From the NCBI GenBank assembly GCA_009927165.1, contig RFNO01000113.1:25152-89151 (forward strand): 64,000 nucleotides of DNA. The letters are read 5' to 3'. Shown here in pieces: positions 1 to 64,000 of this stretch. Under the pieces are notes generated by a model. It ran no database searches and had not been told where the DNA came from. It worked only from the letters and a program-made list of their open reading frames with translations. Position 1 is the stretch's first letter. Each line of letters begins with the position of its first letter. A program made the translations under genes and the position numbers. Source of the DNA: Pseudomonadota bacterium (lineage in GTDB: Bacteria > Bdellovibrionota > FAC87 > UBA2466).

Positions 1-1
1 C

Positions 2-511
2 ACCAGTACCCCGTTGATTTATGTCGCTGAAGTGGTTCTCGTTACTTTATTCGTTGTTCATGTGGGCCTCACCCTAAAGCTTCAGAAAGCCAATCGAGCG
101 TCCCGGCCGATTGCTCCTAGCCAACTTCCCAACGTTTGTGTGAAACGAGCCAGTTTTGCCTCCCGGACGATGGCACTTTCTGGACTGATGATTCTCTCTT
201 TTGCGATTCTTCATTTAGTTACATTCAAATTTGGCCCTTATTACGCTGTTACTGTAGATGGCGTTGAAATGAGGGACCTCTACAAGCTGGTACAGGAATC
301 CTTTCAGAAGGAGTGGTACACAGGTTTTTATCTAGTTTGCATGGTGATTCTTTTCACTCACCTTTCTCATGGCTTTACTGCGGCTTTTCAAAGTTTGGGG
401 CTCAGCAATACCCACAATACTTGGCTCAAGAGAATCGGCTTTGTTTTTGCCTTGGTCGTAGCGGGTGGTTTTTTTAGTCAGCCGCTTTACATGTACCTAG
501 CACACCACTAA
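2..511 (+). CDS. sdhC: Succinate dehydrogenase/fumarate reductase cytochrome b membrane subunit. 5' truncated: the frame is open back to the window start, and the listed start at 14 is a TTG.
   Basis: Hydrophobic multi-TM protein directly upstream of sdhA-sdhB, separated from sdhA by a 12-nt gap. The reading frame is open from nt 2. Confidence 0.55.
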   Translation, partial: TSTPLIYVAEVVLVTLFVVHVGLTLKLQKANRASRPIAPSQLPNVCVKRASFASRTMALSGLMILSFAILHLVTFKFGPYYAVTVDGVEMRDLYKLVQESFQKEWYTGFYLVCMVILFTHLSHGFTAAFQSLGLSNTHNTWLKRIGFVFALVVAGGFFSQPLYMYLAHH

Positions 512-523
512 AGGGGACACGCA

Positions 524-2425
524 ATGCTAGACTCAAAAATTCCATCGGGCTCCATTGAACAAAAATGGAAGAACAGAAAATTTGAAAGCAAATTAGTCAA
601 TCCTTCTAACCGAAGAAAACACACAGTAATTGTGGTTGGAACGGGTCTGGCTGGTGCTTCTGCAGCTGCCACTTTGGGTGAGCTGGGTTATAAAGTGAAA
701 GTTTTTACCTTTCACGAAAGTCCCCGTCGCGCTCACTCTATCGCCGCACAAGGGGGCATCAACGCTGCCAAAAACTATCAGAATGATGGAGACTCTGTTT
801 ACCGACTTTTTTACGACACCATCAAAGGGGGCGACTTTAGAGCGCGAGAAGCTAATGTGTATCGCCTCGCCGAATTGTCGGTCAACATCATCGACCAGTG
901 TGTGGCTCAAGGAGTCCCGTTTGCTCGAGAGTACGGCGGAACGCTCACCAATCGTTCTTTCGGTGGCACTCAAGTTTCCCGAACTTTCTATGCGAAAGGC
1001 CAGACCGGGCAGCAATTACTTTTGGGCGCCTACAGCTCTTTGATGAGACAATCCGGAGAAAAAAGCGTAGAAATTTTTCCCCGACAAGAAATGGTGGATG
1101 TCATCGTTATTGGCGGCAAAGCTAGAGGAATCGTAGCCCGTAACTTGGTTACTGGCGAACTTCAATCGCATCTTGCCGATGCAGTCGTTTTAGCAACCGG
1201 CGGCTATGGAAATGTATTTTTTCTTTCAACCAACGCCAAACAATCCAATGCCACAGCAGCTTGGCGAGCTCATAAGCGAGGAGCTTACTTCGCAAATCCA
1301 TGCTTTACTCAAATCCATCCTACTTGCGTACCCGTTTCCGGCGATTATCAGTCCAAGTTAACTCTGATGTCTGAATCCCTTCGAAATGATGGTCGGGTTT
1401 GGGTTCCTATGAAAGTTGGCGATAAGCGTGCACCCAATGAAATTCCGGAATCCGAAAGAGACTATTTTCTGGAACGCATGTATCCCTCTTTCGGAAATCT
1501 AGTTCCTAGAGATATTGCGTCTCGTGCTGCCAAACGCATGTGCGACGAAGGCCGTGGTGTCGGAGCAACCGGCCTTTCCGTTTACATGGATTTTCGAGAT
1601 GCGATTCAGCGGCTCGGGAATACGGTCGTTTCTGAAAAATATGGCAACCTTTTCCAAATGTACGAAAAAATTACCGATGAAAACCCGTACAAAGTACCCA
1701 TGAGAATTTTTCCAGCCGTTCATTACACTATGGGTGGACTTTGGGTGGATTATAATTTGATGAGTACCATCCCAGGCCTCTTCGTTGCTGGCGAAGCGAA
1801 TTTCTCTGATCACGGAGCTAATCGCCTTGGAGCTTCGGCGCTGATGCAAGGTTTGGCGGACGGATACTTTGTTGTTCCCTACAGCATCGCAAACTACCTT
1901 GGGGGAGAAAAACTTTCTGCAGTAAAACAGGAACAAGATGAAGTGAAATCAGCCATAGCAGATTCGCAGGAGCGCCTGAACGGGTTCATGAAAATAAAGG
2001 GTTCCCAGTCAGTCGATGAAATCCATCGTAAGCTGGGAAAAATCATGTGGGAGCACTGTGGGATGGCTCGAAATGAAAAAGGCCTTAATGATGCAATTAA
2101 ACTGATCCAGAAACTCAAAGATGAGTTTTCTAACGATATCCGCATTCCGGGCGATACCCGATTGAATTCAGAACTTGAAAAAGCCAATCGCGTTGCCGAT
2201 TTCCTAGAGCTGGGCGAGCTGATGTGTATCGACGCTTTAAACCGAAAGGAATCTTGCGGGGGGCATTTCCGGGAAGAAATGCAAACTCCGGAAGGAGAAG
2301 CACTTCGAGATGACCAAAACTTTTCTTATGTAGCAGCGTGGGAGCACACGGGAAAAACCCCCACACTTCATAAAGAAGCTCTTACTTTTGAGAATATTCA
2401 CTTGGCGCAACGAAGTTACAAATAA
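524..2425 (+). CDS. sdhA: Succinate dehydrogenase/fumarate reductase flavoprotein subunit
   Basis: N-terminal FAD-binding motif [12 protein letters not shown]. It contains the [12 protein letters not shown] signature around the FAD-linked His and spans 633 aa. It sits between sdhC and sdhB. Confidence 0.9.
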
Positions 2426-2437
2426 GAGAGGCCGAAG

Positions 2438-3181
2438 ATGAAATTAAATTTAAAAATTTGGAGACAGAAAAGCCCCAGTGAACAGGGCCAATTTAAAGAC
2501 TACGTAGTCAATAACGCCAACGAGGACATGTCGTTTCTTGAGATGCTGGATTTCCTCAATATGGACCTAGTTCGCAAAGGAGAGGAAGCCGTTCAATTTG
2601 ATCACGACTGTAGAGAAGGAATCTGTGGTTCTTGCTCTCTTATGATCAACGGAAGTCCCCATGGCCCCGAAACAGGAACAGCCACTTGTCAGCTCCACAT
2701 ACGAAAATTCAAGGATGGAGATACCATCGTTATTGAACCTTTTCGAGCTAAGGCTTTTCCGGTTTTGCGCGACCTCTGCGTCGATAGAACTGCTTTTGAT
2801 CGGATTATGGCTGCTGGGGGATTTTGCTCGGTCAACACGGGCAATGCTCCAGAAGCAAATTCCATTCTCATTGGTAAAGAAGTGGCCGAAAACGCGATGG
2901 ATTCAGCAGCCTGTATTGGGTGCGGGGCTTGCGTAGCTGCGTGCAAGAACGCGTCCGCCATGCTTTTTGTTTCAGCCAAAGTTTCACAGTTTGCACTGCT
3001 TCCCCAAGGTAAGCCTGAGCGGTCACGCCGAGTACGGCAGATGGTGGCTCAAATGGATAAGGAAATGTTTGGAAGTTGTTCTAATACCGGAGCTTGTGAA
3101 GCTGCATGTCCAAAAGAGATTAGCCTGGAGAATATGGCCCGATTAAATCGAGAAATGCTCAGAGCGTCTGTTACCGAGTAA
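2438..3181 (+). CDS. sdhB: Succinate dehydrogenase iron-sulfur subunit
   Basis: It carries 2Fe-2S Cys cluster [10 protein letters not shown] plus further Cys clusters ([23 protein letters not shown]). 247 aa, immediately after sdhA. Confidence 0.9.
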
Positions 3182-3192
3182 TCAGCAGAGAC

Positions 3193-3468
3193 TTACTCGA
3201 CAATTTCAAGAACTGAACGTTTTCGGAGTTTAGTAGAAGCGGCAGTCAGAATGATTCGCAGCGCCTTAGCAGTCTTGCCCTGCTTGCCAATGACTTTGCC
3301 AAGATCGCCTTGCCCTACGACCAATTCAAATACAGTAGTTTGTTCGCCGGCAATTTCTGACACTCTCACTTCGTCCGGAAGATCGACAAGTGCTTTCACC
3401 ATCGTTTCAACAAGTTCTTTTAAGGTCGGTTCTGCTGCCATGGGTCGCTCCGCTTTTCGCTTGGACAA
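3193..3468 (-). CDS. KH-domain RNA-binding protein (UPF0109/YlqC-like)
   Basis: 91 aa carrying the [15 protein letters not shown] motif typical of the type-II KH GXXG loop. Confidence 0.65.
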
Positions 3469-3583
3469 AAATTTATAACCTTTGAAAATTATAGATCATA
3501 ATTTGAGAACTTGGCTATGTGATTTCCTTCACAATTCTTCTTTAAAAGAAATGCCGCGGCAAGACGATAAGTAGGTGATTTAA

Positions 3584-4504
3584 TTGTGGAGGTCCATTGT
3601 GAGTGGTCAAGAACCATCGGAAAAGACGGTCATTATCAAACTAAAAACGGCGACCTCTGAAAAACCGAGCAATTTGGAACCTTTCCTGATTTCCATTTCT
3701 GGACGAGAAACAGGACATGCTATTCCCCTCAAGGGGAAACGACTGGTTATTGGGCGTGACGCCAGCTGTGATTTGGTCATTGATAGTCCCCACGTTTCAA
3801 GAATGCATGCCGAACTTTTTTGGAAGAACGCTGAGATTTTCATCAAAGACTTGGGCAGTACGAACGGAGTCTTCATTAACGGAAATAAAGTCAGTGAGAT
3901 TTCTCTTCAATCGGGAGACAAAATCCTGATTGGAACACAAATGTATTTTAAATTTGTTTATCAGGATTCCACTGAACAGCAATTTCATCAAAGCATGTTC
4001 AACGCGGCAAATACGGACCCCCTCACTCAGCTTTATAATAAACGTTACTTTATAGATATCTTGGAAAAAGAGTTCAGTTTTTCCAGAAGAACCGGAATTC
4101 CACTCAGTCTACTGATGCTGGACGTTGATTTCTTCAAAAAGATCAACGATACACACGGACACGTCGCTGGCGATAAAGTATTGAAAACTTTTGGCCATAT
4201 TCTGTGCCAGCAACTTCGTCTTGAAAATGTAGCGTGCCGTTTTGGGGGGGAAGAATTTGGCATTATTCTGCGAGGCGCGGACGGTCAGACGGCTTTACAA
4301 GTGGGTGAACGATTGAGAAAACTGGTTGAAGCGCAACAAATAGTTTTCAAGAACAAAGTCATTCACTTCACTGTGAGTATCGGGCTGGCTACTTTTGATG
4401 GAAAAAACTACAAGACTTCTGAAGAGCTCCTGCAACGCGCAGATGACTTGCTGTACAAAGCCAAGCAATCAGGCCGAAATAAAACCATGCCTGATGCAGC
4501 CTAA
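3584..4504 (+). CDS. FHA domain-containing diguanylate cyclase (FHA-GGDEF)
   Basis: N-terminal FHA signature (RLVIGRDASCDLVID...SRMHAEL...GSTNGVFINGNKV). C-terminal GGDEF domain with an intact GGEEF motif. The I-site position upstream of GGEEF reads RLEN rather than RxxD. Confidence 0.85.
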   Translation: MWRSIVSGQEPSEKTVIIKLKTATSEKPSNLEPFLISISGRETGHAIPLKGKRLVIGRDASCDLVIDSPHVSRMHAELFWKNAEIFIKDLGSTNGVFINGNKVSEISLQSGDKILIGTQMYFKFVYQDSTEQQFHQSMFNAANTDPLTQLYNKRYFIDILEKEFSFSRRTGIPLSLLMLDVDFFKKINDTHGHVAGDKVLKTFGHILCQQLRLENVACRFGGEEFGIILRGADGQTALQVGERLRKLVEAQQIVFKNKVIHFTVSIGLATFDGKNYKTSEELLQRADDLLYKAKQSGRNKTMPDAA

Positions 4505-5535
4505 AAAGTTTCGATCAATTTTTTCAGGACAAACTCTTCCGCTCCCCTAATAGGCATTTCCAGAAAAGCACCGGCTGCTTTACTGTGTCCCCCTCCACGA
4601 ACGGTTAGAGACCGAGCGAATCGAGCCACATCGAGTTGACCTTGGGAACGTAAAGAAATTTTTGCTTGATTATCACTCAATTCGAAAAGTAGTAGAGCCA
4701 CTTCTACTCCATGAGTAAGAAACAAGTGATCAATAATTCCTTCCCGATCATCCGCAATCGCATCATATTTTTTCAACATATCCTGAGTTAGGACAGACCA
4801 AATAATTTTTCCATTTTGAGTTGTTTGGGCTTTCGTTAGAGTATCAGCCATGAGTTGTAAGCTGCTGAAGCTTCGCTCCAGCATTCCTCGCTCACCCACA
4901 CGAGTAAAATCAAAACCAGTCCTAAGGAGTTGAGCAGCCAAGATCATCGCTTCTGGCGTCGTATTCGAGTGGCGAAAAAAACCAGTGTCAAAAACCAAAC
5001 CCAAATAAATTTGCTGAGCAAAACAAGGTTCAATAGAAGTTTTAAAGACTTGGGTTTGGGACAGATGGTAAACAAGCTCAGTGGTAGCACACGCTAGTTT
5101 ATCAACAATACGGATAGTATAAGGATAGTCACAGCTCACCGAATGGTGATCAATAAAAACTTTTGTGGCTACTTCATCAAACCAGGATTTTACTCTCCCT
5201 GCACGATCAATCCCACCATCTACCACAAAAGCAATATCAAAGTTTGGTCGATTATTTTTTTGAGAATAGGTTTCCGGAGTCAAAACCTGATCGGCATCCG
5301 GCAGAAACAAGTAACGGGGAGGAAGTGCCTCATCATTGACAACAAAAACCTGGGTTTGTGGAAAGCGCTGGAGAATCATCCGACGAAGAGCTAATTGTGC
5401 ACCAATTGAATCCCCGTCAGCAGCGCCCGGTGCGGTAATTAGAACACGCTGAGCATTTTTGAGCGCTTTTTCTAAACGCTGAATCTCGAGACCGAACTGT
5501 GACATATCAACCATAGCAACCGGACACGGTACCAC
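4501..5535 (-). CDS. DHH/DHHA1 family phosphoesterase (NrnA-like oligoribonuclease / pAp phosphatase)
   Basis: DHH motif (FIDHHSVS), a C-terminal DHHA1-like GGGHSKAAGA, and an N-terminal APGAADGDSIG motif. Its stop codon overlaps the stop of the convergent FHA-GGDEF gene. Confidence 0.75.
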   Translation of the reverse strand: MVPCPVAMVDMSQFGLEIQRLEKALKNAQRVLITAPGAADGDSIGAQLALRRMILQRFPQTQVFVVNDEALPPRYLFLPDADQVLTPETYSQKNNRPNFDIAFVVDGGIDRAGRVKSWFDEVATKVFIDHHSVSCDYPYTIRIVDKLACATTELVYHLSQTQVFKTSIEPCFAQQIYLGLVFDTGFFRHSNTTPEAMILAAQLLRTGFDFTRVGERGMLERSFSSLQLMADTLTKAQTTQNGKIIWSVLTQDMLKKYDAIADDREGIIDHLFLTHGVEVALLLFELSDNQAKISLRSQGQLDVARFARSLTVRGGGHSKAAGAFLEMPIRGAEEFVLKKLIETF

Positions 5536-5629
5536 ACCCTTTCAAAGACGGGCACACCATTCTTACCTCCCGATTCAAACGGCCCGAGAACAAACTATTA
5601 TCTATTAATTTAAAGTACTTATGTATTAC

Positions 5630-6754
5630 TCAGTGGGCTTGGTGTCTGTGGAGAACCTCGAAGGCCTTGGGTAGTTTTTTGCGGGTCGCAAAAAGATAAA
5701 TCCATTTGGAACTTTCCCAGATTATCCAAACCACATACACAAGCGTTATTTCAGACCGGATATCTGACCAGATAAATTGAACCAGCCACAAAACAAATAA
5801 CAGTGCAGCTTCTTGAATGGAAAAACTTAAATCTAAAAGAATCACTCCAGCTAAAAATGATTGAGCGAGTGTCAAAGCAAGTTCTGACTTATGAACAGAA
5901 TCGAAAACAATGGGTTCAAATTTTCCTAAGGAAATGTTGAACACAATAGGAATCATAGCAGCTAGCATGGTCCACTGGTTGATATTGCTATTCACCATAT
6001 TCATAAAAGCCATGGGAGCTTTGTTTTTTTGGCGAGCCCAATTGAACGCTGATAATTTCTCGGGAAACTCGGAAAGAAACGGAGACACCCACTGGATGAA
6101 CACGAAAGTACTGATCCCAGCAGCAAGCGCCCACTTCTGAAGCGTATGAATAAAGGGATCGACTGAATAGTAAAGCGCAAATCCACCCACAAAAAACAAT
6201 CCTATAGTGGCCAAAATTTGAGGACCTTTATTCAATTTAAGTATCATTTTTCCAATCCACGGGAGGTCGTTGGGATCTTCTACTTCATGATAAGGTAATT
6301 TAAAGAGCAGAACTAAATAAGTTGCGTATATAATTCCCAAGGCCACGGAATCCCAACAGCTCAGACTACCTTTGAAGTAAATAATTAAAAAATAAAGAAT
6401 CGAAATAAACAAAAAGAGAACGCTGTAAGCATCCTCTGTTCCCAAGTCTATCTTTTTTATGAAAACCCTATTTCTCATTCCCTGAAAATAAAAGTGAGTG
6501 AAAAAAATCATAGGCCACCCAAGACCTACTAAAAGCCGTAAGCTACCGGTAAGGTTGGCAATCATTAAGCTTCGCTCTTGATGCCAAGCTAAAGAAGCTT
6601 CTACGGCAAATTCCGGAAGCGTTTGCAGCCAAGCTAAGATGCTGAGGGCCAAAGCTCGCGAGATAAAAGTTTCTGCCGTTTCTGCTGCCCACCCAATCAC
6701 AAAGGACGCTACTAAAACCACAACTAAAGGCCAAATTTCAATGAGATGCTCCAT
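5630..6754 (-). CDS. Polytopic membrane protein, possibly a CaCA-family cation/Ca2+ antiporter
   Basis: At least 10 predicted TM segments. Two degenerate alpha-repeat-like motifs (LQTLPEFAVEA and SPFLSEFPEKL) resemble the GTSLPE repeats of Na+/Ca2+ exchangers. Confidence 0.35.
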   Translation of the reverse strand: MEHLIEIWPLVVVLVASFVIGWAAETAETFISRALALSILAWLQTLPEFAVEASLAWHQERSLMIANLTGSLRLLVGLGWPMIFFTHFYFQGMRNRVFIKKIDLGTEDAYSVLFLFISILYFLIIYFKGSLSCWDSVALGIIYATYLVLLFKLPYHEVEDPNDLPWIGKMILKLNKGPQILATIGLFFVGGFALYYSVDPFIHTLQKWALAAGISTFVFIQWVSPFLSEFPEKLSAFNWARQKNKAPMAFMNMVNSNINQWTMLAAMIPIVFNISLGKFEPIVFDSVHKSELALTLAQSFLAGVILLDLSFSIQEAALLFVLWLVQFIWSDIRSEITLVYVVWIIWESSKWIYLFATRKKLPKAFEVLHRHQAH

Positions 6755-6783
6755 GTGTTCTCCCCGTTGGCGCTAGACACAGT

Positions 6784-6796
6784 GACAATAATTGTC
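6784..6796. promoter_or_regulatory. Perfect 6-bp inverted repeat GACAAT-A-ATTGTC, about 30 nt upstream of the membrane-protein gene start. Candidate operator.
   Basis: Palindrome read directly from the sequence in a 247-nt divergent intergenic region. Confidence 0.2.
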
Positions 6797-7001
6797 TCTT
6801 TTAACTCTTTATCTGGGGGGTTACCCCTTGAAATTGTTCCTATTATTGCCTGTTTAGAACCGTTTGTCTTCAAAGATTACGGCACTTAGCTTGCAAAAAA
6901 TGGGAACCAGCCCAGGTACGGGATGGGAGATAGGTTTGCCGTTTAGGCTAAAAAATTGAAATGGAAACAAGACTTTTACCGGTAAAAAAGAAAGGCTTCC
7001 C

Positions 7002-9116
7002 ATGTTCGGCGTGAAAGCTCTTTGGGAAAAATTATTCCAGCGAGAGCCGGTAGAAATTACCGAGAGAGCCCCCTCTTCCTCCTCAGATTCTCCTGACTCT
7101 GAGCGGATTTCTCGAGAAATCAAGGGAAGTATCTACACATTAATTGCCTTATTTGAGTTTATCTCTCTTACTTCTTATCTTCCTTTAGACAGTTTTAATC
7201 TATTTAGCGGACGCTTCGACCATATTAATAACCTTGCTGGACTGGTAGGCGCTGTCTTTTCGGAGCTTTTTCTCGGGACCCTAGGTCTAGTGGGTTACTC
7301 AGTGGTGTTGATTACCCTCGCAATGGCAGTTTGTGCTTTCAGAGGAGTATCCGTTCGAACTATTTCGCTTCAATTATTCGGAGCTGGATTTGCTACTTTC
7401 TTGGGGTCTTTGGCTTGCCATCTGTTTTTTGGAGATACTTCTCCAGAAGCAAGTCTCTTGCAAGGGGGTTGGATTGGTAGAAATCTGGGCGGATTTCTAG
7501 AAAACTATTTCAATACAACGGGAGCCCTTATTCTGGTTGGTGGCGGATTTTTGGTGACCTTGATCCTGACCACAAGGTTATCCGTTCTTTATTTTTGGAA
7601 TCGGATATTTCCAGAAGACACTTCCGTAAGAACCAGTAAGCGGCCTCAAGTTGAGATAGATGAGCCCATTGAGACCGATGAGGAATTAGCGACGAACACA
7701 CAAAAATCCGCTCCGAAATTAGCATTGGCCCCAGAAAAGCCAAAAAAGCCAGCGAGACGCTCAAGAAAGAAGAAAGAAGACACCGAATCTTCAGAAACTA
7801 GCGAGCTTTCCCAAGCGGAAACGCCGTCTGCTTCTTCAGAAGAAGGGGCTTCTGCACAAGCAGACTCTTCGGCTGAAGCACCTGGAGAAAAAATATTCAC
7901 GTTTAGCGAAATGCTGCCTTTCAAAGGTGCTTATTCATTACCCTCCCCTAGGTTACTCAAAGGAGATTCCGGCAGCGTAAAAAAGATGTCTAAAGGGGAA
8001 TTGAGAGAAAACATTCAGAAGCTTTGCGAACATTTACTTTCATTTCAAATTACTGGGGAAGTCGTAGAAGTTAGCCAAGGTCCGGTTCTTACTACGTATG
8101 AATTCAAACCAAGCGCTGGTGTTAAACTGAGTAAAATCGCTGGTCTCCAGGATGACTTGGGTATTGTTTTAGGAACACGAGAACTTCGAATTGTTGCCCC
8201 AATCCCCGGAAAAACGGTAGTGGGTATCGAAGTGCCCCGACCTCAAGCTGAGACGATTACTTTGAAAGAATTAGTGTCTGACAAAGGCTTCGAAGATAAA
8301 AAAATTCGGATACCAGTGGTTCTTGGAAAAGCAACTGACGGAACCCCAGTCTATGCTGACTTAGCATCAATGCCTCACTTGCTTGTAGCTGGACAAACAG
8401 GCTCCGGAAAATCCGTTTTTATTAATTCATTATTGATGAGTTTCTTATATCGAATGAGCCCTCATCAACTTCGCCTCATTTTAGTGGATCCCAAAATGCT
8501 AGAACTTAATGTCTTTGATGGGCTCCCTCACTTAATCACAAATGTTATTACGGACAATTCCATTGCCTTTAATGCCCTCAGTTGGGCCGTAATGGAAATG
8601 GAAAGACGATACGGCTTAATCGCAAAAACCGGATCCAAAAATCTTGATTCTTACAACGAAAAACAGAAACGCCCCGAAGACAAACTACCTTTCATTGTCA
8701 TTGTAGTTGATGAACTTGCGGATGTAATGATGTCTGGAGGACAGGAAGTTGAAGTAGCCATTACTCGTTTAGCCCAAAAAGCACGAGCTGCTGGAATTCA
8801 CTTAGTCATTGCCACCCAAAGACCCTCAACGGATGTAATCACTGGATTGATCAAAGCCAACATTCCTTCACGACTGGCTTTTAAAGTGCCTTCTGGCATT
8901 GACTCTCGAACAGTGCTGGATACTTCAGGAGCCGAAGAACTCATTGGACGCGGTGACTGCCTCATGACTCGACCCGCAGTTCCACTACAACGTATGCACG
9001 GAACTTTTGTGACTGAAGAAGAATTGAAAAAAGTAGTGAAGTACTGCATTAACGGCAAAGACTATTCCCAAAATTACATCGACTTCTCTGGAAAAAATCC
9101 GAACAAGAAAGATTGA
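7002..9116 (+). CDS. ftsK: DNA translocase FtsK/SpoIIIE
   Basis: N-terminal TM segments and a low-complexity acidic/Ser linker. C-terminal motor domain with Walker A (GQTGSGKS), VIATQRPS and Walker B (IVVDE). Confidence 0.9.
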   Translation: MFGVKALWEKLFQREPVEITERAPSSSSDSPDSERISREIKGSIYTLIALFEFISLTSYLPLDSFNLFSGRFDHINNLAGLVGAVFSELFLGTLGLVGYSVVLITLAMAVCAFRGVSVRTISLQLFGAGFATFLGSLACHLFFGDTSPEASLLQGGWIGRNLGGFLENYFNTTGALILVGGGFLVTLILTTRLSVLYFWNRIFPEDTSVRTSKRPQVEIDEPIETDEELATNTQKSAPKLALAPEKPKKPARRSRKKKEDTESSETSELSQAETPSASSEEGASAQADSSAEAPGEKIFTFSEMLPFKGAYSLPSPRLLKGDSGSVKKMSKGELRENIQKLCEHLLSFQITGEVVEVSQGPVLTTYEFKPSAGVKLSKIAGLQDDLGIVLGTRELRIVAPIPGKTVVGIEVPRPQAETITLKELVSDKGFEDKKIRIPVVLGKATDGTPVYADLASMPHLLVAGQTGSGKSVFINSLLMSFLYRMSPHQLRLILVDPKMLELNVFDGLPHLITNVITDNSIAFNALSWAVMEMERRYGLIAKTGSKNLDSYNEKQKRPEDKLPFIVIVVDELADVMMSGGQEVEVAITRLAQKARAAGIHLVIATQRPSTDVITGLIKANIPSRLAFKVPSGIDSRTVLDTSGAEELIGRGDCLMTRPAVPLQRMHGTFVTEEELKKVVKYCINGKDYSQNYIDFSGKNPNKKD

Positions 9117-9123
9117 AAATACT

Positions 9124-9894
9124 CTAATTCCAACGGGGCCCGTCAGTCGTATCATTTTTTCCAGCTGATTCATTCACAATCAAAGTGAATTGCTTTTTCA
9201 GCTTTTCTCGTTCTAAGTGACGACGATTTTGCCCACCACCACCGCCGCGGGGACGAATATATTTAAAGTAAAGATAAAGAGCGCCAATTCCCATTCCCCC
9301 AACGTGAGCAAAGTGAGCGACGTTATCCTGAGCACTTGCTTGAACTCCCGTAATCAGTTCGATAGCTGCCATGATCAGAACGAAATATTTTGCTTTAATG
9401 GGAAAAAGAAAAAAGACCAGCATGTAGCGTTCGCCAAAAAATACGCCATAAGCTGCCAAGATACCAAAAATCGCTCCGCTGGCCCCGATAATAGGCGTGT
9501 TCAAACGAGACACATCCAGAAAGGTTGCGTTGACCAAAAAGTTAAAAAGTCCCGCTCCAATTCCACATATGAAAAAATAAATCAAAAAATTCCGCCGACC
9601 CATTCGGGTCTCAATTTCGCTTCCAAAAAACCACAGGATTAACATGTTTAAAAGCAAGTGCAGAGGATGACCGTGCATGAAGATATAGGTCACGAATTGC
9701 CACAGCCAAAGATCTTGAACAATACGAGCTGGAACCAGTCCTAAAATTTCGGTTAAATAAAGACCCCCAGGTTTAAAGCCCAAACTGGTTAAAATAAAAT
9801 CCGTAAAATACGCAACCACGCAGGTAACAATCAAACCTTTAGTTACTTGAGTCAGTTGTGGAACAGGGCTGAGTTGATCAAAACGTGCATTCAT
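9124..9894 (-). CDS. Rhomboid family intramembrane serine protease
   Basis: GASGAIFG catalytic Ser motif and a downstream conserved His (HGHPLHLLLN) in a polytopic membrane protein. Confidence 0.85.
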   Translation of the reverse strand: MNARFDQLSPVPQLTQVTKGLIVTCVVAYFTDFILTSLGFKPGGLYLTEILGLVPARIVQDLWLWQFVTYIFMHGHPLHLLLNMLILWFFGSEIETRMGRRNFLIYFFICGIGAGLFNFLVNATFLDVSRLNTPIIGASGAIFGILAAYGVFFGERYMLVFFLFPIKAKYFVLIMAAIELITGVQASAQDNVAHFAHVGGMGIGALYLYFKYIRPRGGGGGQNRRHLEREKLKKQFTLIVNESAGKNDTTDGPRWN

Positions 9895-10304
9895 GAGTTT
9901 TCTATTTGCTCCAATTCAACAAGAATACCACCAAAGCTTTTGGGGTGAATAAAAAGCGCTTTGCCTCGAGCTGCTTTCCTGATTCCTGGCGGCAACACTT
10001 CTAGACCAGCATTTCTCAGCTCTTTTTCCCATTTTTCAATCCCTTCCACCTGAAAGGAAAGGTGATGAATACCACCATTAGGTTTTTTTTCTAAAAACTT
10101 ACTGATGGGCGAATCTTCAGTTAACGGCTCTAACAATTCTATACAAAGTTTCTCCGAAGGAACGATGGGCACCATCGCCGCCCGAACCTTCTCACTGGGA
10201 ACTTCATGAGTTTCTTTCACTCGCAAAGAAATTACAGTCAATTTCTCGCCAATGTCGGCAATATTGGGACAAGCAATAGCAATATGAGAGAGAGTTATGG
10301 ACAT
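9891..10304 (-). CDS. mce: Methylmalonyl-CoA epimerase (VOC/glyoxalase fold)
   Basis: 137 aa with HIAIA and HHLSF metal-binding motifs, the typical size and pattern of this epimerase. Overlaps the rhomboid gene start by 4 nt. Confidence 0.65.
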   Translation of the reverse strand: MSITLSHIAIACPNIADIGEKLTVISLRVKETHEVPSEKVRAAMVPIVPSEKLCIELLEPLTEDSPISKFLEKKPNGGIHHLSFQVEGIEKWEKELRNAGLEVLPPGIRKAARGKALFIHPKSFGGILVELEQIENS

Positions 10305-10346
10305 GAGATAAAGAGTACCTAACAGAGATGAGAGTCTTCAACTCTT

Positions 10347-10853
10347 TTAATCAAAACCGCCGCTCGCTTTATTAGGTTGGAGCAACTCCTCGGTGGGCAC
10401 CTTTCCTGCCCCTTGTCGTCGTTCAATCGCATCAAATTTTTCCCGGAGTTCGAGCAGCATTTTTTCTCTCTCTTTTTGATAACACTGCCGGAAAAGCCGA
10501 GCATCTTTATCGCGGTAGGAAGCACACTTTTGAAGCCACAAGTCACGTTGTTCGGAGTTGTAGTCTGGCTCAGGAGCGTATTCCCGACCTTTTCGAGAAA
10601 TGCCCGGAGGAATAGGGGTCGTTTCCTCTTTTTTGGGAAGGAAAAAATCATTATCCAAAGCTTTCACATTTCCTGGACTAAGGGAAGTCGATCCTCCCCA
10701 AGCGCCAGGGAATGGTGCATATATGCTGGCCCCCGGTTTATTGCCGCTCCCAGCCCCAGAGTTTCCCCCGGGTTCCGAGCTCCCTTCCGCAAGTACCGTC
10801 CCTGCCGCCCCAAGGAAGGCCAAAAAAAATAAATATTTTTGAAGCATAATCAT
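10347..10853 (-). CDS. Secreted hypothetical protein with a Gly/Ser-rich N-terminal region
   Basis: Signal peptide MIMLQKYLFFLAFLGAAGTVLA. No recognisable catalytic motif. Confidence 0.4.
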   Translation of the reverse strand: MIMLQKYLFFLAFLGAAGTVLAEGSSEPGGNSGAGSGNKPGASIYAPFPGAWGGSTSLSPGNVKALDNDFFLPKKEETTPIPPGISRKGREYAPEPDYNSEQRDLWLQKCASYRDKDARLFRQCYQKEREKMLLELREKFDAIERRQGAGKVPTEELLQPNKASGGFD

Positions 10854-11070
10854 CCTTCGCGTTTTGGTTCAAGTTGTTTGCCAAAACGACTCTTCAATTT
10901 CGGTGGGGCATTTCTTACTATTTTACCTGAAGCGGCGAATCACCGCTACTGCGACTTGTTTGAGCCTAACTTGACTGGCTAATTTTTAGTCATTTTTTTG
11001 TCTATCTACTGGCATTCTTTGCATTCTGGCCCCACAATAGAAATTATATTGATCCCAGGAGAGCTATCCC

Positions 11071-12138
11071 ATGAATCAATCTAATGAGAAACAACCCTTT
11101 AATCCTGTAGGTCTTTGCGGAATTGAGTTTATTGAATTTGCTTCTCCTTCTCCCCTCCCACTTGAAAAACTCTTCGTCAGTTTTGGTTTTGCGAAACTTA
11201 AACAGCATTCCTCTTTAAAAGTAGATTATTATCGCCAGCACGACATCCACTGGTTGTTGAACTATCAACCCAATAGTTTTGCCTCTCAATTTGCCCAACT
11301 GCACGGCCCTTCCATATGTTCTATGGGCTGGCGAGTAAAAAATGCAAAAGAAGCACTCAAAATTGCTTGTGAAAGAGGCGCTCGTGCATGTTCTCAATCC
11401 GACTATAGAGACAAACACGGGCATCCCGTACCAGCCATTTATGGGATTGGAGATAGCCTAATTTATTTCATAGACCATTTCAAAGAAGGCAAATGCTACG
11501 AGGAAATGGGCTTTGAGTCTGTAATTAAGGAAGAAGCTTCTTTTAAAACTAAAGGATTTGCCGTCATTGATCATTTAACGAACAACGTACCGAACGGCAC
11601 CATGAGTCAGTGGGCCGATTTCTATAAGAATATTTTTGGTTTTACAGAAGTGCGATACTTCGACATCAAAGGAAAAAAAACGGGACTAACTTCCTTCGCT
11701 TTACGTTCTCCCGATGGAAGCTTTTGTATTCCTATTAATGAAGCCAGTGATGAGAAATCTCAAATCAATGAATATTTGGTCGAGTACAAAGGAGCTGGCA
11801 TTCAACATGTGGCTCTTCTCACTCAAGACATTGTTCGGTCTTTACGAGAACTCAAAGCCGATAATGTCCAAATGTTAGAAGTAGAACCTGACTATTATCA
11901 AAAAGTTTTTAATCGGGTTCCCAATGTGACCGAAAACCATCAAACCCTGCAAGAGCTTGGAATATTGATCGATGGGGACGCAGAAGGCTATCTCCTGCAA
12001 ATTTTTACTCAGAATCTCATTGGCCCTATCTTTTTTGAAATTATTCAACGCAAGAACCACCTTTCCTTTGGGGAAGGTAATTTTGGAGCTCTTTTTAGGT
12101 CGATTGAACGAGACCAAGAGAAAAGAGGGGTTCTTTAA
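11071..12138 (+). CDS. hppD: 4-hydroxyphenylpyruvate dioxygenase
   Basis: Two VOC modules; C-terminal GAGIQHVAL...GNFGALFRSIE matches the HPPD signature. Confidence 0.85.
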   Translation: MNQSNEKQPFNPVGLCGIEFIEFASPSPLPLEKLFVSFGFAKLKQHSSLKVDYYRQHDIHWLLNYQPNSFASQFAQLHGPSICSMGWRVKNAKEALKIACERGARACSQSDYRDKHGHPVPAIYGIGDSLIYFIDHFKEGKCYEEMGFESVIKEEASFKTKGFAVIDHLTNNVPNGTMSQWADFYKNIFGFTEVRYFDIKGKKTGLTSFALRSPDGSFCIPINEASDEKSQINEYLVEYKGAGIQHVALLTQDIVRSLRELKADNVQMLEVEPDYYQKVFNRVPNVTENHQTLQELGILIDGDAEGYLLQIFTQNLIGPIFFEIIQRKNHLSFGEGNFGALFRSIERDQEKRGVL

Positions 12139-12318
12139 CCTTCCTCTCCTTCCCAAAAAGTCACCCATCTTGGCAAAAAGTGACGTTTTTTGGCAGTTTT
12201 TCACCTAAGACCAGCCTAAAAACCTATGAATTCCCATGGCATACAGGTTGCTGTGTTGGACTCTGTTGCGGTCTGGGCCACTTGTGCCTGAGTTGACCTC
12301 GATTTCAAGGAGCTAACC

Positions 12319-13155
12319 ATGGGCCGTCGGAAAAAAACAACGGAAGCAGAATTAGAGAACACACAAACTACTTTGAGTATTGAAGATTCAAACCGAGTTG
12401 AATCAGAAGAAGCTGAACTGATCGCTGAAACTGAAGCCGAAGAATCCCTGGAAATTGATAACGAACATGAAACTGAAACTAAAAAAACTAGCTCCAAAAG
12501 AACCAAAAAAGAAATTTCTGAAATAGATGAAGTCACTGCCGCAGTCGATGCCGCTGAAGCTTCTCAAGAAGCTCCATCGGAACATCAGGAGGAAGTGTCT
12601 CCTAAGCGTAAACCACGAAAACCTCGCGCTAAAAAGACCGATGCTGAAACCGCTGCTCCTCCCATAGTTATTTCGACTGAATCAGTAAACAATATAGCTC
12701 CGGTAATTCCGACTGCTCTGCCTTCCCCCCAACTCGATGACACTTTAAAACAGTGGAACGCAATCAAACAACTTTCTGAATCAGTTGCATTACTTCTTGA
12801 TAAGACTTCCCACTTAAAAAGTTCCAACGACTGTGAAATTAATACAGAACTCCTTCGTCCACAAACACCAAGCCAAAATCTCTTCATTTCTAAATTTGCA
12901 ACTGCGGCTAGCATTGTGGCTATTTTGCTGTCTTTGGTGAGCCTATCTCTTTCTCAATCGGCACGACATGCGGTGCTAGGAGTCATGGATCCGATTCAAC
13001 GATCTCAGTTCACAAACCACTCGAATTCAGCGCTGACTTACTCAGAATCAAAACGAATTAATAGGACAAACCAGTCTGAAAGCGCTAATTTTGAAAACTT
13101 ACGGGAAGCGCCTACATCAAGCTCAAAGAAACTGATGGGAACAAAACGTAAGTAA
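12319..13155 (+). CDS. Hypothetical protein with an acidic disordered N-terminus and a single C-proximal TM helix
   Basis: About 120 aa rich in E/T/S/K, then a hydrophobic segment FATAASIVAILLSLVSLSLS. The antisense ORFs on the minus strand here are shadows of this low-complexity coding. Confidence 0.4.
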   Translation: MGRRKKTTEAELENTQTTLSIEDSNRVESEEAELIAETEAEESLEIDNEHETETKKTSSKRTKKEISEIDEVTAAVDAAEASQEAPSEHQEEVSPKRKPRKPRAKKTDAETAAPPIVISTESVNNIAPVIPTALPSPQLDDTLKQWNAIKQLSESVALLLDKTSHLKSSNDCEINTELLRPQTPSQNLFISKFATAASIVAILLSLVSLSLSQSARHAVLGVMDPIQRSQFTNHSNSALTYSESKRINRTNQSESANFENLREAPTSSSKKLMGTKRK

Positions 13156-13164
13156 CTATCTCAC

Positions 13165-14400
13165 TCAATAAAAGACTATTTCTTTTTTCCAATTGGCCCG
13201 AACTTCACCCACAAGATACAAGCTTCCAGTGACCAACAAGACATCATCGGGATTCATCTTCTGTAGCATTACTTGAACGGCCTTTTGAGGATCGGCCTCA
13301 AAACGAGCCAAAGTCTCATAATCTCCAGCATACTCCCCTCTAGCACGCGAACACTTCGTAAGAGTGATTTCTTTGCAAAACGGTTGAATCATTTTCAACA
13401 TTTCTGACGCATTTTTGTCGGGGCTAAATCCACAAATGCAATAAAGCTCCTGGGCTTTCAATTCTTTGAGAACGTTAGTCAAAGTTTTCATCCCAGCCAA
13501 ATTATGATCTCCCGAAAGAATAACTTTCGGATGTTCCGACACAATCTCGAAGCGACCAGGATGATTCAGCGAGCTGAATGTTTTTTTTAGAACAGTGGTA
13601 TCAATTTCAGGGAAGTTTTCTTTTAGGAACAAGTAAACGAGAGCTGCATTTTTAAGCGCGCCAGAGCTGGGATTTCTCAAGAAAACTTCTTGTCCATCAA
13701 GTTCAACCCATTGTCCATTCCAGGACTTTTCTTTCACATGTTGAGCAACTTGGGTACTTTTGTGAACCGCTATTTTTCGCGGTTCGCAAAACTCTTGAAG
13801 CTGCTTTAGGAGCTCTGGTTGCTCAATTCCCGTTGTTACAGAAACCCTCTCCCGCAATATACCCATTTTCTCACTGAGAATTTTCTCTAAGCTATTACCG
13901 AGATAATCCATGTGATCCCAATCAATATTGGTAATCACTGTTCCCAAGGGATTCGTAACATTCGTCGCATCCAATCTTCCCCCCAACCCAACTTCAATCA
14001 CTGCAAAGTCAGGAGAATTCTGAGCACAATCTAAAAAGAAAACGAGAGTAAGAAACTCAAAGTAGCTCAATTGGTGTTTTTCTGCGAACGGCCAAGCCGC
14101 CTCACAGAGCTTATCGAAGCGCTCTAAAGACCAAGGGACCAATTGTTCAAGAAATCTTTCGGTAAGCAGTTGAAGATGCGGCGAAAGATATGTCGCTACT
14201 CGGTAGCCCTGTAACTGAAGAGCTCGGCTCACTAATAGCGTAGTAGTTCCCTTACCATTCGTGCCCGCAATCACGATAGACTTGAGTCCTGCTTGCGGAT
14301 TTCCCGCGTCTTTTAATGCTTCTTGAAAACGGTCCAAGGAATAATGGATACGTTTTTCTCCTCCTAATTTCTCTAATTTTGTTCTCCAGGAACCTGTCAT
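13165..14400 (-). CDS. folC: Bifunctional folylpolyglutamate synthase / dihydrofolate synthase
   Basis: Mur-ligase P-loop (AGTNGKGTTT) and a FolC-like N-terminus; 411 aa. Confidence 0.85.
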   Translation of the reverse strand: MTGSWRTKLEKLGGEKRIHYSLDRFQEALKDAGNPQAGLKSIVIAGTNGKGTTTLLVSRALQLQGYRVATYLSPHLQLLTERFLEQLVPWSLERFDKLCEAAWPFAEKHQLSYFEFLTLVFFLDCAQNSPDFAVIEVGLGGRLDATNVTNPLGTVITNIDWDHMDYLGNSLEKILSEKMGILRERVSVTTGIEQPELLKQLQEFCEPRKIAVHKSTQVAQHVKEKSWNGQWVELDGQEVFLRNPSSGALKNAALVYLFLKENFPEIDTTVLKKTFSSLNHPGRFEIVSEHPKVILSGDHNLAGMKTLTNVLKELKAQELYCICGFSPDKNASEMLKMIQPFCKEITLTKCSRARGEYAGDYETLARFEADPQKAVQVMLQKMNPDDVLLVTGSLYLVGEVRANWKKEIVFY

Positions 14401-14655
14401 CTTTTAACTAAACCCCGTGTACACAATCGATACAGTTCGAGTCTTTTAATTTCAAGCACTTGCACAAACCGTCTAAAAAACTTTCGGCGAAGTTAGTCGA
14501 GTGTAAACGAGCAGACCACTTGTAAATAAGTATGCAAGCGCCTGAAATTACAATGTTTTCTTTCAGCATCCACTCGTTGGTTTTTGGCAGACCAGTTGCA
14601 TTCTCTCAGAATCATAACGGGGTAATAACTTGTTTAACCTAACTAGGGGGAAGCC

Positions 14656-15519
14656 GTGACAATCGCATCTAACATTTATAATTTTTCGGACTACCGAGAC
14701 TTTCTTAAAGATCGATACAGACAACTTAAGGAAGCAGATCCAGTATTTTCCTTTAGAAACTTCTCTAAAGCTGCGGGCTTTGGTTCACCCAACTACTTGA
14801 AGTTGGTAATGGACGGTAAACGAAATTTGAGCGCAGATGCCATCGGTAAATTCGCCAAAGGACTTCGATTAGATAACCATGAAACAGAATTTTTCCGTTA
14901 CATGGTAGACCATAATCAATGTGAACACCTCCCTCGTAAAAAAGTCTATGAAGCTAAACTGATGTACTTACGAGAACTGTTCAAAGTAAAAACTTTGATT
15001 CCAGAACTCTATGATTATTATCACCAGTGGTATCACTCAGCTATTCGTGAAATGGTCAAAAAAGGCCGCATCAAGAATGAAGCTGCAACTATCGCTCAAA
15101 GCTTAGTACCTGCAATTTCTGAAGAAGAAGCAAAAGGATCAATTTCGCTTCTTTTAAAATTAAAGTTCATCAGCTGCACAGGAGAGTGGCTAGAAGCAGT
15201 AGAAACAGCCGAAATAGACACTCAAACAGCAGCGATGGGCCAAAAAATTCATTACGAACAAATGGCTGAACTGGCTGCACAGTCACTCTATACTCAAGGT
15301 CCAGAAACACAAGACTTTGAAAGTATGACTCTGACTTTGCCGATGGATAAAGTTGCTGAAGTTCGTCGCCAAATTCAAGAGCTCCTCTTAGGGGTAGCTA
15401 GCAATCAAACTCATAACCCCACTGATTCTGTTTATCAGTTGAACATCCAATTCTTTGCGATGACTCGGCCAGTGGAAACAGGAACAACCAAGCAGAAAGA
15501 AGGGGAAGAAGCAGCTTAA
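14656..15519 (+). CDS. Conserved hypothetical protein (possibly the TIGR02147-type paralogous family)
   Basis: 287 aa, GTG start, no identifiable motifs. The N-terminal region DYRDFLKDRYRQLK...FSFRNFSKAAGF resembles that family, recalled from memory and unverified. Confidence 0.35.
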   Translation: MTIASNIYNFSDYRDFLKDRYRQLKEADPVFSFRNFSKAAGFGSPNYLKLVMDGKRNLSADAIGKFAKGLRLDNHETEFFRYMVDHNQCEHLPRKKVYEAKLMYLRELFKVKTLIPELYDYYHQWYHSAIREMVKKGRIKNEAATIAQSLVPAISEEEAKGSISLLLKLKFISCTGEWLEAVETAEIDTQTAAMGQKIHYEQMAELAAQSLYTQGPETQDFESMTLTLPMDKVAEVRRQIQELLLGVASNQTHNPTDSVYQLNIQFFAMTRPVETGTTKQKEGEEAA

Positions 15520-15543
15520 TAGTTTAACTCCAAACTCCTAAAG

Positions 15544-15594
15544 CCTCTGAGGATGGTAGAGTGATTTCACTCTCCGAACTCAGAGGTTTTTTTT
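15544..15594 (+). terminator. Rho-independent terminator
   Basis: 8-bp stem CCTCTGAG/CTCAGAGG with an inner GAGTGA/TCACTC helix, followed by eight T, 25 nt after the upstream stop. Confidence 0.6.
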
Positions 15595-16196
15595 AGAAGA
15601 CACTTAAAGTATCGGGAGAAGCAGCCGTAGTTTGGGCCCCTAAAAAGGGTCCTATTTGATACAAGCGGGCAGTAGTGGGTGACTTCCTCTTTTTTCTTTT
15701 GCTAAGGACCACCCGCTGAAGTGAAGACTTGTTTCGCAAATGATAATTTCTAGCTTCTTTGATGGGCCGAACAGCACCCACACAAAATCCACATTGAGAA
15801 ACTATGATAAATAAACCCATAAATCCAAACACTGAGCTCAAATCATTCTCCCAGTTTTTTATATTTTTACTGATCGTTTGAAACGAAGAACCTTTACATA
15901 CTTTTGATATCGAAGAGCCGTTTCTCAATGGCTTCGATTGCTTTTTTACGAAGGTCGTATTGGCAAACAAGACGGAATAAAGTCGCGATATCTTCGTCGC
16001 GGCAGAGCTCTTTGACTGACAATTTTTCTGATTTTTTTGATTGGATAGAAACTACGTTTTTTTGTTCGACTGAAGTTACGTTTTCTAACATTAACACCCC
16101 CAACAAAAAGTTAATGAAACAGACCGTAAACCCAAATTTTCCCGAAACCCAATTGACTAGGTGCGTTATGATGCCACAACTTGTTTTGGATAGCAA
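15593..16196 (-). other. Two overlapping small minus-strand ORFs (100 aa and 125 aa, different frames) in an otherwise gene-free 760-nt gap. Possibly a frameshifted or decayed gene, or spurious.
   Basis: ORF track only. The 100-aa ORF ends with a plausible helical segment (ELCRDEDIATLFRLVCQYDLRKKAIEAIEKRL); the 125-aa ORF has one hydrophobic segment. No recognisable domain. Confidence 0.15.
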
Positions 16197-16283
16197 TAAC
16201 TTTTTTATAAGTTATTGTTTTTATTGACTTTAAATCTTGTTCGGGCTAGAAACAAAATCAGCATCTAACCAGTCGAAATTACT

Positions 16284-17444
16284 ATGAAACATCCTGTATT
16301 TGAAAAACTAAGAATCTTTGCTCCCGGCCCGACTCCAGTACCAGAAGCCGTTCTGTTAGAAATGGGAAAGCCCACCCTCCATCACCGCACCAAAGAGTTT
16401 ATAGCCATCCTAGAACGCGTTCGAAAAGGCCTTCAATTCGTTTTTCAAACCTCTCAACCCACCTATGTTTTTGCAGCTTCGGGCAGTGGGGCTATGGAAG
16501 CCACCGTAGTAAACTGTTTGGCTCAACAAGATGAAGTCCTCGTGATTGATGCGGGCAAATTTGGAGAACGTTGGACTAAGCTTGCTACCGCTTACGGCTT
16601 AAAACCTCATGTGGTTAAAGTAGAATGGGGGAAAGCCGTGGATCCTTCCGAAGTTGAAAAAGTGCTCAAAGCAAACCCCAATACCAAAGCAGTGCTTTTC
16701 CAAGCTTCTGAAACCTCAACAGGGGTCTTTCATCCGGTAAAAGAGATTGCGGCTGTGGTCAAAAAGCACAGTGACGCGCTTATCGTAGTGGATGCGATTA
16801 CTGCTTTGGGTGTTTGCAATCTTCCCATGGATGAATGGGGACTCGACGCCGTAGTGAGCGGCAGTCAAAAAGCTTTTATGCTACCTCCAGGTCTGGCTTT
16901 CCTTGCTCTTTCTCCCAAAGCTCAAGAGAGCAGGAAACGCGCTAACATTCCTAATTTTTATTTCAGTCTGAAAGCAGAAGACAAAGCTGCCCTGAATGGA
17001 GAAACTGCCTGGACTCCGGCAGTGAGTTTGATTTGCGGATTAGACCTTGTCCTCAAACACATGCAAGTTGCTGGTCTGAGCAAGATATTCGATTACCATC
17101 AGCGCTTAGCTAACGCCACACGCAAGGGAGTCGAAGCAATGGGACTCGAGCTTTTTGCAAAATCTGATGCTGGCGATTCCGTTACCTCGGTATGGGTTCC
17201 CCCTACAATTCCAGACGGAAAAAAAATTGTTTCTCATTTGAGAGACCAGTTTGGAATTACCATTGCGGGTGGCCAAGATCAGTACAAGGGAAAGATTTTC
17301 CGCTTAGCTCATTTGGGGTGGTTTGATGAACTGGACATGCTCTCAGTACTGGGCGCGCTCGAAATTACCCTAACCAAATTAGGACACAAATTGGAACTCG
17401 GGAAGGGCGTGGGAAGAGCAGCCCAATCATTTTTAGAGGATTAA
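16284..17444 (+). CDS. serC: Class-V aminotransferase, probably phosphoserine aminotransferase of the AGAT/SerC type
   Basis: 386 aa PLP-dependent fold (class V pattern), immediately upstream of serA with a 4-nt gap. Confidence 0.65.
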   Translation: MKHPVFEKLRIFAPGPTPVPEAVLLEMGKPTLHHRTKEFIAILERVRKGLQFVFQTSQPTYVFAASGSGAMEATVVNCLAQQDEVLVIDAGKFGERWTKLATAYGLKPHVVKVEWGKAVDPSEVEKVLKANPNTKAVLFQASETSTGVFHPVKEIAAVVKKHSDALIVVDAITALGVCNLPMDEWGLDAVVSGSQKAFMLPPGLAFLALSPKAQESRKRANIPNFYFSLKAEDKAALNGETAWTPAVSLICGLDLVLKHMQVAGLSKIFDYHQRLANATRKGVEAMGLELFAKSDAGDSVTSVWVPPTIPDGKKIVSHLRDQFGITIAGGQDQYKGKIFRLAHLGWFDELDMLSVLGALEITLTKLGHKLELGKGVGRAAQSFLED

Positions 17445-17448
17445 ATCA

Positions 17449-19044
17449 ATGGCATCTCCACTCAAAGTCGTTATTGCCGATGGTTTAGCTGAGGAAGGGA
17501 TTGTTGCTCTTAAAAAGCTTTCACAAATAACCCTTGAAACACACTCTGCTTTGGATCGTGCAGCGCTAAAAGAACAAATAAATAACATTGATATTCTCAT
17601 AGTCCGTTCCCGCACCAAAATCGATAAGGACTTACTTCAACATGCTGACCAACTAAAAATAGTCCTACGCGCCGGAATCGGGTTAGATAACGTTGATGTA
17701 CCCGCCGCAACCGATAAAGGCATTATTGTAATGAATGCCCCTACTGGAAATATTGTGACTACAGCGGAACATGCTTTAGCGCTCCTCTTTGCAGTTACCC
17801 GAAACATTCCACAAGCAGACTCTTCATTACGTGCTGGAAAATGGGAAAAGAAACTGTTTCAAGGAAATGAGCTGAGAGGAAAAACACTGGGTCTTTTAGG
17901 ACTGGGTAATATCGGCAAAGTGGTGGCTTCGCGAGCTCAAGGCATTGAAATGAAAGTCTGTGCTCACGATCCCTACATTAGTGCTGAATCCGCCGCAAAA
18001 TTGAATATCGAGCTCAAATCATTTGATGAACTCTTAGAAATCTCTGATTACCTCAGCATTCACGTTCCCCTCACTTCTTCCACCAAACATTTGATCAATG
18101 AAAAAGCTTTCAAGAAAATGAAAAAGGGAGCGTATCTTATTAACTGCGCTCGTGGCGGCATTGTCGATGAAAAAGCAATGCTTGATGCACTGGATGAAGG
18201 AATTCTTTCGGGAGCTGCTTTAGATGTTTTTGAGCAGGAACCTTTAGAAGCTAACTCCCCGCTCCTGAAACGTAATGATTTAGTGATGACCCCCCATTTA
18301 GGCGCAAGCACTGATGAAGCCCAAGTCCAAGTGGGCTTGGAATCTGCGGAACAAATTGCACTCTACGTAAAAGAAGGCGTTCTTAAGAATGCTGTGAATG
18401 TGCCTAGTATTTCTCTCGATCAACTCAGTGTCCTTAAGCCTCACCTTTTTCTAGCTGAGCGGCTGGGAGGTTTTTTAGCGCAAGTTTCCCAATTAAAAAC
18501 GATTGATAAATTGCGAGTGCATTTCTCCGGTTCTGTAACTCAGTACAATCGAGAAGTGCTTACTTTGTCAGTGTTGAAGGGGTTTTTAAGTCCCCTGCTC
18601 TCAACGCCTGTTAATTTTGTAAATGCTAGAAAACTCCTGAAAGAAAGAGGTATTCGGGTAGAAGAATCTTTTGAAGCCGAATGCCGAGACTACAATAGCT
18701 TGATTGAAATATCTGTAGAAGGCGATCACAAAATGAAAGTAGCGGGGACTTTGTTTGGCAAAGAGGAACCACGAATCGTTCGCATTGACCATTTCAATAT
18801 CGATGCGATTCCAGAAGGTCACCTTCTCTACACGCGAAATGTTGACCAGCCAGGTGTGATTGGTTCCCTAGGGACGGTTCTGGGTGGTCAAAGTATCAAC
18901 ATTGCAAGGATGCACTTAGGTCGAGATCCCAAAAAAAAGGAAGCGATAGCGCTAATCAATATCGACTCTGAACCGTCGGAGAAAACTTTAGAATTACTCA
19001 AAGCTATTAAGGGCATGTTAGTAGTCAGGCCCGTCTATTTATAA
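17449..19044 (+). CDS. serA: D-3-phosphoglycerate dehydrogenase (long form with ASB/ACT domains)
   Basis: Rossmann motif GLLGLGNIGK and the 2-hydroxyacid dehydrogenase signatures; 531 aa with a C-terminal regulatory extension. Confidence 0.9.
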   Translation: MASPLKVVIADGLAEEGIVALKKLSQITLETHSALDRAALKEQINNIDILIVRSRTKIDKDLLQHADQLKIVLRAGIGLDNVDVPAATDKGIIVMNAPTGNIVTTAEHALALLFAVTRNIPQADSSLRAGKWEKKLFQGNELRGKTLGLLGLGNIGKVVASRAQGIEMKVCAHDPYISAESAAKLNIELKSFDELLEISDYLSIHVPLTSSTKHLINEKAFKKMKKGAYLINCARGGIVDEKAMLDALDEGILSGAALDVFEQEPLEANSPLLKRNDLVMTPHLGASTDEAQVQVGLESAEQIALYVKEGVLKNAVNVPSISLDQLSVLKPHLFLAERLGGFLAQVSQLKTIDKLRVHFSGSVTQYNREVLTLSVLKGFLSPLLSTPVNFVNARKLLKERGIRVEESFEAECRDYNSLIEISVEGDHKMKVAGTLFGKEEPRIVRIDHFNIDAIPEGHLLYTRNVDQPGVIGSLGTVLGGQSINIARMHLGRDPKKKEAIALINIDSEPSEKTLELLKAIKGMLVVRPVYL

Positions 19045-19054
19045 GGAATAAAAA

Positions 19055-20344
19055 ATGCCACAAGCAGTCGTTATTATCGGTGTCCAATGGGGAGACGAAG
19101 GAAAAGGTAAAATTGTTGATTACTACTCTTCAGCAGCGGACGTTGTTGCTCGATTCCAAGGTGGGAACAATGCGGGCCACACTCTAGTTGTTGAAGGAAA
19201 ACAGACGATTCTACATTTGATTCCGTCGGGGATCCTACACCCCCACACTCGATGTGCTATTGGCTCAGGAGTCGTAGTCGATCCTGAAAACTTGCTTAAA
19301 GAAGTTGAAGTCTTAAGAAAAGCAGGCGTTCCAGACTTAGAAAATAGAATTTGGTTGTCAGACCGTTCGCATCTCATTGTGGATTACCATAAACACTTAG
19401 ATGCTGCTCGAGAAAACCGAAAGGGTGGAAAAATAGGAACTACTAAAAGAGGAATCGGTCCTGCTTACGAAGATCGAGCAGCACGTCGTGGACTTCGAGT
19501 ATCTGATCTCTATCATGAAAAATTATTTGAAGAACGGCTCAAGAACAATCTTGAAGAGAAAAACTTTTTGCTGGAAAAATATTATGGAGTTCCACCAGTC
19601 AATATGGAACAGTTCCAAGCAAAGTATCGAGATATTGGCGCCAAATTAAAACCTTTTGTAAAAGACGTATCCCGTTTGATGGCCGAATCCATCTCTGCTG
19701 GAGAGAAAATTCTTTATGAAGGAGCTCAAGGAGTGCTTTTGGATATGGACTACGGAACTTATCCCTACGTGACTTCATCACACACTCTTCCCTCCCAAGC
19801 TGCTCTGGGGTTGGGCGCAAGAGTTCCGGTAGATACCCTGTTTGTTGGAGTGATTAAAGCTTATTCTACTCGAGTGGGCGAAGGACCTTTCCCCACTGAA
19901 CTCTCCGATGCGATGGGGAACCGCTTACGAGAGACTGGTCATGAGTTTGGTGCAACTACTGGCAGACCTCGACGATGTGGATGGCTAGACTTAGTGGCAG
20001 TTAAATATGCCCTAAGAGTGTCTGGAATAAAAAATTTGGCCATTACCAAATCGGATGTTCTTTCTGGAATTGAACAATTAAAAGTCTGCACGGCTTATGA
20101 ATTAGATGGAAAAATTATCGATACCTTTCCGGCTGATACCGACTCTCTTAATCGAGTAAAGCCGATTTATGAAACTTTGCCGGGCTGGAAGGAACCCCTT
20201 ACGGAAGTGAGAAAATATGAAGAGCTTCCTTCAACTTTTAAGGATTATCTGAAGTTCATTGAGCAATTCACGAATAGTCGCATCAACTTGCTGTCGACGG
20301 GCGCCGGACGCGAGCAAGTGATTGATCTTCAAAAAGCGTTTTAA
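19055..20344 (+). CDS. purA: Adenylosuccinate synthetase
   Basis: N-terminal QWGDEGKGKIVD P-loop and GNNAGHT motif; 429 aa. Confidence 0.9.
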   Translation: MPQAVVIIGVQWGDEGKGKIVDYYSSAADVVARFQGGNNAGHTLVVEGKQTILHLIPSGILHPHTRCAIGSGVVVDPENLLKEVEVLRKAGVPDLENRIWLSDRSHLIVDYHKHLDAARENRKGGKIGTTKRGIGPAYEDRAARRGLRVSDLYHEKLFEERLKNNLEEKNFLLEKYYGVPPVNMEQFQAKYRDIGAKLKPFVKDVSRLMAESISAGEKILYEGAQGVLLDMDYGTYPYVTSSHTLPSQAALGLGARVPVDTLFVGVIKAYSTRVGEGPFPTELSDAMGNRLRETGHEFGATTGRPRRCGWLDLVAVKYALRVSGIKNLAITKSDVLSGIEQLKVCTAYELDGKIIDTFPADTDSLNRVKPIYETLPGWKEPLTEVRKYEELPSTFKDYLKFIEQFTNSRINLLSTGAGREQVIDLQKAF

Positions 20345-21634
20345 TTAGGGAAAGAACCCGCGATAGAGCATAGCTTTGGAAAGGTGCTCCAGAGAGACTG
20401 CAATTGCGGAATGTCGCATATCCATTTTCTTGCTCAAGTGAAATTCATAGACTCTATTAAAAGCATGAGAGACTTTTTCCCATAGCTTGTTATTAACGTC
20501 TTTTTCACTCCAAAAGAAGTTTTGAAGCCCCTGAACCCACTCAAAGTAAGAAACAATCACTCCACCTGAGTTGGCCAAAATATCAGGGATCGTAAACACT
20601 CCTTTGGAAAACAAAATTTCATTGGCCTCAGAAGTTGTCGGTCCGTTAGCACCTTCTGCAAGGATCTTGCATTTGATCTTATCAGCATTTTTTTCCGTAA
20701 TTTGTCCACTAAGAGCAGCGGGAATCAAAATATCCACATCTAACTCGAGCAGCTCATCGTTACTGACAAAATCACCGCCTGGGAATCCTTTTACCGTCCG
20801 GTGCTGGGCAATGTAAGTACGAAGCTCCTCTAAATTAACTCCTTTGGAATTATAAATTCCTCCAGAGACGTCACTTACAGCAACGATAGTGCAGCCTACA
20901 TTGGCCAAAATCTTGGCGGAATAATAACCGACATTTCCAAACCCTTGGATGGCAACCCTCGTTTTGTCATTAAGGTCCAGTCGCAGTCGCTTTGCTGCTT
21001 CGATAATGTTGTAAACCACCCCACGCCCAGTAGCATCCACCCGCCCTAAGGAACCCCCAATTTCAATCGGTTTTCCAGTTACGACCCCAGGAACCACATG
21101 ACCTACTTGCGAGCTATAAGTATCCATCAGCCAAGCCATGGTTTGAGCATCGGTACCAATGTCAGGAGCAGGAATATCTTTATCGGGCCCAATTAACATG
21201 AAAATTTCGGAAGTATAACGGCGAGTGAGTGCTTGTTTTTCGCGACGAGACATCTTATTGGGATCACAGCGGATCCCCCCCTTAGCCCCTCCTAAGGGTA
21301 ACCCAACGAGAGAGTTTTTTAAGGTCATGAGCATCGCCAGAGCAGACGTCTCTGCCAAGTTCACGTCTACGTGATATCGAATTCCACCTTTGGCTGGTCC
21401 TAAAGTCGTATTGTGCTGGACTCGAAACCCATCAAACACTTGGATACTCCCGTCGTCCATGCGAACGGGAACAGATACATAAAGGACTCGTTTAGGCTTA
21501 GAGAGCCGGTTGTAGACATTGGGATCTAGTTGAATGGCTCGGCCCGCCTTCTCCATCACTTGAAGCACGGAAGTATAAAAAGGATGATTTTCCCATCCAA
21601 CGATTACATCGTCGAATTCATAGGATCCTGACAT
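20345..21634 (-). CDS. gdh: Glutamate dehydrogenase (Glu/Leu/Phe/Val dehydrogenase family)
   Basis: GGAKGGIRCDP catalytic-lysine motif and NAD(P) Rossmann motif GFGNVG; 429 aa. Confidence 0.85.
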   Translation of the reverse strand: MSGSYEFDDVIVGWENHPFYTSVLQVMEKAGRAIQLDPNVYNRLSKPKRVLYVSVPVRMDDGSIQVFDGFRVQHNTTLGPAKGGIRYHVDVNLAETSALAMLMTLKNSLVGLPLGGAKGGIRCDPNKMSRREKQALTRRYTSEIFMLIGPDKDIPAPDIGTDAQTMAWLMDTYSSQVGHVVPGVVTGKPIEIGGSLGRVDATGRGVVYNIIEAAKRLRLDLNDKTRVAIQGFGNVGYYSAKILANVGCTIVAVSDVSGGIYNSKGVNLEELRTYIAQHRTVKGFPGGDFVSNDELLELDVDILIPAALSGQITEKNADKIKCKILAEGANGPTTSEANEILFSKGVFTIPDILANSGGVIVSYFEWVQGLQNFFWSEKDVNNKLWEKVSHAFNRVYEFHLSKKMDMRHSAIAVSLEHLSKAMLYRGFFP

Positions 21635-21726
21635 CTGGCCTCCCAGAAATATCGTAACAAATAAGTTTACGAGGATAGCTGCGGCCCCCGCTTTCGTCTA
21701 GGGGTAAGCTGCCCTTTTTTTGATGA

Positions 21727-22731
21727 TTATCCGTTTTGAACCTTTTGATCCCTGTAAATTTTGCGGAGCAGCAGTTTAATATTGGACTGTGCAGCCATGT
21801 TATTGGCAAGGCTTTGCAGTAATCTGAGGGTTTCATTACTCGGTAGTTCACTGGCCCGAGGCCGACGAATGGTTAATACCCCAATAACCTCGTTTTGGTA
21901 CCGCACTGGAAACACCATCAAAGAGCCGATGGGAATACTTTTTACCGATTTACTAATATCTCGGGTGAGAGCACTTGAGCTTACATCGGGTATTAACACA
22001 AACTTTTCAGAGTAAATGACGTGTTGAATTTCTGGGTAGTTAGCCAGACGAACCGGGAAATCAAAAAACTTGGGGTCGTCACTGCTAGCTAATACCACTC
22101 CTGTCCCGGTTTCAGGCTCAGCAATAATAAGAGAAGTCCGATTTGAATCGGTAAGATCACTAACCTTTTTGAGCGCTTCGTGAAACACCTGATGCTCTCT
22201 GCCCCGCTCAATTCGACTGAGCATTTCACTTACTTCTACACTCAAGTTCACGAAGTTCCACTGGCTAGGATCAGAAAGCGGAATAGCCTCATACTGACTG
22301 ATATCTACTGTTTTCTGGGGGCTCAAATGATACAAAATCCGGTTCAGCAACACTTCATTTTCAAAGGGTTCCGCCACGAAATCATGGGCCCCTGCTGCTA
22401 TCGTATTCTGAATATTCACTTTATGAACCTGTCGAGATACTACGACGATTTTTATCTCCTTATTGAGTGACCTTTCTTTTACTTTCCGGATCAACTCAAA
22501 AGGGCCAATGCCGCCTAGTAAAAGATTAACTGTGCAAAGCTCAAACTGCTCCTCACTCACTTTTTCTAGAAATGCGGTAGGGTCAGTTGCTTCATAACTT
22601 ACGATATTCTCTTTATTAAGCCATTGGCGAAGCGTTCCAAATTTAGCACAGGAAAAATCAGCAAAAATGATTTTCTTGTTGTTGGCTTCAGTTCGGTTAT
22701 CCACAGAAGTTGGAGATTGCGCATTTTTCAT
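21727..22731 (-). CDS. Degenerate receiver (pseudo-REC) domain fused to a C-terminal GAF domain
   Basis: The N-terminal ~120 aa has CheY-like topology (KIIFADF...IVVVS...DFVAEPF) but the phospho-acceptor position reads Asn (TVNLL) and the conserved Lys reads Glu. The C-terminal ~150 aa is GAF-like. Confidence 0.55.
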   Translation of the reverse strand: MKNAQSPTSVDNRTEANNKKIIFADFSCAKFGTLRQWLNKENIVSYEATDPTAFLEKVSEEQFELCTVNLLLGGIGPFELIRKVKERSLNKEIKIVVVSRQVHKVNIQNTIAAGAHDFVAEPFENEVLLNRILYHLSPQKTVDISQYEAIPLSDPSQWNFVNLSVEVSEMLSRIERGREHQVFHEALKKVSDLTDSNRTSLIIAEPETGTGVVLASSDDPKFFDFPVRLANYPEIQHVIYSEKFVLIPDVSSSALTRDISKSVKSIPIGSLMVFPVRYQNEVIGVLTIRRPRASELPSNETLRLLQSLANNMAAQSNIKLLLRKIYRDQKVQNG

Positions 22732-22751
22732 AGCTTCCTCTTCTGATGCTT

Positions 22752-24248
22752 TTAAGCATCTTTCTCATGAACTTCTTTTCCATCAAAACTTAACAGCTTG
22801 TTTTGCGAGTTATACTTAGTCATTACATGAACTGGCCTACCCCACACCGCCTGAATATTTTTTAGGGTTTCTACCCCTTTGTCATATTCAAGATCTAAAC
22901 CTTCGTGCTGATGAACCAGTAATAACTCACCTCGGTTTTGGTAATTTCCATCCTCAACGAGAATAACTGGTTGTCCAAAATTCGAAAGTGAGAAGAGCAA
23001 CTGATTCTTCACTTTTTTCCAATCGCGATCGATAATCTCATATTGTCCGGTTCTTCTATTGAATCCATAGGTGAAGAGTTTCTGCTGCTCACAAAATTCC
23101 TCATTCATAAAACTGTCGATAAACGTAACATCATTATGCAGCTTCCGGACCTCAAATACTTTTTGTCGACCCAAACCCAGTTTTTGATCCCACTGCCTCT
23201 TTCGAGTTACATCGTCACACTCATCATATTCCTTTCCAAATCTTCCTTTGTTCCACCGGTCTTCAATATCCCTAAAGAGCTCAATGCCTAGCTTGTAGGG
23301 ATTTAGCTGACCTGGTCGAGTGCTCACGGTGCCACTATGGTGGTCCGCGTAGTCAATTACTTCAGAGTCTTTCAACACATGTTGAGTCATTATGGTGGAG
23401 TGCCAATAGCTAGCCCAGCCTTCATTCATGATTTTGGTAGCCGCTTGGGGAGCAAAATAATACGCTTCTTCTCTAATAATGGATAAAATCTCTCTTTGCC
23501 AATTTTCTAGTGGCGCATAGTTAATCAAAAAAGCCAACACATCCCTTTCAGGCCTCAAGGGAAATTTTCTAGCTTTTTCCTGGCTCTCCCGTATTTTTTT
23601 CTCCTGTTCATCAATAAAAGACCGAGGATTTACGAAACTTTCTAAATAGTCTTTGGTCTCAAATCTTTTAACCCCACTTGCTGCTGCGCTAGTTGCAGGG
23701 CTTTGCAAGAGACTTGGACTCTGGGTGTTTGCTTGCTGCTGAAAAACTGAATACTGATCAATTAAGTTATCTATAGACAAGCAGCGATCAATAAAATCCT
23801 CAACTACTTCGACCCCTAACACATCTTGGTATTCTCGAATTTTTGTTGCATGGTTGGCCATTTCATCCAACATTTTACGGTTTGTCTTAGCGAACCACAT
23901 ATTGTTCTTGAAAAAGTCACAGTGCCCGTAAACATGGGCCATAACAAGCTTCTGATCGACGATCGCATTCCCAGTTTGCAAATAGGCGTAGCAAGGGTCG
24001 TTATTTATTACTAATTCATATATTTTCTGAAGACCGTAAGTATAGGTCTTGTTGAGATAGTCGTACTCCATCCCAAAACGCCAATGCGGATAGCGAGTCG
24101 GATACCCTCCGAGAGCCGCTACTTCGTTAATTTCGTCATAATCAACCAACTCAAATATGATATCGAAAGTATCCAAGCCATAGCCACGTGCTATTTCTCG
24201 GATTTCTTGATGGGCTTTATGCAATTCGGGTGGAAGAATATGCCTCAT
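22752..24248 (-). CDS. spoVR: SpoVR family protein
   Basis: 498 aa with characteristic SpoVR/YcgB conserved blocks (N-terminal HxxxxE region, [17 protein letters not shown]). Overlaps yeaH by 4 nt. Confidence 0.8.
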
Positions 24249-25360
24249 TTTCCCCTTCCGAGAAACTCCTTCAACGATCGATGAATCGCTTCTTTATTCT
24301 CGATCTTTGAAGTAATTAATTTTTCATCTTCTTTAAAGTGCTCCAGTAAATCCTTGATAAATTGACCGCTTCCATAGCGACTTTCCACTTGTCCGTAGCA
24401 AAACAGGTTTACTTTCGGTAGCACATCAGTTTTCAGGAGGTCCACACAAATTTTGGTGTCTTCCGCTGACCAGTTATCTCCGTCACTAAAGTGAAAAGCG
24501 TAAATGTTCCAGTCGTCAGGAGGATATTCTTTTTGAATCAACTCTAAGCAAGTCTTATAAGCTGAACTAATCAGAGTGCCTCCGCTCTCTCTCGTGTGGT
24601 AAAAAGTTCCTTGATCCACTTCTCTAGCTGTCGCATCGTGAATAATGTAACGAATGCTTATATCTTTGTATTGAGAACGGATCCAAGTATCTATCCAGAA
24701 AGATTCAGTTCGTACTATTTCTTTCTGTTCATCACCCATGCTACCCGAGACATCCATCATATAAATAATGACTGCGTTATTCTGGGGTTGAGTAATGTTT
24801 TTCCAGGAACGAAATCTAAAATCTCTCTTTATGGGTATGATGACAGGATTTTTAGGATCGTAGTGACCTGCGATAATTTGCCTTTTCAAAGCCTCACGGT
24901 ATGTTCGTTTTAAGTGCCGGAGGCTGTTGGGCCCAATCTGACGGATTCCGGTATATTTATTTTTTTGCGATGAAAGACTCCCTTGCCCCTTTGGTGTAAT
25001 TCTAGGAAGTTCAAGCTCCTGAGCAAGCATATCCGCCAACTCCTGAAGCGTGACTTCCACTTCGAGCGAATGCTCACCTTCACCGCTTCCCGCTTTCTGT
25101 GACCCTTCTTGACCATCATTTCCTAAGGGGGTACCGGCCGAACCATCACCTGAACCAACTCCACCCGCTTGCTTCTTTCCAAATCGGAAATGGGGAAGAT
25201 CAATTTGGTGGACGGGAATGCTTACATAGTCCTTGCCTTGGCGACCAACGATTTCGCCTTGGGTTATATACTTCTTAAGATTCTGCTTAATCTTTCCCTT
25301 AACGATCTGCTTGAACCGCTGGTGATCCCGTTTAATTCCGGTAATCATAAGATGGACCAC
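24245..25360 (-). CDS. yeaH: YeaH/YhbH family protein (DUF444, vWA-like)
   Basis: 371 aa in the UPF0229 pattern: an N-terminal Gly/Ser-rich region and a C-terminal vWA-like MIDAS-type segment (MDVSGSMG). Sits between prkA and spoVR. Confidence 0.75.
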
Positions 25361-25395
25361 TCCTCATTGGACCTCGAGAGGTACCTTAAAATTGT

Positions 25396-27471
25396 CTATT
25401 TTCTCTTTACATCGCCTCTTGCAAAAATCGATGCTACGAAATTTAAGACATCCGTAGCGCTCACTTCGTCATACCCATAGTTTTTTATAAGTCTTGCTTT
25501 AACAATATCTATTTTGGCTTGCGTGTTCGCATCAACGACATTCGACACTAAACTTGTCAGTTTGATTGTGTCTTTTTGATCTTCAAACAATTTTAATTCC
25601 AGGGCTTTGTGAAGTCGTTCATTGGTTTTGTAATCGAACTGACGACCTTCGAGTGCCAAGGCCCCGATGTAATTCATGATCTCACGTCGGAAATCATCCT
25701 TGCGACTATCGGGGATATCTATTTTCTCTTCGACAGAACGCATGAGTCTCTCATCGGGCTCCTCATCTTGGCCAGTAAATTTGTTCTTTACTCGCTCTCT
25801 CTGAGTATAGGCCTTCACGTTATCGATATAGTTGCCACACAAACGAGCCATTGCTTCCTCATCTGCTGATATAGCCCGCTGCACTTCACTTTTAACAACA
25901 TCTTCGTATTCCTGTCTCACTACTGCTAACAACTCACGATAGTGTTTGCGTTTGTCCTCAGACGAAATAAGAGAATGATGTCGTAGTCCCGATTCGAGTT
26001 CATTGAGGACCATAAAGGGATTCAATGAAGCAACAGCACCGTCTTTCGTGTTCACAAGTGCGTTGGAGATTTTATCCTGGATGTATCTTGGAGAAATCCC
26101 TTCCATTCCTTCTCTCACTGTCTCTTTTCTCAGCTCACGAACGTTGTCCTCGGTGAAGCCGGGAAGAGTCTTTCCATTGTATAGCTTGAGTTTCTGTAAG
26201 AGGGATAGATTATGTTTTTTGGGTGCCTCTAAGCGAGTCAGTACGGCCCACATGCTCGCCATTTCAAGTGTGTGTGGTGCAATACTCGCTTTAATTTTTC
26301 TTGGGTTGAAGTCCTTACGATAGATTCTGACTTCTTCAGCAAGTTTAGTGCAGTAAGGTATGTCAATTTTCACTGTACGATCTCGAAGTGCTTCCATGAA
26401 TTCGTTGTTCTGCAACTTTCGATATTCAGGCTCGTTCGTGTGTCCAATAATCACTTCATCGATGTCCATCTGTGGGAATTTTTTGGGTTTAATTTTGTGT
26501 TCCTGCGAGGCCCCCAACAGATCATAGAGAAACGCCACATCTAATTTAAGCACTTCAATGAATTCCAAAATTCCCCGATTGGCGACGTTGAATTCACCAT
26601 CAAAATTAAAAGCTCGAGGGTCCGAATCAGAGCCATATTCTGCGATTTTTCGGTAATTGATGTCTCCCGTAAGCTCTGTTGAGTCTTGATTCTTTTCATC
26701 TTTTGGCTGGAAGGTTCCAATACCAATTCGATTTTTTTCAGAAAGAATAAGACGAGTAACGATCACATGATCGACTACTTTAGTCCAATCACCACTATAG
26801 TGTTGCATCAGTCGATCGTAGATAAATTGCATTGGAGGAGATAAGTCTCCATCAATGACTACTCGATGCCCTTCTTTCCTTCCGCGATTTATTTCCTCTG
26901 CAAATTTCTTCCTAAATTCTTGTGGGATTAACTTAAGGGGATCCTCATTCATTGGACTACTGAATTCTTGTTGTCCATTCAGTACCTCTCGAGAGAGAGC
27001 TTCGTTCTCAATTCGAAATCGGAATGTGTACATGGCTCCTTCGTCGGTTTGTGCGTACCATTCCACTCCCTTTTTAAGCATTCGAGCGATGGTGCTTTTG
27101 GCACTTCCTACAGGACCATGAAGCAAAATAACCCGCTTTTCGGGGCCATAGGACTGGGAAGCTGCTTTTAGCGTGTTGACCAGCTTCTGGAGATGGACAT
27201 CAATCCCAAACACCGCATCTTTTCCGTTTTCGATGGGATCCTTAAAGAAATTGTAGGAAGTTATCTTCTTTTTAAACTCGACGTATTCCTCTGTCCCGAA
27301 ATGACTTATGCAATCGTAGAGTCGTTGAAAGGCATTTCGAGTTATTTCCGGACGTTCTTTTACCATTTCAATATATTGCTGAAAGGTACCTTCCCACTTA
27401 ATTTTTTTATAGCGGTCTAGATCCTGTAAGCTACCGATAAAATTTTTGATATCCATCGCTGAAGAAGACAT
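25396..27471 (-). CDS. prkA: PrkA family serine protein kinase (AAA+ / kinase-like)
   Basis: 691 aa with a Walker A motif ([12 protein letters not shown]) and PrkA-type N- and C-terminal domains. Confidence 0.85.
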
Positions 27472-27535
27472 GGATGCTCCTTTTTTGGAATTCAGAATCC
27501 AATTTTGATTTTGAGTGGGAACTTTAAGAACAGGT

Positions 27536-27560
27536 ACAAAAAGGTGCGAGACTCACCTTC
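27536..27560 (-). terminator. Rho-independent terminator for the amidohydrolase gene (minus strand)
   Basis: On the minus strand this reads AAGGTG-AGTCTCG-CACCTT followed by TTTTTGT. It lies about 45 nt after the gene end. Confidence 0.4.
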
Positions 27561-27604
27561 TTATTTACTATTTTCACAGGATTGAAAAAAATAGTCAAAC
27601 GCGC

Positions 27605-28933
27605 CTAGGCTTTTTGAAACTTAGCGTTAAGTCGTGCAATTTTAAGACCCCACTTTTGCGCTCGATTCAGTATGTCGTTTTCATCGCACAACATCATTTT
27701 CCTGTTTTTCATTAATATTTTTCCACCCACAAGGGTATGCAAAACATCAGCACCGGTTGCACTATAAACCAGATGGGAATAAGGGTCGTAGAGCGGAAAA
27801 CAATGCGGTCCTTTGAGACTTACTGCAATGATGTCCGCTTCTTTTCCCATTTCTAATGAGCCGATTAATTTCTCCAAGTGAAGGGCTCGGGCTCCTTCAA
27901 TCGTCAACATTTTGACGCTTTCAACGGCACTTAATTTCCCCACTCCGTATTTAAAGGCCTGAATTTTTGTTCCAGTGTCCACTTCTTGCAAAAGGTCTAA
28001 ATTATTATTGCTAGCTGTGCTATCGGTACCAAACGATAAAACCGCCCCTTGAGCTCGCAACTCTACTACTGGGCAAATCCCATTTCCCAGCTTGAGATTA
28101 CTTTCAGGATTAAAAACAATACCTACCTGGTTTCTCCCCAGGAGCTTTATGTCATCGTCGCTGAGTTCGACCGCATGCGCACAAATAACTTTTTGATCCC
28201 AAAGCCCAATAGACTCAAACCATTTCACTGGGCTCACGCCTCTTTGTTTGATGATCTCGTGGCACTCTTTCGGGGTTTCCGCTAAATGCGTATGAATCAA
28301 CAAATCGTTTCTCTCAGCATAAGCTATCATTTCCTTCCACAAACTCTCTGAAAGCCCATAAATAGAATGTGGAGCTAACGCGCCCTGAACTCTGGGAAAC
28401 TTGCTCACAGTTTTAAAAAACAAATCAAACTTCTTAAAAACCTCACTCGACTTTTCAACTCCGCTAATTTCAAGATGGGTTTGGCCACATATCGCCCTTA
28501 TTCCCATTCGATGAGCAGCTTCTGCGGCTGCTTCTTCAAAATAATACATATCGTTGAAAGTAGTTGTTCCCGACCGGAGCATTTCCAAACAGGCCAATTC
28601 AGTTCCAAGGGCTACAAAATCTTTTTTTCCCAGAGCCCGCTCTAGAGGAAAAATGTGGTGATTGAGCCATTCATAAAGTGGAAGGTCATCTGCAATGCCC
28701 CTCAATAAGCTCATACCAGTGTGAGTATGGCCGTTGACTAGGCCAGGAAGGAGCAAACAGTTTGATGCATCAAGATTCTTGACGCCTGCTGGGGGTCGAA
28801 AACCTTTTTTGGAGGAAATTTCCTGAATTTTGCCCTGACCTATCTTAATTACTGCGTGCTCAACAATCCGAAGATTATCGTCCATCGTGAGAGCAGTTCC
28901 ACCCCATACAATTAAATCCGTTCGAGTTTTCAT
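27605..28933 (-). CDS. Amidohydrolase-superfamily nucleobase/nucleoside deaminase (MtaD / guanine-deaminase / chlorohydrolase-like)
   Basis: N-terminal HxH metal site (LVNGHTHTGMS) and an HTHLAE motif; 442 aa. Co-oriented with cdd and the deo genes. Confidence 0.65.
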   Translation of the reverse strand: MKTRTDLIVWGGTALTMDDNLRIVEHAVIKIGQGKIQEISSKKGFRPPAGVKNLDASNCLLLPGLVNGHTHTGMSLLRGIADDLPLYEWLNHHIFPLERALGKKDFVALGTELACLEMLRSGTTTFNDMYYFEEAAAEAAHRMGIRAICGQTHLEISGVEKSSEVFKKFDLFFKTVSKFPRVQGALAPHSIYGLSESLWKEMIAYAERNDLLIHTHLAETPKECHEIIKQRGVSPVKWFESIGLWDQKVICAHAVELSDDDIKLLGRNQVGIVFNPESNLKLGNGICPVVELRAQGAVLSFGTDSTASNNNLDLLQEVDTGTKIQAFKYGVGKLSAVESVKMLTIEGARALHLEKLIGSLEMGKEADIIAVSLKGPHCFPLYDPYSHLVYSATGADVLHTLVGGKILMKNRKMMLCDENDILNRAQKWGLKIARLNAKFQKA

Positions 28934-29385
28934 CCTTTTAATTTTTCCGGAGTAAAAGCAAATGGGAAAAGTTGAGGAAACTTAAACTGCCGAAAATGAG
29001 TTCCCTGCGGATTTACTGACGTTACTGTGCAGTTGGGCCCAAACTCTTGAATAACTTGTAGACACATCCCACAAGGCAATACTGGCTCCGCTGAAGAAGC
29101 GACTAGAACCAAGTGCTGAATCTTCGCTCCCCCCTCGGAGACCATTTTTACAATAGCCGTTCTTTCTGCACACAAACCAGCTGGATACGACGCATTTTCA
29201 ACATTACAGCCTGTGAATATTTTCCCTCGGCCATCTTGGAGTGCACACCCCACTAAATACTGGGAATAGGGAGCATAGGCTTTCTTCCGGGCCATCTTCG
29301 CTGCTTTCACTAGGCCTAGCGTCCTGGAATCAAGCTGTTTAATAGGCTGAATAGGATGTGACTTAAGTACGGACGACATGAACAA
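28930..29385 (-). CDS. cdd: Cytidine deaminase
   Basis: CAERTAI and PCGMCLQ zinc-binding motifs; 151 aa. Confidence 0.85.
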   Translation of the reverse strand: MFMSSVLKSHPIQPIKQLDSRTLGLVKAAKMARKKAYAPYSQYLVGCALQDGRGKIFTGCNVENASYPAGLCAERTAIVKMVSEGGAKIQHLVLVASSAEPVLPCGMCLQVIQEFGPNCTVTSVNPQGTHFRQFKFPQLFPFAFTPEKLKG

Positions 29386-30181
29386 ACTCCTTCACAAGGA
29401 ACGCAAACGATTTTTGAACCTTCTTTGCTGTTTCGAGAACTTCAGCATGATCTAACGTTCCAGGAATAACCCCGGATGCTAAATTGGTAACACAAGAAAC
29501 AGCGACTACTTTTTTACCCATATGCTTTAACGCAATAGCTTCGGGAATTGTGGACATTCCAATTACATCAGCGCCTACCATTTTAAGCATTTTCACTTCA
29601 GCTGGTGTTTCATAAGAAGGGCCATGGACCCCAGCATACACTCCCTCTCTCAGAGCGATGCCATTTTCTTGAGCTACTTTCTTCATCGACTCGCGCAAAT
29701 GGGAATCGTAAACTTGCGTCATATCCGGAAATCGAGCTCCCAAAGTTTCTTCGTTAGCACCGATCAAAGGGTTGTCCCCCATACAGTTGATGTGATCTTT
29801 GATTAAGAGAAGGTCTCCAGGATTCATATCGGAGTGCACTCCGCCTGCAGCATTAGTTAACAAAAATGTTTCGGCACCACAAAGAGCAAGGACACGAAAA
29901 GGAAATACAACTTCGGCCATGCTATATCCCTCATAATAATGCAATCGCCCCTGCAAACAGCTAACCCTGATTTTACCCAAAGTTCCAATGACTAATCTCC
30001 CCGAGTGTCCAGGAACAGTCGCTTTTTTGAAGTGAGGGATTTCGTTAAAAGGAATTTCCACCTCAAGTTTCAAATCATCCAATAAACTTCCCAGCCCACT
30101 TCCTAAAACAATTAACATGCCAGGAAAATCAGGACATTTTCTCAGAATGTGGTGTTTTGCTTCTTCCAGTTTTTGCATCAT
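29363..30181 (-). CDS. punA: Purine nucleoside phosphorylase (trimeric PNP-I / PunA type)
   Basis: 272 aa with the PNP/MTAP family phosphate-binding region (LGSGLGSL...VPGHSGRLV). Confidence 0.8.
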   Translation of the reverse strand: MMQKLEEAKHHILRKCPDFPGMLIVLGSGLGSLLDDLKLEVEIPFNEIPHFKKATVPGHSGRLVIGTLGKIRVSCLQGRLHYYEGYSMAEVVFPFRVLALCGAETFLLTNAAGGVHSDMNPGDLLLIKDHINCMGDNPLIGANEETLGARFPDMTQVYDSHLRESMKKVAQENGIALREGVYAGVHGPSYETPAEVKMLKMVGADVIGMSTIPEAIALKHMGKKVVAVSCVTNLASGVIPGTLDHAEVLETAKKVQKSFAFLVKEFVHVVRT

Positions 30182-31512
30182 GCAACTTTCTCCAAAAGAA
30201 AAGGATCTACTCGAGGCTTACGATCGTTCACTAACAAGATACTCTCGAAGGCATCTTTGACAGTTTTTTCAGAAAGACTGTCTCTTAGAATACAAGTGAC
30301 TAACGTGTCTCCTTTTTCAATGCGATCTCCTACTTTTTTTTCAAACACAAACCCAACCCAAGGATCTATTGAGTCAGTGACCCCATTTCTTCCGCCTCCT
30401 ATTTGATTTAACAATAGACCCACTTTCAAAGCTTCACACTGACTTAGATATCCCGCTTGTGAGGCCGTAATTAAAACTTTTTTGTAACCTATCGGTGGTC
30501 TTTTAAAGTTTTTGGTAAACTCATCCCACTGCCCCCCCTGACTTTCAAACATGTTCTGAAAATGAGCGCGAGCTCGACTGCTACTCAACTCTTCAGCACA
30601 CTCCTTTCTGCAAGTTTCTATGGGGATTTGTCTTCGAGAAGAGAGGAAAACCATCTCAGCTGCCATTTCAAGAATCAGTTCTTTTAATCCTGGTTCCTGG
30701 TTCCCATGAAGAAAATCCCAGCATTCTTCTATTTCCAGGAAATTTCCGACATTCCTTCCAATGGGTTCGTCCATCCTAGTCAGATGCGCAACTGCATCGA
30801 TGCGGTTGGCTTTTGCCACTGATACCAACGCCCGAGCAAGCGCCAAAGCCTGTTCACGGTCCTTCATAAATGCTCCAGAACCTACTTTTACATCAAACAA
30901 AAGACCATCCAGATTTTCCGATAATTTTTTGCTCATGATACTGGATACAATCAAGGGAATACTGTCGACTGTCGATGTAACATCCCGGAGTGCATAAATT
31001 CTGCGATCAGCAGGAGCAATTTCCTCTGTCTGTCCAATCATGAAAAATCCGTTTTTTTGAAGCAACTTCAAAGCGTCTGACAATTTTATTTTAGAAGAAA
31101 AACCACCAACAGATTCCAATTTATCTAAGGTTCCCCCGGTGTGCCCCAATCCACGTCCCGACACCATGGGAAGCTTCACTTTCCCTTTGCCGAATAATCT
31201 CTCCGTAACCGCAGCAACAATCGGCACAAGTAAAAGAGACGGCTTATCTCCCACTCCCCCTGTACTGTGCTTATCCACCCAAAAATCATTCCGATGAGAC
31301 CGTTCAAAGGTAGTTCCAGATTTCCACATTAATTGCGTCCATTCCAACGTCTCGTTTACGGTCATTCCTTTGAAACAGACAGCCATCAACCAAGCAGCCA
31401 TTTGATAATCTGTGACGGAGCCCTGCAGAAATGAATTAAGAAAAAAAGATAACTCTTCTGGGGAGTGCTCGCCGCCGTTTTTTTTCTTGGATATTATGTC
31501 TGTAGGTCGCAT
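30178..31512 (-). CDS. deoA: Thymidine / pyrimidine-nucleoside phosphorylase
   Basis: HSTGGVGDK motif plus glycosyltransferase family-3 and C-terminal PYNP domains; 444 aa. Confidence 0.85.
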   Translation of the reverse strand: MRPTDIISKKKNGGEHSPEELSFFLNSFLQGSVTDYQMAAWLMAVCFKGMTVNETLEWTQLMWKSGTTFERSHRNDFWVDKHSTGGVGDKPSLLLVPIVAAVTERLFGKGKVKLPMVSGRGLGHTGGTLDKLESVGGFSSKIKLSDALKLLQKNGFFMIGQTEEIAPADRRIYALRDVTSTVDSIPLIVSSIMSKKLSENLDGLLFDVKVGSGAFMKDREQALALARALVSVAKANRIDAVAHLTRMDEPIGRNVGNFLEIEECWDFLHGNQEPGLKELILEMAAEMVFLSSRRQIPIETCRKECAEELSSSRARAHFQNMFESQGGQWDEFTKNFKRPPIGYKKVLITASQAGYLSQCEALKVGLLLNQIGGGRNGVTDSIDPWVGFVFEKKVGDRIEKGDTLVTCILRDSLSEKTVKDAFESILLVNDRKPRVDPFLLEKVA

Positions 31513-32732
31513 AGAAAACTTTTTCCAAGACCTGGCAGAAGCGGTGCAGACACTTTCAAACCGTCAAGCACAGTGGCACCTATGTCAGAAAATGATGAGC
31601 GATCGTCTAACCTTTGTCCAGGCACGCCGGGCGTGTAAGCAACGAGTGGGACATACTCTCGAGTATGGTCACTCCCCCTAAAAGTCGGGTCACAGCCATG
31701 ATCAGCCGTTAATATGAGACAATCTTGTGGAGTGAGTTCTCCAATGAGTTTAGGATAAAACTCATCCATCTCCACCAGAGCTTTCGCGTATCCGATAGGA
31801 TCTCTCCGATGGCCATACAACATGTCAAAGTCTACCAAATTCACAAAAATAAAAGCTTTTTCATTTTTAGTTTTCTGAAGAAAATCCAGAGTTGCTTTAA
31901 GACTATCCCGATTATTTCCCGTGTGACTTCCGCAACTAATCCCTCGGTGGGCAAAAATATCATCAATTTTGCCAACACTAACAACTTGAATGCCTGATTC
32001 GGTAAGCACATCTAAACAATTTTTTTCGGGAACCAAAGAATAGTCTCTTCGGTTTTCAGTTCTTTTAAATTCGCTCGGATTATCTCCTAAAAAAGGGCGA
32101 GCTATTACTCGGCCAATTTGGTAGGGAATTGTAATACTTCGTGCAATTTCGCAAATTTCATAAAGTCGCTGCAAACCAAAAGATTTTTCGTGAGCAGCAA
32201 TCTGAAATACAGAATCAGCAGAAGTATAAAGAATCGGTTTTCCCGTCTTTAAGTGCTCTTCTCCCAACCGAGAAATGATCTCAGTCCCGCTGGCATGACA
32301 ATTTCCCAACACACCGGGCAAACCAGCAGCTTCAACAAAACTCTTCACTAACTCTGGAGGAAAGCCCTGCGGAAAAACGGAAAAAGCTTTTTGGGTAACT
32401 ACTCCAGCAATTTCCCAATGACCAGAAGTCGTATCTTTTCCGACACTCTTTTCTGCAAGTCGAGACACGAGAGCCAAAGGATTTTTGACTGGAGAAATCC
32501 CAGGAAAAGTCCCCAAATTACCCAATCCTAATTTTTCTAAATTTTTTAATTTCAACCCCCCAACCTTCTCAGCAACATGCGCCAAGGTATTGGAACCCTG
32601 ATCCCCGTAAAACGAAGCGTCGGGTGCTTCACCCACTCCGAGACCATCAGCAACAAGACAAATAAATCTTTTAAATGTTTTCGGAGAAGCCATTTTAATA
32701 ACCTCCGCTGGCTGCTGGAGCTCCTTTGACAA
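31494..32732 (-). CDS. deoB: Phosphopentomutase
   Basis: 412 aa alkaline-phosphatase-like fold with metal-binding Asp/His blocks (TADHGCDPT, GHRRD). Confidence 0.85.
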   Translation of the reverse strand: MSKELQQPAEVIKMASPKTFKRFICLVADGLGVGEAPDASFYGDQGSNTLAHVAEKVGGLKLKNLEKLGLGNLGTFPGISPVKNPLALVSRLAEKSVGKDTTSGHWEIAGVVTQKAFSVFPQGFPPELVKSFVEAAGLPGVLGNCHASGTEIISRLGEEHLKTGKPILYTSADSVFQIAAHEKSFGLQRLYEICEIARSITIPYQIGRVIARPFLGDNPSEFKRTENRRDYSLVPEKNCLDVLTESGIQVVSVGKIDDIFAHRGISCGSHTGNNRDSLKATLDFLQKTKNEKAFIFVNLVDFDMLYGHRRDPIGYAKALVEMDEFYPKLIGELTPQDCLILTADHGCDPTFRGSDHTREYVPLVAYTPGVPGQRLDDRSSFSDIGATVLDGLKVSAPLLPGLGKSFLCDLQT

Positions 32733-33411
32733 TCGCGACTGAAGCAGAAGTTCCTAAACGGTTAGCCCCAGCCGTAATCATTTTGATGGCATCTTCGTAG
32801 GAGCGCACTCCCCCCGAAGCTTTTACTCCCATTTCTGCTCCAACAAGGTCACGCATCAATTGGACGTCCTCAACGGTGGCCCCGGCTTTTGAGAAGCCAG
32901 TTGAGGTTTTTACAAATGCAGCACCTGCTACTTTGGCAAGGGCACAAGCAATAGCCTTTTCCTCAAGAGAAAGTTCACTCGTTTCCAAAATTACTTTTAC
33001 CGGGGCTTGGCCCGCTGCTTTTACTACTTGCTGGATATCATTGAGGACTCGATCATATTCGTGATTTTTGAGCCAAATCCGATTCAGGACCATATCAATT
33101 TCTTGAGCTCCTATTTTGATAGCAGATTGGGTCATTTCCACTTTCTCTTTCGTGGGGGCGGTACCAGCGGGAAAACAGATAACCGCAATCGGAAGCACGC
33201 TGGAACCTTTAAGAGCCGCTACCGCACAGGGAAGCCACTTCAACTCAACACAAACCGTCTTAAATTTATGTTCAATCGCCTCAGCGCAGACCTTTTTAAT
33301 TTCGGCTTCGGTAGCCTCAGGACGCAATAACGTATGGTCAATAAATTGAGAAAGCCCTTGGGGGCTCAGTTGTTTAGGGTCAATGGCTTGATGCTTCATG
33401 AATAGATTCAA
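32695..33411 (-). CDS. deoC: Deoxyribose-phosphate aldolase
   Basis: 238 aa with a Schiff-base Lys region (FVKTSTGF) and the DeoC TIM-barrel pattern. Confidence 0.85.
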   Translation of the reverse strand: MNLFMKHQAIDPKQLSPQGLSQFIDHTLLRPEATEAEIKKVCAEAIEHKFKTVCVELKWLPCAVAALKGSSVLPIAVICFPAGTAPTKEKVEMTQSAIKIGAQEIDMVLNRIWLKNHEYDRVLNDIQQVVKAAGQAPVKVILETSELSLEEKAIACALAKVAGAAFVKTSTGFSKAGATVEDVQLMRDLVGAEMGVKASGGVRSYEDAIKMITAGANRLGTSASVAIVKGAPAASGGY

Positions 33412-33463
33412 TCAATTAAGGTGTGGGGCGTCAATCGGTAAGGCGTGAGAACCCCAAAATAAG

Positions 33464-34963
33464 CTAACCTGCCTTCTTTTTTAAAGAGGAGGGGCTTTCT
33501 AGACCGGTCGACTCATCCAGCTGGTCTCCATCGGGAGAAATATCTTTGGGAGTGGATGAAAAGAAGACTTGTTCTTCTCCATCGTCAGCTCCAAAAAGAC
33601 TGGCTAGAGCCTCTTCCTCGGACGGCTCAGATGCCCCTTTATTTTGGGGCTTTTCCGCTAGGACAGGAGCTTGCATTACGGGAGGTGTGCTTACTTTGGG
33701 AGGCATCATCGGTGAAGCATTTAAAACGGGGGGTACGGGAGGTACTGTCAACTTAGGAGGAACTGGAGGTTTTACGGCTGAAGGCAAGGAAGGCCCGGGA
33801 ATAGGAGGAGGGGGCATCACAGGAGGAACAGCCGACTTGGGAGGGGGCACTAGATTGGGTTTAGGTGGTATAGGTGCAGCGGAAACAGGTTTAGTCGTTG
33901 GGGCGCTATTAGTGTCTGTTCCCGTCTTTTTTAAATAGGGGGCAGCTTCTTCTTTGGTGACAATACCTTCGGCAACGAGATTTAAAAGACTTTGTTCCAT
34001 CAAAATCATACCGTCTTTTTTACCCGTTTGAATAACACCTTCCATCTGGAAGACTTTGCCTTCCCGAATCATGTTAGAAATCGCACTGTTTACTACCATG
34101 ATTTCATAAGCAGCTACTCGGCCTTGTCCGTCAGCTCGTTTGATTAGAGCTTGGCTAATTACTGCAAGAAGGGATTCAGCGATCATAGTTCTGATCATCG
34201 CTTGCTGTCCCTCGGGGAACGAATCAATCATACGGTCAATGGAAGCTGCAGCACCCCGAGTATGGAGTGTTCCAAATACCAAGTGGCCGGTCTCAGCAGC
34301 CGTAAGGGCTAATGAAATCGTTTCCAGATCTCGAAGCTCACCAATCAGAATGACATCGGGATCTTCTCTCAGGGCATATTTCAATGCATCTTGGAAAGTG
34401 TTGCATGAATGGCCGATGTCTCTTTGATTCACTAAACTTTTTTTGGATTGGTGGACAAACTCAATCGGATCTTCCACGGTCAGGATATGACCGGGGAAAG
34501 TAGTATTAATGTAGTCAATAATCGCTGCTAAAGTTGTCGACTTTCCGGAACCAGTAGGACCCGTTACTAGAATGAGACCTTTCGGCTTATCTGCTATTTT
34601 TCGAATAACCTCAGGAAGTCTCAAATCCTCCATGCTTGGAATTTTTACAGGGATGGTACGAAGAACCGCGGCAATCCCCTTACGATTCATGAAGACGTTC
34701 ACACGAAACTGACCGATAGAAGGTACGTAATAACTTTTATCTAAATTTTTTTCTTTGAGAAGTTTTTCTCTTTCTTCCGGGCTCAAAATTTCGAAAACAA
34801 TTTTTTTCACTTCGTCAGGCGAAGTGTGAGAATCTTGCAATCCTACCAAGTCTCCATCGATTCGAAACCGTACCGGTTCCTCTGCCGAAAAGTGAATATC
34901 GCTGGCTCGCTTCTCCATAGCAAAAGCAAGAATTTGGTCAATTTTTTTCATGACTCGCTCCAC
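33464..34963 (-). CDS. pilT: Type IV pilus retraction ATPase PilT with an atypical ~150-aa proline-rich C-terminal extension
   Basis: N-terminal PilT signature (ASDIHF, Walker A GPTGSGKST, Asp box, His box AIRTMIAESL). Residues from about 350 to 499 are PxxP / PPV-rich and end in an acidic stretch. Confidence 0.85.
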   Translation of the reverse strand: MERVMKKIDQILAFAMEKRASDIHFSAEEPVRFRIDGDLVGLQDSHTSPDEVKKIVFEILSPEEREKLLKEKNLDKSYYVPSIGQFRVNVFMNRKGIAAVLRTIPVKIPSMEDLRLPEVIRKIADKPKGLILVTGPTGSGKSTTLAAIIDYINTTFPGHILTVEDPIEFVHQSKKSLVNQRDIGHSCNTFQDALKYALREDPDVILIGELRDLETISLALTAAETGHLVFGTLHTRGAAASIDRMIDSFPEGQQAMIRTMIAESLLAVISQALIKRADGQGRVAAYEIMVVNSAISNMIREGKVFQMEGVIQTGKKDGMILMEQSLLNLVAEGIVTKEEAAPYLKKTGTDTNSAPTTKPVSAAPIPPKPNLVPPPKSAVPPVMPPPPIPGPSLPSAVKPPVPPKLTVPPVPPVLNASPMMPPKVSTPPVMQAPVLAEKPQNKGASEPSEEEALASLFGADDGEEQVFFSSTPKDISPDGDQLDESTGLESPSSLKKKAG

Positions 34964-35111
34964 ACCCTTAAAATCAAATGGGACAAAGGTATCTGTTCTC
35001 TCTCACTTATCGGCACAAAGAGAGAGTTCCGTTACCTTTCTCACGGCCACTTAATGCGACGCGACCAGACTGGAAATCCGCATGAATATTGAGAACATGC
35101 TAAACTAAGCT

Positions 35112-36989
35112 GTGTTTTCTACGATTCATTTTTTTCAGTCAGCACAAGAACTACCCGGACTTTTTGATTCTTTCTTCTCAGGAATTTTTCTCGTGCGGGG
35201 TTTGGCTATTTTTTTCCAAGTTGGATTGCTCTCGGCTTTCGCGCTTACCCTTTTTTCTTCTTATCGTTTTTCTCTTCAACCCAGTGGTGCATGGAAACGG
35301 TTAGCGAGCGGCGGCGCTTTCCTGACATTGGTTCTATCTGCGTTTTTGATTTTTCAACCTTGGGATGAACTTTTCATTTTCCTTCGGCATTCAAAACATC
35401 TGGCAGAAAACGGTATTTTTTCGTTCAACCGATTTGAAAAGAGCGAGGGGATTGTTGATTTCCTTCCCTTTTTTGTTTTGGGACTGCTCGCAAAACTAGG
35501 CCTGCCTCTGCTGGAGACCAATTTTGCGTTTGGAATCCTGGGCTCTTGGCTTTGCGTGACTGCAGCAAGACGTTTACTTATTGAACTCAAAGTGAAAGGT
35601 GCAGAAGTTTGGGCCTATCCCTTACTGGTTGTTTACCCTCCCCTTCTCTTAAACATGGGAAATGGTTTTACCGTTCTTTTATTTACTGCTTCTCTTTTAT
35701 GGAGTTTGAACTTTCTTTTCTTTGACAGAAAACCAGTGGCGGGTTGGTTTCTATTGTCCTTAGTACCGCTAATTCGGATCGAAGGATTGTGGTTTACTCT
35801 ACTTGTCTTAGTTTTCTCATTCAAAACGAATCGATTTCCCCCCAACAAATCTCTTCACGTACTGATTTCAATTGGTGTCTTTATTCCTGCTTTTTTTCTT
35901 ACCCTCTGGAGATTACGGTACTTTGGTCATTATCTCCCTGTACCAGTCCGCTACAAATCAGCTATCGGTAATGGCTTTTACGCACTTATTGGCGCTCGAA
36001 ATCTTTTTCTGGACCTCCTGGCCAGCCTTTCGGTCATATTTATCTGGCATTGGTTTATATTTCCGAAACAACGAGTTCAAAATAACGAGCAACTTAGGTT
36101 GGCATTCAAACTCTGGGGGCTGCTCCTCATTTTTTGTATGCCCTATTACTTTTCAGGAGGAGATTGGTTTCCTCCAGCTTGGGGAAGGTACTTATTTCCC
36201 TTTTCGTTTTTTGGATTTATTTTGTTTATCACTTTATTTGAAAGCTGCTCAACTGATGTCTTTAAGAGACAATCATACTTTCAGCTTTTAAATGCTGTTC
36301 TGTTAATCATTCTGACTTTACTTCCCTTTGGAAGCATCTCTAAATCCTTCGAAGTACTTTTTACACCAAAGAAAAGTTTGTCAGGACTCCATCAAAAAAA
36401 GACAGGTAAAAGCAATTTTCGACTTCAGCAACTCTCTCAGCTAGGAACCCATTTAAAGAATACTACTTCTCCAACTGCTCAAATTGCATCTTCTGAATTG
36501 GCTACCATTATGTATTTTGCCGAACGAGAAACCTTGGACTTATTGGGGGTTACCAATTCCGATATTGCTTCCTCACCGTTGCGTACTCCACCTAAACTTT
36601 TTTCCAAAGCCACTCGACGAAATGAACTTCCCTACTTAATTTTTAAGCGACTTAAACCTGAGTTAATTGCAGAAAAAAGACCGTCTATTGTTTATGCTTT
36701 TGATTTTCTGGTTACCGATCTCATCGAAAATAGGGAACTAGAAGAAATTAATGATTCGGATATTTTTTTGGCTCTTTCAAGATGGGAGCGCAGATTTCAA
36801 GGACTTAACGATGAACTTTTTGGTGGAATGACTGAGCTCAAACGAATCGGCTATGCTCCAGTAGTAGTCAAATATGGAGTTTCTTTTTACGCACTCTATT
36901 TCGTATCACCACAAGAAAAGGAAGATCACTTCCAGAGGATGAAGCAACATGGACTGATTGGCACTTTGATTAGGAATAATCGTCTTTAA
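35112..36989 (+). CDS. Large polytopic membrane protein (N-terminal multi-TM half, C-terminal ~230-aa soluble half), possibly a GT-C-like glycosyltransferase
   Basis: 625 aa, at least 10 TM helices, and a DE-containing loop after the early TMs (FQPWDELFIF). No precise family match recognised. Confidence 0.3.
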   Translation: MFSTIHFFQSAQELPGLFDSFFSGIFLVRGLAIFFQVGLLSAFALTLFSSYRFSLQPSGAWKRLASGGAFLTLVLSAFLIFQPWDELFIFLRHSKHLAENGIFSFNRFEKSEGIVDFLPFFVLGLLAKLGLPLLETNFAFGILGSWLCVTAARRLLIELKVKGAEVWAYPLLVVYPPLLLNMGNGFTVLLFTASLLWSLNFLFFDRKPVAGWFLLSLVPLIRIEGLWFTLLVLVFSFKTNRFPPNKSLHVLISIGVFIPAFFLTLWRLRYFGHYLPVPVRYKSAIGNGFYALIGARNLFLDLLASLSVIFIWHWFIFPKQRVQNNEQLRLAFKLWGLLLIFCMPYYFSGGDWFPPAWGRYLFPFSFFGFILFITLFESCSTDVFKRQSYFQLLNAVLLIILTLLPFGSISKSFEVLFTPKKSLSGLHQKKTGKSNFRLQQLSQLGTHLKNTTSPTAQIASSELATIMYFAERETLDLLGVTNSDIASSPLRTPPKLFSKATRRNELPYLIFKRLKPELIAEKRPSIVYAFDFLVTDLIENRELEEINDSDIFLALSRWERRFQGLNDELFGGMTELKRIGYAPVVVKYGVSFYALYFVSPQEKEDHFQRMKQHGLIGTLIRNNRL

Positions 36990-38397
36990 GCGCCATTTTG
37001 AGAAATTGTTTTCTAAACAGAAATAAAACAGAACTGACGATGAGAATCGACTGAATAATACTACCCAAGTCGGTGGCATAAGACATGACTGGCATGAGAA
37101 ATGCCATAAAAGCAAAATAAAAATAACCCTTCAAAAAATAATAGGACAATCGCTCAACCGCTGAAATAATGAGGCCCATCACGATTCCACAGATGTACAT
37201 TCCCATATAACCGAAATTCATGTAAGCCTCCGCAAAGTAGTTAACAGCCACGGAGGTTTGGTTGTCATCATCACTGAGAAAACCGTAAGTTTTTCCAAAT
37301 CGATTCCAAATATGTCTACTCGGTTTATCGCTCCATAAAAATCGAGGAATAAAGAGATACGGCAAACTTTCATAAGAAGCCCCGTTCCAGAAGGGCACAT
37401 AAGAGGGTGTCCAACTCATCACTCGCTCAAGGGAGTCGTCACCTAATCGAGAAAAACCATGCAGAAGCGAATCACCTACGTCTCGTGTTCCCGAGCTTAC
37501 AGCGTCTTCGTCAGTTTCCTCAATCGACTCTTCGATAAGAAACTTTTCATAAAGAAGAGTTCCCAGAACTTCAAAGCGCTCACTGTATTGCGCCGTTGGA
37601 TTATTAAAAATAAATTGTCGAAAGGAAGATTTTACTGTCTGCACCGCTGATCCCAACACGGTAAGAATTGCAGGAATTAAGAGAAGTTTGTAATTGCGTC
37701 TCAAACATGCTGCAATAAATATATAACCAGCTAGATTACCCACCATAGTCAACATTCCCGTTTTAATAAAGTAGAGAACTGCTGACACGAATACCCCAAT
37801 TCTGAGAAAGGAGCTTACTAATTCATTTTTTGGAGAATGAGAGCACATCAAAAGAACCAAGTCAGCGGCTACAGCTGCAAAATGGAAAATCAATGCCCAA
37901 GAAGGCAGATAATCAATAAAAAGTGGAACGCCAATCACGTAAAAGGAAACAACGGTCAGTTGCAAACGGCTTAAAGAGAGAAGTTGATACTTTTCTCGTT
38001 CAACAAAGGAGTAAAAAATAAACAGCCGAAAAAAATGATAGCTGGTTGCCATAATCAGCGTGCAAATAATCAACTCTTTTATAGAAGAAATTGCCTCAGG
38101 GAACAAATCATCTACTTTATAGATATTTTTCAACTGATTGTATTTGGGTATCGAATAACAAACAAAATGGTTAAAGAGGGTAAAAGTAATGAAATGATAC
38201 TTTTGTTTACCAAATGCGATTAGAAACGGAGTTATCTGAATGAGCATCAACAGATAGAGGTAGTTTACTCCTCCACCATCGAACAAAATTTGGTGTAAAA
38301 CGTAAGCAACACTGCCTGATAAAAACACAAAGACCACAAGGAAATAGACATTGAAAAACGTGGGATGAAAAAATTCTCTTCGTGCAGGTGCGTACAC
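36970..38397 (-). CDS. Polytopic membrane protein resembling the Wzy / O-antigen-ligase family (oligosaccharide polymerase or O-oligosaccharyltransferase-like)
   Basis: 475 aa, about 10-12 TM helices. A large Arg-containing extracytoplasmic loop near the C-terminus, then NYFAEAYMNFGYMGM, reminiscent of Wzy_C proteins. Confidence 0.3.
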   Translation of the reverse strand: MYAPARREFFHPTFFNVYFLVVFVFLSGSVAYVLHQILFDGGGVNYLYLLMLIQITPFLIAFGKQKYHFITFTLFNHFVCYSIPKYNQLKNIYKVDDLFPEAISSIKELIICTLIMATSYHFFRLFIFYSFVEREKYQLLSLSRLQLTVVSFYVIGVPLFIDYLPSWALIFHFAAVAADLVLLMCSHSPKNELVSSFLRIGVFVSAVLYFIKTGMLTMVGNLAGYIFIAACLRRNYKLLLIPAILTVLGSAVQTVKSSFRQFIFNNPTAQYSERFEVLGTLLYEKFLIEESIEETDEDAVSSGTRDVGDSLLHGFSRLGDDSLERVMSWTPSYVPFWNGASYESLPYLFIPRFLWSDKPSRHIWNRFGKTYGFLSDDDNQTSVAVNYFAEAYMNFGYMGMYICGIVMGLIISAVERLSYYFLKGYFYFAFMAFLMPVMSYATDLGSIIQSILIVSSVLFLFRKQFLKMALKDDYS

Positions 38398-38536
38398 GCC
38401 TACTCCTTGGCTGTGTGTAGTGAGGAACTAATTTTCCTAACTTAGATATCGGTATTTTCTAGAAATAACTTTTGCTGCCAGCCCTCAAGAATAGACCAGT
38501 AGCGTCATCCTGCCCTGTATTTTTGAGGTACACTGG

Positions 38537-39889
38537 TTGAATAAAATTATGCCATCAGTTCAAAGGCTTCTCCTAATAATCGTTTTTATCCTTACCCTCA
38601 GTCTGGTCTTGATGAGTCAATTTACTTTTTTTAGGCACGATGATTGGCTCATGCTCGGAAATAGCGTAACTATTCTGCCCCAAGATTGGAGCTTTCTCTG
38701 GTCTCATGAACTCTATTTTTCACCAACGGAAAAAGGAATTTGGTTCTTTCGTCCATTATTTAAAGGAATGGTATGGTTAGGTTATCAAGCCTTTGGCTAT
38801 CACCATTCCCTTTGGATGTTTTTTCAATGGTTTCTTATCCTAGCTAGTATTTTTATTGGAACCCGAACTTTTTACTCCCACCCCCAATCATTAAAAAAGG
38901 GATATGTATTTTCCTTACTTTCGGTAAGTTGCATCGCTTTCTATTTGCCTAGTTTAGTTTGGATGGGCGAAGGAATGATGAACATTCCTCAAGTCTTTCT
39001 GCTTTCCTTAGCAGTGTTCCTTTTTTTCCATTCGAATTTGTGGGCTCAAATCATGTCCCTTTTTTGTTTTTTACTCGCTTTGGGATTTAAAGAATCAAGT
39101 GCCTTTCTCCCTCTTTTTTTAATTGGGAAGCTTCTGGCAGAGAACACCTTCAACCGCAGATGGAAGTGGCTTATTCCCCATTTTGTATTAATGGGAGCAT
39201 ATCTTATATTTCGACTTGGCTTAGTGCCTATGAATCCGGGTTACATGCCTCAAATAAGCTTTTCCCATTTACTCAAACCCATTTTCTTTTTTGGGGCAGC
39301 TCTATGTTTGCCCTTGGTGGTTCTTTTGATTGATTCCTACAGTGGAAATGGAACTCTCTGGTACTTAAGCTTAAGGCGGTTCTGTTATTTCACTCCATTT
39401 ATTAGTCTTTTAGTTGCGCCTCACTTGGGTCACGGTTTTTTTTCTCCGGGTTGGTTTTTTCTTCCTGGCTTTTTTACCCTCTGGTCACTGGTAATTTCGC
39501 TTGAGATTCCTCTGGTTGAACAGATATCTCAAAAGCGGCTTGTAGTGCTGGCATTATTTTTTTCGCTCCTCCCCGTACTCTGGAAAGCACATGAACTTCG
39601 ATGGTGGGAATGGCGACAATCTCAACTGGCCGTTTACGATTGGGTCGAAAAATCCCCCAATTCGGTCACGGATATCTTGATTGAACAATGTAATTCATCT
39701 CAGAATTCATCGCTTACTTTTGAGCGTGTCGTTGGGGGACCAGAGCACATTGAACATCTTTGGAAGCTTAAACATCCCGGACTGGTCACAGTTCACTTGG
39801 TGCCATGCGATCAAACCTCACCTGATAAAGAGAAAACACCGAAGCACATTTCTGCTCGATGGAGCTTTCCAGATTTTATTACTAATTAA
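38537..39889 (+). CDS. Polytopic membrane protein, GT-C-fold (ArnT/PMT-like) glycosyltransferase candidate
   Basis: 450 aa. DD motif in the first extracytoplasmic loop (FFRHDDWLMLGN), at least 10 TM helices and a C-terminal soluble tail. Confidence 0.3.
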   Translation: MNKIMPSVQRLLLIIVFILTLSLVLMSQFTFFRHDDWLMLGNSVTILPQDWSFLWSHELYFSPTEKGIWFFRPLFKGMVWLGYQAFGYHHSLWMFFQWFLILASIFIGTRTFYSHPQSLKKGYVFSLLSVSCIAFYLPSLVWMGEGMMNIPQVFLLSLAVFLFFHSNLWAQIMSLFCFLLALGFKESSAFLPLFLIGKLLAENTFNRRWKWLIPHFVLMGAYLIFRLGLVPMNPGYMPQISFSHLLKPIFFFGAALCLPLVVLLIDSYSGNGTLWYLSLRRFCYFTPFISLLVAPHLGHGFFSPGWFFLPGFFTLWSLVISLEIPLVEQISQKRLVVLALFFSLLPVLWKAHELRWWEWRQSQLAVYDWVEKSPNSVTDILIEQCNSSQNSSLTFERVVGGPEHIEHLWKLKHPGLVTVHLVPCDQTSPDKEKTPKHISARWSFPDFITN

Positions 39890-39894
39890 TTTTC

Positions 39895-40407
39895 TTAAGT
39901 GTCAGATTGAGGATCGATTTCAACAAGCAAAGTTCCGGTTTCGACTGCTTGACCTTCTTTTACGCAAACATTCTTCACTCGGCCATCAACAAGGGCCTTT
40001 ATTTCATTTTCCATTTTCATGGCTTCCATTACCATCAGCGAATCACCGGTAGCAACAGTGTTTCCGACAACGGTGGATATTTTGGTGATTTTTCCGGGCA
40101 TTTTGGCGTAAACATTGTTCTCAACTTCTAGGTTCTGGCCCCGAAGCAAGCCGACGATTCTGCGATATTCGCTCTCGACAGAGAAGTTCAAATTCCCTTC
40201 CGGACGCCACACGGTATAATCAGTTTTATCACCGACAATATTCGCGTTAAAAACACCCTTTTCATGCAAAAGCGTGTAATCATTTCCATATGAAGATATG
40301 TCGACAAGTTGTTCAGGTTCATCACCGAACTTAACCCAATGCTGTTCATCGCGAGACTCTACTCGAACTTTGTACTCTTGCTCTTGATATCGGATGTAAA
40401 AAAGCAT
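39895..40407 (-). CDS. Biotin carboxyl carrier protein / biotinyl-domain subunit of acyl-CoA carboxylase
   Basis: C-terminal biotinyl domain with an EAMKMEN biotinylation motif. The N-terminal ~90 aa are not the usual Ala/Pro linker. Confidence 0.7.
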   Translation of the reverse strand: MLFYIRYQEQEYKVRVESRDEQHWVKFGDEPEQLVDISSYGNDYTLLHEKGVFNANIVGDKTDYTVWRPEGNLNFSVESEYRRIVGLLRGQNLEVENNVYAKMPGKITKISTVVGNTVATGDSLMVMEAMKMENEIKALVDGRVKNVCVKEGQAVETGTLLVEIDPQSDT

Positions 40408-41906
40408 TATCGAAGAGCCTCCTCACGCCCCACTTGTTTCCAAAATGAATTCTCAGTGGCTTCTTTCCTTCTATCGCCACCTTTGTATTCTCGGCCATAA
40501 GCACAAACGGCAGCTGAGATTAGCGCCATTCTAAGGTCTTCAGGCGTTGGTTTGGCATCAACGTAGTGGAAATCCTCCCCAATCAAACGGGTAGTATAAT
40601 TTCCAATCACAAATTTCGGGTTATTCAAAAGTTGGAGGTGCACCGGAATGTTTGTTTTTACACCATTCATGACGGTATCCATAAGAGCAGCTTTGCCGCG
40701 GTTAATAGCTTCCATTCGGTCGCGTCCCCAAACGGTCAATTTGGCAATCATGGAATCGTAGAACACCGGGATTTCATAGCCGCGGTAAAGATGAGAATCT
40801 ACTCGAACCCCAATTCCCCCTGGAAAACTTACCCCAGTTACTTTTCCAGCTTGAGGTAAAAACTTTTCAGGATCTTCGGCGCAAATTCGAAACTCCATCG
40901 CATGTCCGTTTTGCTTTATATCATCTTGAGCAAACGATAACTTTTCACCAAATGCGACTCTCAACTGTTCTTTCACCAGATCTCTGCCAGTAGTCCACTC
41001 CGTAACTGGATGCTCAACCTGTAAACGAGTATTCATTTCCATGAAATAAAAATTTTGGTTCTCATCAACAAGCATCTCAATGGTTCCGGCATTTACGTAA
41101 CCGATATCCTTAACGGCTCGTACTGCAGCCTCACATAATTTTTTTCTCGTATCTGGGCTAATAAACGGACTTGGACTTTCTTCGATTATTTTCTGATGTC
41201 GTCGTTGTACGGAGCACTCTCTTTCGAAAAGATGAACTGCGTTCCCATGGGAATCCGCAATCACTTGCACTTCGATGTGGTGAGGTGATGTTACATATTT
41301 TTCAAGGTATACACGCCCATCACCAAAAGCTTTTTGAGCCTCAGAAAAAGCCCGACGAAAAAGATTGATAAACTCACTTTCCGAGTTCACCACTCGCATT
41401 CCGCGACCACCACCACCCGCCAAAGCTTTAATCATGACGGGAAATCCGATTTCCTTGGCAGCTTTAAATGCCTCATTTTCGTCAGACAAACCCTCTTTAG
41501 TTCCTGGGACTAAAGGCAAATGCCCCAGTTTCGCCATGGTTTGTCTCGCCATGACTTTATCACCCATGGTAGCAATGGCTTCCGCGGAGGGACCCACAAA
41601 GACCAAACCCGCTTTGGCGACCGCCTTAGCAAACTCAGCTTTTTCGGAGAGAAAACCGTATCCCGGATGAATAGCATCAGCTTTTAGTGCTTTTGCAGCT
41701 TTAAGAACAGAGTCGATATCTAAGTAACTGTGAATAGAGGGACCTTCGCCCACACAATAAGCCCCATCGGATTTGGCCACGTGCAATGAGTAACGATCCG
41801 CTTTGGAATAAACAGCTAGCGGTGTGTGTCCCATTTCACGGCAAGCTCTCATCACTCTCAGAGCGATTTCACCGCGGTTAGCTACAAGAATTCTTCGTGG
41901 TTTCAC
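40407..41906 (-). CDS. accC: Biotin carboxylase subunit of acetyl/propionyl-CoA carboxylase
   Basis: ATP-grasp fold with GGGGRGMR and a biotin carboxylase C-terminal domain; 499 aa. Confidence 0.9.
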
Positions 41907-43453
41907 AGGGGAATATTTCCGTGTTTTTTGGGAGGCATTCTATCCCGTTTGTTTTTAAGCATCTCTAAAGCTTGCGACAACTTTAAACGAGTTTGCTCAG
42001 GGAAAATGATTTCATCCACAAACCCTAACTCTGCAGCTTTATAAGGAGTTGCAAAAGTATCGGTGTATTCCTGAATCAGACGATTTTTTTCAGAAACTGC
42101 ATCCGCCGATTTTTGAAGTTCGTTTCTGAAAACGATAGCTACAGCTCCTTCAGGACCCATGACAGCAATTTCTCCCGTGGGATAAGTGAAATTAATATCG
42201 GCACGTAGCTGTTTCGAAGCCATCACACAATAAGCTCCGCCATAAGCTTTTCTCGCAATCACTGTGATTTTGGGAACAGTGGCTTCAGAGTATGCATAGA
42301 GCAATTTAGCTCCGTGGCGAATAATCCCGCCGTACTCTTGCTCTGTTCCAGGCAAGAAACCAGGAACATCTACAAAGGTAATAATAGGAATGTTGAACGC
42401 ATCACAGAATCTGACAAAGCGAGCAGCTTTGTCAGAAGCATTTACGTCTAAACATCCAGCTAAAACGGCTGGCTGATTGGCTACAATCCCAACGCTCTTA
42501 CCCCCGAGACTTCCAAAACCTATTAGAAGGTTGGGCGCAAAATCCTTTTGAATTTCCAAGAAATAATTATCATCCAGAACCGCTTCAAGAACCTCTTTCA
42601 TGTCATAAGCTTGTTTTGAGTTTTCTGGTATAAGAGTTCTCAATCTGGGTTCGGTTCTTTGAACGGGATCTGAAGTTTTGATTTTCGGGACTTCATCCAC
42701 GTTATTAGATGGCAAATAAGTGAGGAGTTCTCGCACCAGTAAGAGACAGCTTTTCTCGTCATCGCTGGCCATGTGACAAACGCCGCTTTTAGTGGAGTGC
42801 GTGACTGCCCCTCCTAGCTCTTCCATGGTTACATCTTCGTGAGTCACAGTTTTGATAACATCAGGCCCTGTTAAGAACATGTAACTGGATTTCTTCACCA
42901 TGAAGATAAAATCGGTGAGACCGGGACTGTAAACGGCACCTCCCGCACAAGGCCCCATAATTACTGAAATCTGAGGCACTACCCCAGAAGCTTGCGTGTT
43001 TCGATAAAAAATTTCAGCGTATCCAGCCAGCGACTCAACGCCTTCTTGAATACGAGCACCACCAGAATCGCAAAGCCCTATGACTGGCCGACCATTCTTC
43101 AGCGCGAGGTCTAAAACTTTACAAATCTTTTTAGCGTGAGTCGCCGAGAGAGACCCGCCAAAAACCGTGAAGTCTTGGGCAAAAACATAGACATGACGGC
43201 CGGAGACCGTCCCATAACCAGTAACTACCCCGTCTCCCAAGATCTGTTTTTCACCCATCCCAAAATCGGTACACCGGTGGGTAACGAACTTATCTAATTC
43301 GACAAAACTTCCTTCATCCAAAAAGAACTGAAGCCGCTCGCGGGCGGTCATTTTCCCTTTTTCATGTTGTTGTTGGACTCGCTCAAGGCCTCCGCCTAAT
43401 TCGGCCTCAGCGTTTTGTTTTTGTAACTTTTGAAACTTTTGCTCCAGGTTCAT
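41903..43453 (-). CDS. pccB: Acyl-CoA carboxylase carboxyltransferase subunit (propionyl-CoA carboxylase beta / methylmalonyl-CoA carboxyltransferase 12S type)
   Basis: 516 aa with two crotonase-like carboxyltransferase halves (N and C). Overlaps accC by 4 nt. Confidence 0.85.
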
Positions 43454-43521
43454 AGGGGCAAAATCCTACACTGAGGCGGGGGGCTGTCAAGCAAAGGAAA
43501 CAGTGAATAGCATTCACTTTT

Positions 43522-45213
43522 TTAAAGTTTATCTTTAAATGAGAACGTGCGCTGGTGCTCTTTGTCCAGTTTCTGAGCCCACTTGAGATAGAGTTCTTGG
43601 GCTCCCTGCTCGAAATTAGTGCTGAATAACTTCATCAAAACCGCAGGAGGGAGTTCTTTTTGTAAGAAAAGCGAGTAAATACCTTCCCCGAGGAGTTTTC
43701 CTAAGAGTTTTGCCACTTTGTGGATCAAGATTACGTCAACAAGAGAGGGGTTTGCCCACTTTAAAAAGTAGGGCAAAGGCGGGGTACCTCGCTTTCGAAA
43801 GTAATTCCTCTCGGCTAAAACATGCGTGTGGGCTAATTGAAGGGCTTTTGAGGTTGCAGATAAGTGCTTTTCGGGAGCATGGAAAGCAGCTTCAAAGTCT
43901 AAAGAGCCGTGGCACTTTCTTTTTGGATTGATAATTTTGGAACCGAAAAATCCGAGTGCTTCTACCCAAACAAAAGCATAAAAGTCCCTGCTGGGAACTT
44001 CAAAAACTCCCCGAAAACCACTTAACTTAGAGTGTATAAACTGGGCTGACAAACTAGCTACATGGTTTATTTTTAAATTTCCCAGATAGAATTTCTGCCC
44101 CCGGTAAAAGAACTGGCTTTGAAACTCTTTAAGACCTCTTGACAGAATTCTGATTTCTTGCGGCTGATAATCTCCAGTTTTCACCATTTTCTGTAAAAAG
44201 CCGAAATCATGCGGACCGAAAACCTCAAGGTTTCTATAATCCTCTTCAAAACTCTCTTTTAGCCCCAAAAACTTTTTCATGGCCTCAATCACGTCCATAA
44301 TTTCTTGAGTATGGTCTAGAGGCTCCCCGAGCTCTGCTAATTGCTCTCGCCAGAGCATTTTTCTTTCTACCCCCTCACTGCTGGAAAGCACCTCTACCCA
44401 CTTCAAGTGACTTTGAAGTTTGAGCCATGGGGGAGTATTGAGCACACAAAAAACCCCTTTTTTCAATTTCACCACTTCAGCTTGATGCTCCATTTTTTTC
44501 TTCACCATTTTCCAGTAAAGCCACTCGTGATTTTGGTGAATAACCAGGAGCTTTTTGGAAAGTTCCCGCGTCTCCATTTCCAACTTCAGAGCATGCGGGA
44601 GGTGATGCTTGGCCAGATGAAGGTCACCCATTAAGCAAAACACAACACCACTGGGCTCCTTTTGAGCCCAGTGAGCAATTACTTTAGCCGCAAATACATC
44701 CCGGTCTGCAAGACTTGACGGCTGCGAGGGGCTTAATCCCACTACGGGAATCCGAAATTCTTTCGCTAGTCTGAGAAGAGGCGCATAGTTCCCCCAACTG
44801 AACCCCCAATCACCAAAGGAAACGGCTCTCAAAAACTCCTCTTCCGTTATTTCTGAACGCAAGTATTGTTGAATCCGAAGGTTGTGTTTCGCTTTAAAAA
44901 TTTCCATCGCTAAGTAGATGGGTTTTTTCTCTTTTTTGAGTTTTGGGATGATTTCTCGTAGAATTCGAATAAGGGTTCTTTGTGCTTGTGACAGGCTGTG
45001 GTAATCTCCGCACAAAATTATTTGGGACTTTTCAACCTCAGATAACAGCTCGGATTTATGGATGATTTTCTCATATTTTCTGAAGTCCCGTTGATAATCC
45101 AAGTAGTATTTTCTTAGCTGCGGTGGAAGGTTGCCGAAGTAGGCTTGAGTTGAACGATTGAACCGTTTAGTCAAGTACTTCTGGCAATTCAGTAAGCGCG
45201 AACGAGGGACCAT
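43522..45213 (-). CDS. Hypothetical protein with an N-terminal ChaN/Tiki-like domain and a ~300-aa uncharacterised C-terminal region
   Basis: An ILCGDYHSL...LMGDLHLAKHH pattern resembles the GEXH / His-cluster of ChaN-TraB-PrgY-Tiki proteins. Weak call. Confidence 0.3.
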   Translation of the reverse strand: MVPRSRLLNCQKYLTKRFNRSTQAYFGNLPPQLRKYYLDYQRDFRKYEKIIHKSELLSEVEKSQIILCGDYHSLSQAQRTLIRILREIIPKLKKEKKPIYLAMEIFKAKHNLRIQQYLRSEITEEEFLRAVSFGDWGFSWGNYAPLLRLAKEFRIPVVGLSPSQPSSLADRDVFAAKVIAHWAQKEPSGVVFCLMGDLHLAKHHLPHALKLEMETRELSKKLLVIHQNHEWLYWKMVKKKMEHQAEVVKLKKGVFCVLNTPPWLKLQSHLKWVEVLSSSEGVERKMLWREQLAELGEPLDHTQEIMDVIEAMKKFLGLKESFEEDYRNLEVFGPHDFGFLQKMVKTGDYQPQEIRILSRGLKEFQSQFFYRGQKFYLGNLKINHVASLSAQFIHSKLSGFRGVFEVPSRDFYAFVWVEALGFFGSKIINPKRKCHGSLDFEAAFHAPEKHLSATSKALQLAHTHVLAERNYFRKRGTPPLPYFLKWANPSLVDVILIHKVAKLLGKLLGEGIYSLFLQKELPPAVLMKLFSTNFEQGAQELYLKWAQKLDKEHQRTFSFKDKL

Positions 45214-45221
45214 AAAATCCT

Positions 45222-46610
45222 ATGAATGCTAGAACAAGTTTCTTTAATAAGACTCCCTGGATCTTTATCGGCATTTTTCTTGTTTTTTCTTCACCACACC
45301 GCCTTATCGCTACCCCCGACCCAGCAGCAGCAGCTCAAGTGCCCCCTCTGACTTTTGAGACACTGTTAAAAAACACACTTTCAAATAACGGGATGATTCA
45401 GGAAAGTGCTCAGGATATCGAAGTGGCCAGGGCTCAACTGGATAGGGCTCGAGCAGCTTTTTGGCCCAAGGCTTCCGTTGGAATTTTGGGTGCTCCGATT
45501 TTTGAAGAAACGGGAGATGCCCTTCACTCTCAGTCCAATCTCAACAAATGGGGCCCATTTTTTAGAGGTTCAGTAGAGTTTGCACAGCCCCTTTACACTT
45601 TTGGCATGCTGGGAAACTATGAGAAGGCAGCCACCAGCCAAATCAGTGCTAAAACCGAACTGACTCAAGCAAAAGCCAACGAAGTACTCCTTCAAGCCAA
45701 AGAATTTTATTACGGTTATCTGATGGCATGCGAATTCCAAAAACTCTTGGAAGATTTATCGAGCTTTTTAAAAGAAGCTGTAGAGTCTGCGGAAGACTCC
45801 CTCAAAGACCCAGAAAAAAAGGGTACTGTAAAACCTCATGATCTTTATCAACTCAAAACTGCGCTCGATGATTTGGAGCAAAAAGCTCTTTACGCGGATG
45901 CCGCCAAGAAAACCGCCGAAAAGGCTCTTGGTTGGATATCGGGTCTTCAATTCACGCAAGTTACCAATAAGTCATTGGAAGCGGAAAAATATCAAAAGAA
46001 AACTTTGGAAGAGTATGTGCAGCTTGCCAAAGGAACACGGCCGGAACTTAAAGCTCTGCCTGCAGGGATCCAAGCTTATGAAGCACTTGCAGATGCAAAA
46101 CAGGCTCAAGACTACCCGATTGTTTTTGTCGGTGGGTTTGGAGAATTAAACTGGTCGCCTGTACGAACTCGTCAAAACTCTCAGTTTGCTTTTGATCCTT
46201 TCAATCGCCCACAGGGAGGATTCGGGGTTGGGCTCAAATTTGATTTGGAATTCAAACGCCATACGGCGGAAGCTCAGGAACAAAGAGCCCAAGCAATGAA
46301 ACTAAAAGCCACTCAAACCTATGCCGCTCCTGGTATTGAGCTGCAGGTTAAAAAATCTTTCTTTGAATTAGAACAGGCGGAGAAAGGATTAGAAGTCGCG
46401 AGTCGCCGAAAGGAAACAGCAAAAAAATGGTTCATCTCAAGCTCTATGGGATGGTCCATTGGAGTGACTCCAGCAAAAGACCTTTTGGAAGCTTTAGAAG
46501 GCCATGGAATGGCCAGAAAAAACTATATCGAGACTCTTTACTCGTTCAATTTAGCTCTCGCCAAACTGACCCAAGCAGTAGGAAAAGAAGTGACGGAACT
46601 TAGCTACTAG
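45222..46610 (+). CDS. TolC-family outer-membrane efflux channel
   Basis: Signal peptide, then two repeated coiled-coil/beta halves (LTFETLLKNTLSNN...DIEVARAQLDRARAAFWP); 462 aa. Confidence 0.75.
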   Translation: MNARTSFFNKTPWIFIGIFLVFSSPHRLIATPDPAAAAQVPPLTFETLLKNTLSNNGMIQESAQDIEVARAQLDRARAAFWPKASVGILGAPIFEETGDALHSQSNLNKWGPFFRGSVEFAQPLYTFGMLGNYEKAATSQISAKTELTQAKANEVLLQAKEFYYGYLMACEFQKLLEDLSSFLKEAVESAEDSLKDPEKKGTVKPHDLYQLKTALDDLEQKALYADAAKKTAEKALGWISGLQFTQVTNKSLEAEKYQKKTLEEYVQLAKGTRPELKALPAGIQAYEALADAKQAQDYPIVFVGGFGELNWSPVRTRQNSQFAFDPFNRPQGGFGVGLKFDLEFKRHTAEAQEQRAQAMKLKATQTYAAPGIELQVKKSFFELEQAEKGLEVASRRKETAKKWFISSSMGWSIGVTPAKDLLEALEGHGMARKNYIETLYSFNLALAKLTQAVGKEVTELSY

Positions 46611-47325
46611 ATTTTCTTTTCTTTGTTACGGTGATCAGGAATCCCGCTATCAAAACGACACCTATAAGCACAAAAATAGGCATTTTGGAAGGAGGCTCCG
46701 GTACAGGAGCTGGCGAATCAACTGTTTTCTTTTTTAATCGCTTCTCGATTTGACTCTTCAAGGCCCCACCCAACTCGTTGCCAGGAGTGGCCAAATCAGA
46801 ATTCGGAGCATTAAACTTAAAATCAGCAACTGGTTTCAAAGATGCAACCATTCGCTCAAAAGCAGGAGTCAAGTCAGTGTATCGCTCATTCGATACAACA
46901 TAAGTTACTAAAATAGCGAGAGGCTTCTGAACCGTGGCGACATACCGAGTCCAAAAACCCTGCAACTCAGAGTTTTGTTGAAGAGAATCAACCCAATTAA
47001 AACCATTGATGTTTCTTTTCCTGACAAAAGTAACCTTTGAATTGATGGGATTTCCTGAGTCATCGTTAATAGTTTTAGGTTGCCCTAGATAGGATTCATA
47101 GTTTTCGAGCGAATCCCATTCAGTGCTTGGCGCACCAAACACTAAAATCAGAGCTTCACTACGATCAGGTTCCGTAGGGCTTTGGCACAGATAAACGCCC
47201 TGAGACAGATCGCAATTCCATCCCGGGGGTTCTTCAAAACTGAGATAGGTCGTTTGTTTGCCGAGCCCAACAAAAGAGAAAGTTAACAAAGCAAAAAACA
47301 AAATTCTATTCATTACACCCCTCAT
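46600..47325 (-). CDS. Hypothetical exported protein with a C-terminal TM anchor
   Basis: N-terminal signal peptide, a ~170-aa domain, a Pro-rich linker, then a TM helix followed by a KKRKSSS tail. Confidence 0.35.
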   Translation of the reverse strand: MRGVMNRILFFALLTFSFVGLGKQTTYLSFEEPPGWNCDLSQGVYLCQSPTEPDRSEALILVFGAPSTEWDSLENYESYLGQPKTINDDSGNPINSKVTFVRKRNINGFNWVDSLQQNSELQGFWTRYVATVQKPLAILVTYVVSNERYTDLTPAFERMVASLKPVADFKFNAPNSDLATPGNELGGALKSQIEKRLKKKTVDSPAPVPEPPSKMPIFVLIGVVLIAGFLITVTKKRKSSS

Positions 47326-47345
47326 CCTAGATTTATTTTACCATT

Positions 47346-48365
47346 TTATGTTTTGAGAATCTCATCAAAGTGATTTCGTAAAGATACAATGTCACTAAAC
47401 AGTATCTCTTTTGAAGATTTGAGACTGGGAATGGAAGTTCCCGGAACATGTCGAATTAAAATTTTTTGGACTGCTTTGTCGACTTGAGGTGACTCACAAA
47501 CACGACGATAGATCTGCAGATCCTCTTCTCCGCTGTCCCCAATCAAGTAAACCTTTTGTTTTTCGACTTGACTCAACACTTTACTCAAAACTCTAAATTT
47601 ATGAGTAAACCGGCGATAGCCCAGCCACCTTGGAAATAGCGGACCTTCCGGAAATCGATTGTCGCGCAGAAACTTCAAGAGAAAGGGCGTTAACTGAAAT
47701 GGGGTACTGGTGAGATATATGATTAAAGTTTCTGATAGATTTAGATTTTGATAAAGCTCTGGCATTCCCGCAATTGCCTCATATCGATAGTAGTTTCCCC
47801 TAAAAAGACTCCGAAGAATATTTTTAAATCCTGTTGACTGCCGGATGTTAGATTCTTTGATAGTGTCATCGATATCAGAAATAATAATATTTTTTATTTT
47901 GTCGTTGAGAAAAAAAACAGGAGCGCTGAGCACTTCGTACTCACCTAGCTGAATTGCGCCGAGAAATGTTTCCACTCCTTGCGGTGAAAGTCTCAACCAT
48001 GCTGCTCGAGGTGCTTTTGAAGTTACTGACCAAGGAAGCTGTAATTGAATAAAGCCCCTAGTTCGAGTACTTCCTTCTACAGTTCGCACCGAATTGGGCT
48101 CGACTGAGAGTTGAAATCTTACTCGTTCGAATAACTCAAGATCGGGTAGTCCTTTCAAAATTCGGTAAAGAAGTCTTCGTGGTTTGAATCCCAGAACCTC
48201 TTCTTGGCTTCCATTATAAACAGCAGCTTGAACCAAAGTGAAGTTACGCGTCGCGAGAGACGGAAGACCTACAATCGATTTTTGAGGACGGTAAATATCC
48301 AAAATCTGCAAGACCTTAAAAAGCAACACTTCAAAGGTTTTGATTAAGCGAACAAACTTTTCCAA
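47346..48365 (-). CDS. App1-family (DUF2183) phosphatidate phosphatase-like protein
   Basis: DIDDTIKESN (DxDxT HAD-like motif) and LIGDSGEEDLQIY match the APP1 catalytic-domain pattern. Confidence 0.55.
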   Translation of the reverse strand: MEKFVRLIKTFEVLLFKVLQILDIYRPQKSIVGLPSLATRNFTLVQAAVYNGSQEEVLGFKPRRLLYRILKGLPDLELFERVRFQLSVEPNSVRTVEGSTRTRGFIQLQLPWSVTSKAPRAAWLRLSPQGVETFLGAIQLGEYEVLSAPVFFLNDKIKNIIISDIDDTIKESNIRQSTGFKNILRSLFRGNYYRYEAIAGMPELYQNLNLSETLIIYLTSTPFQLTPFLLKFLRDNRFPEGPLFPRWLGYRRFTHKFRVLSKVLSQVEKQKVYLIGDSGEEDLQIYRRVCESPQVDKAVQKILIRHVPGTSIPSLKSSKEILFSDIVSLRNHFDEILKT

Positions 48366-48512
48366 CCACGGGGTTGAGGAATCTCACTCAGACGTATTCT
48401 GCGAAAATGGAACGGCTTGTTATCTTGTGACCGACTCATAGTGTGAAATCCTACATTTTTCTATCACATTTGCCGAACAGTCTTTAGGGGACATAGGCCC
48501 CAACTTATTTAT

Positions 48513-49619
48513 ATGAATACCCTCTTTGCCCATTTCTACTCGCATTTTAAGCTCATTCTGTGGGGTATTTTGGTTTCAATGCTCTTTATCGAACAAGCGA
48601 TGGCTTTAGATGAGATTTTTGATACGTATAATTCTCCCCAATGTCTTGCTCAAGGCAATGCTTGTACTGCCTCAACTTCGGGTTTCGCCTCTCACTTTTA
48701 CAATCCAGCCGCGCTTACCAAGTTTACAAAGAAGCACTGGGAAGCCAACTTGGTCGTTCTCGATGGCCAATTAAGTGCAGGCGCAACAGCCAATATGTTC
48801 AGTAGCCAGAGTTTAGGGACATACCGATTTTTAAATTTGGCAGGGCAAAACCCCGGGATTTACAATTATTTTAATTTTTCTACCCTTCCCTCAATTACTT
48901 TTCGAAATTTCAGCTTTGCCATTTTAGGTAGCTATCAGTTCGCTGCCCTTTCCGATGGAACTCTGATCGACTTAGATACTCGACAAGACATTGTGCCCAC
49001 TGTCGGATTCTCGCGCAGTTTTGCTGGTAATCTTCTGAAGCTAGGCGTTTCGGGAAAAGCAATCCTCAGAAATCAAATGAAAGGTGCCTTTAGCCAAGCC
49101 GTTCTGGATTCAACCGATGACAAAAACTTTCCGCTTTTGTTTAAAGAAGGGGTTGGTCTAGGGGTCAACTCGGGCCTTCTCCTGACTTTGCCTCACCGTT
49201 TCTTACCCACTTTGGGAATATCCTGGCTAGATATGTTTGGAACTCGTTTTAGTCCTAGCCACTATTTAAACCCACAATCTAGCGGAACCCCTGAGTCTAT
49301 TCCTCAAAGTTTTCATGCCGGATTTTCATTAAGCCCTGCTATTTCCCGAACTTGGAAAAGTACACTCTCCGTAGATTATCGGCACATTGAACTCTCAGCA
49401 CTTTCATGGCGAAAACATCTTCATGTTGGATTGGAATTACAAAGTGAAAAGAGTTTGCTGTTCTGGCTGGGTCTTAATCAGCTCTACTTGACTGCGGGAA
49501 TGGGTCTGCGCGTTCAGGGGGGTAATTTGGAAATGGGAACTTACGCCAAAGAAATCGGGACGGGAGATAAAACCGAATATGACCGTCGCTTCTTCTTTAG
49601 GTATACCATCAGTTTCTAA
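48513..49619 (+). CDS. FadL/OmpP1/TodX-family outer-membrane beta-barrel (hydrophobic-compound channel), paralog 1
   Basis: Signal peptide. N-terminal GNACTASTSGFASHFYNPAAL block similar to the FadL-family GxGxA...ADDA...NPAL motif. Terminal aromatic residue (...RYTISF). Confidence 0.5.
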   Translation: MNTLFAHFYSHFKLILWGILVSMLFIEQAMALDEIFDTYNSPQCLAQGNACTASTSGFASHFYNPAALTKFTKKHWEANLVVLDGQLSAGATANMFSSQSLGTYRFLNLAGQNPGIYNYFNFSTLPSITFRNFSFAILGSYQFAALSDGTLIDLDTRQDIVPTVGFSRSFAGNLLKLGVSGKAILRNQMKGAFSQAVLDSTDDKNFPLLFKEGVGLGVNSGLLLTLPHRFLPTLGISWLDMFGTRFSPSHYLNPQSSGTPESIPQSFHAGFSLSPAISRTWKSTLSVDYRHIELSALSWRKHLHVGLELQSEKSLLFWLGLNQLYLTAGMGLRVQGGNLEMGTYAKEIGTGDKTEYDRRFFFRYTISF

Positions 49620-49620
49620 T

Positions 49621-50709
49621 ATGAAATTTCTTATAACTTTTCTTTTGCTGGGTTGGATAGGGACGACTGAAGCATCTTTATTAAGACAAGGTTATGAATT
49701 TCCTCGTGCCACAGGAATGGGAAATGCCTTCATTGCTTTGGCTGACGATGCCAATGCTATTTTTTACAATCCTGCAGCTCTTGCGAAAGTTAAAGGTGTC
49801 CATCTCCACTTGGTAGACGCCAATCTATCAGTTGATGGAATGGGAACTCTCGACCGAATTAAAAGGGCTATTTTCGATAGCGAATATGACAACCTCATTG
49901 ATCCTAACAAACAGGTTTTGGGGTTTAATCTCAAGCCCACTTTTATAACTCCCTACTTTGGACTTGCTCTCTATAATCAAGCCTTTGGTTACTTTGATAT
50001 CCAATCTCTCCAAGGCACGAATGTGGATATATTTTCGTACAACGACTTGGGTGTGGCAGTAGCATTCGGGATTCCCCTCAGTGAGTATTTTTCTTTCGGC
50101 ATTGGATTGCGAGCTGTTCAACGAACTGGAGTTGATTTATTAACCACTCCAGAGGACCTCATCACCGATATAGGACTCTCGGCAGGAAATATCACGAGCA
50201 ACATTTACGGAGCTTTAAAAAAATACATTGGCGTTGGATACGGTTTCCCCCTCTCTTTAGGAGGCATGATCACACTTCCACGAATTACCCAATCAGCCCC
50301 TCTTATTCGATTCGCTGTTCAAGTCGAGGATATCGGTACTACCACTTATACAAAAATAAGTGGAGCTAGTGCGCCCACCCCCACTCGAATGTCGTATAAC
50401 TTTGGTTCTCTTCTTCAATACTCGCTCTCTAAGAACACCACATTAAATGTCACAATGGATCTCAAGCATCAGTTTGAGTCGCTGCCTTTCGTGAAAACCT
50501 TTCATTTGGGAACTGAATTGAGAAATAAATACTTTGGAATCAGAGGCGGGGTATATCACGGTTATCCTACGTTTGGTTTTAGCATCGAGTTTCCACCTCA
50601 CACTCGCCTTCACTTTTCTTCGTATTCGATGGAGTTGGGTGATAAACTTTGGGAAAAAGAGCAACGCTGGTATCAAGTTCAGTTCGTGATCGGGTTCAAT
50701 CCTCTTTAA
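49621..50709 (+). CDS. FadL/OmpP1/TodX-family outer-membrane beta-barrel, paralog 2 (start taken at MKFL, 49621)
   Basis: GMGNAFIALADDANAIFYNPAALA closely matches the FadL-family N-terminal hatch motif. It is a paralog of the upstream gene and begins 1 nt after that gene's stop. Confidence 0.55.
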   Translation: MKFLITFLLLGWIGTTEASLLRQGYEFPRATGMGNAFIALADDANAIFYNPAALAKVKGVHLHLVDANLSVDGMGTLDRIKRAIFDSEYDNLIDPNKQVLGFNLKPTFITPYFGLALYNQAFGYFDIQSLQGTNVDIFSYNDLGVAVAFGIPLSEYFSFGIGLRAVQRTGVDLLTTPEDLITDIGLSAGNITSNIYGALKKYIGVGYGFPLSLGGMITLPRITQSAPLIRFAVQVEDIGTTTYTKISGASAPTPTRMSYNFGSLLQYSLSKNTTLNVTMDLKHQFESLPFVKTFHLGTELRNKYFGIRGGVYHGYPTFGFSIEFPPHTRLHFSSYSMELGDKLWEKEQRWYQVQFVIGFNPL

Positions 50710-50721
50710 GGAGCAGTTTTC

Positions 50722-50970
50722 ATGGAGACTCATCCAAAATCCCGCGATACAAAAAAAATAAAAATGATTGATAGTCTTTGGCTTTTCATTACGGCAACTG
50801 CATTTCTAGGGCCTTTCGCTCTGCCTTTGCTTTGGCGAAATCCTCGCTATTCAAAAAAAACCAAAGTAAGTGCAAGTGTGTTCATTATTTTACTCACTCT
50901 GGGTTTGCTATATCTTATGTTCGTGGTTCTTGCAGATTTTGTGAAAGCGATCCAGGAAAACAGTCCTTAA
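50722..50970 (+). CDS. Small two-TM membrane protein (82 aa), probably co-transcribed with the FadL-like pair
   Basis: Two hydrophobic helices; starts 12 nt after the OMP2 stop. Confidence 0.3.
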   Translation: METHPKSRDTKKIKMIDSLWLFITATAFLGPFALPLLWRNPRYSKKTKVSASVFIILLTLGLLYLMFVVLADFVKAIQENSP

Positions 50971-50973
50971 TAC

Positions 50974-52140
50974 TTAATTCTCAAAAATAAGTATTTTTAA
51001 ATAGTCACCTTCCTGAAATCCCACAGGATGATCATCTTCCGGTTGCAAGGTTTTAATCAGTTTTAAAGGCGGAGAAACAATCGGACAAACGGTCTCCTTG
51101 AATTTGGGTCGACTGATCCGAGAAGTACAGCAAGCAGCGACCAAAATCCCCCGGTCATTTAAATGTTTAAGGCTCAATGAATAAAGCTGTCGATAGGCAC
51201 GCAGAGCCACGGGAACTTGCGCAACCTGACTGGTCATTTGAGGAGGATCTACAATAATTAAATCAAACTTTTCTTTTTCCGGAAGACTTTTTAGCCACTC
51301 GAAAACATCAGCTACAACCGGTCGATGCTTTTTGATATTTAAGACATGAACTTTTTGAGCGGTTTCCAAGGCACCTTTTGAAATATCGACATTCCAAATC
51401 TCTTTAGCCCCTGCAACTTCCGCGGCCAATCCAAGCGTTCCTGTGTAACTAAATAAGTTGAGTACTCTTTTGCCATGTAGTTTTTGGGAACTGATCCACT
51501 TTCGCAGGGCCCTCAAATCTAAGAAAGCACCGCTCTTCTGACCAGAACCGATTTCTACTGTCAGATTCATTTTTCCTTCTCGAAAACATACTTTTGCCGG
51601 AAGATGCCCTCGTAGAACTCTAAGATCCTGAACTTTTGTTTTGGAAGCTCTTTTGGTGGGAATTTTCCAAATGAGATTTTCAAGCTGCAGCTTTTCAACT
51701 ATCAAGCTAGCTAAGTATCGCCCCAAGGAATCCACAGAAGCTGAATATGTTTGAAGCACTCCTGTTTTCCCATAAATATCAATGACCACTCCTGGAAAAC
51801 CATCGTTTTCTCCATGAACTGCCCGAAAAGCATCTGTGTAATTTCTTAAATGGGCTCTTTTTTCTAAGATCTGATCTAATCTTTTTGAAAACCAATTATT
51901 TTCGGGCGGATTCTTTCCCTCTTTGAGTATACGAATAGCAATCAGCCCATCGGGATCATAAAGTCCATAGCCCCATGTCTGGTTGTTAGCATCAACAAGT
52001 CGAAGTAGTTGGCCTGCTTCAAACACTTCGATGGCCGAACTAACGTGGCTTCGGAAAATCCAGGGATGGCCACTTTTGCAAATAGTGAGAATGTCTTTAT
52101 TCATCTGGTAGCGTTGAGCTACCCATGGTTTCGATTTCAT
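50974..52140 (-). CDS. rlmI: Class-I SAM-dependent rRNA methyltransferase (RlmI-like, PUA + MTase)
   Basis: 388 aa with an N-terminal PUA-like region, a SAM-binding motif (VLNLFSYTGTLG) and a DPPQ catalytic motif. Confidence 0.7.
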   Translation of the reverse strand: MKSKPWVAQRYQMNKDILTICKSGHPWIFRSHVSSAIEVFEAGQLLRLVDANNQTWGYGLYDPDGLIAIRILKEGKNPPENNWFSKRLDQILEKRAHLRNYTDAFRAVHGENDGFPGVVIDIYGKTGVLQTYSASVDSLGRYLASLIVEKLQLENLIWKIPTKRASKTKVQDLRVLRGHLPAKVCFREGKMNLTVEIGSGQKSGAFLDLRALRKWISSQKLHGKRVLNLFSYTGTLGLAAEVAGAKEIWNVDISKGALETAQKVHVLNIKKHRPVVADVFEWLKSLPEKEKFDLIIVDPPQMTSQVAQVPVALRAYRQLYSLSLKHLNDRGILVAACCTSRISRPKFKETVCPIVSPPLKLIKTLQPEDDHPVGFQEGDYLKILIFEN

Positions 52141-52164
52141 AAAAAGGGCTGAGTGTACTGCTTA

Positions 52165-53277
52165 TCAGCGACGTACTACTCTCCCCTGAAAGGTCGGCTT
52201 GGCTTGGCCTTTGTAACGCCCTTTGATTCGACTAATTTCAGCAATACGTTTTTCCGCTACTCGGTCAGCACAGCGATATTCGGGCAAATTTTCCTGGGCG
52301 GAGTGACCTAGGATGGCACCCATACAGTAATAAATATTCCGAATCATTCTGTTGGCGCGTCGTTCGTCATATCCCTCAAGTTCAATCGACACATTCATCA
52401 AGCCACCAGCGTTGATCGCATAATCAGGAGCGTACAAAATTTTTCTTTTAAATAACTCGTCACCACACTCGGGATTCGCAAGCTGGTTGTTGGCACTGCC
52501 TGCCACGATTTCACATTTTAATCGAGGGATTGTTTTTTCGTTAAGCACAGCTCCAAGGGCTGAAGGACAGAAAATATCCACGTCAAGATCGTATATTTCA
52601 TCAGGAGAAACGACTGACACTTTTCCCGAATGAGCTTCGGCGATTTGCTCGCATCTTTTACGATCAATATCACAAATGAAAACTTTCATCCCATTTGCTG
52701 CAAAAAGATCAACCAGATGCCGGCCCACATTTCCCGTACCTTGAACAGCTACACTCAGACCTTTAAGTTCAGATTTTTTTAGCCGATGCTCAACGCAGGC
52801 TCGGATTCCTTCAAGAACTCCTTTAGCCGTCCAAGGAGACGGATCCCCAGAGCCTCCGTGAGTTTCAGCAACTCCGACTACATTGTTGGTCTCCATAAAA
52901 ATGTATTCCATGTCGTTTACGTCGGTTCCCACGTCTTCAGCGGTAATGTAACGCCCTCCCAGACAGTCTACGAAGGAACCAAAACTTCTAAAAAGAGCTT
53001 CTGATTTATCTTTTTTGGGGTCTGCAATAATGACTGCTTTTCCGCCCCCCAAATTGAGACCGGCCACTGCAGCTTTGTAAGTCATGCCTTTCGACAACCT
53101 TAATACATCCTCAACGGCTTGTTCGGTGGAATCGTACTTCCACATCCGACATCCGCCTAAAGCAGGACCCAACTGAGTGTTGTGAATGGCTACGATAGAT
53201 TTGAGTCCACTGACGGGGTCTGTGAAAAAACAAACCTGTTCATGTTCACCTTGAAAAATGGTTTCCACATTTGCCAT
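52165..53277 (-). CDS. ldh: Leucine dehydrogenase (Leu/Phe/Val dehydrogenase subfamily)
   Basis: Near-canonical LeuDH blocks: LGPALGGCRMW, GLNLGGGKAVI, ITAEDVGT; 370 aa. Confidence 0.85.
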   Translation of the reverse strand: MANVETIFQGEHEQVCFFTDPVSGLKSIVAIHNTQLGPALGGCRMWKYDSTEQAVEDVLRLSKGMTYKAAVAGLNLGGGKAVIIADPKKDKSEALFRSFGSFVDCLGGRYITAEDVGTDVNDMEYIFMETNNVVGVAETHGGSGDPSPWTAKGVLEGIRACVEHRLKKSELKGLSVAVQGTGNVGRHLVDLFAANGMKVFICDIDRKRCEQIAEAHSGKVSVVSPDEIYDLDVDIFCPSALGAVLNEKTIPRLKCEIVAGSANNQLANPECGDELFKRKILYAPDYAINAGGLMNVSIELEGYDERRANRMIRNIYYCMGAILGHSAQENLPEYRCADRVAEKRIAEISRIKGRYKGQAKPTFQGRVVRR

Positions 53278-53436
53278 CTCGGACCTCCGAAAAACGCCTA
53301 CTCTACCAACTGGAGGGGCTCTGCATCAAGTTGAGTATCAACTTTGTTTTCATTTTGACGCGTAACGTTACCCAAAATAGGGGGTAAGCCAGCTGGTTTT
53401 CTTGAGTTCTGAGAGGGCCTTCACTAAGCTCTGCTC

Positions 53437-54969
53437 GTGAAAAAAAAACACCTTTACACTGCATCTGATCTTCCCCAAGAGCCTTTAAATGAACCGGGTC
53501 AATTTCCTTTCACTCGGGGTATTCACCCATCCATGTACACGCAAAAAGTATGGACCATGCGCCAGTACGCTGGCTTTGGCGACGCTGCGAGCTCGAACGC
53601 TCGTTATCGTTATTTGTTATCCCAGGGAATTACGGGGCTTAGCATTGCTTTCGATTTACCCACCCAAATGGGGTACGACTCCGATCATGAGCTTGCGCAA
53701 GGCGAAGTAGGCAGAGTTGGAGTTGCGATCAGCTCCCTCGAAGACATGGAAATCGTTCTTCATAAAATTCAACTGGATCAAGTCAGCACGTCTATGACGA
53801 TAAACGCGACAGCAGGAATTCTTCTAGCTTTTTATTTAGCGGTAGCAGAAAAGAATGGAGTCGAAAAAACAAAACTGCGCGGAACAATCCAAAATGACAT
53901 TTTAAAAGAGTATATTGCTCGTGGAACCTATATTTTTCCTCCCAAACCTAGTCTCAAATTAACTACGGATATTTTTGAGTTCTGTAAAACTCATGTCCCG
54001 GAATGGAACACTATTTCGATCAGCGGATATCACATTCGGGAAGCAGGAAGTACTGCAATTCAGGAAATTGCCTTTACATTGGCTGACGGTCTTACTTACG
54101 TAGAAGCAGCTTTGAATCGCGGACTCTCTATTGATGAATTTGCGCCTCGGCTTTCATTCTTTTTCAATGTACATAATGACTTTATCGAGGAGATCTCCAA
54201 GTTTAGAGCAGCCCGGAAATTGTGGGCTAAGCTGATAAAGGAACGCTATCAGCCTAAAAATCCCAAATCCCTACTTCTTCGATTCCATGCCCAAACTGCT
54301 GGAAGCACTCTAATCCCAGTTCAAGTGGACACTAACGTAGTTCGAGTAACCCTACAGTGCCTAGCCGCTGCTTTGGGAGGAGCTCAATCCATTCATACCA
54401 ATTCACGCGATGAAGCACTTGGTCTCCCCACCGAAGAAGCTGCAACTTTAGCTTTGAGAACTCAGCAAGTGATTGCTATGGAAAGTGGTATTTCCCAAAT
54501 TGTTGACCCGTTCGGTGGAAGTTACGCGATTGAATCTCTGACAGAACAGCTTGAGAAAGAAGCGAGTCAGCTTATCGACAAAATCGAGTCAAAAGGTGGC
54601 GTAACAACCTGTATTGAACAGCAGTTTCAACAGAACTTGATTCAGCAAGCTGCATACGATTACCAAATGGATATTGAAAACAAAAAGAGAATTGTGGTGG
54701 GGCTCAATTCTTTCACTGAAGGATCCACAACCCCCACTCCCATTCTCAAAATCGATCCTAAAGTTGAGAAAGAACAAAAAGTCAGATTAACTAAATTCAA
54801 ACAGAACCGCTGCTCAAAAGCAGTAAATGATGCCCGACAAACTATTTTGAAAGCTGCAAAAGAAGATTTGAATTTGATGCCTGCGATTTTTGCCGCAGTA
54901 AAATCGTCGGTGACTCTGGGCGAGATTGTTCACACTTTAGAAAGTGTTTACGGTCGGTATCGCCCTTAA
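53437..54969 (+). CDS. Methylmalonyl-CoA mutase-family catalytic (TIM-barrel) subunit with no fused B12-binding domain
   Basis: N-terminal FTRGIHPSMY...WTMRQYAGFG block is typical of MCM/ICM large subunits. At 510 aa there is no room for the C-terminal cobalamin (DxHxxG) domain. Confidence 0.8.
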   Translation: MKKKHLYTASDLPQEPLNEPGQFPFTRGIHPSMYTQKVWTMRQYAGFGDAASSNARYRYLLSQGITGLSIAFDLPTQMGYDSDHELAQGEVGRVGVAISSLEDMEIVLHKIQLDQVSTSMTINATAGILLAFYLAVAEKNGVEKTKLRGTIQNDILKEYIARGTYIFPPKPSLKLTTDIFEFCKTHVPEWNTISISGYHIREAGSTAIQEIAFTLADGLTYVEAALNRGLSIDEFAPRLSFFFNVHNDFIEEISKFRAARKLWAKLIKERYQPKNPKSLLLRFHAQTAGSTLIPVQVDTNVVRVTLQCLAAALGGAQSIHTNSRDEALGLPTEEAATLALRTQQVIAMESGISQIVDPFGGSYAIESLTEQLEKEASQLIDKIESKGGVTTCIEQQFQQNLIQQAAYDYQMDIENKKRIVVGLNSFTEGSTTPTPILKIDPKVEKEQKVRLTKFKQNRCSKAVNDARQTILKAAKEDLNLMPAIFAAVKSSVTLGEIVHTLESVYGRYRP

Positions 54970-56523
54970 TTAGAACAATGAACCCTCAGTGAGTTGGGAA
55001 AATCCTTTTCGCAACAAAAATAAAGCCGCACCACCCACTACTAAAGTAGTGAGCAAAATATCTCCCAATGCGGATAAACGACTCGATTGATAAATACCTA
55101 TTTTAGAAATTCCATATGCCATAGCTCCCAACAATACCAAAGCACCAGTCCAGGCAATTCCAAACTTTATTACTGGTCGAAAAGAAATTTCAGAGGAATA
55201 TTTCTTAACGTGATGCTTGAGCAAAACTCCCAAAAAAATACTGTAACAGGCAATTCCTAGCGAACCCGAAATAGCCAATCCTCGAACTCCCCATTTCTGT
55301 GAAAGAACAAAATACAAAGGAACAAATACAATTGTCAGAAGGGTACCGAACAGGGAGGGAAGCCAGGTCGTCTGGGTAGCATAAAAACCGCGGGACAATA
55401 GAATCTGCATAATCCAAAACACTAATCCTAAGCCCATCAGCTGAAGTAGCTGAGCAGTTTCCATCAGATCGCTCTGGCTGAGTTTGCCTCCGCCGTAAAT
55501 AAAATGGGTAATGGGTAAAGCATGAGTAAATAAAAGAAGAGCTGCCAAAGGGCCCAGTGCCCATATTTTTTGAATCTCTTGTACAAGCGTTTTTCCAAAA
55601 TTTTTATACTGTTGCTGTGCCCACAATCTCGACAAATGGGGATAACTAGCTATCCCAGCCGCTTGCCCAATTACAGCAATCGGGATTCTCAATTCAGTTC
55701 TTGCATAGCTCAACCTGCTCACGGCTCCCTCGCCCAAGTAACTGGCTAGATATTTAGAAATCCATTCATCAGCAACTACCAGAGAAAACGCGAACATGAT
55801 AGGAACACTCATCCAAAGATATTTTTTGAATGCGTGAAGTGTTTCCGATTCCAATTTGAATGACGGCAGTATGGAATATCCAAGTTTATGAAGTCCCCAC
55901 CACTGTAAAAACCCATAGCCTAAAATGGCCCCGACAAGAACTCCCAAACTGAAAGCAGCAACTCCTAATTGGGAGTAAAAAGAAACCCCAAATAAAATGA
56001 TGCATAAATTATAAAGAATGGGAGCTACAGCGGAATAAACAAATTTCCCATGAGTTTGTTGGACCCCATTGGCTAATCCTCCCCAAAAAAAGAAGAATTG
56101 AGCGGGGACAATAATTCGAAGAAGAAGCGCAAGAGAATTAAGCTGTTCTGTGGAGAAACCCGGCGCAACCCATTTTGCTAAGGTATCGGATTGTAACTGA
56201 CAAAACAAAATAAGTACGAGCATCAAAAAACATAAATAAGTAGAAATAGTCCGATAAATTTTTTTGCCGATTTCCGCTTTCTCACTTCCAACATAAGCTG
56301 ATAAAACGGGAATCAGCGAAACATTCAGTGCCCCAGCCGCCATTAAATAGTTTAAAAAATCAGGAACTGTAAACGAGGCTAAATAGACGTCTGAAACTCC
56401 ACTCGCTCCTACTGTTTGCGCCAGAATCCACTCGCGCAAAAAACCTAGAATTCGCGATAAAAAAATACTCGCCACTAACATTAGACTGGCTGTCTTGATA
56501 TTTTTTTTGATGTCTTGAGTCAA
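54970..56523 (-). CDS. murJ: Lipid II flippase MurJ (MviN)
   Basis: 14-TM MOP-superfamily protein with a MurJ N-terminal signature (SRILGFLRE...VSDVY..F.VPDFL). Confidence 0.85.
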   Translation of the reverse strand: MTQDIKKNIKTASLMLVASIFLSRILGFLREWILAQTVGASGVSDVYLASFTVPDFLNYLMAAGALNVSLIPVLSAYVGSEKAEIGKKIYRTISTYLCFLMLVLILFCQLQSDTLAKWVAPGFSTEQLNSLALLLRIIVPAQFFFFWGGLANGVQQTHGKFVYSAVAPILYNLCIILFGVSFYSQLGVAAFSLGVLVGAILGYGFLQWWGLHKLGYSILPSFKLESETLHAFKKYLWMSVPIMFAFSLVVADEWISKYLASYLGEGAVSRLSYARTELRIPIAVIGQAAGIASYPHLSRLWAQQQYKNFGKTLVQEIQKIWALGPLAALLLFTHALPITHFIYGGGKLSQSDLMETAQLLQLMGLGLVFWIMQILLSRGFYATQTTWLPSLFGTLLTIVFVPLYFVLSQKWGVRGLAISGSLGIACYSIFLGVLLKHHVKKYSSEISFRPVIKFGIAWTGALVLLGAMAYGISKIGIYQSSRLSALGDILLTTLVVGGAALFLLRKGFSQLTEGSLF

Positions 56524-56688
56524 ATGTCTACGTGCACCAAAGATGAAACCGAAAAAGTTTTGTAAAAACTCAGTTAAGTTCCTATTTTAGCTGTCGTAGG
56601 ATTCGGTTCGAAACAAAAAAACAGTGACGCGGCCAGACAAGCTTTTCCTGAGTGAATCTCTCGCCTTAATTTACCGAAAAGAATTCTG

Positions 56689-58209
56689 ATGAAATATAAG
56701 TCACATCCAGCTCCTCAACTCGTTGTGATAGAAGGAAACGAGAAGGGGAAAGTGTTTACTTTAAAACATGGCACTTTGATTTTGGGACGCTCCAAATCCG
56801 ACCTTGTCATCGCCGACCCTCGGATTTCTCGTGAACATGTAAAGCTGGAATTTAACGAAGAAAACGGAAAACTCTTTTTCACCGATCTCAATAGCTTAAA
56901 CGGCACACAACTCAATGGAACCACTGTGGCTCACGGTGAACTGAAAGACGGAGATAAGCTTCAGGTCGGAAATACGGTTGTAGATTGTCAGATGGCGCTC
57001 TTGCCAGAGTCCACGGAAGAATTACGAAAAGAACCGGTTCTCAAAACTCAAGAAGCAGAAGTTTTTTCTTCGCAAGCTCCTGCTTCAGACAAGCCCACTC
57101 AACTCGGAGAAAAACCCGTTGAGCCTAATCAAACTACCGCATTTCCGGTCCCTAAAGCTAGGCCACATCTCCGGCTTGCTTCTCGCACAGCCGTTTTATC
57201 GCTACTTTTTTTGGTTATGCTAGTTCTCTTCTGGGGCAAAGACCAAAACTCCAGCAAGTCGCGTGATCTTTCTACAGCAAATTTAGATTCTGACATTACT
57301 CAGATTCGCCAAATGCTCAGTAAAGGGGAAAATAATCAGGCTCTACAAAAAGCACTAGGCCTATCTGTTCAAAATCCAAGGCACTCAGAGCTTGAAGAAG
57401 TGGTGGGCGATATTTATGTTTCCATACAGAAGTTGGAAGCTGCTATAGGAAGTTACAAAGCCTCTATTGAACACGGTTCTCAATCTAGATTAGTCCACTT
57501 TAAATTAACAAAAGCTTATCTCAAAGTGGGGCTAGTGGTGCCTGCCCAAGAGGAAATAAGATCCATCGACGATCTGATTAGAAAGAATTCATCAGACAAG
57601 GACCTCTTTATTGAATTTGCCAATCTGCTGCTCACTTATCCAGAGCTAAATCAATCACCAGAGAGAGCTGAAATTATTGCAAGAGCTTTACAAAAAGAAA
57701 TTGCTCCCAAAAGCACTATCGGCTATCGATTAGAAGCATCTTCACTAATTAATCAGAAAAAAATGGAAGAGGCTGTTTCTGTTTATGAAAAGGCTTTGAT
57801 ATTAGTGCCGAATGATCAGGACACTCTGGAAAATCTAACTTTAGCTAAGTTAAATCTTCAGGATTTAAAAGGAGCGATGGAAGTCATCGACGTTTGGCTT
57901 AAAGCCAATCCACATGAAGCCAAAGCCCTTCTAGCCGCGGCATACTTAAAATTCTACGAGCGTGATTATTTAGGTGCCATTCCTCATCTACAGGAGGTAC
58001 TTACTCTTCTCTCAAAGGAGCCCACTGCCCCTAAAAGACTAGAAGCTCTTCATTTGATGGGCCTTGTATTTTGGGAACAAGGTCAAAGAACTGAAGCCGA
58101 ATCTTACCTTTTAGATGCTTGCAAACTCGGATTTGAACAAAGTTGCCGACATCAATTGATACTCACGAGAGAGAAGCCAGTTAATACAGACGAACCCAAA
58201 CCCCATTAA
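56689..58209 (+). CDS. FHA domain - single TM - TPR-repeat protein
   Basis: N-terminal FHA (LILGRSKSDLVIADPRISREHVKL...NSLNGTQLNG), a hydrophobic helix around residue 165-185, and C-terminal TPR-like helical repeats. Confidence 0.7.
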   Translation: MKYKSHPAPQLVVIEGNEKGKVFTLKHGTLILGRSKSDLVIADPRISREHVKLEFNEENGKLFFTDLNSLNGTQLNGTTVAHGELKDGDKLQVGNTVVDCQMALLPESTEELRKEPVLKTQEAEVFSSQAPASDKPTQLGEKPVEPNQTTAFPVPKARPHLRLASRTAVLSLLFLVMLVLFWGKDQNSSKSRDLSTANLDSDITQIRQMLSKGENNQALQKALGLSVQNPRHSELEEVVGDIYVSIQKLEAAIGSYKASIEHGSQSRLVHFKLTKAYLKVGLVVPAQEEIRSIDDLIRKNSSDKDLFIEFANLLLTYPELNQSPERAEIIARALQKEIAPKSTIGYRLEASSLINQKKMEEAVSVYEKALILVPNDQDTLENLTLAKLNLQDLKGAMEVIDVWLKANPHEAKALLAAAYLKFYERDYLGAIPHLQEVLTLLSKEPTAPKRLEALHLMGLVFWEQGQRTEAESYLLDACKLGFEQSCRHQLILTREKPVNTDEPKPH

Positions 58210-58219
58210 GCAGTGATCG

Positions 58220-58999
58220 TTAAATTGAAACGGCGTTAACCATCAAATCAGCCATAATCGGTAAATGATCGGATAATACAGCCCACTTTTTTCCCTGGAG
58301 ACAGGATGCTGATTTCATAGTGGCATGTCGAAAATAAATTCTATCTAGCTGTAAAATGGGAAGACGACTGGGAAAAGTTCTCGCATGATTATTTTTTAAA
58401 CTAACGAAAGCTTCATCTACTTTTAGCCGTTTGGTCAGCTCATGAGTGACCCGTTGTCTCCAATCATTAAAGTCCCCAGCAATTAAAAGAGGACAAGAGG
58501 GATCAATCGTTTTTTCAACATAATTCACTAATTCTTCGGTTTGCTTTCTTCTCTCGAATTGAAATAGTCCCAAGTGAGCATTCAGGGCATGAACAACGAA
58601 ATCACTTTTGTTTTTTTCTCCAGGGATGTGAATGACCCCATGGAGAACCCCCCTTTTTTTTAGTTTTCCGATAGTAATATCTTTCAAAGTAAAACCTGAA
58701 ATCGGATAACGACTCATAATGGCGTTGCCATGATGGTGCATGCTGAAAATCACATTTTTTTGATAAGCGAAATGGGGCCACATTTCATCCGCTAACCCCT
58801 CTAACTGATGAGCAACTTTTTCTGGCCAGAGCCGACTGCTTTTTTCTAAGGAACTCCCAGCAACTTCTTGCAAAAAAACAATATCAGGCTGCAGGGATTG
58901 AAGTGCTTCTTTGAGGATTGTAAGACTTAAACGATTTCTTCTTACTGTTATTCCTTGATGAATATTGTAAGACAAAACTCTCAGGGAGAACTTTTTCAT
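58220..58999 (-). CDS. Endonuclease/exonuclease/phosphatase (EEP) family protein
   Basis: 259 aa with the EEP pattern: N-terminal SYNIH, FLQEV, and C-terminal SDHLPI. Confidence 0.7.
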   Translation of the reverse strand: MKKFSLRVLSYNIHQGITVRRNRLSLTILKEALQSLQPDIVFLQEVAGSSLEKSSRLWPEKVAHQLEGLADEMWPHFAYQKNVIFSMHHHGNAIMSRYPISGFTLKDITIGKLKKRGVLHGVIHIPGEKNKSDFVVHALNAHLGLFQFERRKQTEELVNYVEKTIDPSCPLLIAGDFNDWRQRVTHELTKRLKVDEAFVSLKNNHARTFPSRLPILQLDRIYFRHATMKSASCLQGKKWAVLSDHLPIMADLMVNAVSI

Positions 59000-59043
59000 T
59001 CTTTTTTATCTTACTGTCCGAAACTCCATTGAAACAAGCTGCA

Positions 59044-59080
59044 ATAAAAAAGGCCCATTCTTTTTCAGGAAATGGGCCTT
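59044..59080 (-). terminator. Rho-independent (potentially bidirectional) terminator downstream of the 59098-60015 gene
   Basis: AGGCCCATT / AATGGGCCT 9-bp stem flanked by A-run and T-run. The minus strand reads stem then TTTTTTT. Confidence 0.5.
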
Positions 59081-59097
59081 TAAGACTCTTTTTTGTA

Positions 59098-60015
59098 TCA
59101 TCCGCCTGTGTTGCAGTTCACCATACCACCCGAGCAATCACAGTTTAGCTTTTTGATGTCCTCTGCGGAAAGTCCACGGTCTTTATAAAGTTTGTTTAGA
59201 GCTGCCTCTCCGGCTTCCTGCGCTTGAGCTAAACTTTTTCCCTTGCCGAGAGTTTGATTAAACGCTGTAGCAAAGACACTAGCTTGAGTTGCTCTACCTT
59301 CGAGCATAATTTTCCCTGTCTCAGGATCGTTTTTGAAAGCATTCAGGACTTGCTCCATTTCTACTTTTAAAGAGTCCGGATTTTGGCGGAAAGCTACCAG
59401 CATGTTAGCAATAAAATCGGCTTCTTTGATCCCAGATGCTTTTAATGCTTCCTTTACTTGTTTATCATTCAGAACGGTTTTTACGAAATTTTGAATTTTT
59501 TCAAAAACCTCGGCATCTAAAACTTTTGTGGAGCCCAACTCTTGTTGTTTCATGAGAAGCGCGATTGCCTGTTCAATTTTGGAACGAGTCGCTTCGTCGA
59601 CTTTAATCCCATTTGCCTCAAGCTCATTAGTCACTGTTTTCATCAGCTCAACGACTTTAGTGGAATGAGCATCTCCGGCTGCCGCGACTTGTTTTAATCG
59701 TTCGACTTCGCCCTTAAGGCCATCAGGGAAGGATACTTCTCTCTCTTTGGCTTTTTGCTGATAATCCACTGGGATTTTTCCAAAAAGAGAATCCACTGGA
59801 CGGTTCTTGGTGCCTTGAGAGCTTGAGGGAGCTGATGACGCGTGGGGGGTCTTTTCAGGTGAAGCAGCTTTTGGTTTTACTGCTGGGGCAGGAGCAACAG
59901 TTTTAGGAGCATGCGCTTTAGGAGTTTTGCTTTTCGTGTTCACTCCGGCAGAAAACGCCAAAGAAGGAAGCACTACGCAAACAACTAAAGATCGACTGAA
60001 AAGAGTTCTAACCAT
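59098..60015 (-). CDS. Secreted hypothetical protein with Ala/Pro/Lys-rich N-terminal region and C-terminal Cys motif (CDCSGGMVNCNTGG)
   Basis: Signal peptide, a low-complexity PKAxAPK region, a helical domain and a terminal CxC-x6-C. Confidence 0.4.
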   Translation of the reverse strand: MVRTLFSRSLVVCVVLPSLAFSAGVNTKSKTPKAHAPKTVAPAPAVKPKAASPEKTPHASSAPSSSQGTKNRPVDSLFGKIPVDYQQKAKEREVSFPDGLKGEVERLKQVAAAGDAHSTKVVELMKTVTNELEANGIKVDEATRSKIEQAIALLMKQQELGSTKVLDAEVFEKIQNFVKTVLNDKQVKEALKASGIKEADFIANMLVAFRQNPDSLKVEMEQVLNAFKNDPETGKIMLEGRATQASVFATAFNQTLGKGKSLAQAQEAGEAALNKLYKDRGLSAEDIKKLNCDCSGGMVNCNTGG

Positions 60016-60321
60016 GATTGGGGCCCTTTTTGATTGAGTTTGAAAAAGTATTTAATCATTTTACCCAATCACTTCTCAAATTTCTTTACCTTTCTACTCG
60101 TCCCTTCGCTCCAGCCCATTCATAACTGTTTTCGAGAGGGGGCTTAAACTTTAGACAGTTGTTTACGGTTTGGGTTTCCGTATTGCACACGCTGCGACAC
60201 CCTTTTAAGCCGTTAAAGCCAACGATTTAAATACTTGTTTTTATTGTACTTTTCATCATCAAAAATGGGGGGATCGGCACAGTTGATGCAGCTTAGGTAG
60301 GAGGAACTTTAAACCGAAAAA

Positions 60322-63300
60322 TGAAAAAGGGGATCAGTCACGATTATGCGTTGCGTCTATCTGATAAAACATGATGTTCTGAGAAAGCTCATTCTCGCTC
60401 TTGTTTTTGTCAGTATGGCCCCTTCTTTTGTTGCTGTCGCCGATTCCACTCACGATTCCTCGACAGATAAGACTCAAAAAAGACGGCCCCGAATTGCTCC
60501 CTACTGTGAGAAGCGAACCAATAAAAAAAATGTTCTCGATGTACTTTTTAATAATTCAACCGGTAATACGGTAAACTTCAATCAACTGTTTCCAAACTCA
60601 GAAGACCAGGAATTTCCCTTAGGACGTTCGCCGGAAAGCAAAGATAGAAAATCTCTTGCGCCTTTTAATCCTCAGACGACTCTCAGCTTTTTTGAACAAC
60701 TTATCCGATGCGAATCCCCCTCACTTTATAAACTCTCGGTTCTTGAGTCGCTACAGGAGACTTGCAGTGAACAAAACTCTAGTATTGGGGTGCAAAATCA
60801 GAAAATTGTTTGCGAACTCGTCCAAGCTTTTGGCGTGCTGAATGCCCTACCTGCTGATTTCAATTTGTCTCTTGCAGATCAAGTTCAACAATTTATGAAA
60901 ATGGGCTCAATCGAAGCAGAGCCCCTGAGTTCGATCCTGAAAAACATAGATAAGATTCGAAGTGAAAATACAAGCAGTACCGATTTGGAACTTCTCAGAG
61001 CCTTGCTTTTTGGAAAAATGTTCGGCGGGTTCATGGGTGCAATCGACTTTTTTGTAGGGCCCGATGTTGCAGAAGCACTGAGACAACGATTTCTTTTGGG
61101 ACCTCCCTCTGCTGCCGACAAAAACTCAGCTTCCTTCCTCCCCAGCAACTCGAAATATTTCCTAAACCAGAATCCTCCTCCGCATAAGGACAACCCAGCT
61201 ATTCAGGAATGGATGAAAGGGTTATCGAATCTGCTCAACCAAAGAGAACAGTCTCCTGAAAAAGCGACCCAAGCTTTTTCCCAGCTTAAAAGTGCGATTG
61301 GGAAACTGGACTCTTTGTCACCTCAAGAGCACGCTCAGTTCAGACGATGGGCCCTTGAAAGACTGGTTGAAACACAATCAGGACAAATAAGCAGCTCGTC
61401 TTCAGCTCCTCATCAAAACGTCTTCAGCTCGCTACAGCATTCATTAATCAACACTTTAAAACGACTCGACACTATTTCCTCAGATTCTGGCGATGAACAA
61501 GTAAATTCAGGCTACCCAGCATTGCTTATGGAAGAATCCAAGCTTAATCACGCTCTTTCCCCATCTGAAAAAAAAGAATTGGACGAATTAGAATACTTTT
61601 TTAAAAACAGCCACAAATCTTCCCTGAACTCAATGAGCCGAATTGCTCTCATGAGTTTAACTGAACAACAACGGCACTTCCTTTTAGAGCTCACCAAGCA
61701 CCCCTCTGCTTCTCAAGATACTCATTTGAAATTTTGGCTCACTGAGCCGAATCCGAAATGGATTTCCCAAGCCCAGCAACTGCTGTCCGACAAAGATAGT
61801 TCTTCAAGGTATTTAGCTAATTTGAGTGAACGCTTTTCTGAAGAGGTCTTGGGTCACCCACTGCCTATAACCAGCAAGATTAGATTACTAGCGCTCGATC
61901 ACGATTCACGAGAAAAACTTAATCGATTGATGGGCATTTTAAAGAAGGATGACCCAAACACTCACAGCTTAATGGAACGCCTGCTCAAGAACGGATCTGC
62001 ATCAGAAATTGAAGCGGCTTCTCAACTCTACGACTCTGCTTTCCATCAGTATTCGACTCATTTCAAACAGAGTAGATTACGAGAAAGGTTTATTTCCGAC
62101 CTTGTTAGTAATGGGAAATTGACTGGAGAAAGCGAGAGAGAGCTGGACTTGTTAATACAAGACATTGCTCAAAGCGAGTCCAATGGGAAAACGTCTTCCG
62201 AACTAAAACAGCAATTCTTAGAGCGCCTCAAAGAAGAAGCTTCGTTTAAAAAGAAGCATGGGGGGGCACTCAGGGATTTTGCGGATACTCTAACCGGAAA
62301 GATTTCCAGCTCCTCCTCCCATACAACCAATGACTGGCGAGCAGCCCTGGTTCGAAAACCCCCTTCTGCGCTCTCTGAATCCGAAAAGAAAGCCCTTTCT
62401 CTTTTCAAGGAAAATGACCACCTTGCGGAGACTTTTAGAAAGACCCAGCAACGACTGTCTGAGGAGCTCCATCGCTGGTCACGTGCACTTGAACGAAGCA
62501 CTTCGGAAACTGATCAACAAAAAGCAACTCAGAAAATACAGGAGCTGGGAAAAGTTGCAAAGGAAGAACAAGCTCGTTTCTTAAAGCTTATCCAAGAGAA
62601 TGAGCTTATTGTGTCCTCACTAAAACAAAATCAGGATCTTCCTATTGTCGAACGCGCCTATGAGTTTATGGAACAGCATCAAGTTTCACCTGAGATGGCA
62701 GACATAGTTTTTTCTCAACTAAGCGAACTCATGGGACGCAATCAAAGACGGGACCGTTTGTTTCAGGCGAGTATGGGTCAATCGTCCGGAGCATTCAAGC
62801 CTGCAACAGATGCAGCTAGAAACCTTTTCGCTCAGGAGGAACATTCCGTTCGGGAGCTTTATTCCAAAGCGGAAAATACACTGCCGGCTGGTTGGCTAGA
62901 AGCCCAAAACACTGCAAGCGAGCAAAAGAAACAGAGAGATTCAAAACGAAAACTCGTTTTTGACCAATTAGCCGAATTCGGAGTGAAAACACAAGCTGGT
63001 TCCGAACAACTAGATTTTTCTCAAGTTAACCTGGTAAACAAAAACCTCGATCGATTCAAATCCCTTTTGTCGGAATATAGAAAGACTGTGGGATCAAATG
63101 AACTCGATGCTCCAGATTTTTGGGATGTCTTTCAGGGCCAGTTAGAAACCCTCTACAGTGGCTCTGACCATTCGAATGTCTTTGCTTTTAACGAAAGCAT
63201 GGCTATTCGCGCAAAAAGAATCCCCCTTTCTGATCAAAAGGAACCCTGGAATGAAGGAGGCCTCGATCGGGTTGAGTTTGAGTTCGTAGATGGAAAGCAG

Positions 63301-64000
63301 TTGTCTGCTGAACTGAAAGAAAAATCTGCTGCTCTTAAAACCAATCTAGACAGGCGCCTAAGTCTGATTAAATCTACGACAAGCACCATCAACGGTCTGA
63401 GTGTTGCCATGGAAGACGTTCCTCGAGCATTCATCAAATCGTGGACTGGGCTCGACATTTCCAAATATTACCAACCGTACGGCCTTGCCACACAACTTCA
63501 CGGTATCGAATGGGGACCAGAGGGACCCACCACTTACACTCAAAGAATGCTTGAGCGAGACTTAAACCAGGAAATAAAGCTCATACAAGATTTAAGAAAA
63601 CTTGGAAATCTTCCAGTTGATTATGTAGTTCCGGGACAAAAAACTGTAAAGATACCAGCTTATCAGTATGCAGATCTCATGGAGAACCGCGCAGTTCTTC
63701 TGGATCGATTTCACGGACAGGAATTGAATAGCTTACTTCGTGACCTGGATTACACGATAGCAGGAATGGAATTGGGTCAAGAAGCGGGGATTGCTGCAGG
63801 GGTAACCCTAGCGACTATGGGCATGGGTACGGCCATTTCGGGTACGGGACTCGCTTTAAAAATTGGAAGAGCAGCTTCACTTCTCAATTCGGCAGTCGGT
63901 GGAAGTCGATTAGCTCTGCAAGCTGCGGCAGTGGCTCAAAGAGCATCCCCTCTAGCGATGAGAACGCTTCAGTATGGTCGCGGACTCGGGACGATGAGTT
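60322..64000 (+). CDS. Very large secreted / membrane-interacting hypothetical protein, 3' truncated by the window end (at least 1226 codons, no stop reached). Absent from the supplied ORF track.
   Basis: Manual translation of the frame starting at ATG 60322 (an in-frame TAG lies upstream at 60298-60300) shows no stop codon through nt 64000. AGGAGG sits 16 nt upstream. N-terminus has a basic n-region plus a hydrophobic LILALVFVSMAPSFVAVA segment. The last ~70 aa in the window are a Gly/Ala-rich hydrophobic segment. Confidence 0.6.

Follow-up and report, generated by a model that had tools for sequence, protein, structure and literature searches.

In an uncultured Bdellovibrio-like bacterium, the slot between pilT and the BCCP gene (35112..39889) is filled by three genes for polytopic membrane proteins, here called A, B and C, which raises the question of what such proteins do in this position. 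An earlier note on this DNA had pointed to the adjoining pilT and named a role in glycosylation of pilin or surface proteins, or in modification of a lipid-linked glycan, as plausible but unproven. The window referred to below is the whole stretch of DNA that was analysed, 64,000 nucleotides (64 kb).

Genes and flanks of the slot

The ORFs fall exactly where the earlier note had placed three consecutive membrane-protein genes on alternating strands. Gene A (35112..36989, + strand) encodes 625 aa and gene B (36970..38397, - strand) 475 aa. Gene C (38537..39889, + strand) has the 450 aa previously given to it when read from its earliest possible start, a TTG at 38537, but its likely start is the ATG at 38549, which is the NCBI call, agrees with the alignment and gives 446 aa. 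That these are real genes is evident from the many full-length homologues of each, at 30–77% identity. Hydropathy indicates 11, 10 and 9 clear TM segments for A, B and C, and the secondary structure of AF2 models gives about 12 helices for A and 11 for C. The flanking genes are also as first described, being pilT (TIGR01420, E 3.6e-142) on one side and the BCCP, biotin carboxylase and carboxyltransferase genes of acyl-CoA carboxylase on the other.

Genes pilT (- strand) and A (+ strand) diverge from an intergenic region (34964..35111) in which a promoter scan found sites not above those in shuffled sequence. A and B converge, with a 20 bp overlap of their 3' ends (36970..36989), and a tail-to-tail overlap of 14–56 bp is kept in the related loci L009, L011, L091, and L095. 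The region between B (- strand) and C (+ strand) is again divergent (38398..38536), which makes A, B and C three separate transcription units. The GC content across 36–40 kb is 0.39–0.40, slightly below that of the flanks (0.42–0.47).

Pfam annotation covers approximately 4975–22138 and 25112–64000 of the window. Within these parts there are no genes for Wzx, an initiating transferase, a cytoplasmic glycosyltransferase or sugar-nucleotide synthesis, in keeping with the earlier view that this is not a standard O-antigen locus. Nor do they hold a polyprenyl-phosphate sugar synthase (PPPRS, GtrB/ArnC-like GT2) or a GtrA, MATE or SMR flippase, the only MOP-family flippase being MurJ (54970..56523). 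A tblastn search of the whole 64 kb window with the UbiA protein of locus L007 found nothing. As neither a donor synthase nor, beyond MurJ, a flippase gene was found in the annotated parts of the window, the system is incomplete locally, and with no Wzx gene in those parts and no pilin gene in the window the substrates of A, B and C have to be inferred.

Enzyme families of A, B and C

A matched no Pfam or NCBIfam model, though 40 homologues were found, and HMM and profile searches against the PDB gave no match. Its AF2 model (pLDDT 91.3, pTM 0.92) has as its best Foldseek match in the PDB the mycobacterial AftB (9dlf_C, E 5.5e-6; 9dlh, 1.5e-5), followed by ArnT (5f15, 2.1e-4, with a further ArnT match at 9e-4), AftA (1.4e-3), and then STT3A and ALG9, with a probability of 1.00 throughout. 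The comparison of predicted structures with ArnT and similar families, suggested in the earlier note, thus gives a GT-C fold, and on its modelled structure A is a GT-C glycosyltransferase. The TM score against AftB is 0.45–0.50, yet sequence identity is only 13–14%.

The DE loop noted previously in A is a PWDE motif (35358..35369, + strand), which comes after the second TM helix and belongs to the first extracytoplasmic loop. Its D85 and E86, presumed to be the catalytic acidic pair, do not vary among 32 sequences whose identity goes down to 29%. The motif would be the equivalent of the DD motif of AftB, within which the catalytic D62 lies at the tip of JM helix 1 (PMC12041299). A second motif, PLIRIEG (35766..35786, + strand), has invariant P219, R222, and E224 and coincides with a helix break at residues 222–224 of the model that is predicted to face the periplasm. 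By analogy only, it is a candidate for the site that binds the phosphate of the donor, held in AftB by R221 and R372 (PMC12041299). The PYYFSGGDWFPPAWGRY loop (36141..36191, + strand), between two TM helices in the model, has invariant Y345, Y346, G349–P354, and R359. The soluble C-terminal domain that had been described in A is present, although at about 215 aa rather than 230 (residues 411–625; 36342..36986, + strand). It is an alpha/beta domain with conserved residues that include R437, E462, D476, and P524, is predicted from topology counting to be periplasmic, and in the model may pair with an N-terminal strand (residues 4–10).

A resembles AftB in that its GT-C core is polytopic and leads into a soluble, predicted periplasmic C-terminal domain. 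In both proteins the first extracytoplasmic loop bears an acidic pair, and arginines are conserved in loops further on. They differ in that the pair is DE in A and DD in AftB, and A appears to have an extra N-terminal TM helix as well as the N-terminal strand packing on the C-terminal domain. Unlike the setting of AftB, the host of A is Gram-negative, and no DprE1/E2 genes were seen.

The description of the middle gene as Wzy-like is supported by a match of B to TIGR04370 over residues 316–453 (4.2e-6), at 26 bits under the cut-off of 40, and by matches to PF14296 (O-ag_pol_Wzy) in 21 of 42 members of its family (best 1.1e-9). PF01901 is matched by three of the 42. The B of the window reaches the curated cut-off of none of the Wzy models, and by these profile matches B is a divergent Wzy-type (PF14296-like) polymerase-like protein. 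The large, arginine-containing extracytoplasmic loop reported near its C-terminus is found at residues 256–395 (37213..37632, - strand), where it is 140 aa long and net-acidic. Its invariant residues are R260, R317, T330, P331, P335, Y342, P351, R352, W355, K358, P359, and E390, the last of these invariant within NYFAEAYMNFGYMGM, which follows the invariant arginines of the loop. The loop is the part matched by the Wzy models, and Wzy-like genes from the polysaccharide clusters of many phyla match it as well. Distant B relatives, examined at 10 loci in several phyla, have classical polysaccharide clusters as their neighbourhoods, where 32 of 120 neighbours are GT4/GT1 and others are GDP-mannose dehydratases, GT2s, and Asn synthases.

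With at least 10 TM helices and a large late loop, predicted to be periplasmic, that carries invariant arginine, B is built like the Wzy proteins and WzyE. Hypervariability and a place within a glycan cluster are typical of wzy genes; B, like WzyE, is well conserved and syntenic in its clade, and differs from Wzy in that its neighbours include neither Wzx nor Wzz, nor an initiating transferase or a cytoplasmic glycosyltransferase. An hhalign comparison with E. coli WzyE gave 79% probability (E 1.6e-5), over 95 N-terminal columns only. The proteins PglL, PilO, and WaaL are likewise polytopic, have a large periplasmic loop with conserved arginine, and act on Und-PP-linked glycans, but the proposed link of B to this Wzy_C type is not supported, since PF04932 is matched at E<=0.01 by none of the 42 family members and hhalign against E. 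coli WaaL gave 0.3% probability. Nor is there a pilin gene near B.

For C, the earlier assignment to the ArnT/PMT type of GT-C is upheld by profile comparison. The window's C protein matched no Pfam model, only one protein among the 33 of its family matches PMT_2 with E<1e-3, and one homologue carries the NCBI name 'glycosyltransferase family 39 protein'. A profile search found 3221 relatives, in the distant tail of which PMT_2 is present in 21 of 40 and TPR in 26 of 40, and hhalign of the C family against these PMT_2+TPR proteins (the clan of PMT and ArnT; GT39/GT83/GT105) gave 99.9% probability and E 3.9e-34 over 368 columns, with the FRHDD/FVYDD and FFRP/YRP motifs in register. The AF2 model (pLDDT 94.2, pTM 0.93) gave as its top Foldseek matches STT3A (E 0.067, probability 0.96), EmbB, Pmt1/2 (probability 0.98), ALG9, and DPY19, at E-values of 0.07 or higher that are weak taken alone. 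On alignment and model together, C is a GT-C of the PMT_2/TMTC-like clan that lacks TPR repeats.

The FRHDDW motif of C (38630..38647, + strand) directly follows TM1 and lines up with FVYDD, the consensus in the PMT_2+TPR proteins. All 33 sequences compared share F32, R33, H34, D35, and D36, of which D35/D36 is presumed to be the GT-C catalytic pair; conservation of the acidic loop motifs among homologues, which had been named as a test, is seen for both C and A. Where its relatives have TPR repeats, C has instead a small C-terminal alpha/beta domain of about 95 aa (39596..39886, + strand) with invariant cysteines C385 and C424, which the count of 11 TM helices and the conserved cysteine pair suggest is periplasmic and disulfide-bonded.

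The slot in related genomes

Gene order, which the earlier note had proposed to compare, was examined in approximately 15 related Bdellovibrionota loci, across which A, C, a GT4, and a HAD-UbiA polyprenyl-phosphate phosphoribosyltransferase (PPPRS) come and go. The arrangement in the window, BCCP-C-B-A-pilT, is shared by L009, with BCCP-C-B-UbiA-A-pilT in L012, BCCP-HAD:UbiA-B-A-pilT in L007 and L010, BCCP-B-A-pilT in L011 and L095, BCCP-C-B-pilT in L004, BCCP-GT4-B-pilT in L096, and BCCP-B-pilT in L015. Further polytopic proteins, in which TM1 is followed by a DE motif, also enter the slot. B was found in all of the related BCCP-pilT loci examined, a constancy that is in part an ascertainment effect, because it was B that led to most of the loci. 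All of the related loci retain the BCCP flank, and pilT is lost in L006, L014, and L094, making BCCP the more constant neighbour. The presence of B without A or C in L015, and of A without B in L089 and L090, indicates that the trio is separable and may not share a substrate. Varying combinations are the pattern expected for strain-variable glycan decoration, and the slot is best read as an island in which genes for assembling and decorating a glycan at the periplasmic face are mixed and matched. This variability, and the association of A with a PPPRS in relatives, had been missed previously.

A UbiA gene is found in the slot only where A is present, in three of eight A-positive loci and none of seven A-negative loci (one-sided Fisher p ~0.12, alone not significant). 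Those of L007 and L012 are NF006088 (HAD+UbiA), with decaprenyl-phosphate phosphoribosyltransferase as their next-best models (1e-31 to 1e-45). The most distant A homologue (P0110, in L090) lies 4.5 kb from a UbiA gene that is above two NCBIfam equivalog cut-offs for decaprenyl-phosphate phosphoribosyltransferase (275 > 234 bits and 253 > 207 bits). The two belong to a complete pentofuranose-donor cluster, whose other genes include two of the GtrA family, a HAD, an SDR, and an FAD oxidoreductase.

Three-component systems of HAD-UbiA PPPRS, flippase, and GT136 GT-C, as in Citrobacter youngae O1/O2, carry out the periplasmic addition of pentofuranoses (Kelly et al. 2024, PMC11127046). In the relatives, the GT-C of the A family is accompanied by a HAD(PRP)-UbiA fusion built like C. 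youngae ORF15, in L090 there are also GtrA-type candidates for the flippase and genes resembling epimerases, and the concept of periplasmic decoration after polymerisation would be common to both. The C. youngae genes are within an O-antigen cluster, however, whereas here they adjoin an orphan Wzy-like gene in a 64 kb window whose annotated parts hold neither a PPPRS nor, beyond MurJ, a flippase. The donor of AftB is decaprenyl-phospho-arabinofuranose (PMC12041299), and the type of synthase that feeds AftB, a DPPRS-like UbiA, is the genomic partner of A in relatives. For A, the probable reaction is transfer of a pentofuranose carried by a polyprenyl-phosphate donor.

Possible roles of the trio

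The reading preferred here, with moderate confidence, is that A, B and C work at the periplasmic face of the inner membrane, where they would assemble and decorate a surface glycan. B would join, or possibly ligate, undecaprenyl-diphosphate-linked units whose synthesis and flipping depend on genes in other parts of the genome. As two unrelated GT-Cs, A and C would each take one sugar from a polyprenyl-monophosphate donor and pass it to an acceptor in the periplasm by means of the acidic pair of the first extracytoplasmic loop. For A this sugar would most likely be a pentofuranose, either ribofuranose or an epimer such as arabinofuranose, and for C a hexose, as in the PMT/ArnT clan. The kinds of enzyme involved are already known.

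The separate transcription units on alternating strands count against this reading, and favour instead the absence of any functional module, with three unrelated envelope genes, having partners elsewhere and different substrates, sharing a recombination-prone slot. That all pairwise combinations as well as B alone occur in relatives, that A is found elsewhere without B or C, and that GC is slightly lower here would also fit. Such an explanation is unlikely, though not negligibly so, given that the entrants to the slot are all glycan enzymes (two GT-C families, PPPRS, GT4, and DE-motif polytopic proteins), that the A/B overlap is conserved, and that the PPPRS appears only with A.

Assembly and decoration of a surface glycan also accounts for the locus better than O-glycosylation of protein (pilin), in which the pilT adjacency would mirror a pilus-related role. 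A would then be like TfpW, the P. aeruginosa GT-C that modifies type IV pilin with D-arabinofuranose taken from a polyprenyl-phosphate donor (bioRxiv 10.1101/2020.04.19.049825) and needs a PPPRS, a GtrA-like protein, and DprE1/E2 (same source; PMC11127046), and C like a PMT/TMTC protein O-mannosyltransferase, enzymes that belong to the clan of its relatives. While pilT does adjoin in most related loci, tfpW adjoins pilA and not pilT, no prepilin motif is present in any frame of the whole 64 kb window, and there are no pilus genes other than pilT within 10 kb on either side. The A homologues of L089 and L090 are in glycan clusters without pilus genes, and the steadier BCCP flank and the lack of a Wzy_C/PglL character in B point the same way. 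The pilin idea is not supported, and this role is rather improbable.

The least probable alternative is modification of lipid A or LPS core, with A and/or C transferring a polyprenyl-phosphate sugar in the manner of ArnT and B an unrelated O-antigen polymerase: ArnT is the second-best structural match of A, C is distantly related to PMT_2 (PF13231), a family that includes ArnT-type enzymes, and Bdellovibrio lipid A is reported to have mannose where phosphate would be, but the annotated parts of the window hold no arnC-like or arnE/F-like genes, AftB is the better match of A, whose partners in relatives are PPPRS and not Ara4N genes, and the presence of A and C varies among close relatives, which is unusual for a core lipid A trait.

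The three genes between pilT and the BCCP gene

The three neighbouring polytopic membrane protein genes are referred to here as A, B, and C. Gene A (35112..36989, forward strand) is an ORF of 625 aa, gene B (36970..38397, reverse strand) is one of 475 aa, and gene C (38537..39889, forward strand) is one of 450 aa when read from a TTG at 38537. This TTG is merely the earliest possible start; the ATG at 38549, which gives 446 aa, is the NCBI call (protein P0111) and agrees with a near-invariant M5 in the family alignment. There are dozens of full-length homologues of each, with 30–77% identity, which means that A, B, and C are real genes. These homologues are all from uncultured bins labelled Proteobacteria, Bdellovibrionales, or Bdellovibrionota. 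By hydropathy there are 11 strong TM segments in A, 10 in B, and 9 in C, and the predicted structures have approximately 12 TM helices in A and 11 in C. One flank of the trio is the PilT ATPase gene (TIGR01420, 3.6e-142), while the genes for BCCP, biotin carboxylase, and carboxyltransferase form the other. The ORF coordinates, homologues, and flanks confirm the description in an earlier note, made from the sequence alone, of three polytopic ORFs at this place between pilT and acyl-CoA carboxylase genes. Indeed, the motifs that it quoted (PWDE in A, FRHDDW in C, and the large loop of B) are present and conserved.

Pfam annotation of the window covers ~4975–22138 and 25112–64000. In the annotated parts there is no Wzx, Leloir glycosyltransferase, sugar-nucleotide enzyme, initiating transferase, polyprenyl-phosphate sugar synthase, or small flippase (MATE, GtrA, or SMR), in keeping with the earlier remark that no Wzx, cytoplasmic glycosyltransferase, or sugar-nucleotide genes lie alongside. 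MurJ (54970..56523) is the sole MOP-family protein there.

A, B, and C are separate transcription units; in a promoter and terminator scan of the locus, promoter-like sites were no more numerous than in shuffled sequence. The 3' ends of the convergent genes A and B overlap by 20 bp (36970–36989), and a tail-to-tail overlap of 14–56 bp is retained in four related loci (L009, L011, L091, L095); antisense or transcriptional interference could result from such an overlap. The GC content is 0.39–0.40 across the three genes (36001–40000), compared with 0.42–0.47 in the flanks, which fits either membrane protein composition or a horizontal origin. A functional tie between the trio and the acyl-CoA carboxylase genes was rejected, there being synteny only. 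The carboxyltransferase, biotin carboxylase, and BCCP genes (39895–43453, reverse strand), together with a methylmalonyl-CoA mutase gene in the same window (53437–54969, forward strand), point to a pathway with propionyl-CoA carboxylase and not to acetyl-CoA carboxylase. An ORF of 1605 aa with no Pfam match occupies the window from ~60346 to its end, off which it runs (L093 13658–18475).

Folds and families of the three proteins

A and 32 members of its family are all without a match in Pfam or NCBIfam, and a profile search of the PDB sequences with the family alignment was empty. The AlphaFold2 model of A, built on the family alignment, has a pLDDT of 91.3 and a pTM of 0.92. In a Foldseek search of the PDB its best matches are all GT-C glycosyltransferases, headed by mycobacterial AftB (E 5.5e-6 and 1.5e-5, TM 0.45–0.50) and followed by ArnT (2.1e-4), AftA (1.4e-3), STT3A (4.4e-3), and ALG9 (2e-2), all of these with a probability of 1.00. 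A is therefore predicted to have the GT-C glycosyltransferase fold. As in AftB, a soluble C-terminal domain follows the polytopic core; it spans residues 411–625, so that the domain previously reported is present, with this extent in place of ~230 aa.

The topology of A was derived from the model helices and Lys/Arg counts, and would have 12 TM helices with both termini outside, the canonical GT-C TM1 being preceded by an additional helix at the N-terminus. D85 and E86 of the PWDE motif (residues 83–86) are invariant in 32 sequences and are located, in the model, just past a TM helix at the opening of a loop with short helices. From the K+R counts, this conserved acidic pair would be in the first extracytoplasmic loop, on the periplasmic side. 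On the 12-TM topology the invariant motifs would all be periplasmic (PWDE, PPLLLN, P219/R222/E224, P..YKS, GGDWFP at 349–354, and R359). In AftB the first juxtamembrane helix has at its tip a DD motif with the catalytic D62, while R221 and R372 hold the donor phosphate (PMC12041299). By analogy, D85/E86, R222, and R359 of A may be at positions matching D62, R221, and R372, which is suggestive.

For C, there is no Pfam match to the window protein, PMT_2 matches one of 33 family members, and the PDB-sequence profile search with the family alignment gave nothing meaningful. The predicted structure (pLDDT 94.2, pTM 0.93) has no Foldseek match in the PDB below E 1e-3; the top matches are STT3A, EmbB, Pmt1/Pmt2, ALG9, and DPY19 at E 0.07–0.4, with AftA also among the high-probability ones. 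When 1.84 billion representatives were searched with the profile, 3221 relatives emerged, with 66 in the core family (E<=1e-30) and a long tail of proteins of 480–780 aa that match profile positions ~5–235. In a sample of 40 from the tail there are matches to PMT_2 in 21, to PMT in 4, and to TPR repeats in 26. The C family aligns with 40 PMT_2+TPR proteins over 368 columns (hhalign, 99.9% probability, E 3.9e-34), with FRHDD placed over FVYDD and FFRP over YRP. F32 to D36 of FRHDDW are invariant in 33 sequences, D35/D36 coming directly after TM1 and aligned to the DD of FVYDD. These matches, with the motifs in register, show that C is an offshoot, lacking TPR repeats, of the PMT_2/TMTC-like GT-C clan. 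There are no TPR repeat matches in C or its family, and in the model a small alpha/beta domain stands where relatives have the repeats. The predicted topology of C is one of 11 TM helices that starts from an N-terminus inside. Its C-terminal domain of ~95 aa has two invariant cysteines, C385 and C424, as would fit a disulfide in the periplasm.

No sequence relationship between A and C is detectable (hhalign 7.5%, not significant), and A matches the PMT_2+TPR proteins only marginally (50%, E 1.6e-4), which places A and C in different GT-C lineages. The earlier reports of a DE loop in A and of a DD motif in C like that of ArnT/PMT-type GT-C enzymes are upheld by these folds, alignments, and invariant residues. 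There is no covering Pfam or NCBIfam model for the two GT-C families that A and C define, and the high-confidence models and clear predicted catalytic motifs make both proteins targets for annotation and biochemistry.

The single match from the Pfam and NCBIfam scans of the three proteins is between residues 316–453 of B and TIGR04370, 'oligosaccharide repeat unit polymerase' (E 4.2e-6), at 26 bits against a cut-off of 40; the Pfam scan of B from the window found nothing. Across the B family at E<=0.01, PF14296 (O-ag_pol_Wzy) matches 21 of 42 members (best 1.1e-9), PF01901 matches 3, and Wzy_C (PF04932) matches none of the 42. The large loop of B (residues 256–395) has an invariant R260 and R317, a TP..VP...G..Y....IPR.LW.DKP block, and E390 in NYFAEAYMNFG. 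The PDB-sequence profile search with the family alignment gave nothing. Comparisons by hhalign with single E. coli sequences are too weak to place B, being 0.3% for WaaL, 8.8% and negative for WbbH, and a marginal 79% (E 1.6e-5) for WzyE over just 95 N-terminal columns. From its family matches, B is classed by sequence as a divergent Wzy-type protein; of the earlier assignment to a Wzy/O-antigen ligase type, the Wzy likeness stands and the Wzy_C/WaaL part is not supported.

In a scan of one genome per species, full-length relatives of B are found only in Bdellovibrionota-type bins. Outside these, matches to B are confined to its C-terminal loop module and occur in Planctomycetota, Acidobacteriota, Verrucomicrobiota, cyanobacteria, and others. 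At ten distant loci with this module, GT4/GT1 glycosyltransferases account for 32 of the 120 ORFs nearby, together with GDP-mannose dehydratases/epimerases, asparagine synthases, GT2s, and carbamoyltransferases. Classical polysaccharide clusters are therefore where the module belongs. The company of Wzx, initiating transferases, and cytoplasmic glycosyltransferases seen for the distant relatives is absent for B in the annotated parts of the window, although a GT4 adjoins B in one close relative (L096).

A variable slot and a candidate donor for A

Comparison of ~15 related loci, using tblastn and gene tables, revealed that the slot bounded by the BCCP gene and pilT differs in content from one to another. 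The order in the window, BCCP-C-B-A-pilT, is shared by L009, with a UbiA gene between B and A in L012 (BCCP-C-B-UbiA-A-pilT). A HAD:UbiA gene precedes B and A in L007 and L010 (BCCP-HAD:UbiA-B-A-pilT), the slot is BCCP-B-A-pilT in L011 and L095, and genes of 173, 513, and 410 aa precede B-A-pilT in L091. A is missing from BCCP-C-B-pilT (L004), BCCP-C-B followed by other genes (L006, L014), BCCP-GT4-B-pilT (L096), BCCP-B-pilT (L015), and BCCP-B with 3 kb before pilT (L016), while L094 has BCCP-C with B 7 kb distant. B is in every related locus, although most loci were found via B and its constancy is in part ascertainment. A is present outside the slot and without B in L089 and L090, so the trio is separable. 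The constant trait of the slot is that it gathers glycan enzymes, and the presence/absence mosaic fits a strain-variable decoration. Anchored on a conserved Wzy-like gene, this variable slot is a compact natural experiment on surface-glycan diversity in an uncultured lineage. In L091 (13286–16056, reverse strand) the proteins of 410 and 513 aa, in place of C, are both polytopic with no Pfam match; the 410 aa protein has a DE pair (VPVADEAWYL) right past the first TM helix and may be of yet another GT-C family.

Genes for polyprenyl-phosphate phosphoribosyltransferase (PPPRS) are present in the related loci L007, L010, L012, and L090, and from this association the donor of A would be a polyprenyl-phosphate-linked sugar. 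The UbiA-family genes of L007 and L012 match NF006088, a HAD+UbiA fusion, scoring 508 and 352 bits where the cut-off is 351. After it come the models of decaprenyl-phosphate phosphoribosyltransferases (1e-31 to 1e-45), far above other UbiA subfamilies. The same HAD+UbiA architecture is seen in C. youngae ORF15, which makes undecaprenyl-phospho-ribofuranose for a GT-C that adds periplasmic pentofuranose side chains (PMC11127046). The L007 UbiA protein was rejected as a divergent C (hhalign against the C family, 0.3% probability).

Within the slot, UbiA is found in 3 of the 8 loci with A and in none of the 7 without it, which is weak by itself (one-sided Fisher p ~0.12). The link is made stronger by an independent association in L090, the locus of P0110, which at 31% identity is the remotest of the A homologues; there the cluster UbiA passes two NCBIfam equivalog cut-offs for phosphoribosyltransferase. 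This cluster also has two GtrA-family genes, a HAD phosphatase, an SDR, a FAD oxidoreductase, and an ArnC/GtrB-like GT2. Given the UbiA associations and the AftB-like fold, polyprenyl-phospho-pentofuranose is most likely the donor of the A family.

There is no UbiA homologue by tblastn in the whole 64 kb window, nor in the Pfam context of its annotated parts, and the donor for A in the source organism would therefore come from genes elsewhere. Protein A resembles the GT-C with a predicted periplasmic C-terminal domain of the three-component pentofuranose system (PMC11127046), but the window differs from that system in having no PPPRS (tblastn, Pfam) and, in its annotated parts, no MATE, GtrA, or SMR flippase, where L090 has two GtrA genes. 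If the link between the A family and PPPRS is true, this recently described periplasmic pentofuranose-addition pathway reaches Bdellovibrionota and, judging from the model, the AftB-like rather than the GT136 branch of GT-C.

FAD oxidoreductase genes are near A-family genes in two unrelated contexts (L089 4197–5609 and L090 9216–10520) and match the PRK07208/PRK07233 'hypothetical protein' families. The one in L090 adjoins the SDR and phosphoribosyltransferase genes, and by analogy may be part of a DprE1/DprE2-like oxidase/reductase pair epimerising a lipid-linked pentose.

A proposed glycan and the pilus

In the proposed mechanism, B would join or transfer Und-PP-linked units at the periplasmic face, and A and C would each add one sugar from a polyprenyl-monophosphate donor via the acidic pair of the first extracytoplasmic loop. 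A would probably add a pentofuranose, and C probably a hexose, as the PMT/ArnT clan do. The acceptor may be the product of B, another glycan, lipid A/core, or protein. It is improbable, in our estimation, that this clade of uncultured Bdellovibrionota has a 'common antigen'-like, clade-wide glycan made by an orphan housekeeping Wzy-like B and diversified in the periplasm by swap-in GT-C cassettes, one of them AftB-like and fed by polyprenyl-phospho-pentofuranose. If true, it would mean mycobacterial-type arabinan/ribofuranan chemistry in a Gram-negative lineage, with side chains possibly built wholly outside the cytoplasm and no Leloir glycosyltransferases in the locus.

That the three genes form no functional module, A, B, and C being functionally independent, is a serious alternative, favoured by their separate transcription units and by the occurrence of all gene combinations among the relatives. 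An ArnT-like modification of lipid A by A or C is possible, but the partner genes are absent from the annotated parts of the window. Glycosylation of a pilin or another protein, to which the earlier note had tentatively tied the trio through pilT and PglL/PilO, is not supported: P. aeruginosa TfpW, a GT-C that is fed by a PPPRS and modifies pilin, does set a genuine precedent, but its gene is beside that of the major pilin, which is not the case here, where pilT is the sole T4P gene found in the window, none of the six frames of the 64 kb has a prepilin N-terminal motif, B is outside the PglL/PilO family, adjacency to pilT is not stronger than to the BCCP gene, and A homologues are also found away from pilus genes.

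The original observation is upheld, as is most of its fold-level interpretation, while the pilin idea is not supported. The locus holds new members of known enzyme kinds in an unusual and variable arrangement, with two GT-C families for which there is no model and a Wzy-like protein that is divergent. This does not overturn current understanding; it refines annotation and indicates a testable donor, with A as a pentofuranosyltransferase a testable lead.

In relatives, a conserved ORF of 48–78 aa with a single TM and the motif H.Y...E.Y...IPLGF lies just upstream of pilT (L004 11563–11733, L007 9594–9830, L091 9766–9912, L095 11328–11504, L096 6390–6551), for which tblastn found no counterpart in the window. 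PilT itself (33464–34963, reverse strand) has a low-complexity proline-rich tail (24% Pro) of ~155 aa at 33464–33928, past a core of ~345 aa. The PilT proteins of the relatives are 465–628 aa, which would suggest that a tail of variable length is conserved in the clade. An operon for nucleoside/deoxyribose catabolism (27605–33411, reverse strand), syntenic in relatives, follows pilT directly and shares its strand. It encodes an amidohydrolase, cytidine deaminase, purine nucleoside phosphorylase, thymidine phosphorylase, phosphopentomutase, and DeoC, and it touches pentose-phosphate metabolism.

Follow-up and report, generated by a model that had tools for sequence, protein, structure and literature searches.

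A predicted exported giant protein with a conserved glycine-rich segment, encoded in an accessory three-gene block of an uncultured Bdellovibrionota-like bacterium

The end of a 64,000-nt stretch of bacterial DNA (hereafter, the window) carries codons 1-1218 of a 1602-codon giant gene (60346..64000, + strand), the product of which we tentatively read, with a probability of roughly 0.45, as a helical rod that is exported by Sec, is kept at a membrane by its C-terminal third and acts with two exported partners. The gene is a genuine coding gene under purifying selection, and sequence comparison indicates that its product is a member of a tiny uncharacterised family with no detectable relative among characterised proteins. 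In the proposed mechanism, once the signal peptide is cleaved, the fast-evolving N-terminal part of ~1100 residues would form a long helical, spectrin-like rod in the periplasm, with one disulfide to stabilise it. Attachment to the membrane, in the simplest case that of the producer's own envelope, would be the task of the C-terminal third, with a Gly-zipper helix inserted and cationic amphipathic helices resting on anionic lipid. The giant, an outer-membrane-type lipoprotein and a small Cys-tailed protein would together form an accessory envelope complex, for which scaffold, tether, adhesion and attack are candidate roles.

Translation of the window yields a + strand frame without stop codons from 60325 to 64000. 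This bears out the original prediction of an uninterrupted frame, which is indeed absent from the list of open reading frames because it runs off the window end. The start and length proposed for it have to be revised. The ATG placed at 60322 lies at 60321-60323 and, in three-frame translation, opens a different frame that ends after 17 codons (60321..60374, + strand; MKKGISHDYALRLSDKT followed by a stop), and the N-terminal peptide given with it is two frames spliced together. In the frame of the giant, 60322-60324 reads TGA and the first start is ATG 60346 (MRCVYLIKHDVLRKLILALVFVSMAPSFVAVADS...), with GGGGA 13 nt upstream; the window holds 1218 codons, against the at least 1226 residues claimed. 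Downstream sequence, suggested earlier as a check, extends the gene by ~1.15 kb beyond the window end and shows it in full at locus L001 (L001:10001-14818). The encoded 1602-aa protein is identical to P0001 (NBX93653.1), and full-length copies comprise 1602-1605 codons. A spurious open frame or a pseudogene, for which the mis-assigned start is the sole argument, is already refuted by 1218 stop-free codons at 43-45% GC, a value like the host's, by full-length homologs at about 25-28% identity, and by the pattern of change among copies within the species. The giant gene holds 14 of the 19 strain SNPs, with 9 synonymous changes in excess of 5 non-synonymous ones and a distribution over the three codon positions (3, 2 and 9) that is biased to the third.

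HMMER, run exhaustively over 1.84 billion representatives, recovered two relatives of the giant, P0013 and P0014, which align with it over almost the full length at 27-28% identity (E 5e-35 and 8e-23). Pfam, NCBIfam, PHROGs, PADLOC and the PDB gave zero matches, the whole of Pfam-A having been searched with an E cut-off of 10 for P0001 and of 0.1 for P0013 and P0014, and the giant was unmatched among the anti-phage defence profiles of PADLOC. PDB sequence-profile searches with the giant and with its C-terminal part were empty, as were a scan of genome contigs with the giant and a metagenome-contig scan with the giant alignment, the search patterns of which were poorly chosen. Word-index searches with a window fragment, the C-terminal 470 aa and a three-sequence profile returned only P0001 or nothing; the search with the C-terminal 470 aa missed even the protein it was taken from, and all three were treated as uninformative. 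A 2419-aa protein at locus L086 is distant, with a similar layout, and again adjoins a homolog of the lipoprotein. A 2604-aa giant at L085, considered as a family member, has neither the motif nor the acid-free region described below and is unsupported. The giant contains no meaningful tandem or internal repeats, as had been noted, and a check for adhesins and S-layer proteins gave no Pfam or NCBIfam match. Neither a C-terminal beta-barrel nor a TPS domain, SLH or adhesin repeats, as expected of autotransporter, TPS or S-layer proteins, was found in it, the C-terminus being predicted as helical by AF2 at low confidence. By "new" we mean that no known family or system was matched; a good structure might reveal a divergent known one.

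The giant begins with a predicted Sec signal peptide (aa 1-32; 60346..60441, + strand), comprising a basic n-region, LILALVFVSMAPSFVAVA and A-V-A before D33, where the AxA rule would place the cleavage site. The hydrophobicity of the protein peaks here (KD 2.14, GES 1.82), and the basic n-region, hydrophobic core and AxA are, at motif level, those of a bitopic type I protein. Hydrophobic N-terminal leaders are also found in P0013 and P0014. Export, as originally suggested, is thus backed by a signal-peptide-like N-terminus in all three family members, and the products of both partner genes are exported as well. In the alignment, C54 and C122 (within 60505..60711, + strand) are the only two family-invariant cysteines; a putative disulfide would fit an extracytoplasmic location. 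The N-terminal part evolves fast and the C-terminal third is conserved. Beyond the signal peptide, the N-terminal ~1100 aa hold no hydrophobic segment of the kind found further on except for a weaker peak at aa 219-239 of P0001, and the C-terminal third contains a cluster of two or three weaker segments.

The hydrophobic Gly/Ala-rich stretch that had drawn attention to the protein is found at aa 1147-1171 (63784..63858, + strand; AGIAAGVTLATMGMGTAISGTGLAL), as an uncharged, Gly-zipper-like segment with an equivalent run of 18-25 aa in P0013 and P0014, at relative position 0.67-0.71, and another in the L086 protein at 0.78. It is conserved and longer than expected by chance, and plausibly contacts a membrane. 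The description of the segment as "bilobed" does not extend to the family, as only one uncharged segment is conserved and the second lobe (aa 1327-1348) occurs in this species alone (P0001); neither the hydrophobic hairpin of two adjacent transmembrane-grade helices nor the amphipathic beta-tongue of pore-formers was found in the family. Whether the segment is of transmembrane grade depends on the hydrophobicity scale. On the GES-trapezoid scale, which has a cut-off of 1.0, it scores 1.34-1.82 and matches each protein's own signal peptide, whereas its KD19 of 1.33-1.46 does not reach the classical 1.6 and simple summation on the Hessa scale gives +3.3 to +3.5 kcal/mol in family members A and B; in member C it is not the best Hessa window outside the leader, the best window scoring +5.7. 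The KD and Hessa values suggest that SecYEG would not retain the segment, which favours full export over anchoring.

The segment opens an acid-free, Gly/Ala-rich region punctuated by Arg and Lys, which spans 89 residues (aa 1147-1235), of which the first part occupies 63784..64000 (+ strand) and the remaining 51 nt lie beyond the window. Acid-free runs of 75-89 aa with 6-8 K/R are the longest such runs in each of four proteins, and their length was reached by 0-10 of 2000 shuffles. Net charge changes from -2 to -3 before the segment to +2 to +4 after it in A, B and C, the positive-inside asymmetry of a bitopic type I protein; in the L086 protein the asymmetry is reversed. After the acid-free region lies a DxNxDG[IV]PDG motif (aa 1269-1277), shared by all three members and found in two copies in the L086 protein as NLDxNxDG[IV]PDG. 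The NLDxNxDG[IV]PDG form, invariant in the family, resembles the DxDxDG calcium-binding loops of the thrombospondin type-3-like or EF-hand-like kind at motif level only, so that calcium binding is putative; its position downstream of the segment suggests that the C-terminal part is also extracytoplasmic. Two extra DxDxDG copies in P0001 sit in lineage-specific insertions. A 92-residue internal repeat, considered since three DxDxDG motifs lie exactly 92 aa apart, was rejected, there being no self-similarity and two of the motifs falling in these P0001-specific insertions.

These properties bear on a quite doubtful alternative in which the giant is a fully soluble periplasmic or surface structural protein and the acid-free region, unconnected with membranes, is a tightly packed helical core or a binder of peptidoglycan or another polymer. 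The positive Hessa-type sum speaks for it, Gly/Ala-rich helices can pack tightly in soluble bundles, and AF2 runs continuous helices through the region. A stretch of 18-25 uncharged residues within 75-89 acid-free ones carrying 6-8 K/R would, however, make a highly unusual core; the feature is conserved despite about 28% identity, the GES score of the segment equals that of the signal peptides, and AF2 confidence is low in exactly the Gly-rich region.

Structure modelling of aa 870-1602 with AF2 was of low confidence overall (pLDDT 50 and 60). Only aa 870-1145 (62953..63780, + strand) were modelled at moderate confidence, as beta-hairpins and long helices resembling a three-helix bundle, and pLDDT was below 50 across the Gly-rich segment and most of the sequence after it. 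A Foldseek search of the PDB with this weak model returned only alpha-solenoid noise. Matches to spectrin-like and syntaxin-Habc-like rods (plakin and spectrin repeats, the MG491 central domain) are generic for any three-helix bundle, at a model pLDDT of 60 and 5-11% sequence identity, and those proteins are cytoplasmic whereas the giant is exported. For the N-terminal 869 aa, the helical rod of the preferred reading is suggested by composition only.

The giant lies in a three-gene cassette, in the order up305 (divergent), giant, lipoprotein, which recurs in the same order and orientation at L001, L082 and L083, with each of the three genes homologous and with differing flanking genes. All three products carry export signals, in the form of a leader (giant, up305) or a lipobox (lipoprotein). 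The trio is an accessory block in this species, missing from a sister species with intact flanks: the ~7.4-kb block, whose left part occupies 58981..64000 of the window, is absent from the syntenic site (L002) in the sister MAG. There, blastn aligns L002 8214-9566 with L001 7251-8636 and L002 9735-11145 with L001 16083-17500, and tblastn for the three cassette genes found none in L002. At 53-91% aa identity, that site retains MTase, ELFV, MCM, MurJ, FHA/TPR and EEP genes to one side and the genes lipo114, PFK and rSAM to the other, and the right junction of the block is no more than about 10 nt from the stop codon of dn376. That the three products interact physically is suggested only by their conserved linkage.

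An indel of this kind could also be the remnant of a phage or other mobile element. Tape-measure proteins are long and helical, with Gly-rich hydrophobic segments, and the giant's size and helical, Gly-rich nature are superficially similar. This reading is nonetheless very improbable and effectively refuted. PHROGs was negative for the giant, the lipoprotein and a fourth gene (also unmatched in a PDB profile search), and gave for up305 a single marginal match (E 0.002) to a family of unknown function. Neither the 50,697 phage records nor the 72,556 plasmid records searched by tblastn gave a match, and viral contigs contained no relatives. No integrase, tRNA or terminal repeats were found at the block, Rfam and tRNA scans of the window returned nothing, all products carry Sec signals, and GC is host-like. 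An apparent inverted repeat at the block ends was rejected as transposon termini, one arm being the T-tract of the up305 terminator and the other a piece of native flank that the empty site has too.

The partner lipoprotein, encoded immediately downstream of the giant, has 336-403 aa and a conserved lipobox, in which position +2 is not Asp. On the evidence of profile comparison it is a UshA-type 5'-nucleotidase homolog that lacks two of the catalytic histidines. A five-sequence profile matched UshA (1e-7), CpdB (6e-5) and the Thermus thermophilus 5'-nucleotidase (3e-4) in the PDB, a similarity below detection by Pfam; PHROGs and PADLOC held no match. The similarity to UshA and CpdB (a periplasmic 5'-nucleotidase and 2',3'-cyclic phosphodiesterase), which like the lipoprotein are extracytoplasmic, spans ~100 residues of their N-terminal calcineurin-like metallophosphatase domain, with the FPxLSANI motif retained as FxW[LV]SxN. 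In contrast to UshA, the histidine of GNHE is replaced by Asp or Glu and that of THM by Asn; the C-terminal substrate-binding domain of UshA and CpdB is missing, and the region of motif I is replaced by an invariant R..EL.PCGCS..P.GG. There is no conserved D-x-H near the N-terminus, where R38, E41, P44, C45, G46, C47 and S48 are invariant. If the cassette functions as we infer, it would define, around a giant exported protein, a new envelope module of three components, in which a periplasmic 5'-nucleotidase fold has been recruited as a non-catalytic (or Cys-based) partner, and a testable candidate for surface building or arming in uncultured Bdellovibrionota-like freshwater bacteria. MAGs commonly encode orphan giant proteins, and the cassette is a well-delimited lead, not a discovery, with no specific activity indicated.

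The original prediction likened the Gly/Ala-rich stretch to those of pore-forming toxins, translocators and effectors. The giant gave no homology match to any such family, nor a fold match with the low-confidence model, and the profile searches proposed as a check gave nothing for HlyE, Bacillus_HBL, colicin pore, SseC/IpaB, the TcdB pore region or Gly-zipper. It shares with ClyA/Hbl-type toxins, IpaB/YopB/SseC and Tde1/Tse-type proteins a largely helical make-up and a marginally hydrophobic, Gly-zipper-like segment which, as in alpha-helical membrane-inserting proteins, could enter a bilayer; like the genes of such exported proteins, its gene is accessory. It differs from them in the lack of a sequence or fold match, in being 3-4 times larger, in having one conserved hydrophobic helix, not a hairpin, and in carrying a Sec signal, whereas translocators and effectors are delivered by T3SS or T6SS, genes for which are absent nearby.

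We regard as unlikely, though deserving serious weight, a released membrane-attacking effector: the whole protein would leave the cell, its marginally hydrophobic Gly-zipper/cationic C-terminal domain would insert into the membrane of a prey or competitor, and the producer would have in the neighbouring lipoprotein a protector or chaperone akin to an immunity protein. Such a role would suit an accessory, patchy and portable cassette, a marginal hydrophobicity typical of proteins that cross the producer's own translocon, a fast-evolving N-terminal part joined to a conserved "business end", the concentration of strain SNPs in the giant gene, and a periplasm-facing lipoprotein encoded directly downstream. 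Glycine zippers have been tied experimentally to the passage of a T6SS effector across target membranes (PMC10240207), and the host's relatives, uncultured MAGs, include one labelled Bdellovibrionota. Against it, besides the missing toxin, translocator or pore-former match and the single helix, stands the lack of any outer-membrane-crossing secretion machinery next to the cassettes examined: T1SS, T2SS, T5SS, T6SS, PAAR/VgrG/Rhs and a TPS partner are absent within 10 kb at L001, L082 and L083, and Hcp, YD and CdiB families are not among the genes called there. All the giants carry N-terminal hydrophobic leaders and no linked system genes, unlike T6SS, CDI or Rhs toxin-immunity systems; a Sec signal is atypical of T6SS or T3SS cargo, and a UshA-like lipoprotein of this size is unlike known immunity proteins. 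The predatory lifestyle is presumed only from relatedness to uncultured MAGs, in a phylum that has only 12 known isolates and includes other lifestyles (PMC12724312, PMC13200544). Still more speculative, and improbable at present, is that uncultured Bdellovibrionota-like bacteria have in the cassette an unrecognised envelope weapon or attachment system, portable by horizontal transfer, in which the giant would deliver its Gly-zipper/cationic domain into the membrane of another cell, with the lipoprotein (as a 5'-nucleotidase-derived pseudoenzyme with PCGCS) and the Cys-tailed protein as protector or chaperone and adaptor; if true, it would represent a class of membrane-targeting effectors without kin among the known families of toxins and secretion.

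The Cys-tailed partner up305 (59098..60015, - strand) is a secreted protein of ~305 aa, with a linker rich in Pro, Ala and Lys and a C-terminal C-x-C-x6-C tail, whose cysteines C291, C293 and C300 are invariant. Homologs occupy the same divergent position at L082 and L083 (blastp E 4e-21 and 2e-30). It had no Pfam or PDB match, and its PADLOC matches were all marginal (E 1e-3) and fell in helical regions. Small Cys-tailed proteins at L085 and L086 were rejected as homologs (hhalign probability <2%). The 330-bp region between up305 and the giant (60016..60345) is presumed, from the gene arrangement only, to hold their promoters, a search of it for the sigma-70 consensus giving no match. The original prediction had the EEP and Cys-motif genes as a divergent pair; both lie on the minus strand, and only the latter, up305, is divergent from and linked to the giant. 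The EEP gene was rejected as part of the unit. Between the two minus-strand genes, up305 is followed by a strong intrinsic terminator (59043..59081, - strand) with a 12-bp stem and a U-tract (fold energy -16.4 kcal/mol, z -1.9).

The long frame at the right-hand edge of the window is a real gene under selection, and its interpretation as a spurious ORF is excluded. The original prediction started this frame at an ATG at 60322 and found it open to nucleotide 64000; the forward frame is indeed stop-free thereafter, but the codon at 60322 is TGA, and the ATG itself (60321-60323) lies in another frame that reads MKKGISHDYALRLSDKT before a stop. The first start past the TGA is the ATG at 60346, with GGGGA 13 nt upstream, which gives the N-terminus MRCVYLIKHDVLRKLILALVFVSMAPSFVAVADS; the N-terminal peptide first put forward had spliced two frames. 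As had been noticed, the ORF list omits the frame (1218 codons inside the window), because it runs off the window end. The frame is identical to NBX93653.1 (P0001; 1602 aa), a 'hypothetical protein' of a MAG named 'Proteobacteria bacterium', the entire gene is present on a 227-kb ENA scaffold (L001), and two distant homologs, P0013 and P0014, can be aligned with the giant protein across nearly its full length. The window and L001 copies of the gene differ at 14 nt, mostly third positions (9 synonymous and 5 non-synonymous changes). The NCBI copy is distinguished from three ENA copies (P0010-P0012) only by its final ~25 residues and its length (1602 as against 1605 aa); this divergence, at P0001 residues ~1578-1602 and hence outside the window, has the appearance of a 1-nt indel or frameshift arising from strain variation or assembly error.

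On L001 the gene order is EEP(-), up305(-), giant(+), dn376(+), lipo114(+) and PFK(+), where up305 encodes a divergent secreted partner (window 59098-60015, minus strand) and dn376 a lipoprotein (L001:14824-15954, plus strand, just past the window end). A sister MAG (L002) keeps all flanking genes in the same order at 53-91% amino acid identity to L001 (MTase, ELFV dehydrogenase, MM-CoA mutase, MurJ, FHA/TPR and EEP on one flank; lipo114, PFK and radical-SAM on the other) and lacks up305, giant and dn376, so that 7.4 kb in L001 correspond to about 170 bp in L002. The right junction of the block falls no more than about 10 nt from the dn376 stop codon. The block is flanked by no integrase, tRNA or terminal repeats, and a candidate boundary 'inverted repeat' was rejected as the T-tract of a terminator plus native flank. 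That strong intrinsic terminator follows up305 (59043-59081, minus strand; 12-bp stem, -16.4 kcal/mol, U-tract); up305 is therefore not co-transcribed with EEP, which must be transcribed from a promoter of its own within the ~45 nt that remain. EEP, present in L002 without the trio and split from up305 by this terminator, was rejected as a member of the unit. The gap between EEP and the lipo114-PFK operon is a variable spot (window 58981-59097 onward past the window end; L001:8637-16082; L002:9567-9734; upstream of PFK in L003-L006), occupied by the cassette here, spanning ~170 bp in L002 and filled by unrelated genes in more distant relatives.

The loci of the two distant homologs (L082 and L083) establish the trio as a conserved and portable cassette with export signals on all three products. 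Both lie in unrelated chromosomal contexts (in L082, pyruvate-dehydrogenase, lipoate and ferredoxin genes to one side, purM to the other), and in both the giant homolog adjoins a divergent gene of 305-314 aa and a co-directional gene of 336-339 aa, homologous to up305 (E 4e-21 and 2e-30) and dn376 (E 9e-45 and 4e-38). They also encode a fourth secreted protein of 364 aa (L082:15332-16426; L083:7204-7407), absent in the window lineage and with no Pfam or PDB match, whose C...GGHAWIEF...D pattern is reminiscent of transglutaminase-like cysteine proteases.

The up305 product combines a signal peptide, a Pro/Ala/Lys-rich linker and a helical body with an invariant C-x-C-x6-C at its extreme C-terminus, and has no known match in Pfam or by PDB profile. 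The dn376 family, which Pfam does not recognize, has a conserved lipobox with no Asp at +2 and the motifs FFFTQxRxxELxPCGCSxxPKGGV (invariant R..EL.PCGCS..P.GG), GPxFSPD, GFxW[LV]SxN, LxLTN and PxxFLG. Its likeness to metallophosphatases was tested with a five-sequence profile. This matched the N-terminal metallophosphatase domain of E. coli UshA (E 1e-7), CpdB (6e-5) and Thermus 5'-nucleotidase (3e-4). Unlike in UshA/CpdB, the catalytic His of GNHE is opposite Asp/Glu in dn376, the His of THM is opposite Asn, and no D-x-H is conserved near the N-terminus. We therefore regard dn376 as a fold homolog within the UshA/CpdB superfamily that has lost catalytic residues, rather than a canonical enzyme, and as the only cassette member that can be placed; it could be a pseudoenzyme or hold a Cys-ligated metal site.

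Two further loci, distant at 27% identity, came from a metagenome scan with the lipoprotein alignment: L085 and L086. In each the lipoprotein again adjoins a giant ORF, of at least 2604 aa in L085 and of 2419 aa in L086. For the L086 giant the match to the family is weak (blastp 2e-4; hhalign probability 27%, on the signature motif described below), but the architecture is shared; no family features were found in the L085 giant. Both loci encode a secreted, helical protein whose C-terminus bears a Cys cluster, for which homology to up305 could not be demonstrated, and an S41 CtpB-like PDZ peptidase directly after the trio (L085:11035-12576 and L086:18530-20041, both minus strand; 66% identical). 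An Omp85-like gene lies upstream in L086 (5526-8465, plus strand).

Residues 1-32 of the giant protein are a signal-peptide-like leader that contains an AxA site; P0013 and P0014 likewise begin with leaders. C54 and C122 are the only invariant cysteines, and P0001 and P0013 have none past the first ~160 residues except for two in the frameshifted C-terminal tail of P0001, a pattern that would fit a single disulfide in an exported protein. Residues ~35-869 are rich in Ser/Glu/Lys/Gln/Leu and poor in Gly, and form the least conserved part (22-25% identity to homologs, lineage-specific insertions). The predicted Gly/Ala-rich stretch is borne out: it starts at residue 1147, AGIAAGVTLATMGMGTAISGTGLAL, with 25 uncharged residues (68% Gly/Ala/Ser/Thr), and its counterparts in P0013 and P0014, 18-19 residues long, occupy the same relative position. 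In each of the three members the segment opens the longest acid-free run (89, 75 and 81 residues; 84 in the L086 giant), with 30-41% Gly+Ala and 6-8 Arg/Lys, of a length reached by only 0-10 of 2000 shuffles; this glycine-rich cationic region is conserved. A signature, W/Y-K-x-A-x-x-x-G...LD-x-N-x-DG-[IV]-PDG, containing a DxDxDG-type loop, is conserved 85-100 residues past the segment (16-58 in the L086 protein), followed by TNLVWASPVDD and GFVxMTGQKANGAWDA. AF2 confidence across the C-terminal region is 30-45.

Evidence on whether the segment is a membrane helix conflicts. On a GES/TopPred-style scale, where 1.0 marks a 'certain' segment, it scores 1.34-1.82, as high as the signal peptide of the same protein. 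The C-terminal third contains a cluster of two to three weaker peaks, and past the signal peptide the N-terminal ~1100 residues hold only one such peak (P0001 residues 219-239). Its flanks in all three members are acidic before and basic after, as would be expected of an N-out/C-in anchor. Against this, Kyte-Doolittle 19-residue averages (1.33-1.46) fall below the classical 1.6, simple Hessa-scale sums are positive (+3.3 to +3.5 kcal/mol in two members), which predicts poor retention by the translocon, and in the third member the segment is not the best-scoring window outside the leader (best +5.7). The calcium-loop-type motif downstream also suggests that the C-terminus is extracytoplasmic.

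We rank first, at a probability of roughly 0.45, that the giant is anchored in or associated with the producer's own envelope, since this calls for no extra secretion route and accords with the charge asymmetry. The N-terminal ~1100 residues would be a helical rod in the periplasm, the C-terminal third would associate with membrane, and the three cassette products would act together. The effector originally envisaged, released to attack membranes, comes second and is unlikely: the accessory distribution of the cassette, the marginal hydrophobicity of the segment, the adjoining lipoprotein and the SNP clustering in the gene speak for it, but the giant has no toxin homology, and no export apparatus was found within 10 kb of the cassettes in L001, L082 and L083. 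A purely soluble structural role ranks third and seems rather improbable. Of the 19 strain differences, 14 lie in the giant gene (window 60346-63999 vs L001:10001-13654), which makes up 27% of the 13.6 kb aligned between two strains (binomial P = 2.7e-5), and four of the five non-synonymous changes fall at codons 799-970; this pattern could stem from relaxed or diversifying selection or from a recombination patch.

Sequence comparisons set the giant apart. It has no match in Pfam (E up to 10), NCBIfam, PHROGs or PADLOC, in the PDB by sequence profiles, or among phage records, plasmid records and viral contigs, and a phage remnant, as which it might otherwise be read, is very improbable. Nor could it be assigned conclusively to known toxin, translocator, adhesin, S-layer, tape-measure or defence families. 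The family is extremely small: exhaustive phmmer with residues 404-1602 against 1.84 billion cluster representatives recovered only the protein itself, P0013 (1446 aa; E 5e-35) and P0014 (1600 aa; E 8e-23), both unnamed singletons in Logan assemblies. Word-index searches were not counted as negatives, because one missed the query's own parent for the Gly/Ala-rich C-terminal fragment; another, with a profile containing P0013 and P0014, returned neither. These searches are insensitive for this family, and their negatives are unreliable for low-complexity or Gly-rich queries. At the sensitivity of three-sequence MSAs and weak models, the giant and up305 have no detectable characterised relative, and we therefore rate the cassette as outside known kinds, a rating that reflects absence of evidence at that sensitivity. 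Orphan giant proteins are no rarity in MAGs; the cassette constitutes a cleanly delimited lead on which specific experiments are possible, and does not demonstrate a new mechanism.

The host was placed through the conserved PFK gene 1.5 kb downstream, whose nearest genomes are all MAGs: L002 (Lake Lanier) at 91% identity, L003-L007 at 76-78% (labelled Deltaproteobacteria, Pseudomonadota or, for L006, Bdellovibrionota), L008 at 70% and ≤55% beyond. On this basis the host is an uncultured Bdellovibrionota-like lineage; its predatory lifestyle is an assumption. For this phylum, >1,120 genomes stand against just 12 known isolates (PMC12724312), and some of its deep-branching members have other traits (PMC13200544). 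The window otherwise consists of ordinary chromosome (SdhA, FtsK, PrkA/SpoVR, SerA, PilT and methylmalonyl-CoA genes), in which tRNA and Rfam scans found nothing. Two further large ORFs, at 35112-36989 (plus strand, 625 aa) and 43522-45213 (minus strand, 563 aa), went unmatched in NCBIfam at E≤1e-5. On the minus strand at 22752-27471, SpoVR-family (22752-24248) and PrkA-family kinase (25396-27471) genes surround a 371-aa ORF (24245-25360), in what looks like the conserved PrkA-YeaH-SpoVR stress operon in a Bdellovibrionota-like genome, the ORF being a candidate for its middle gene.
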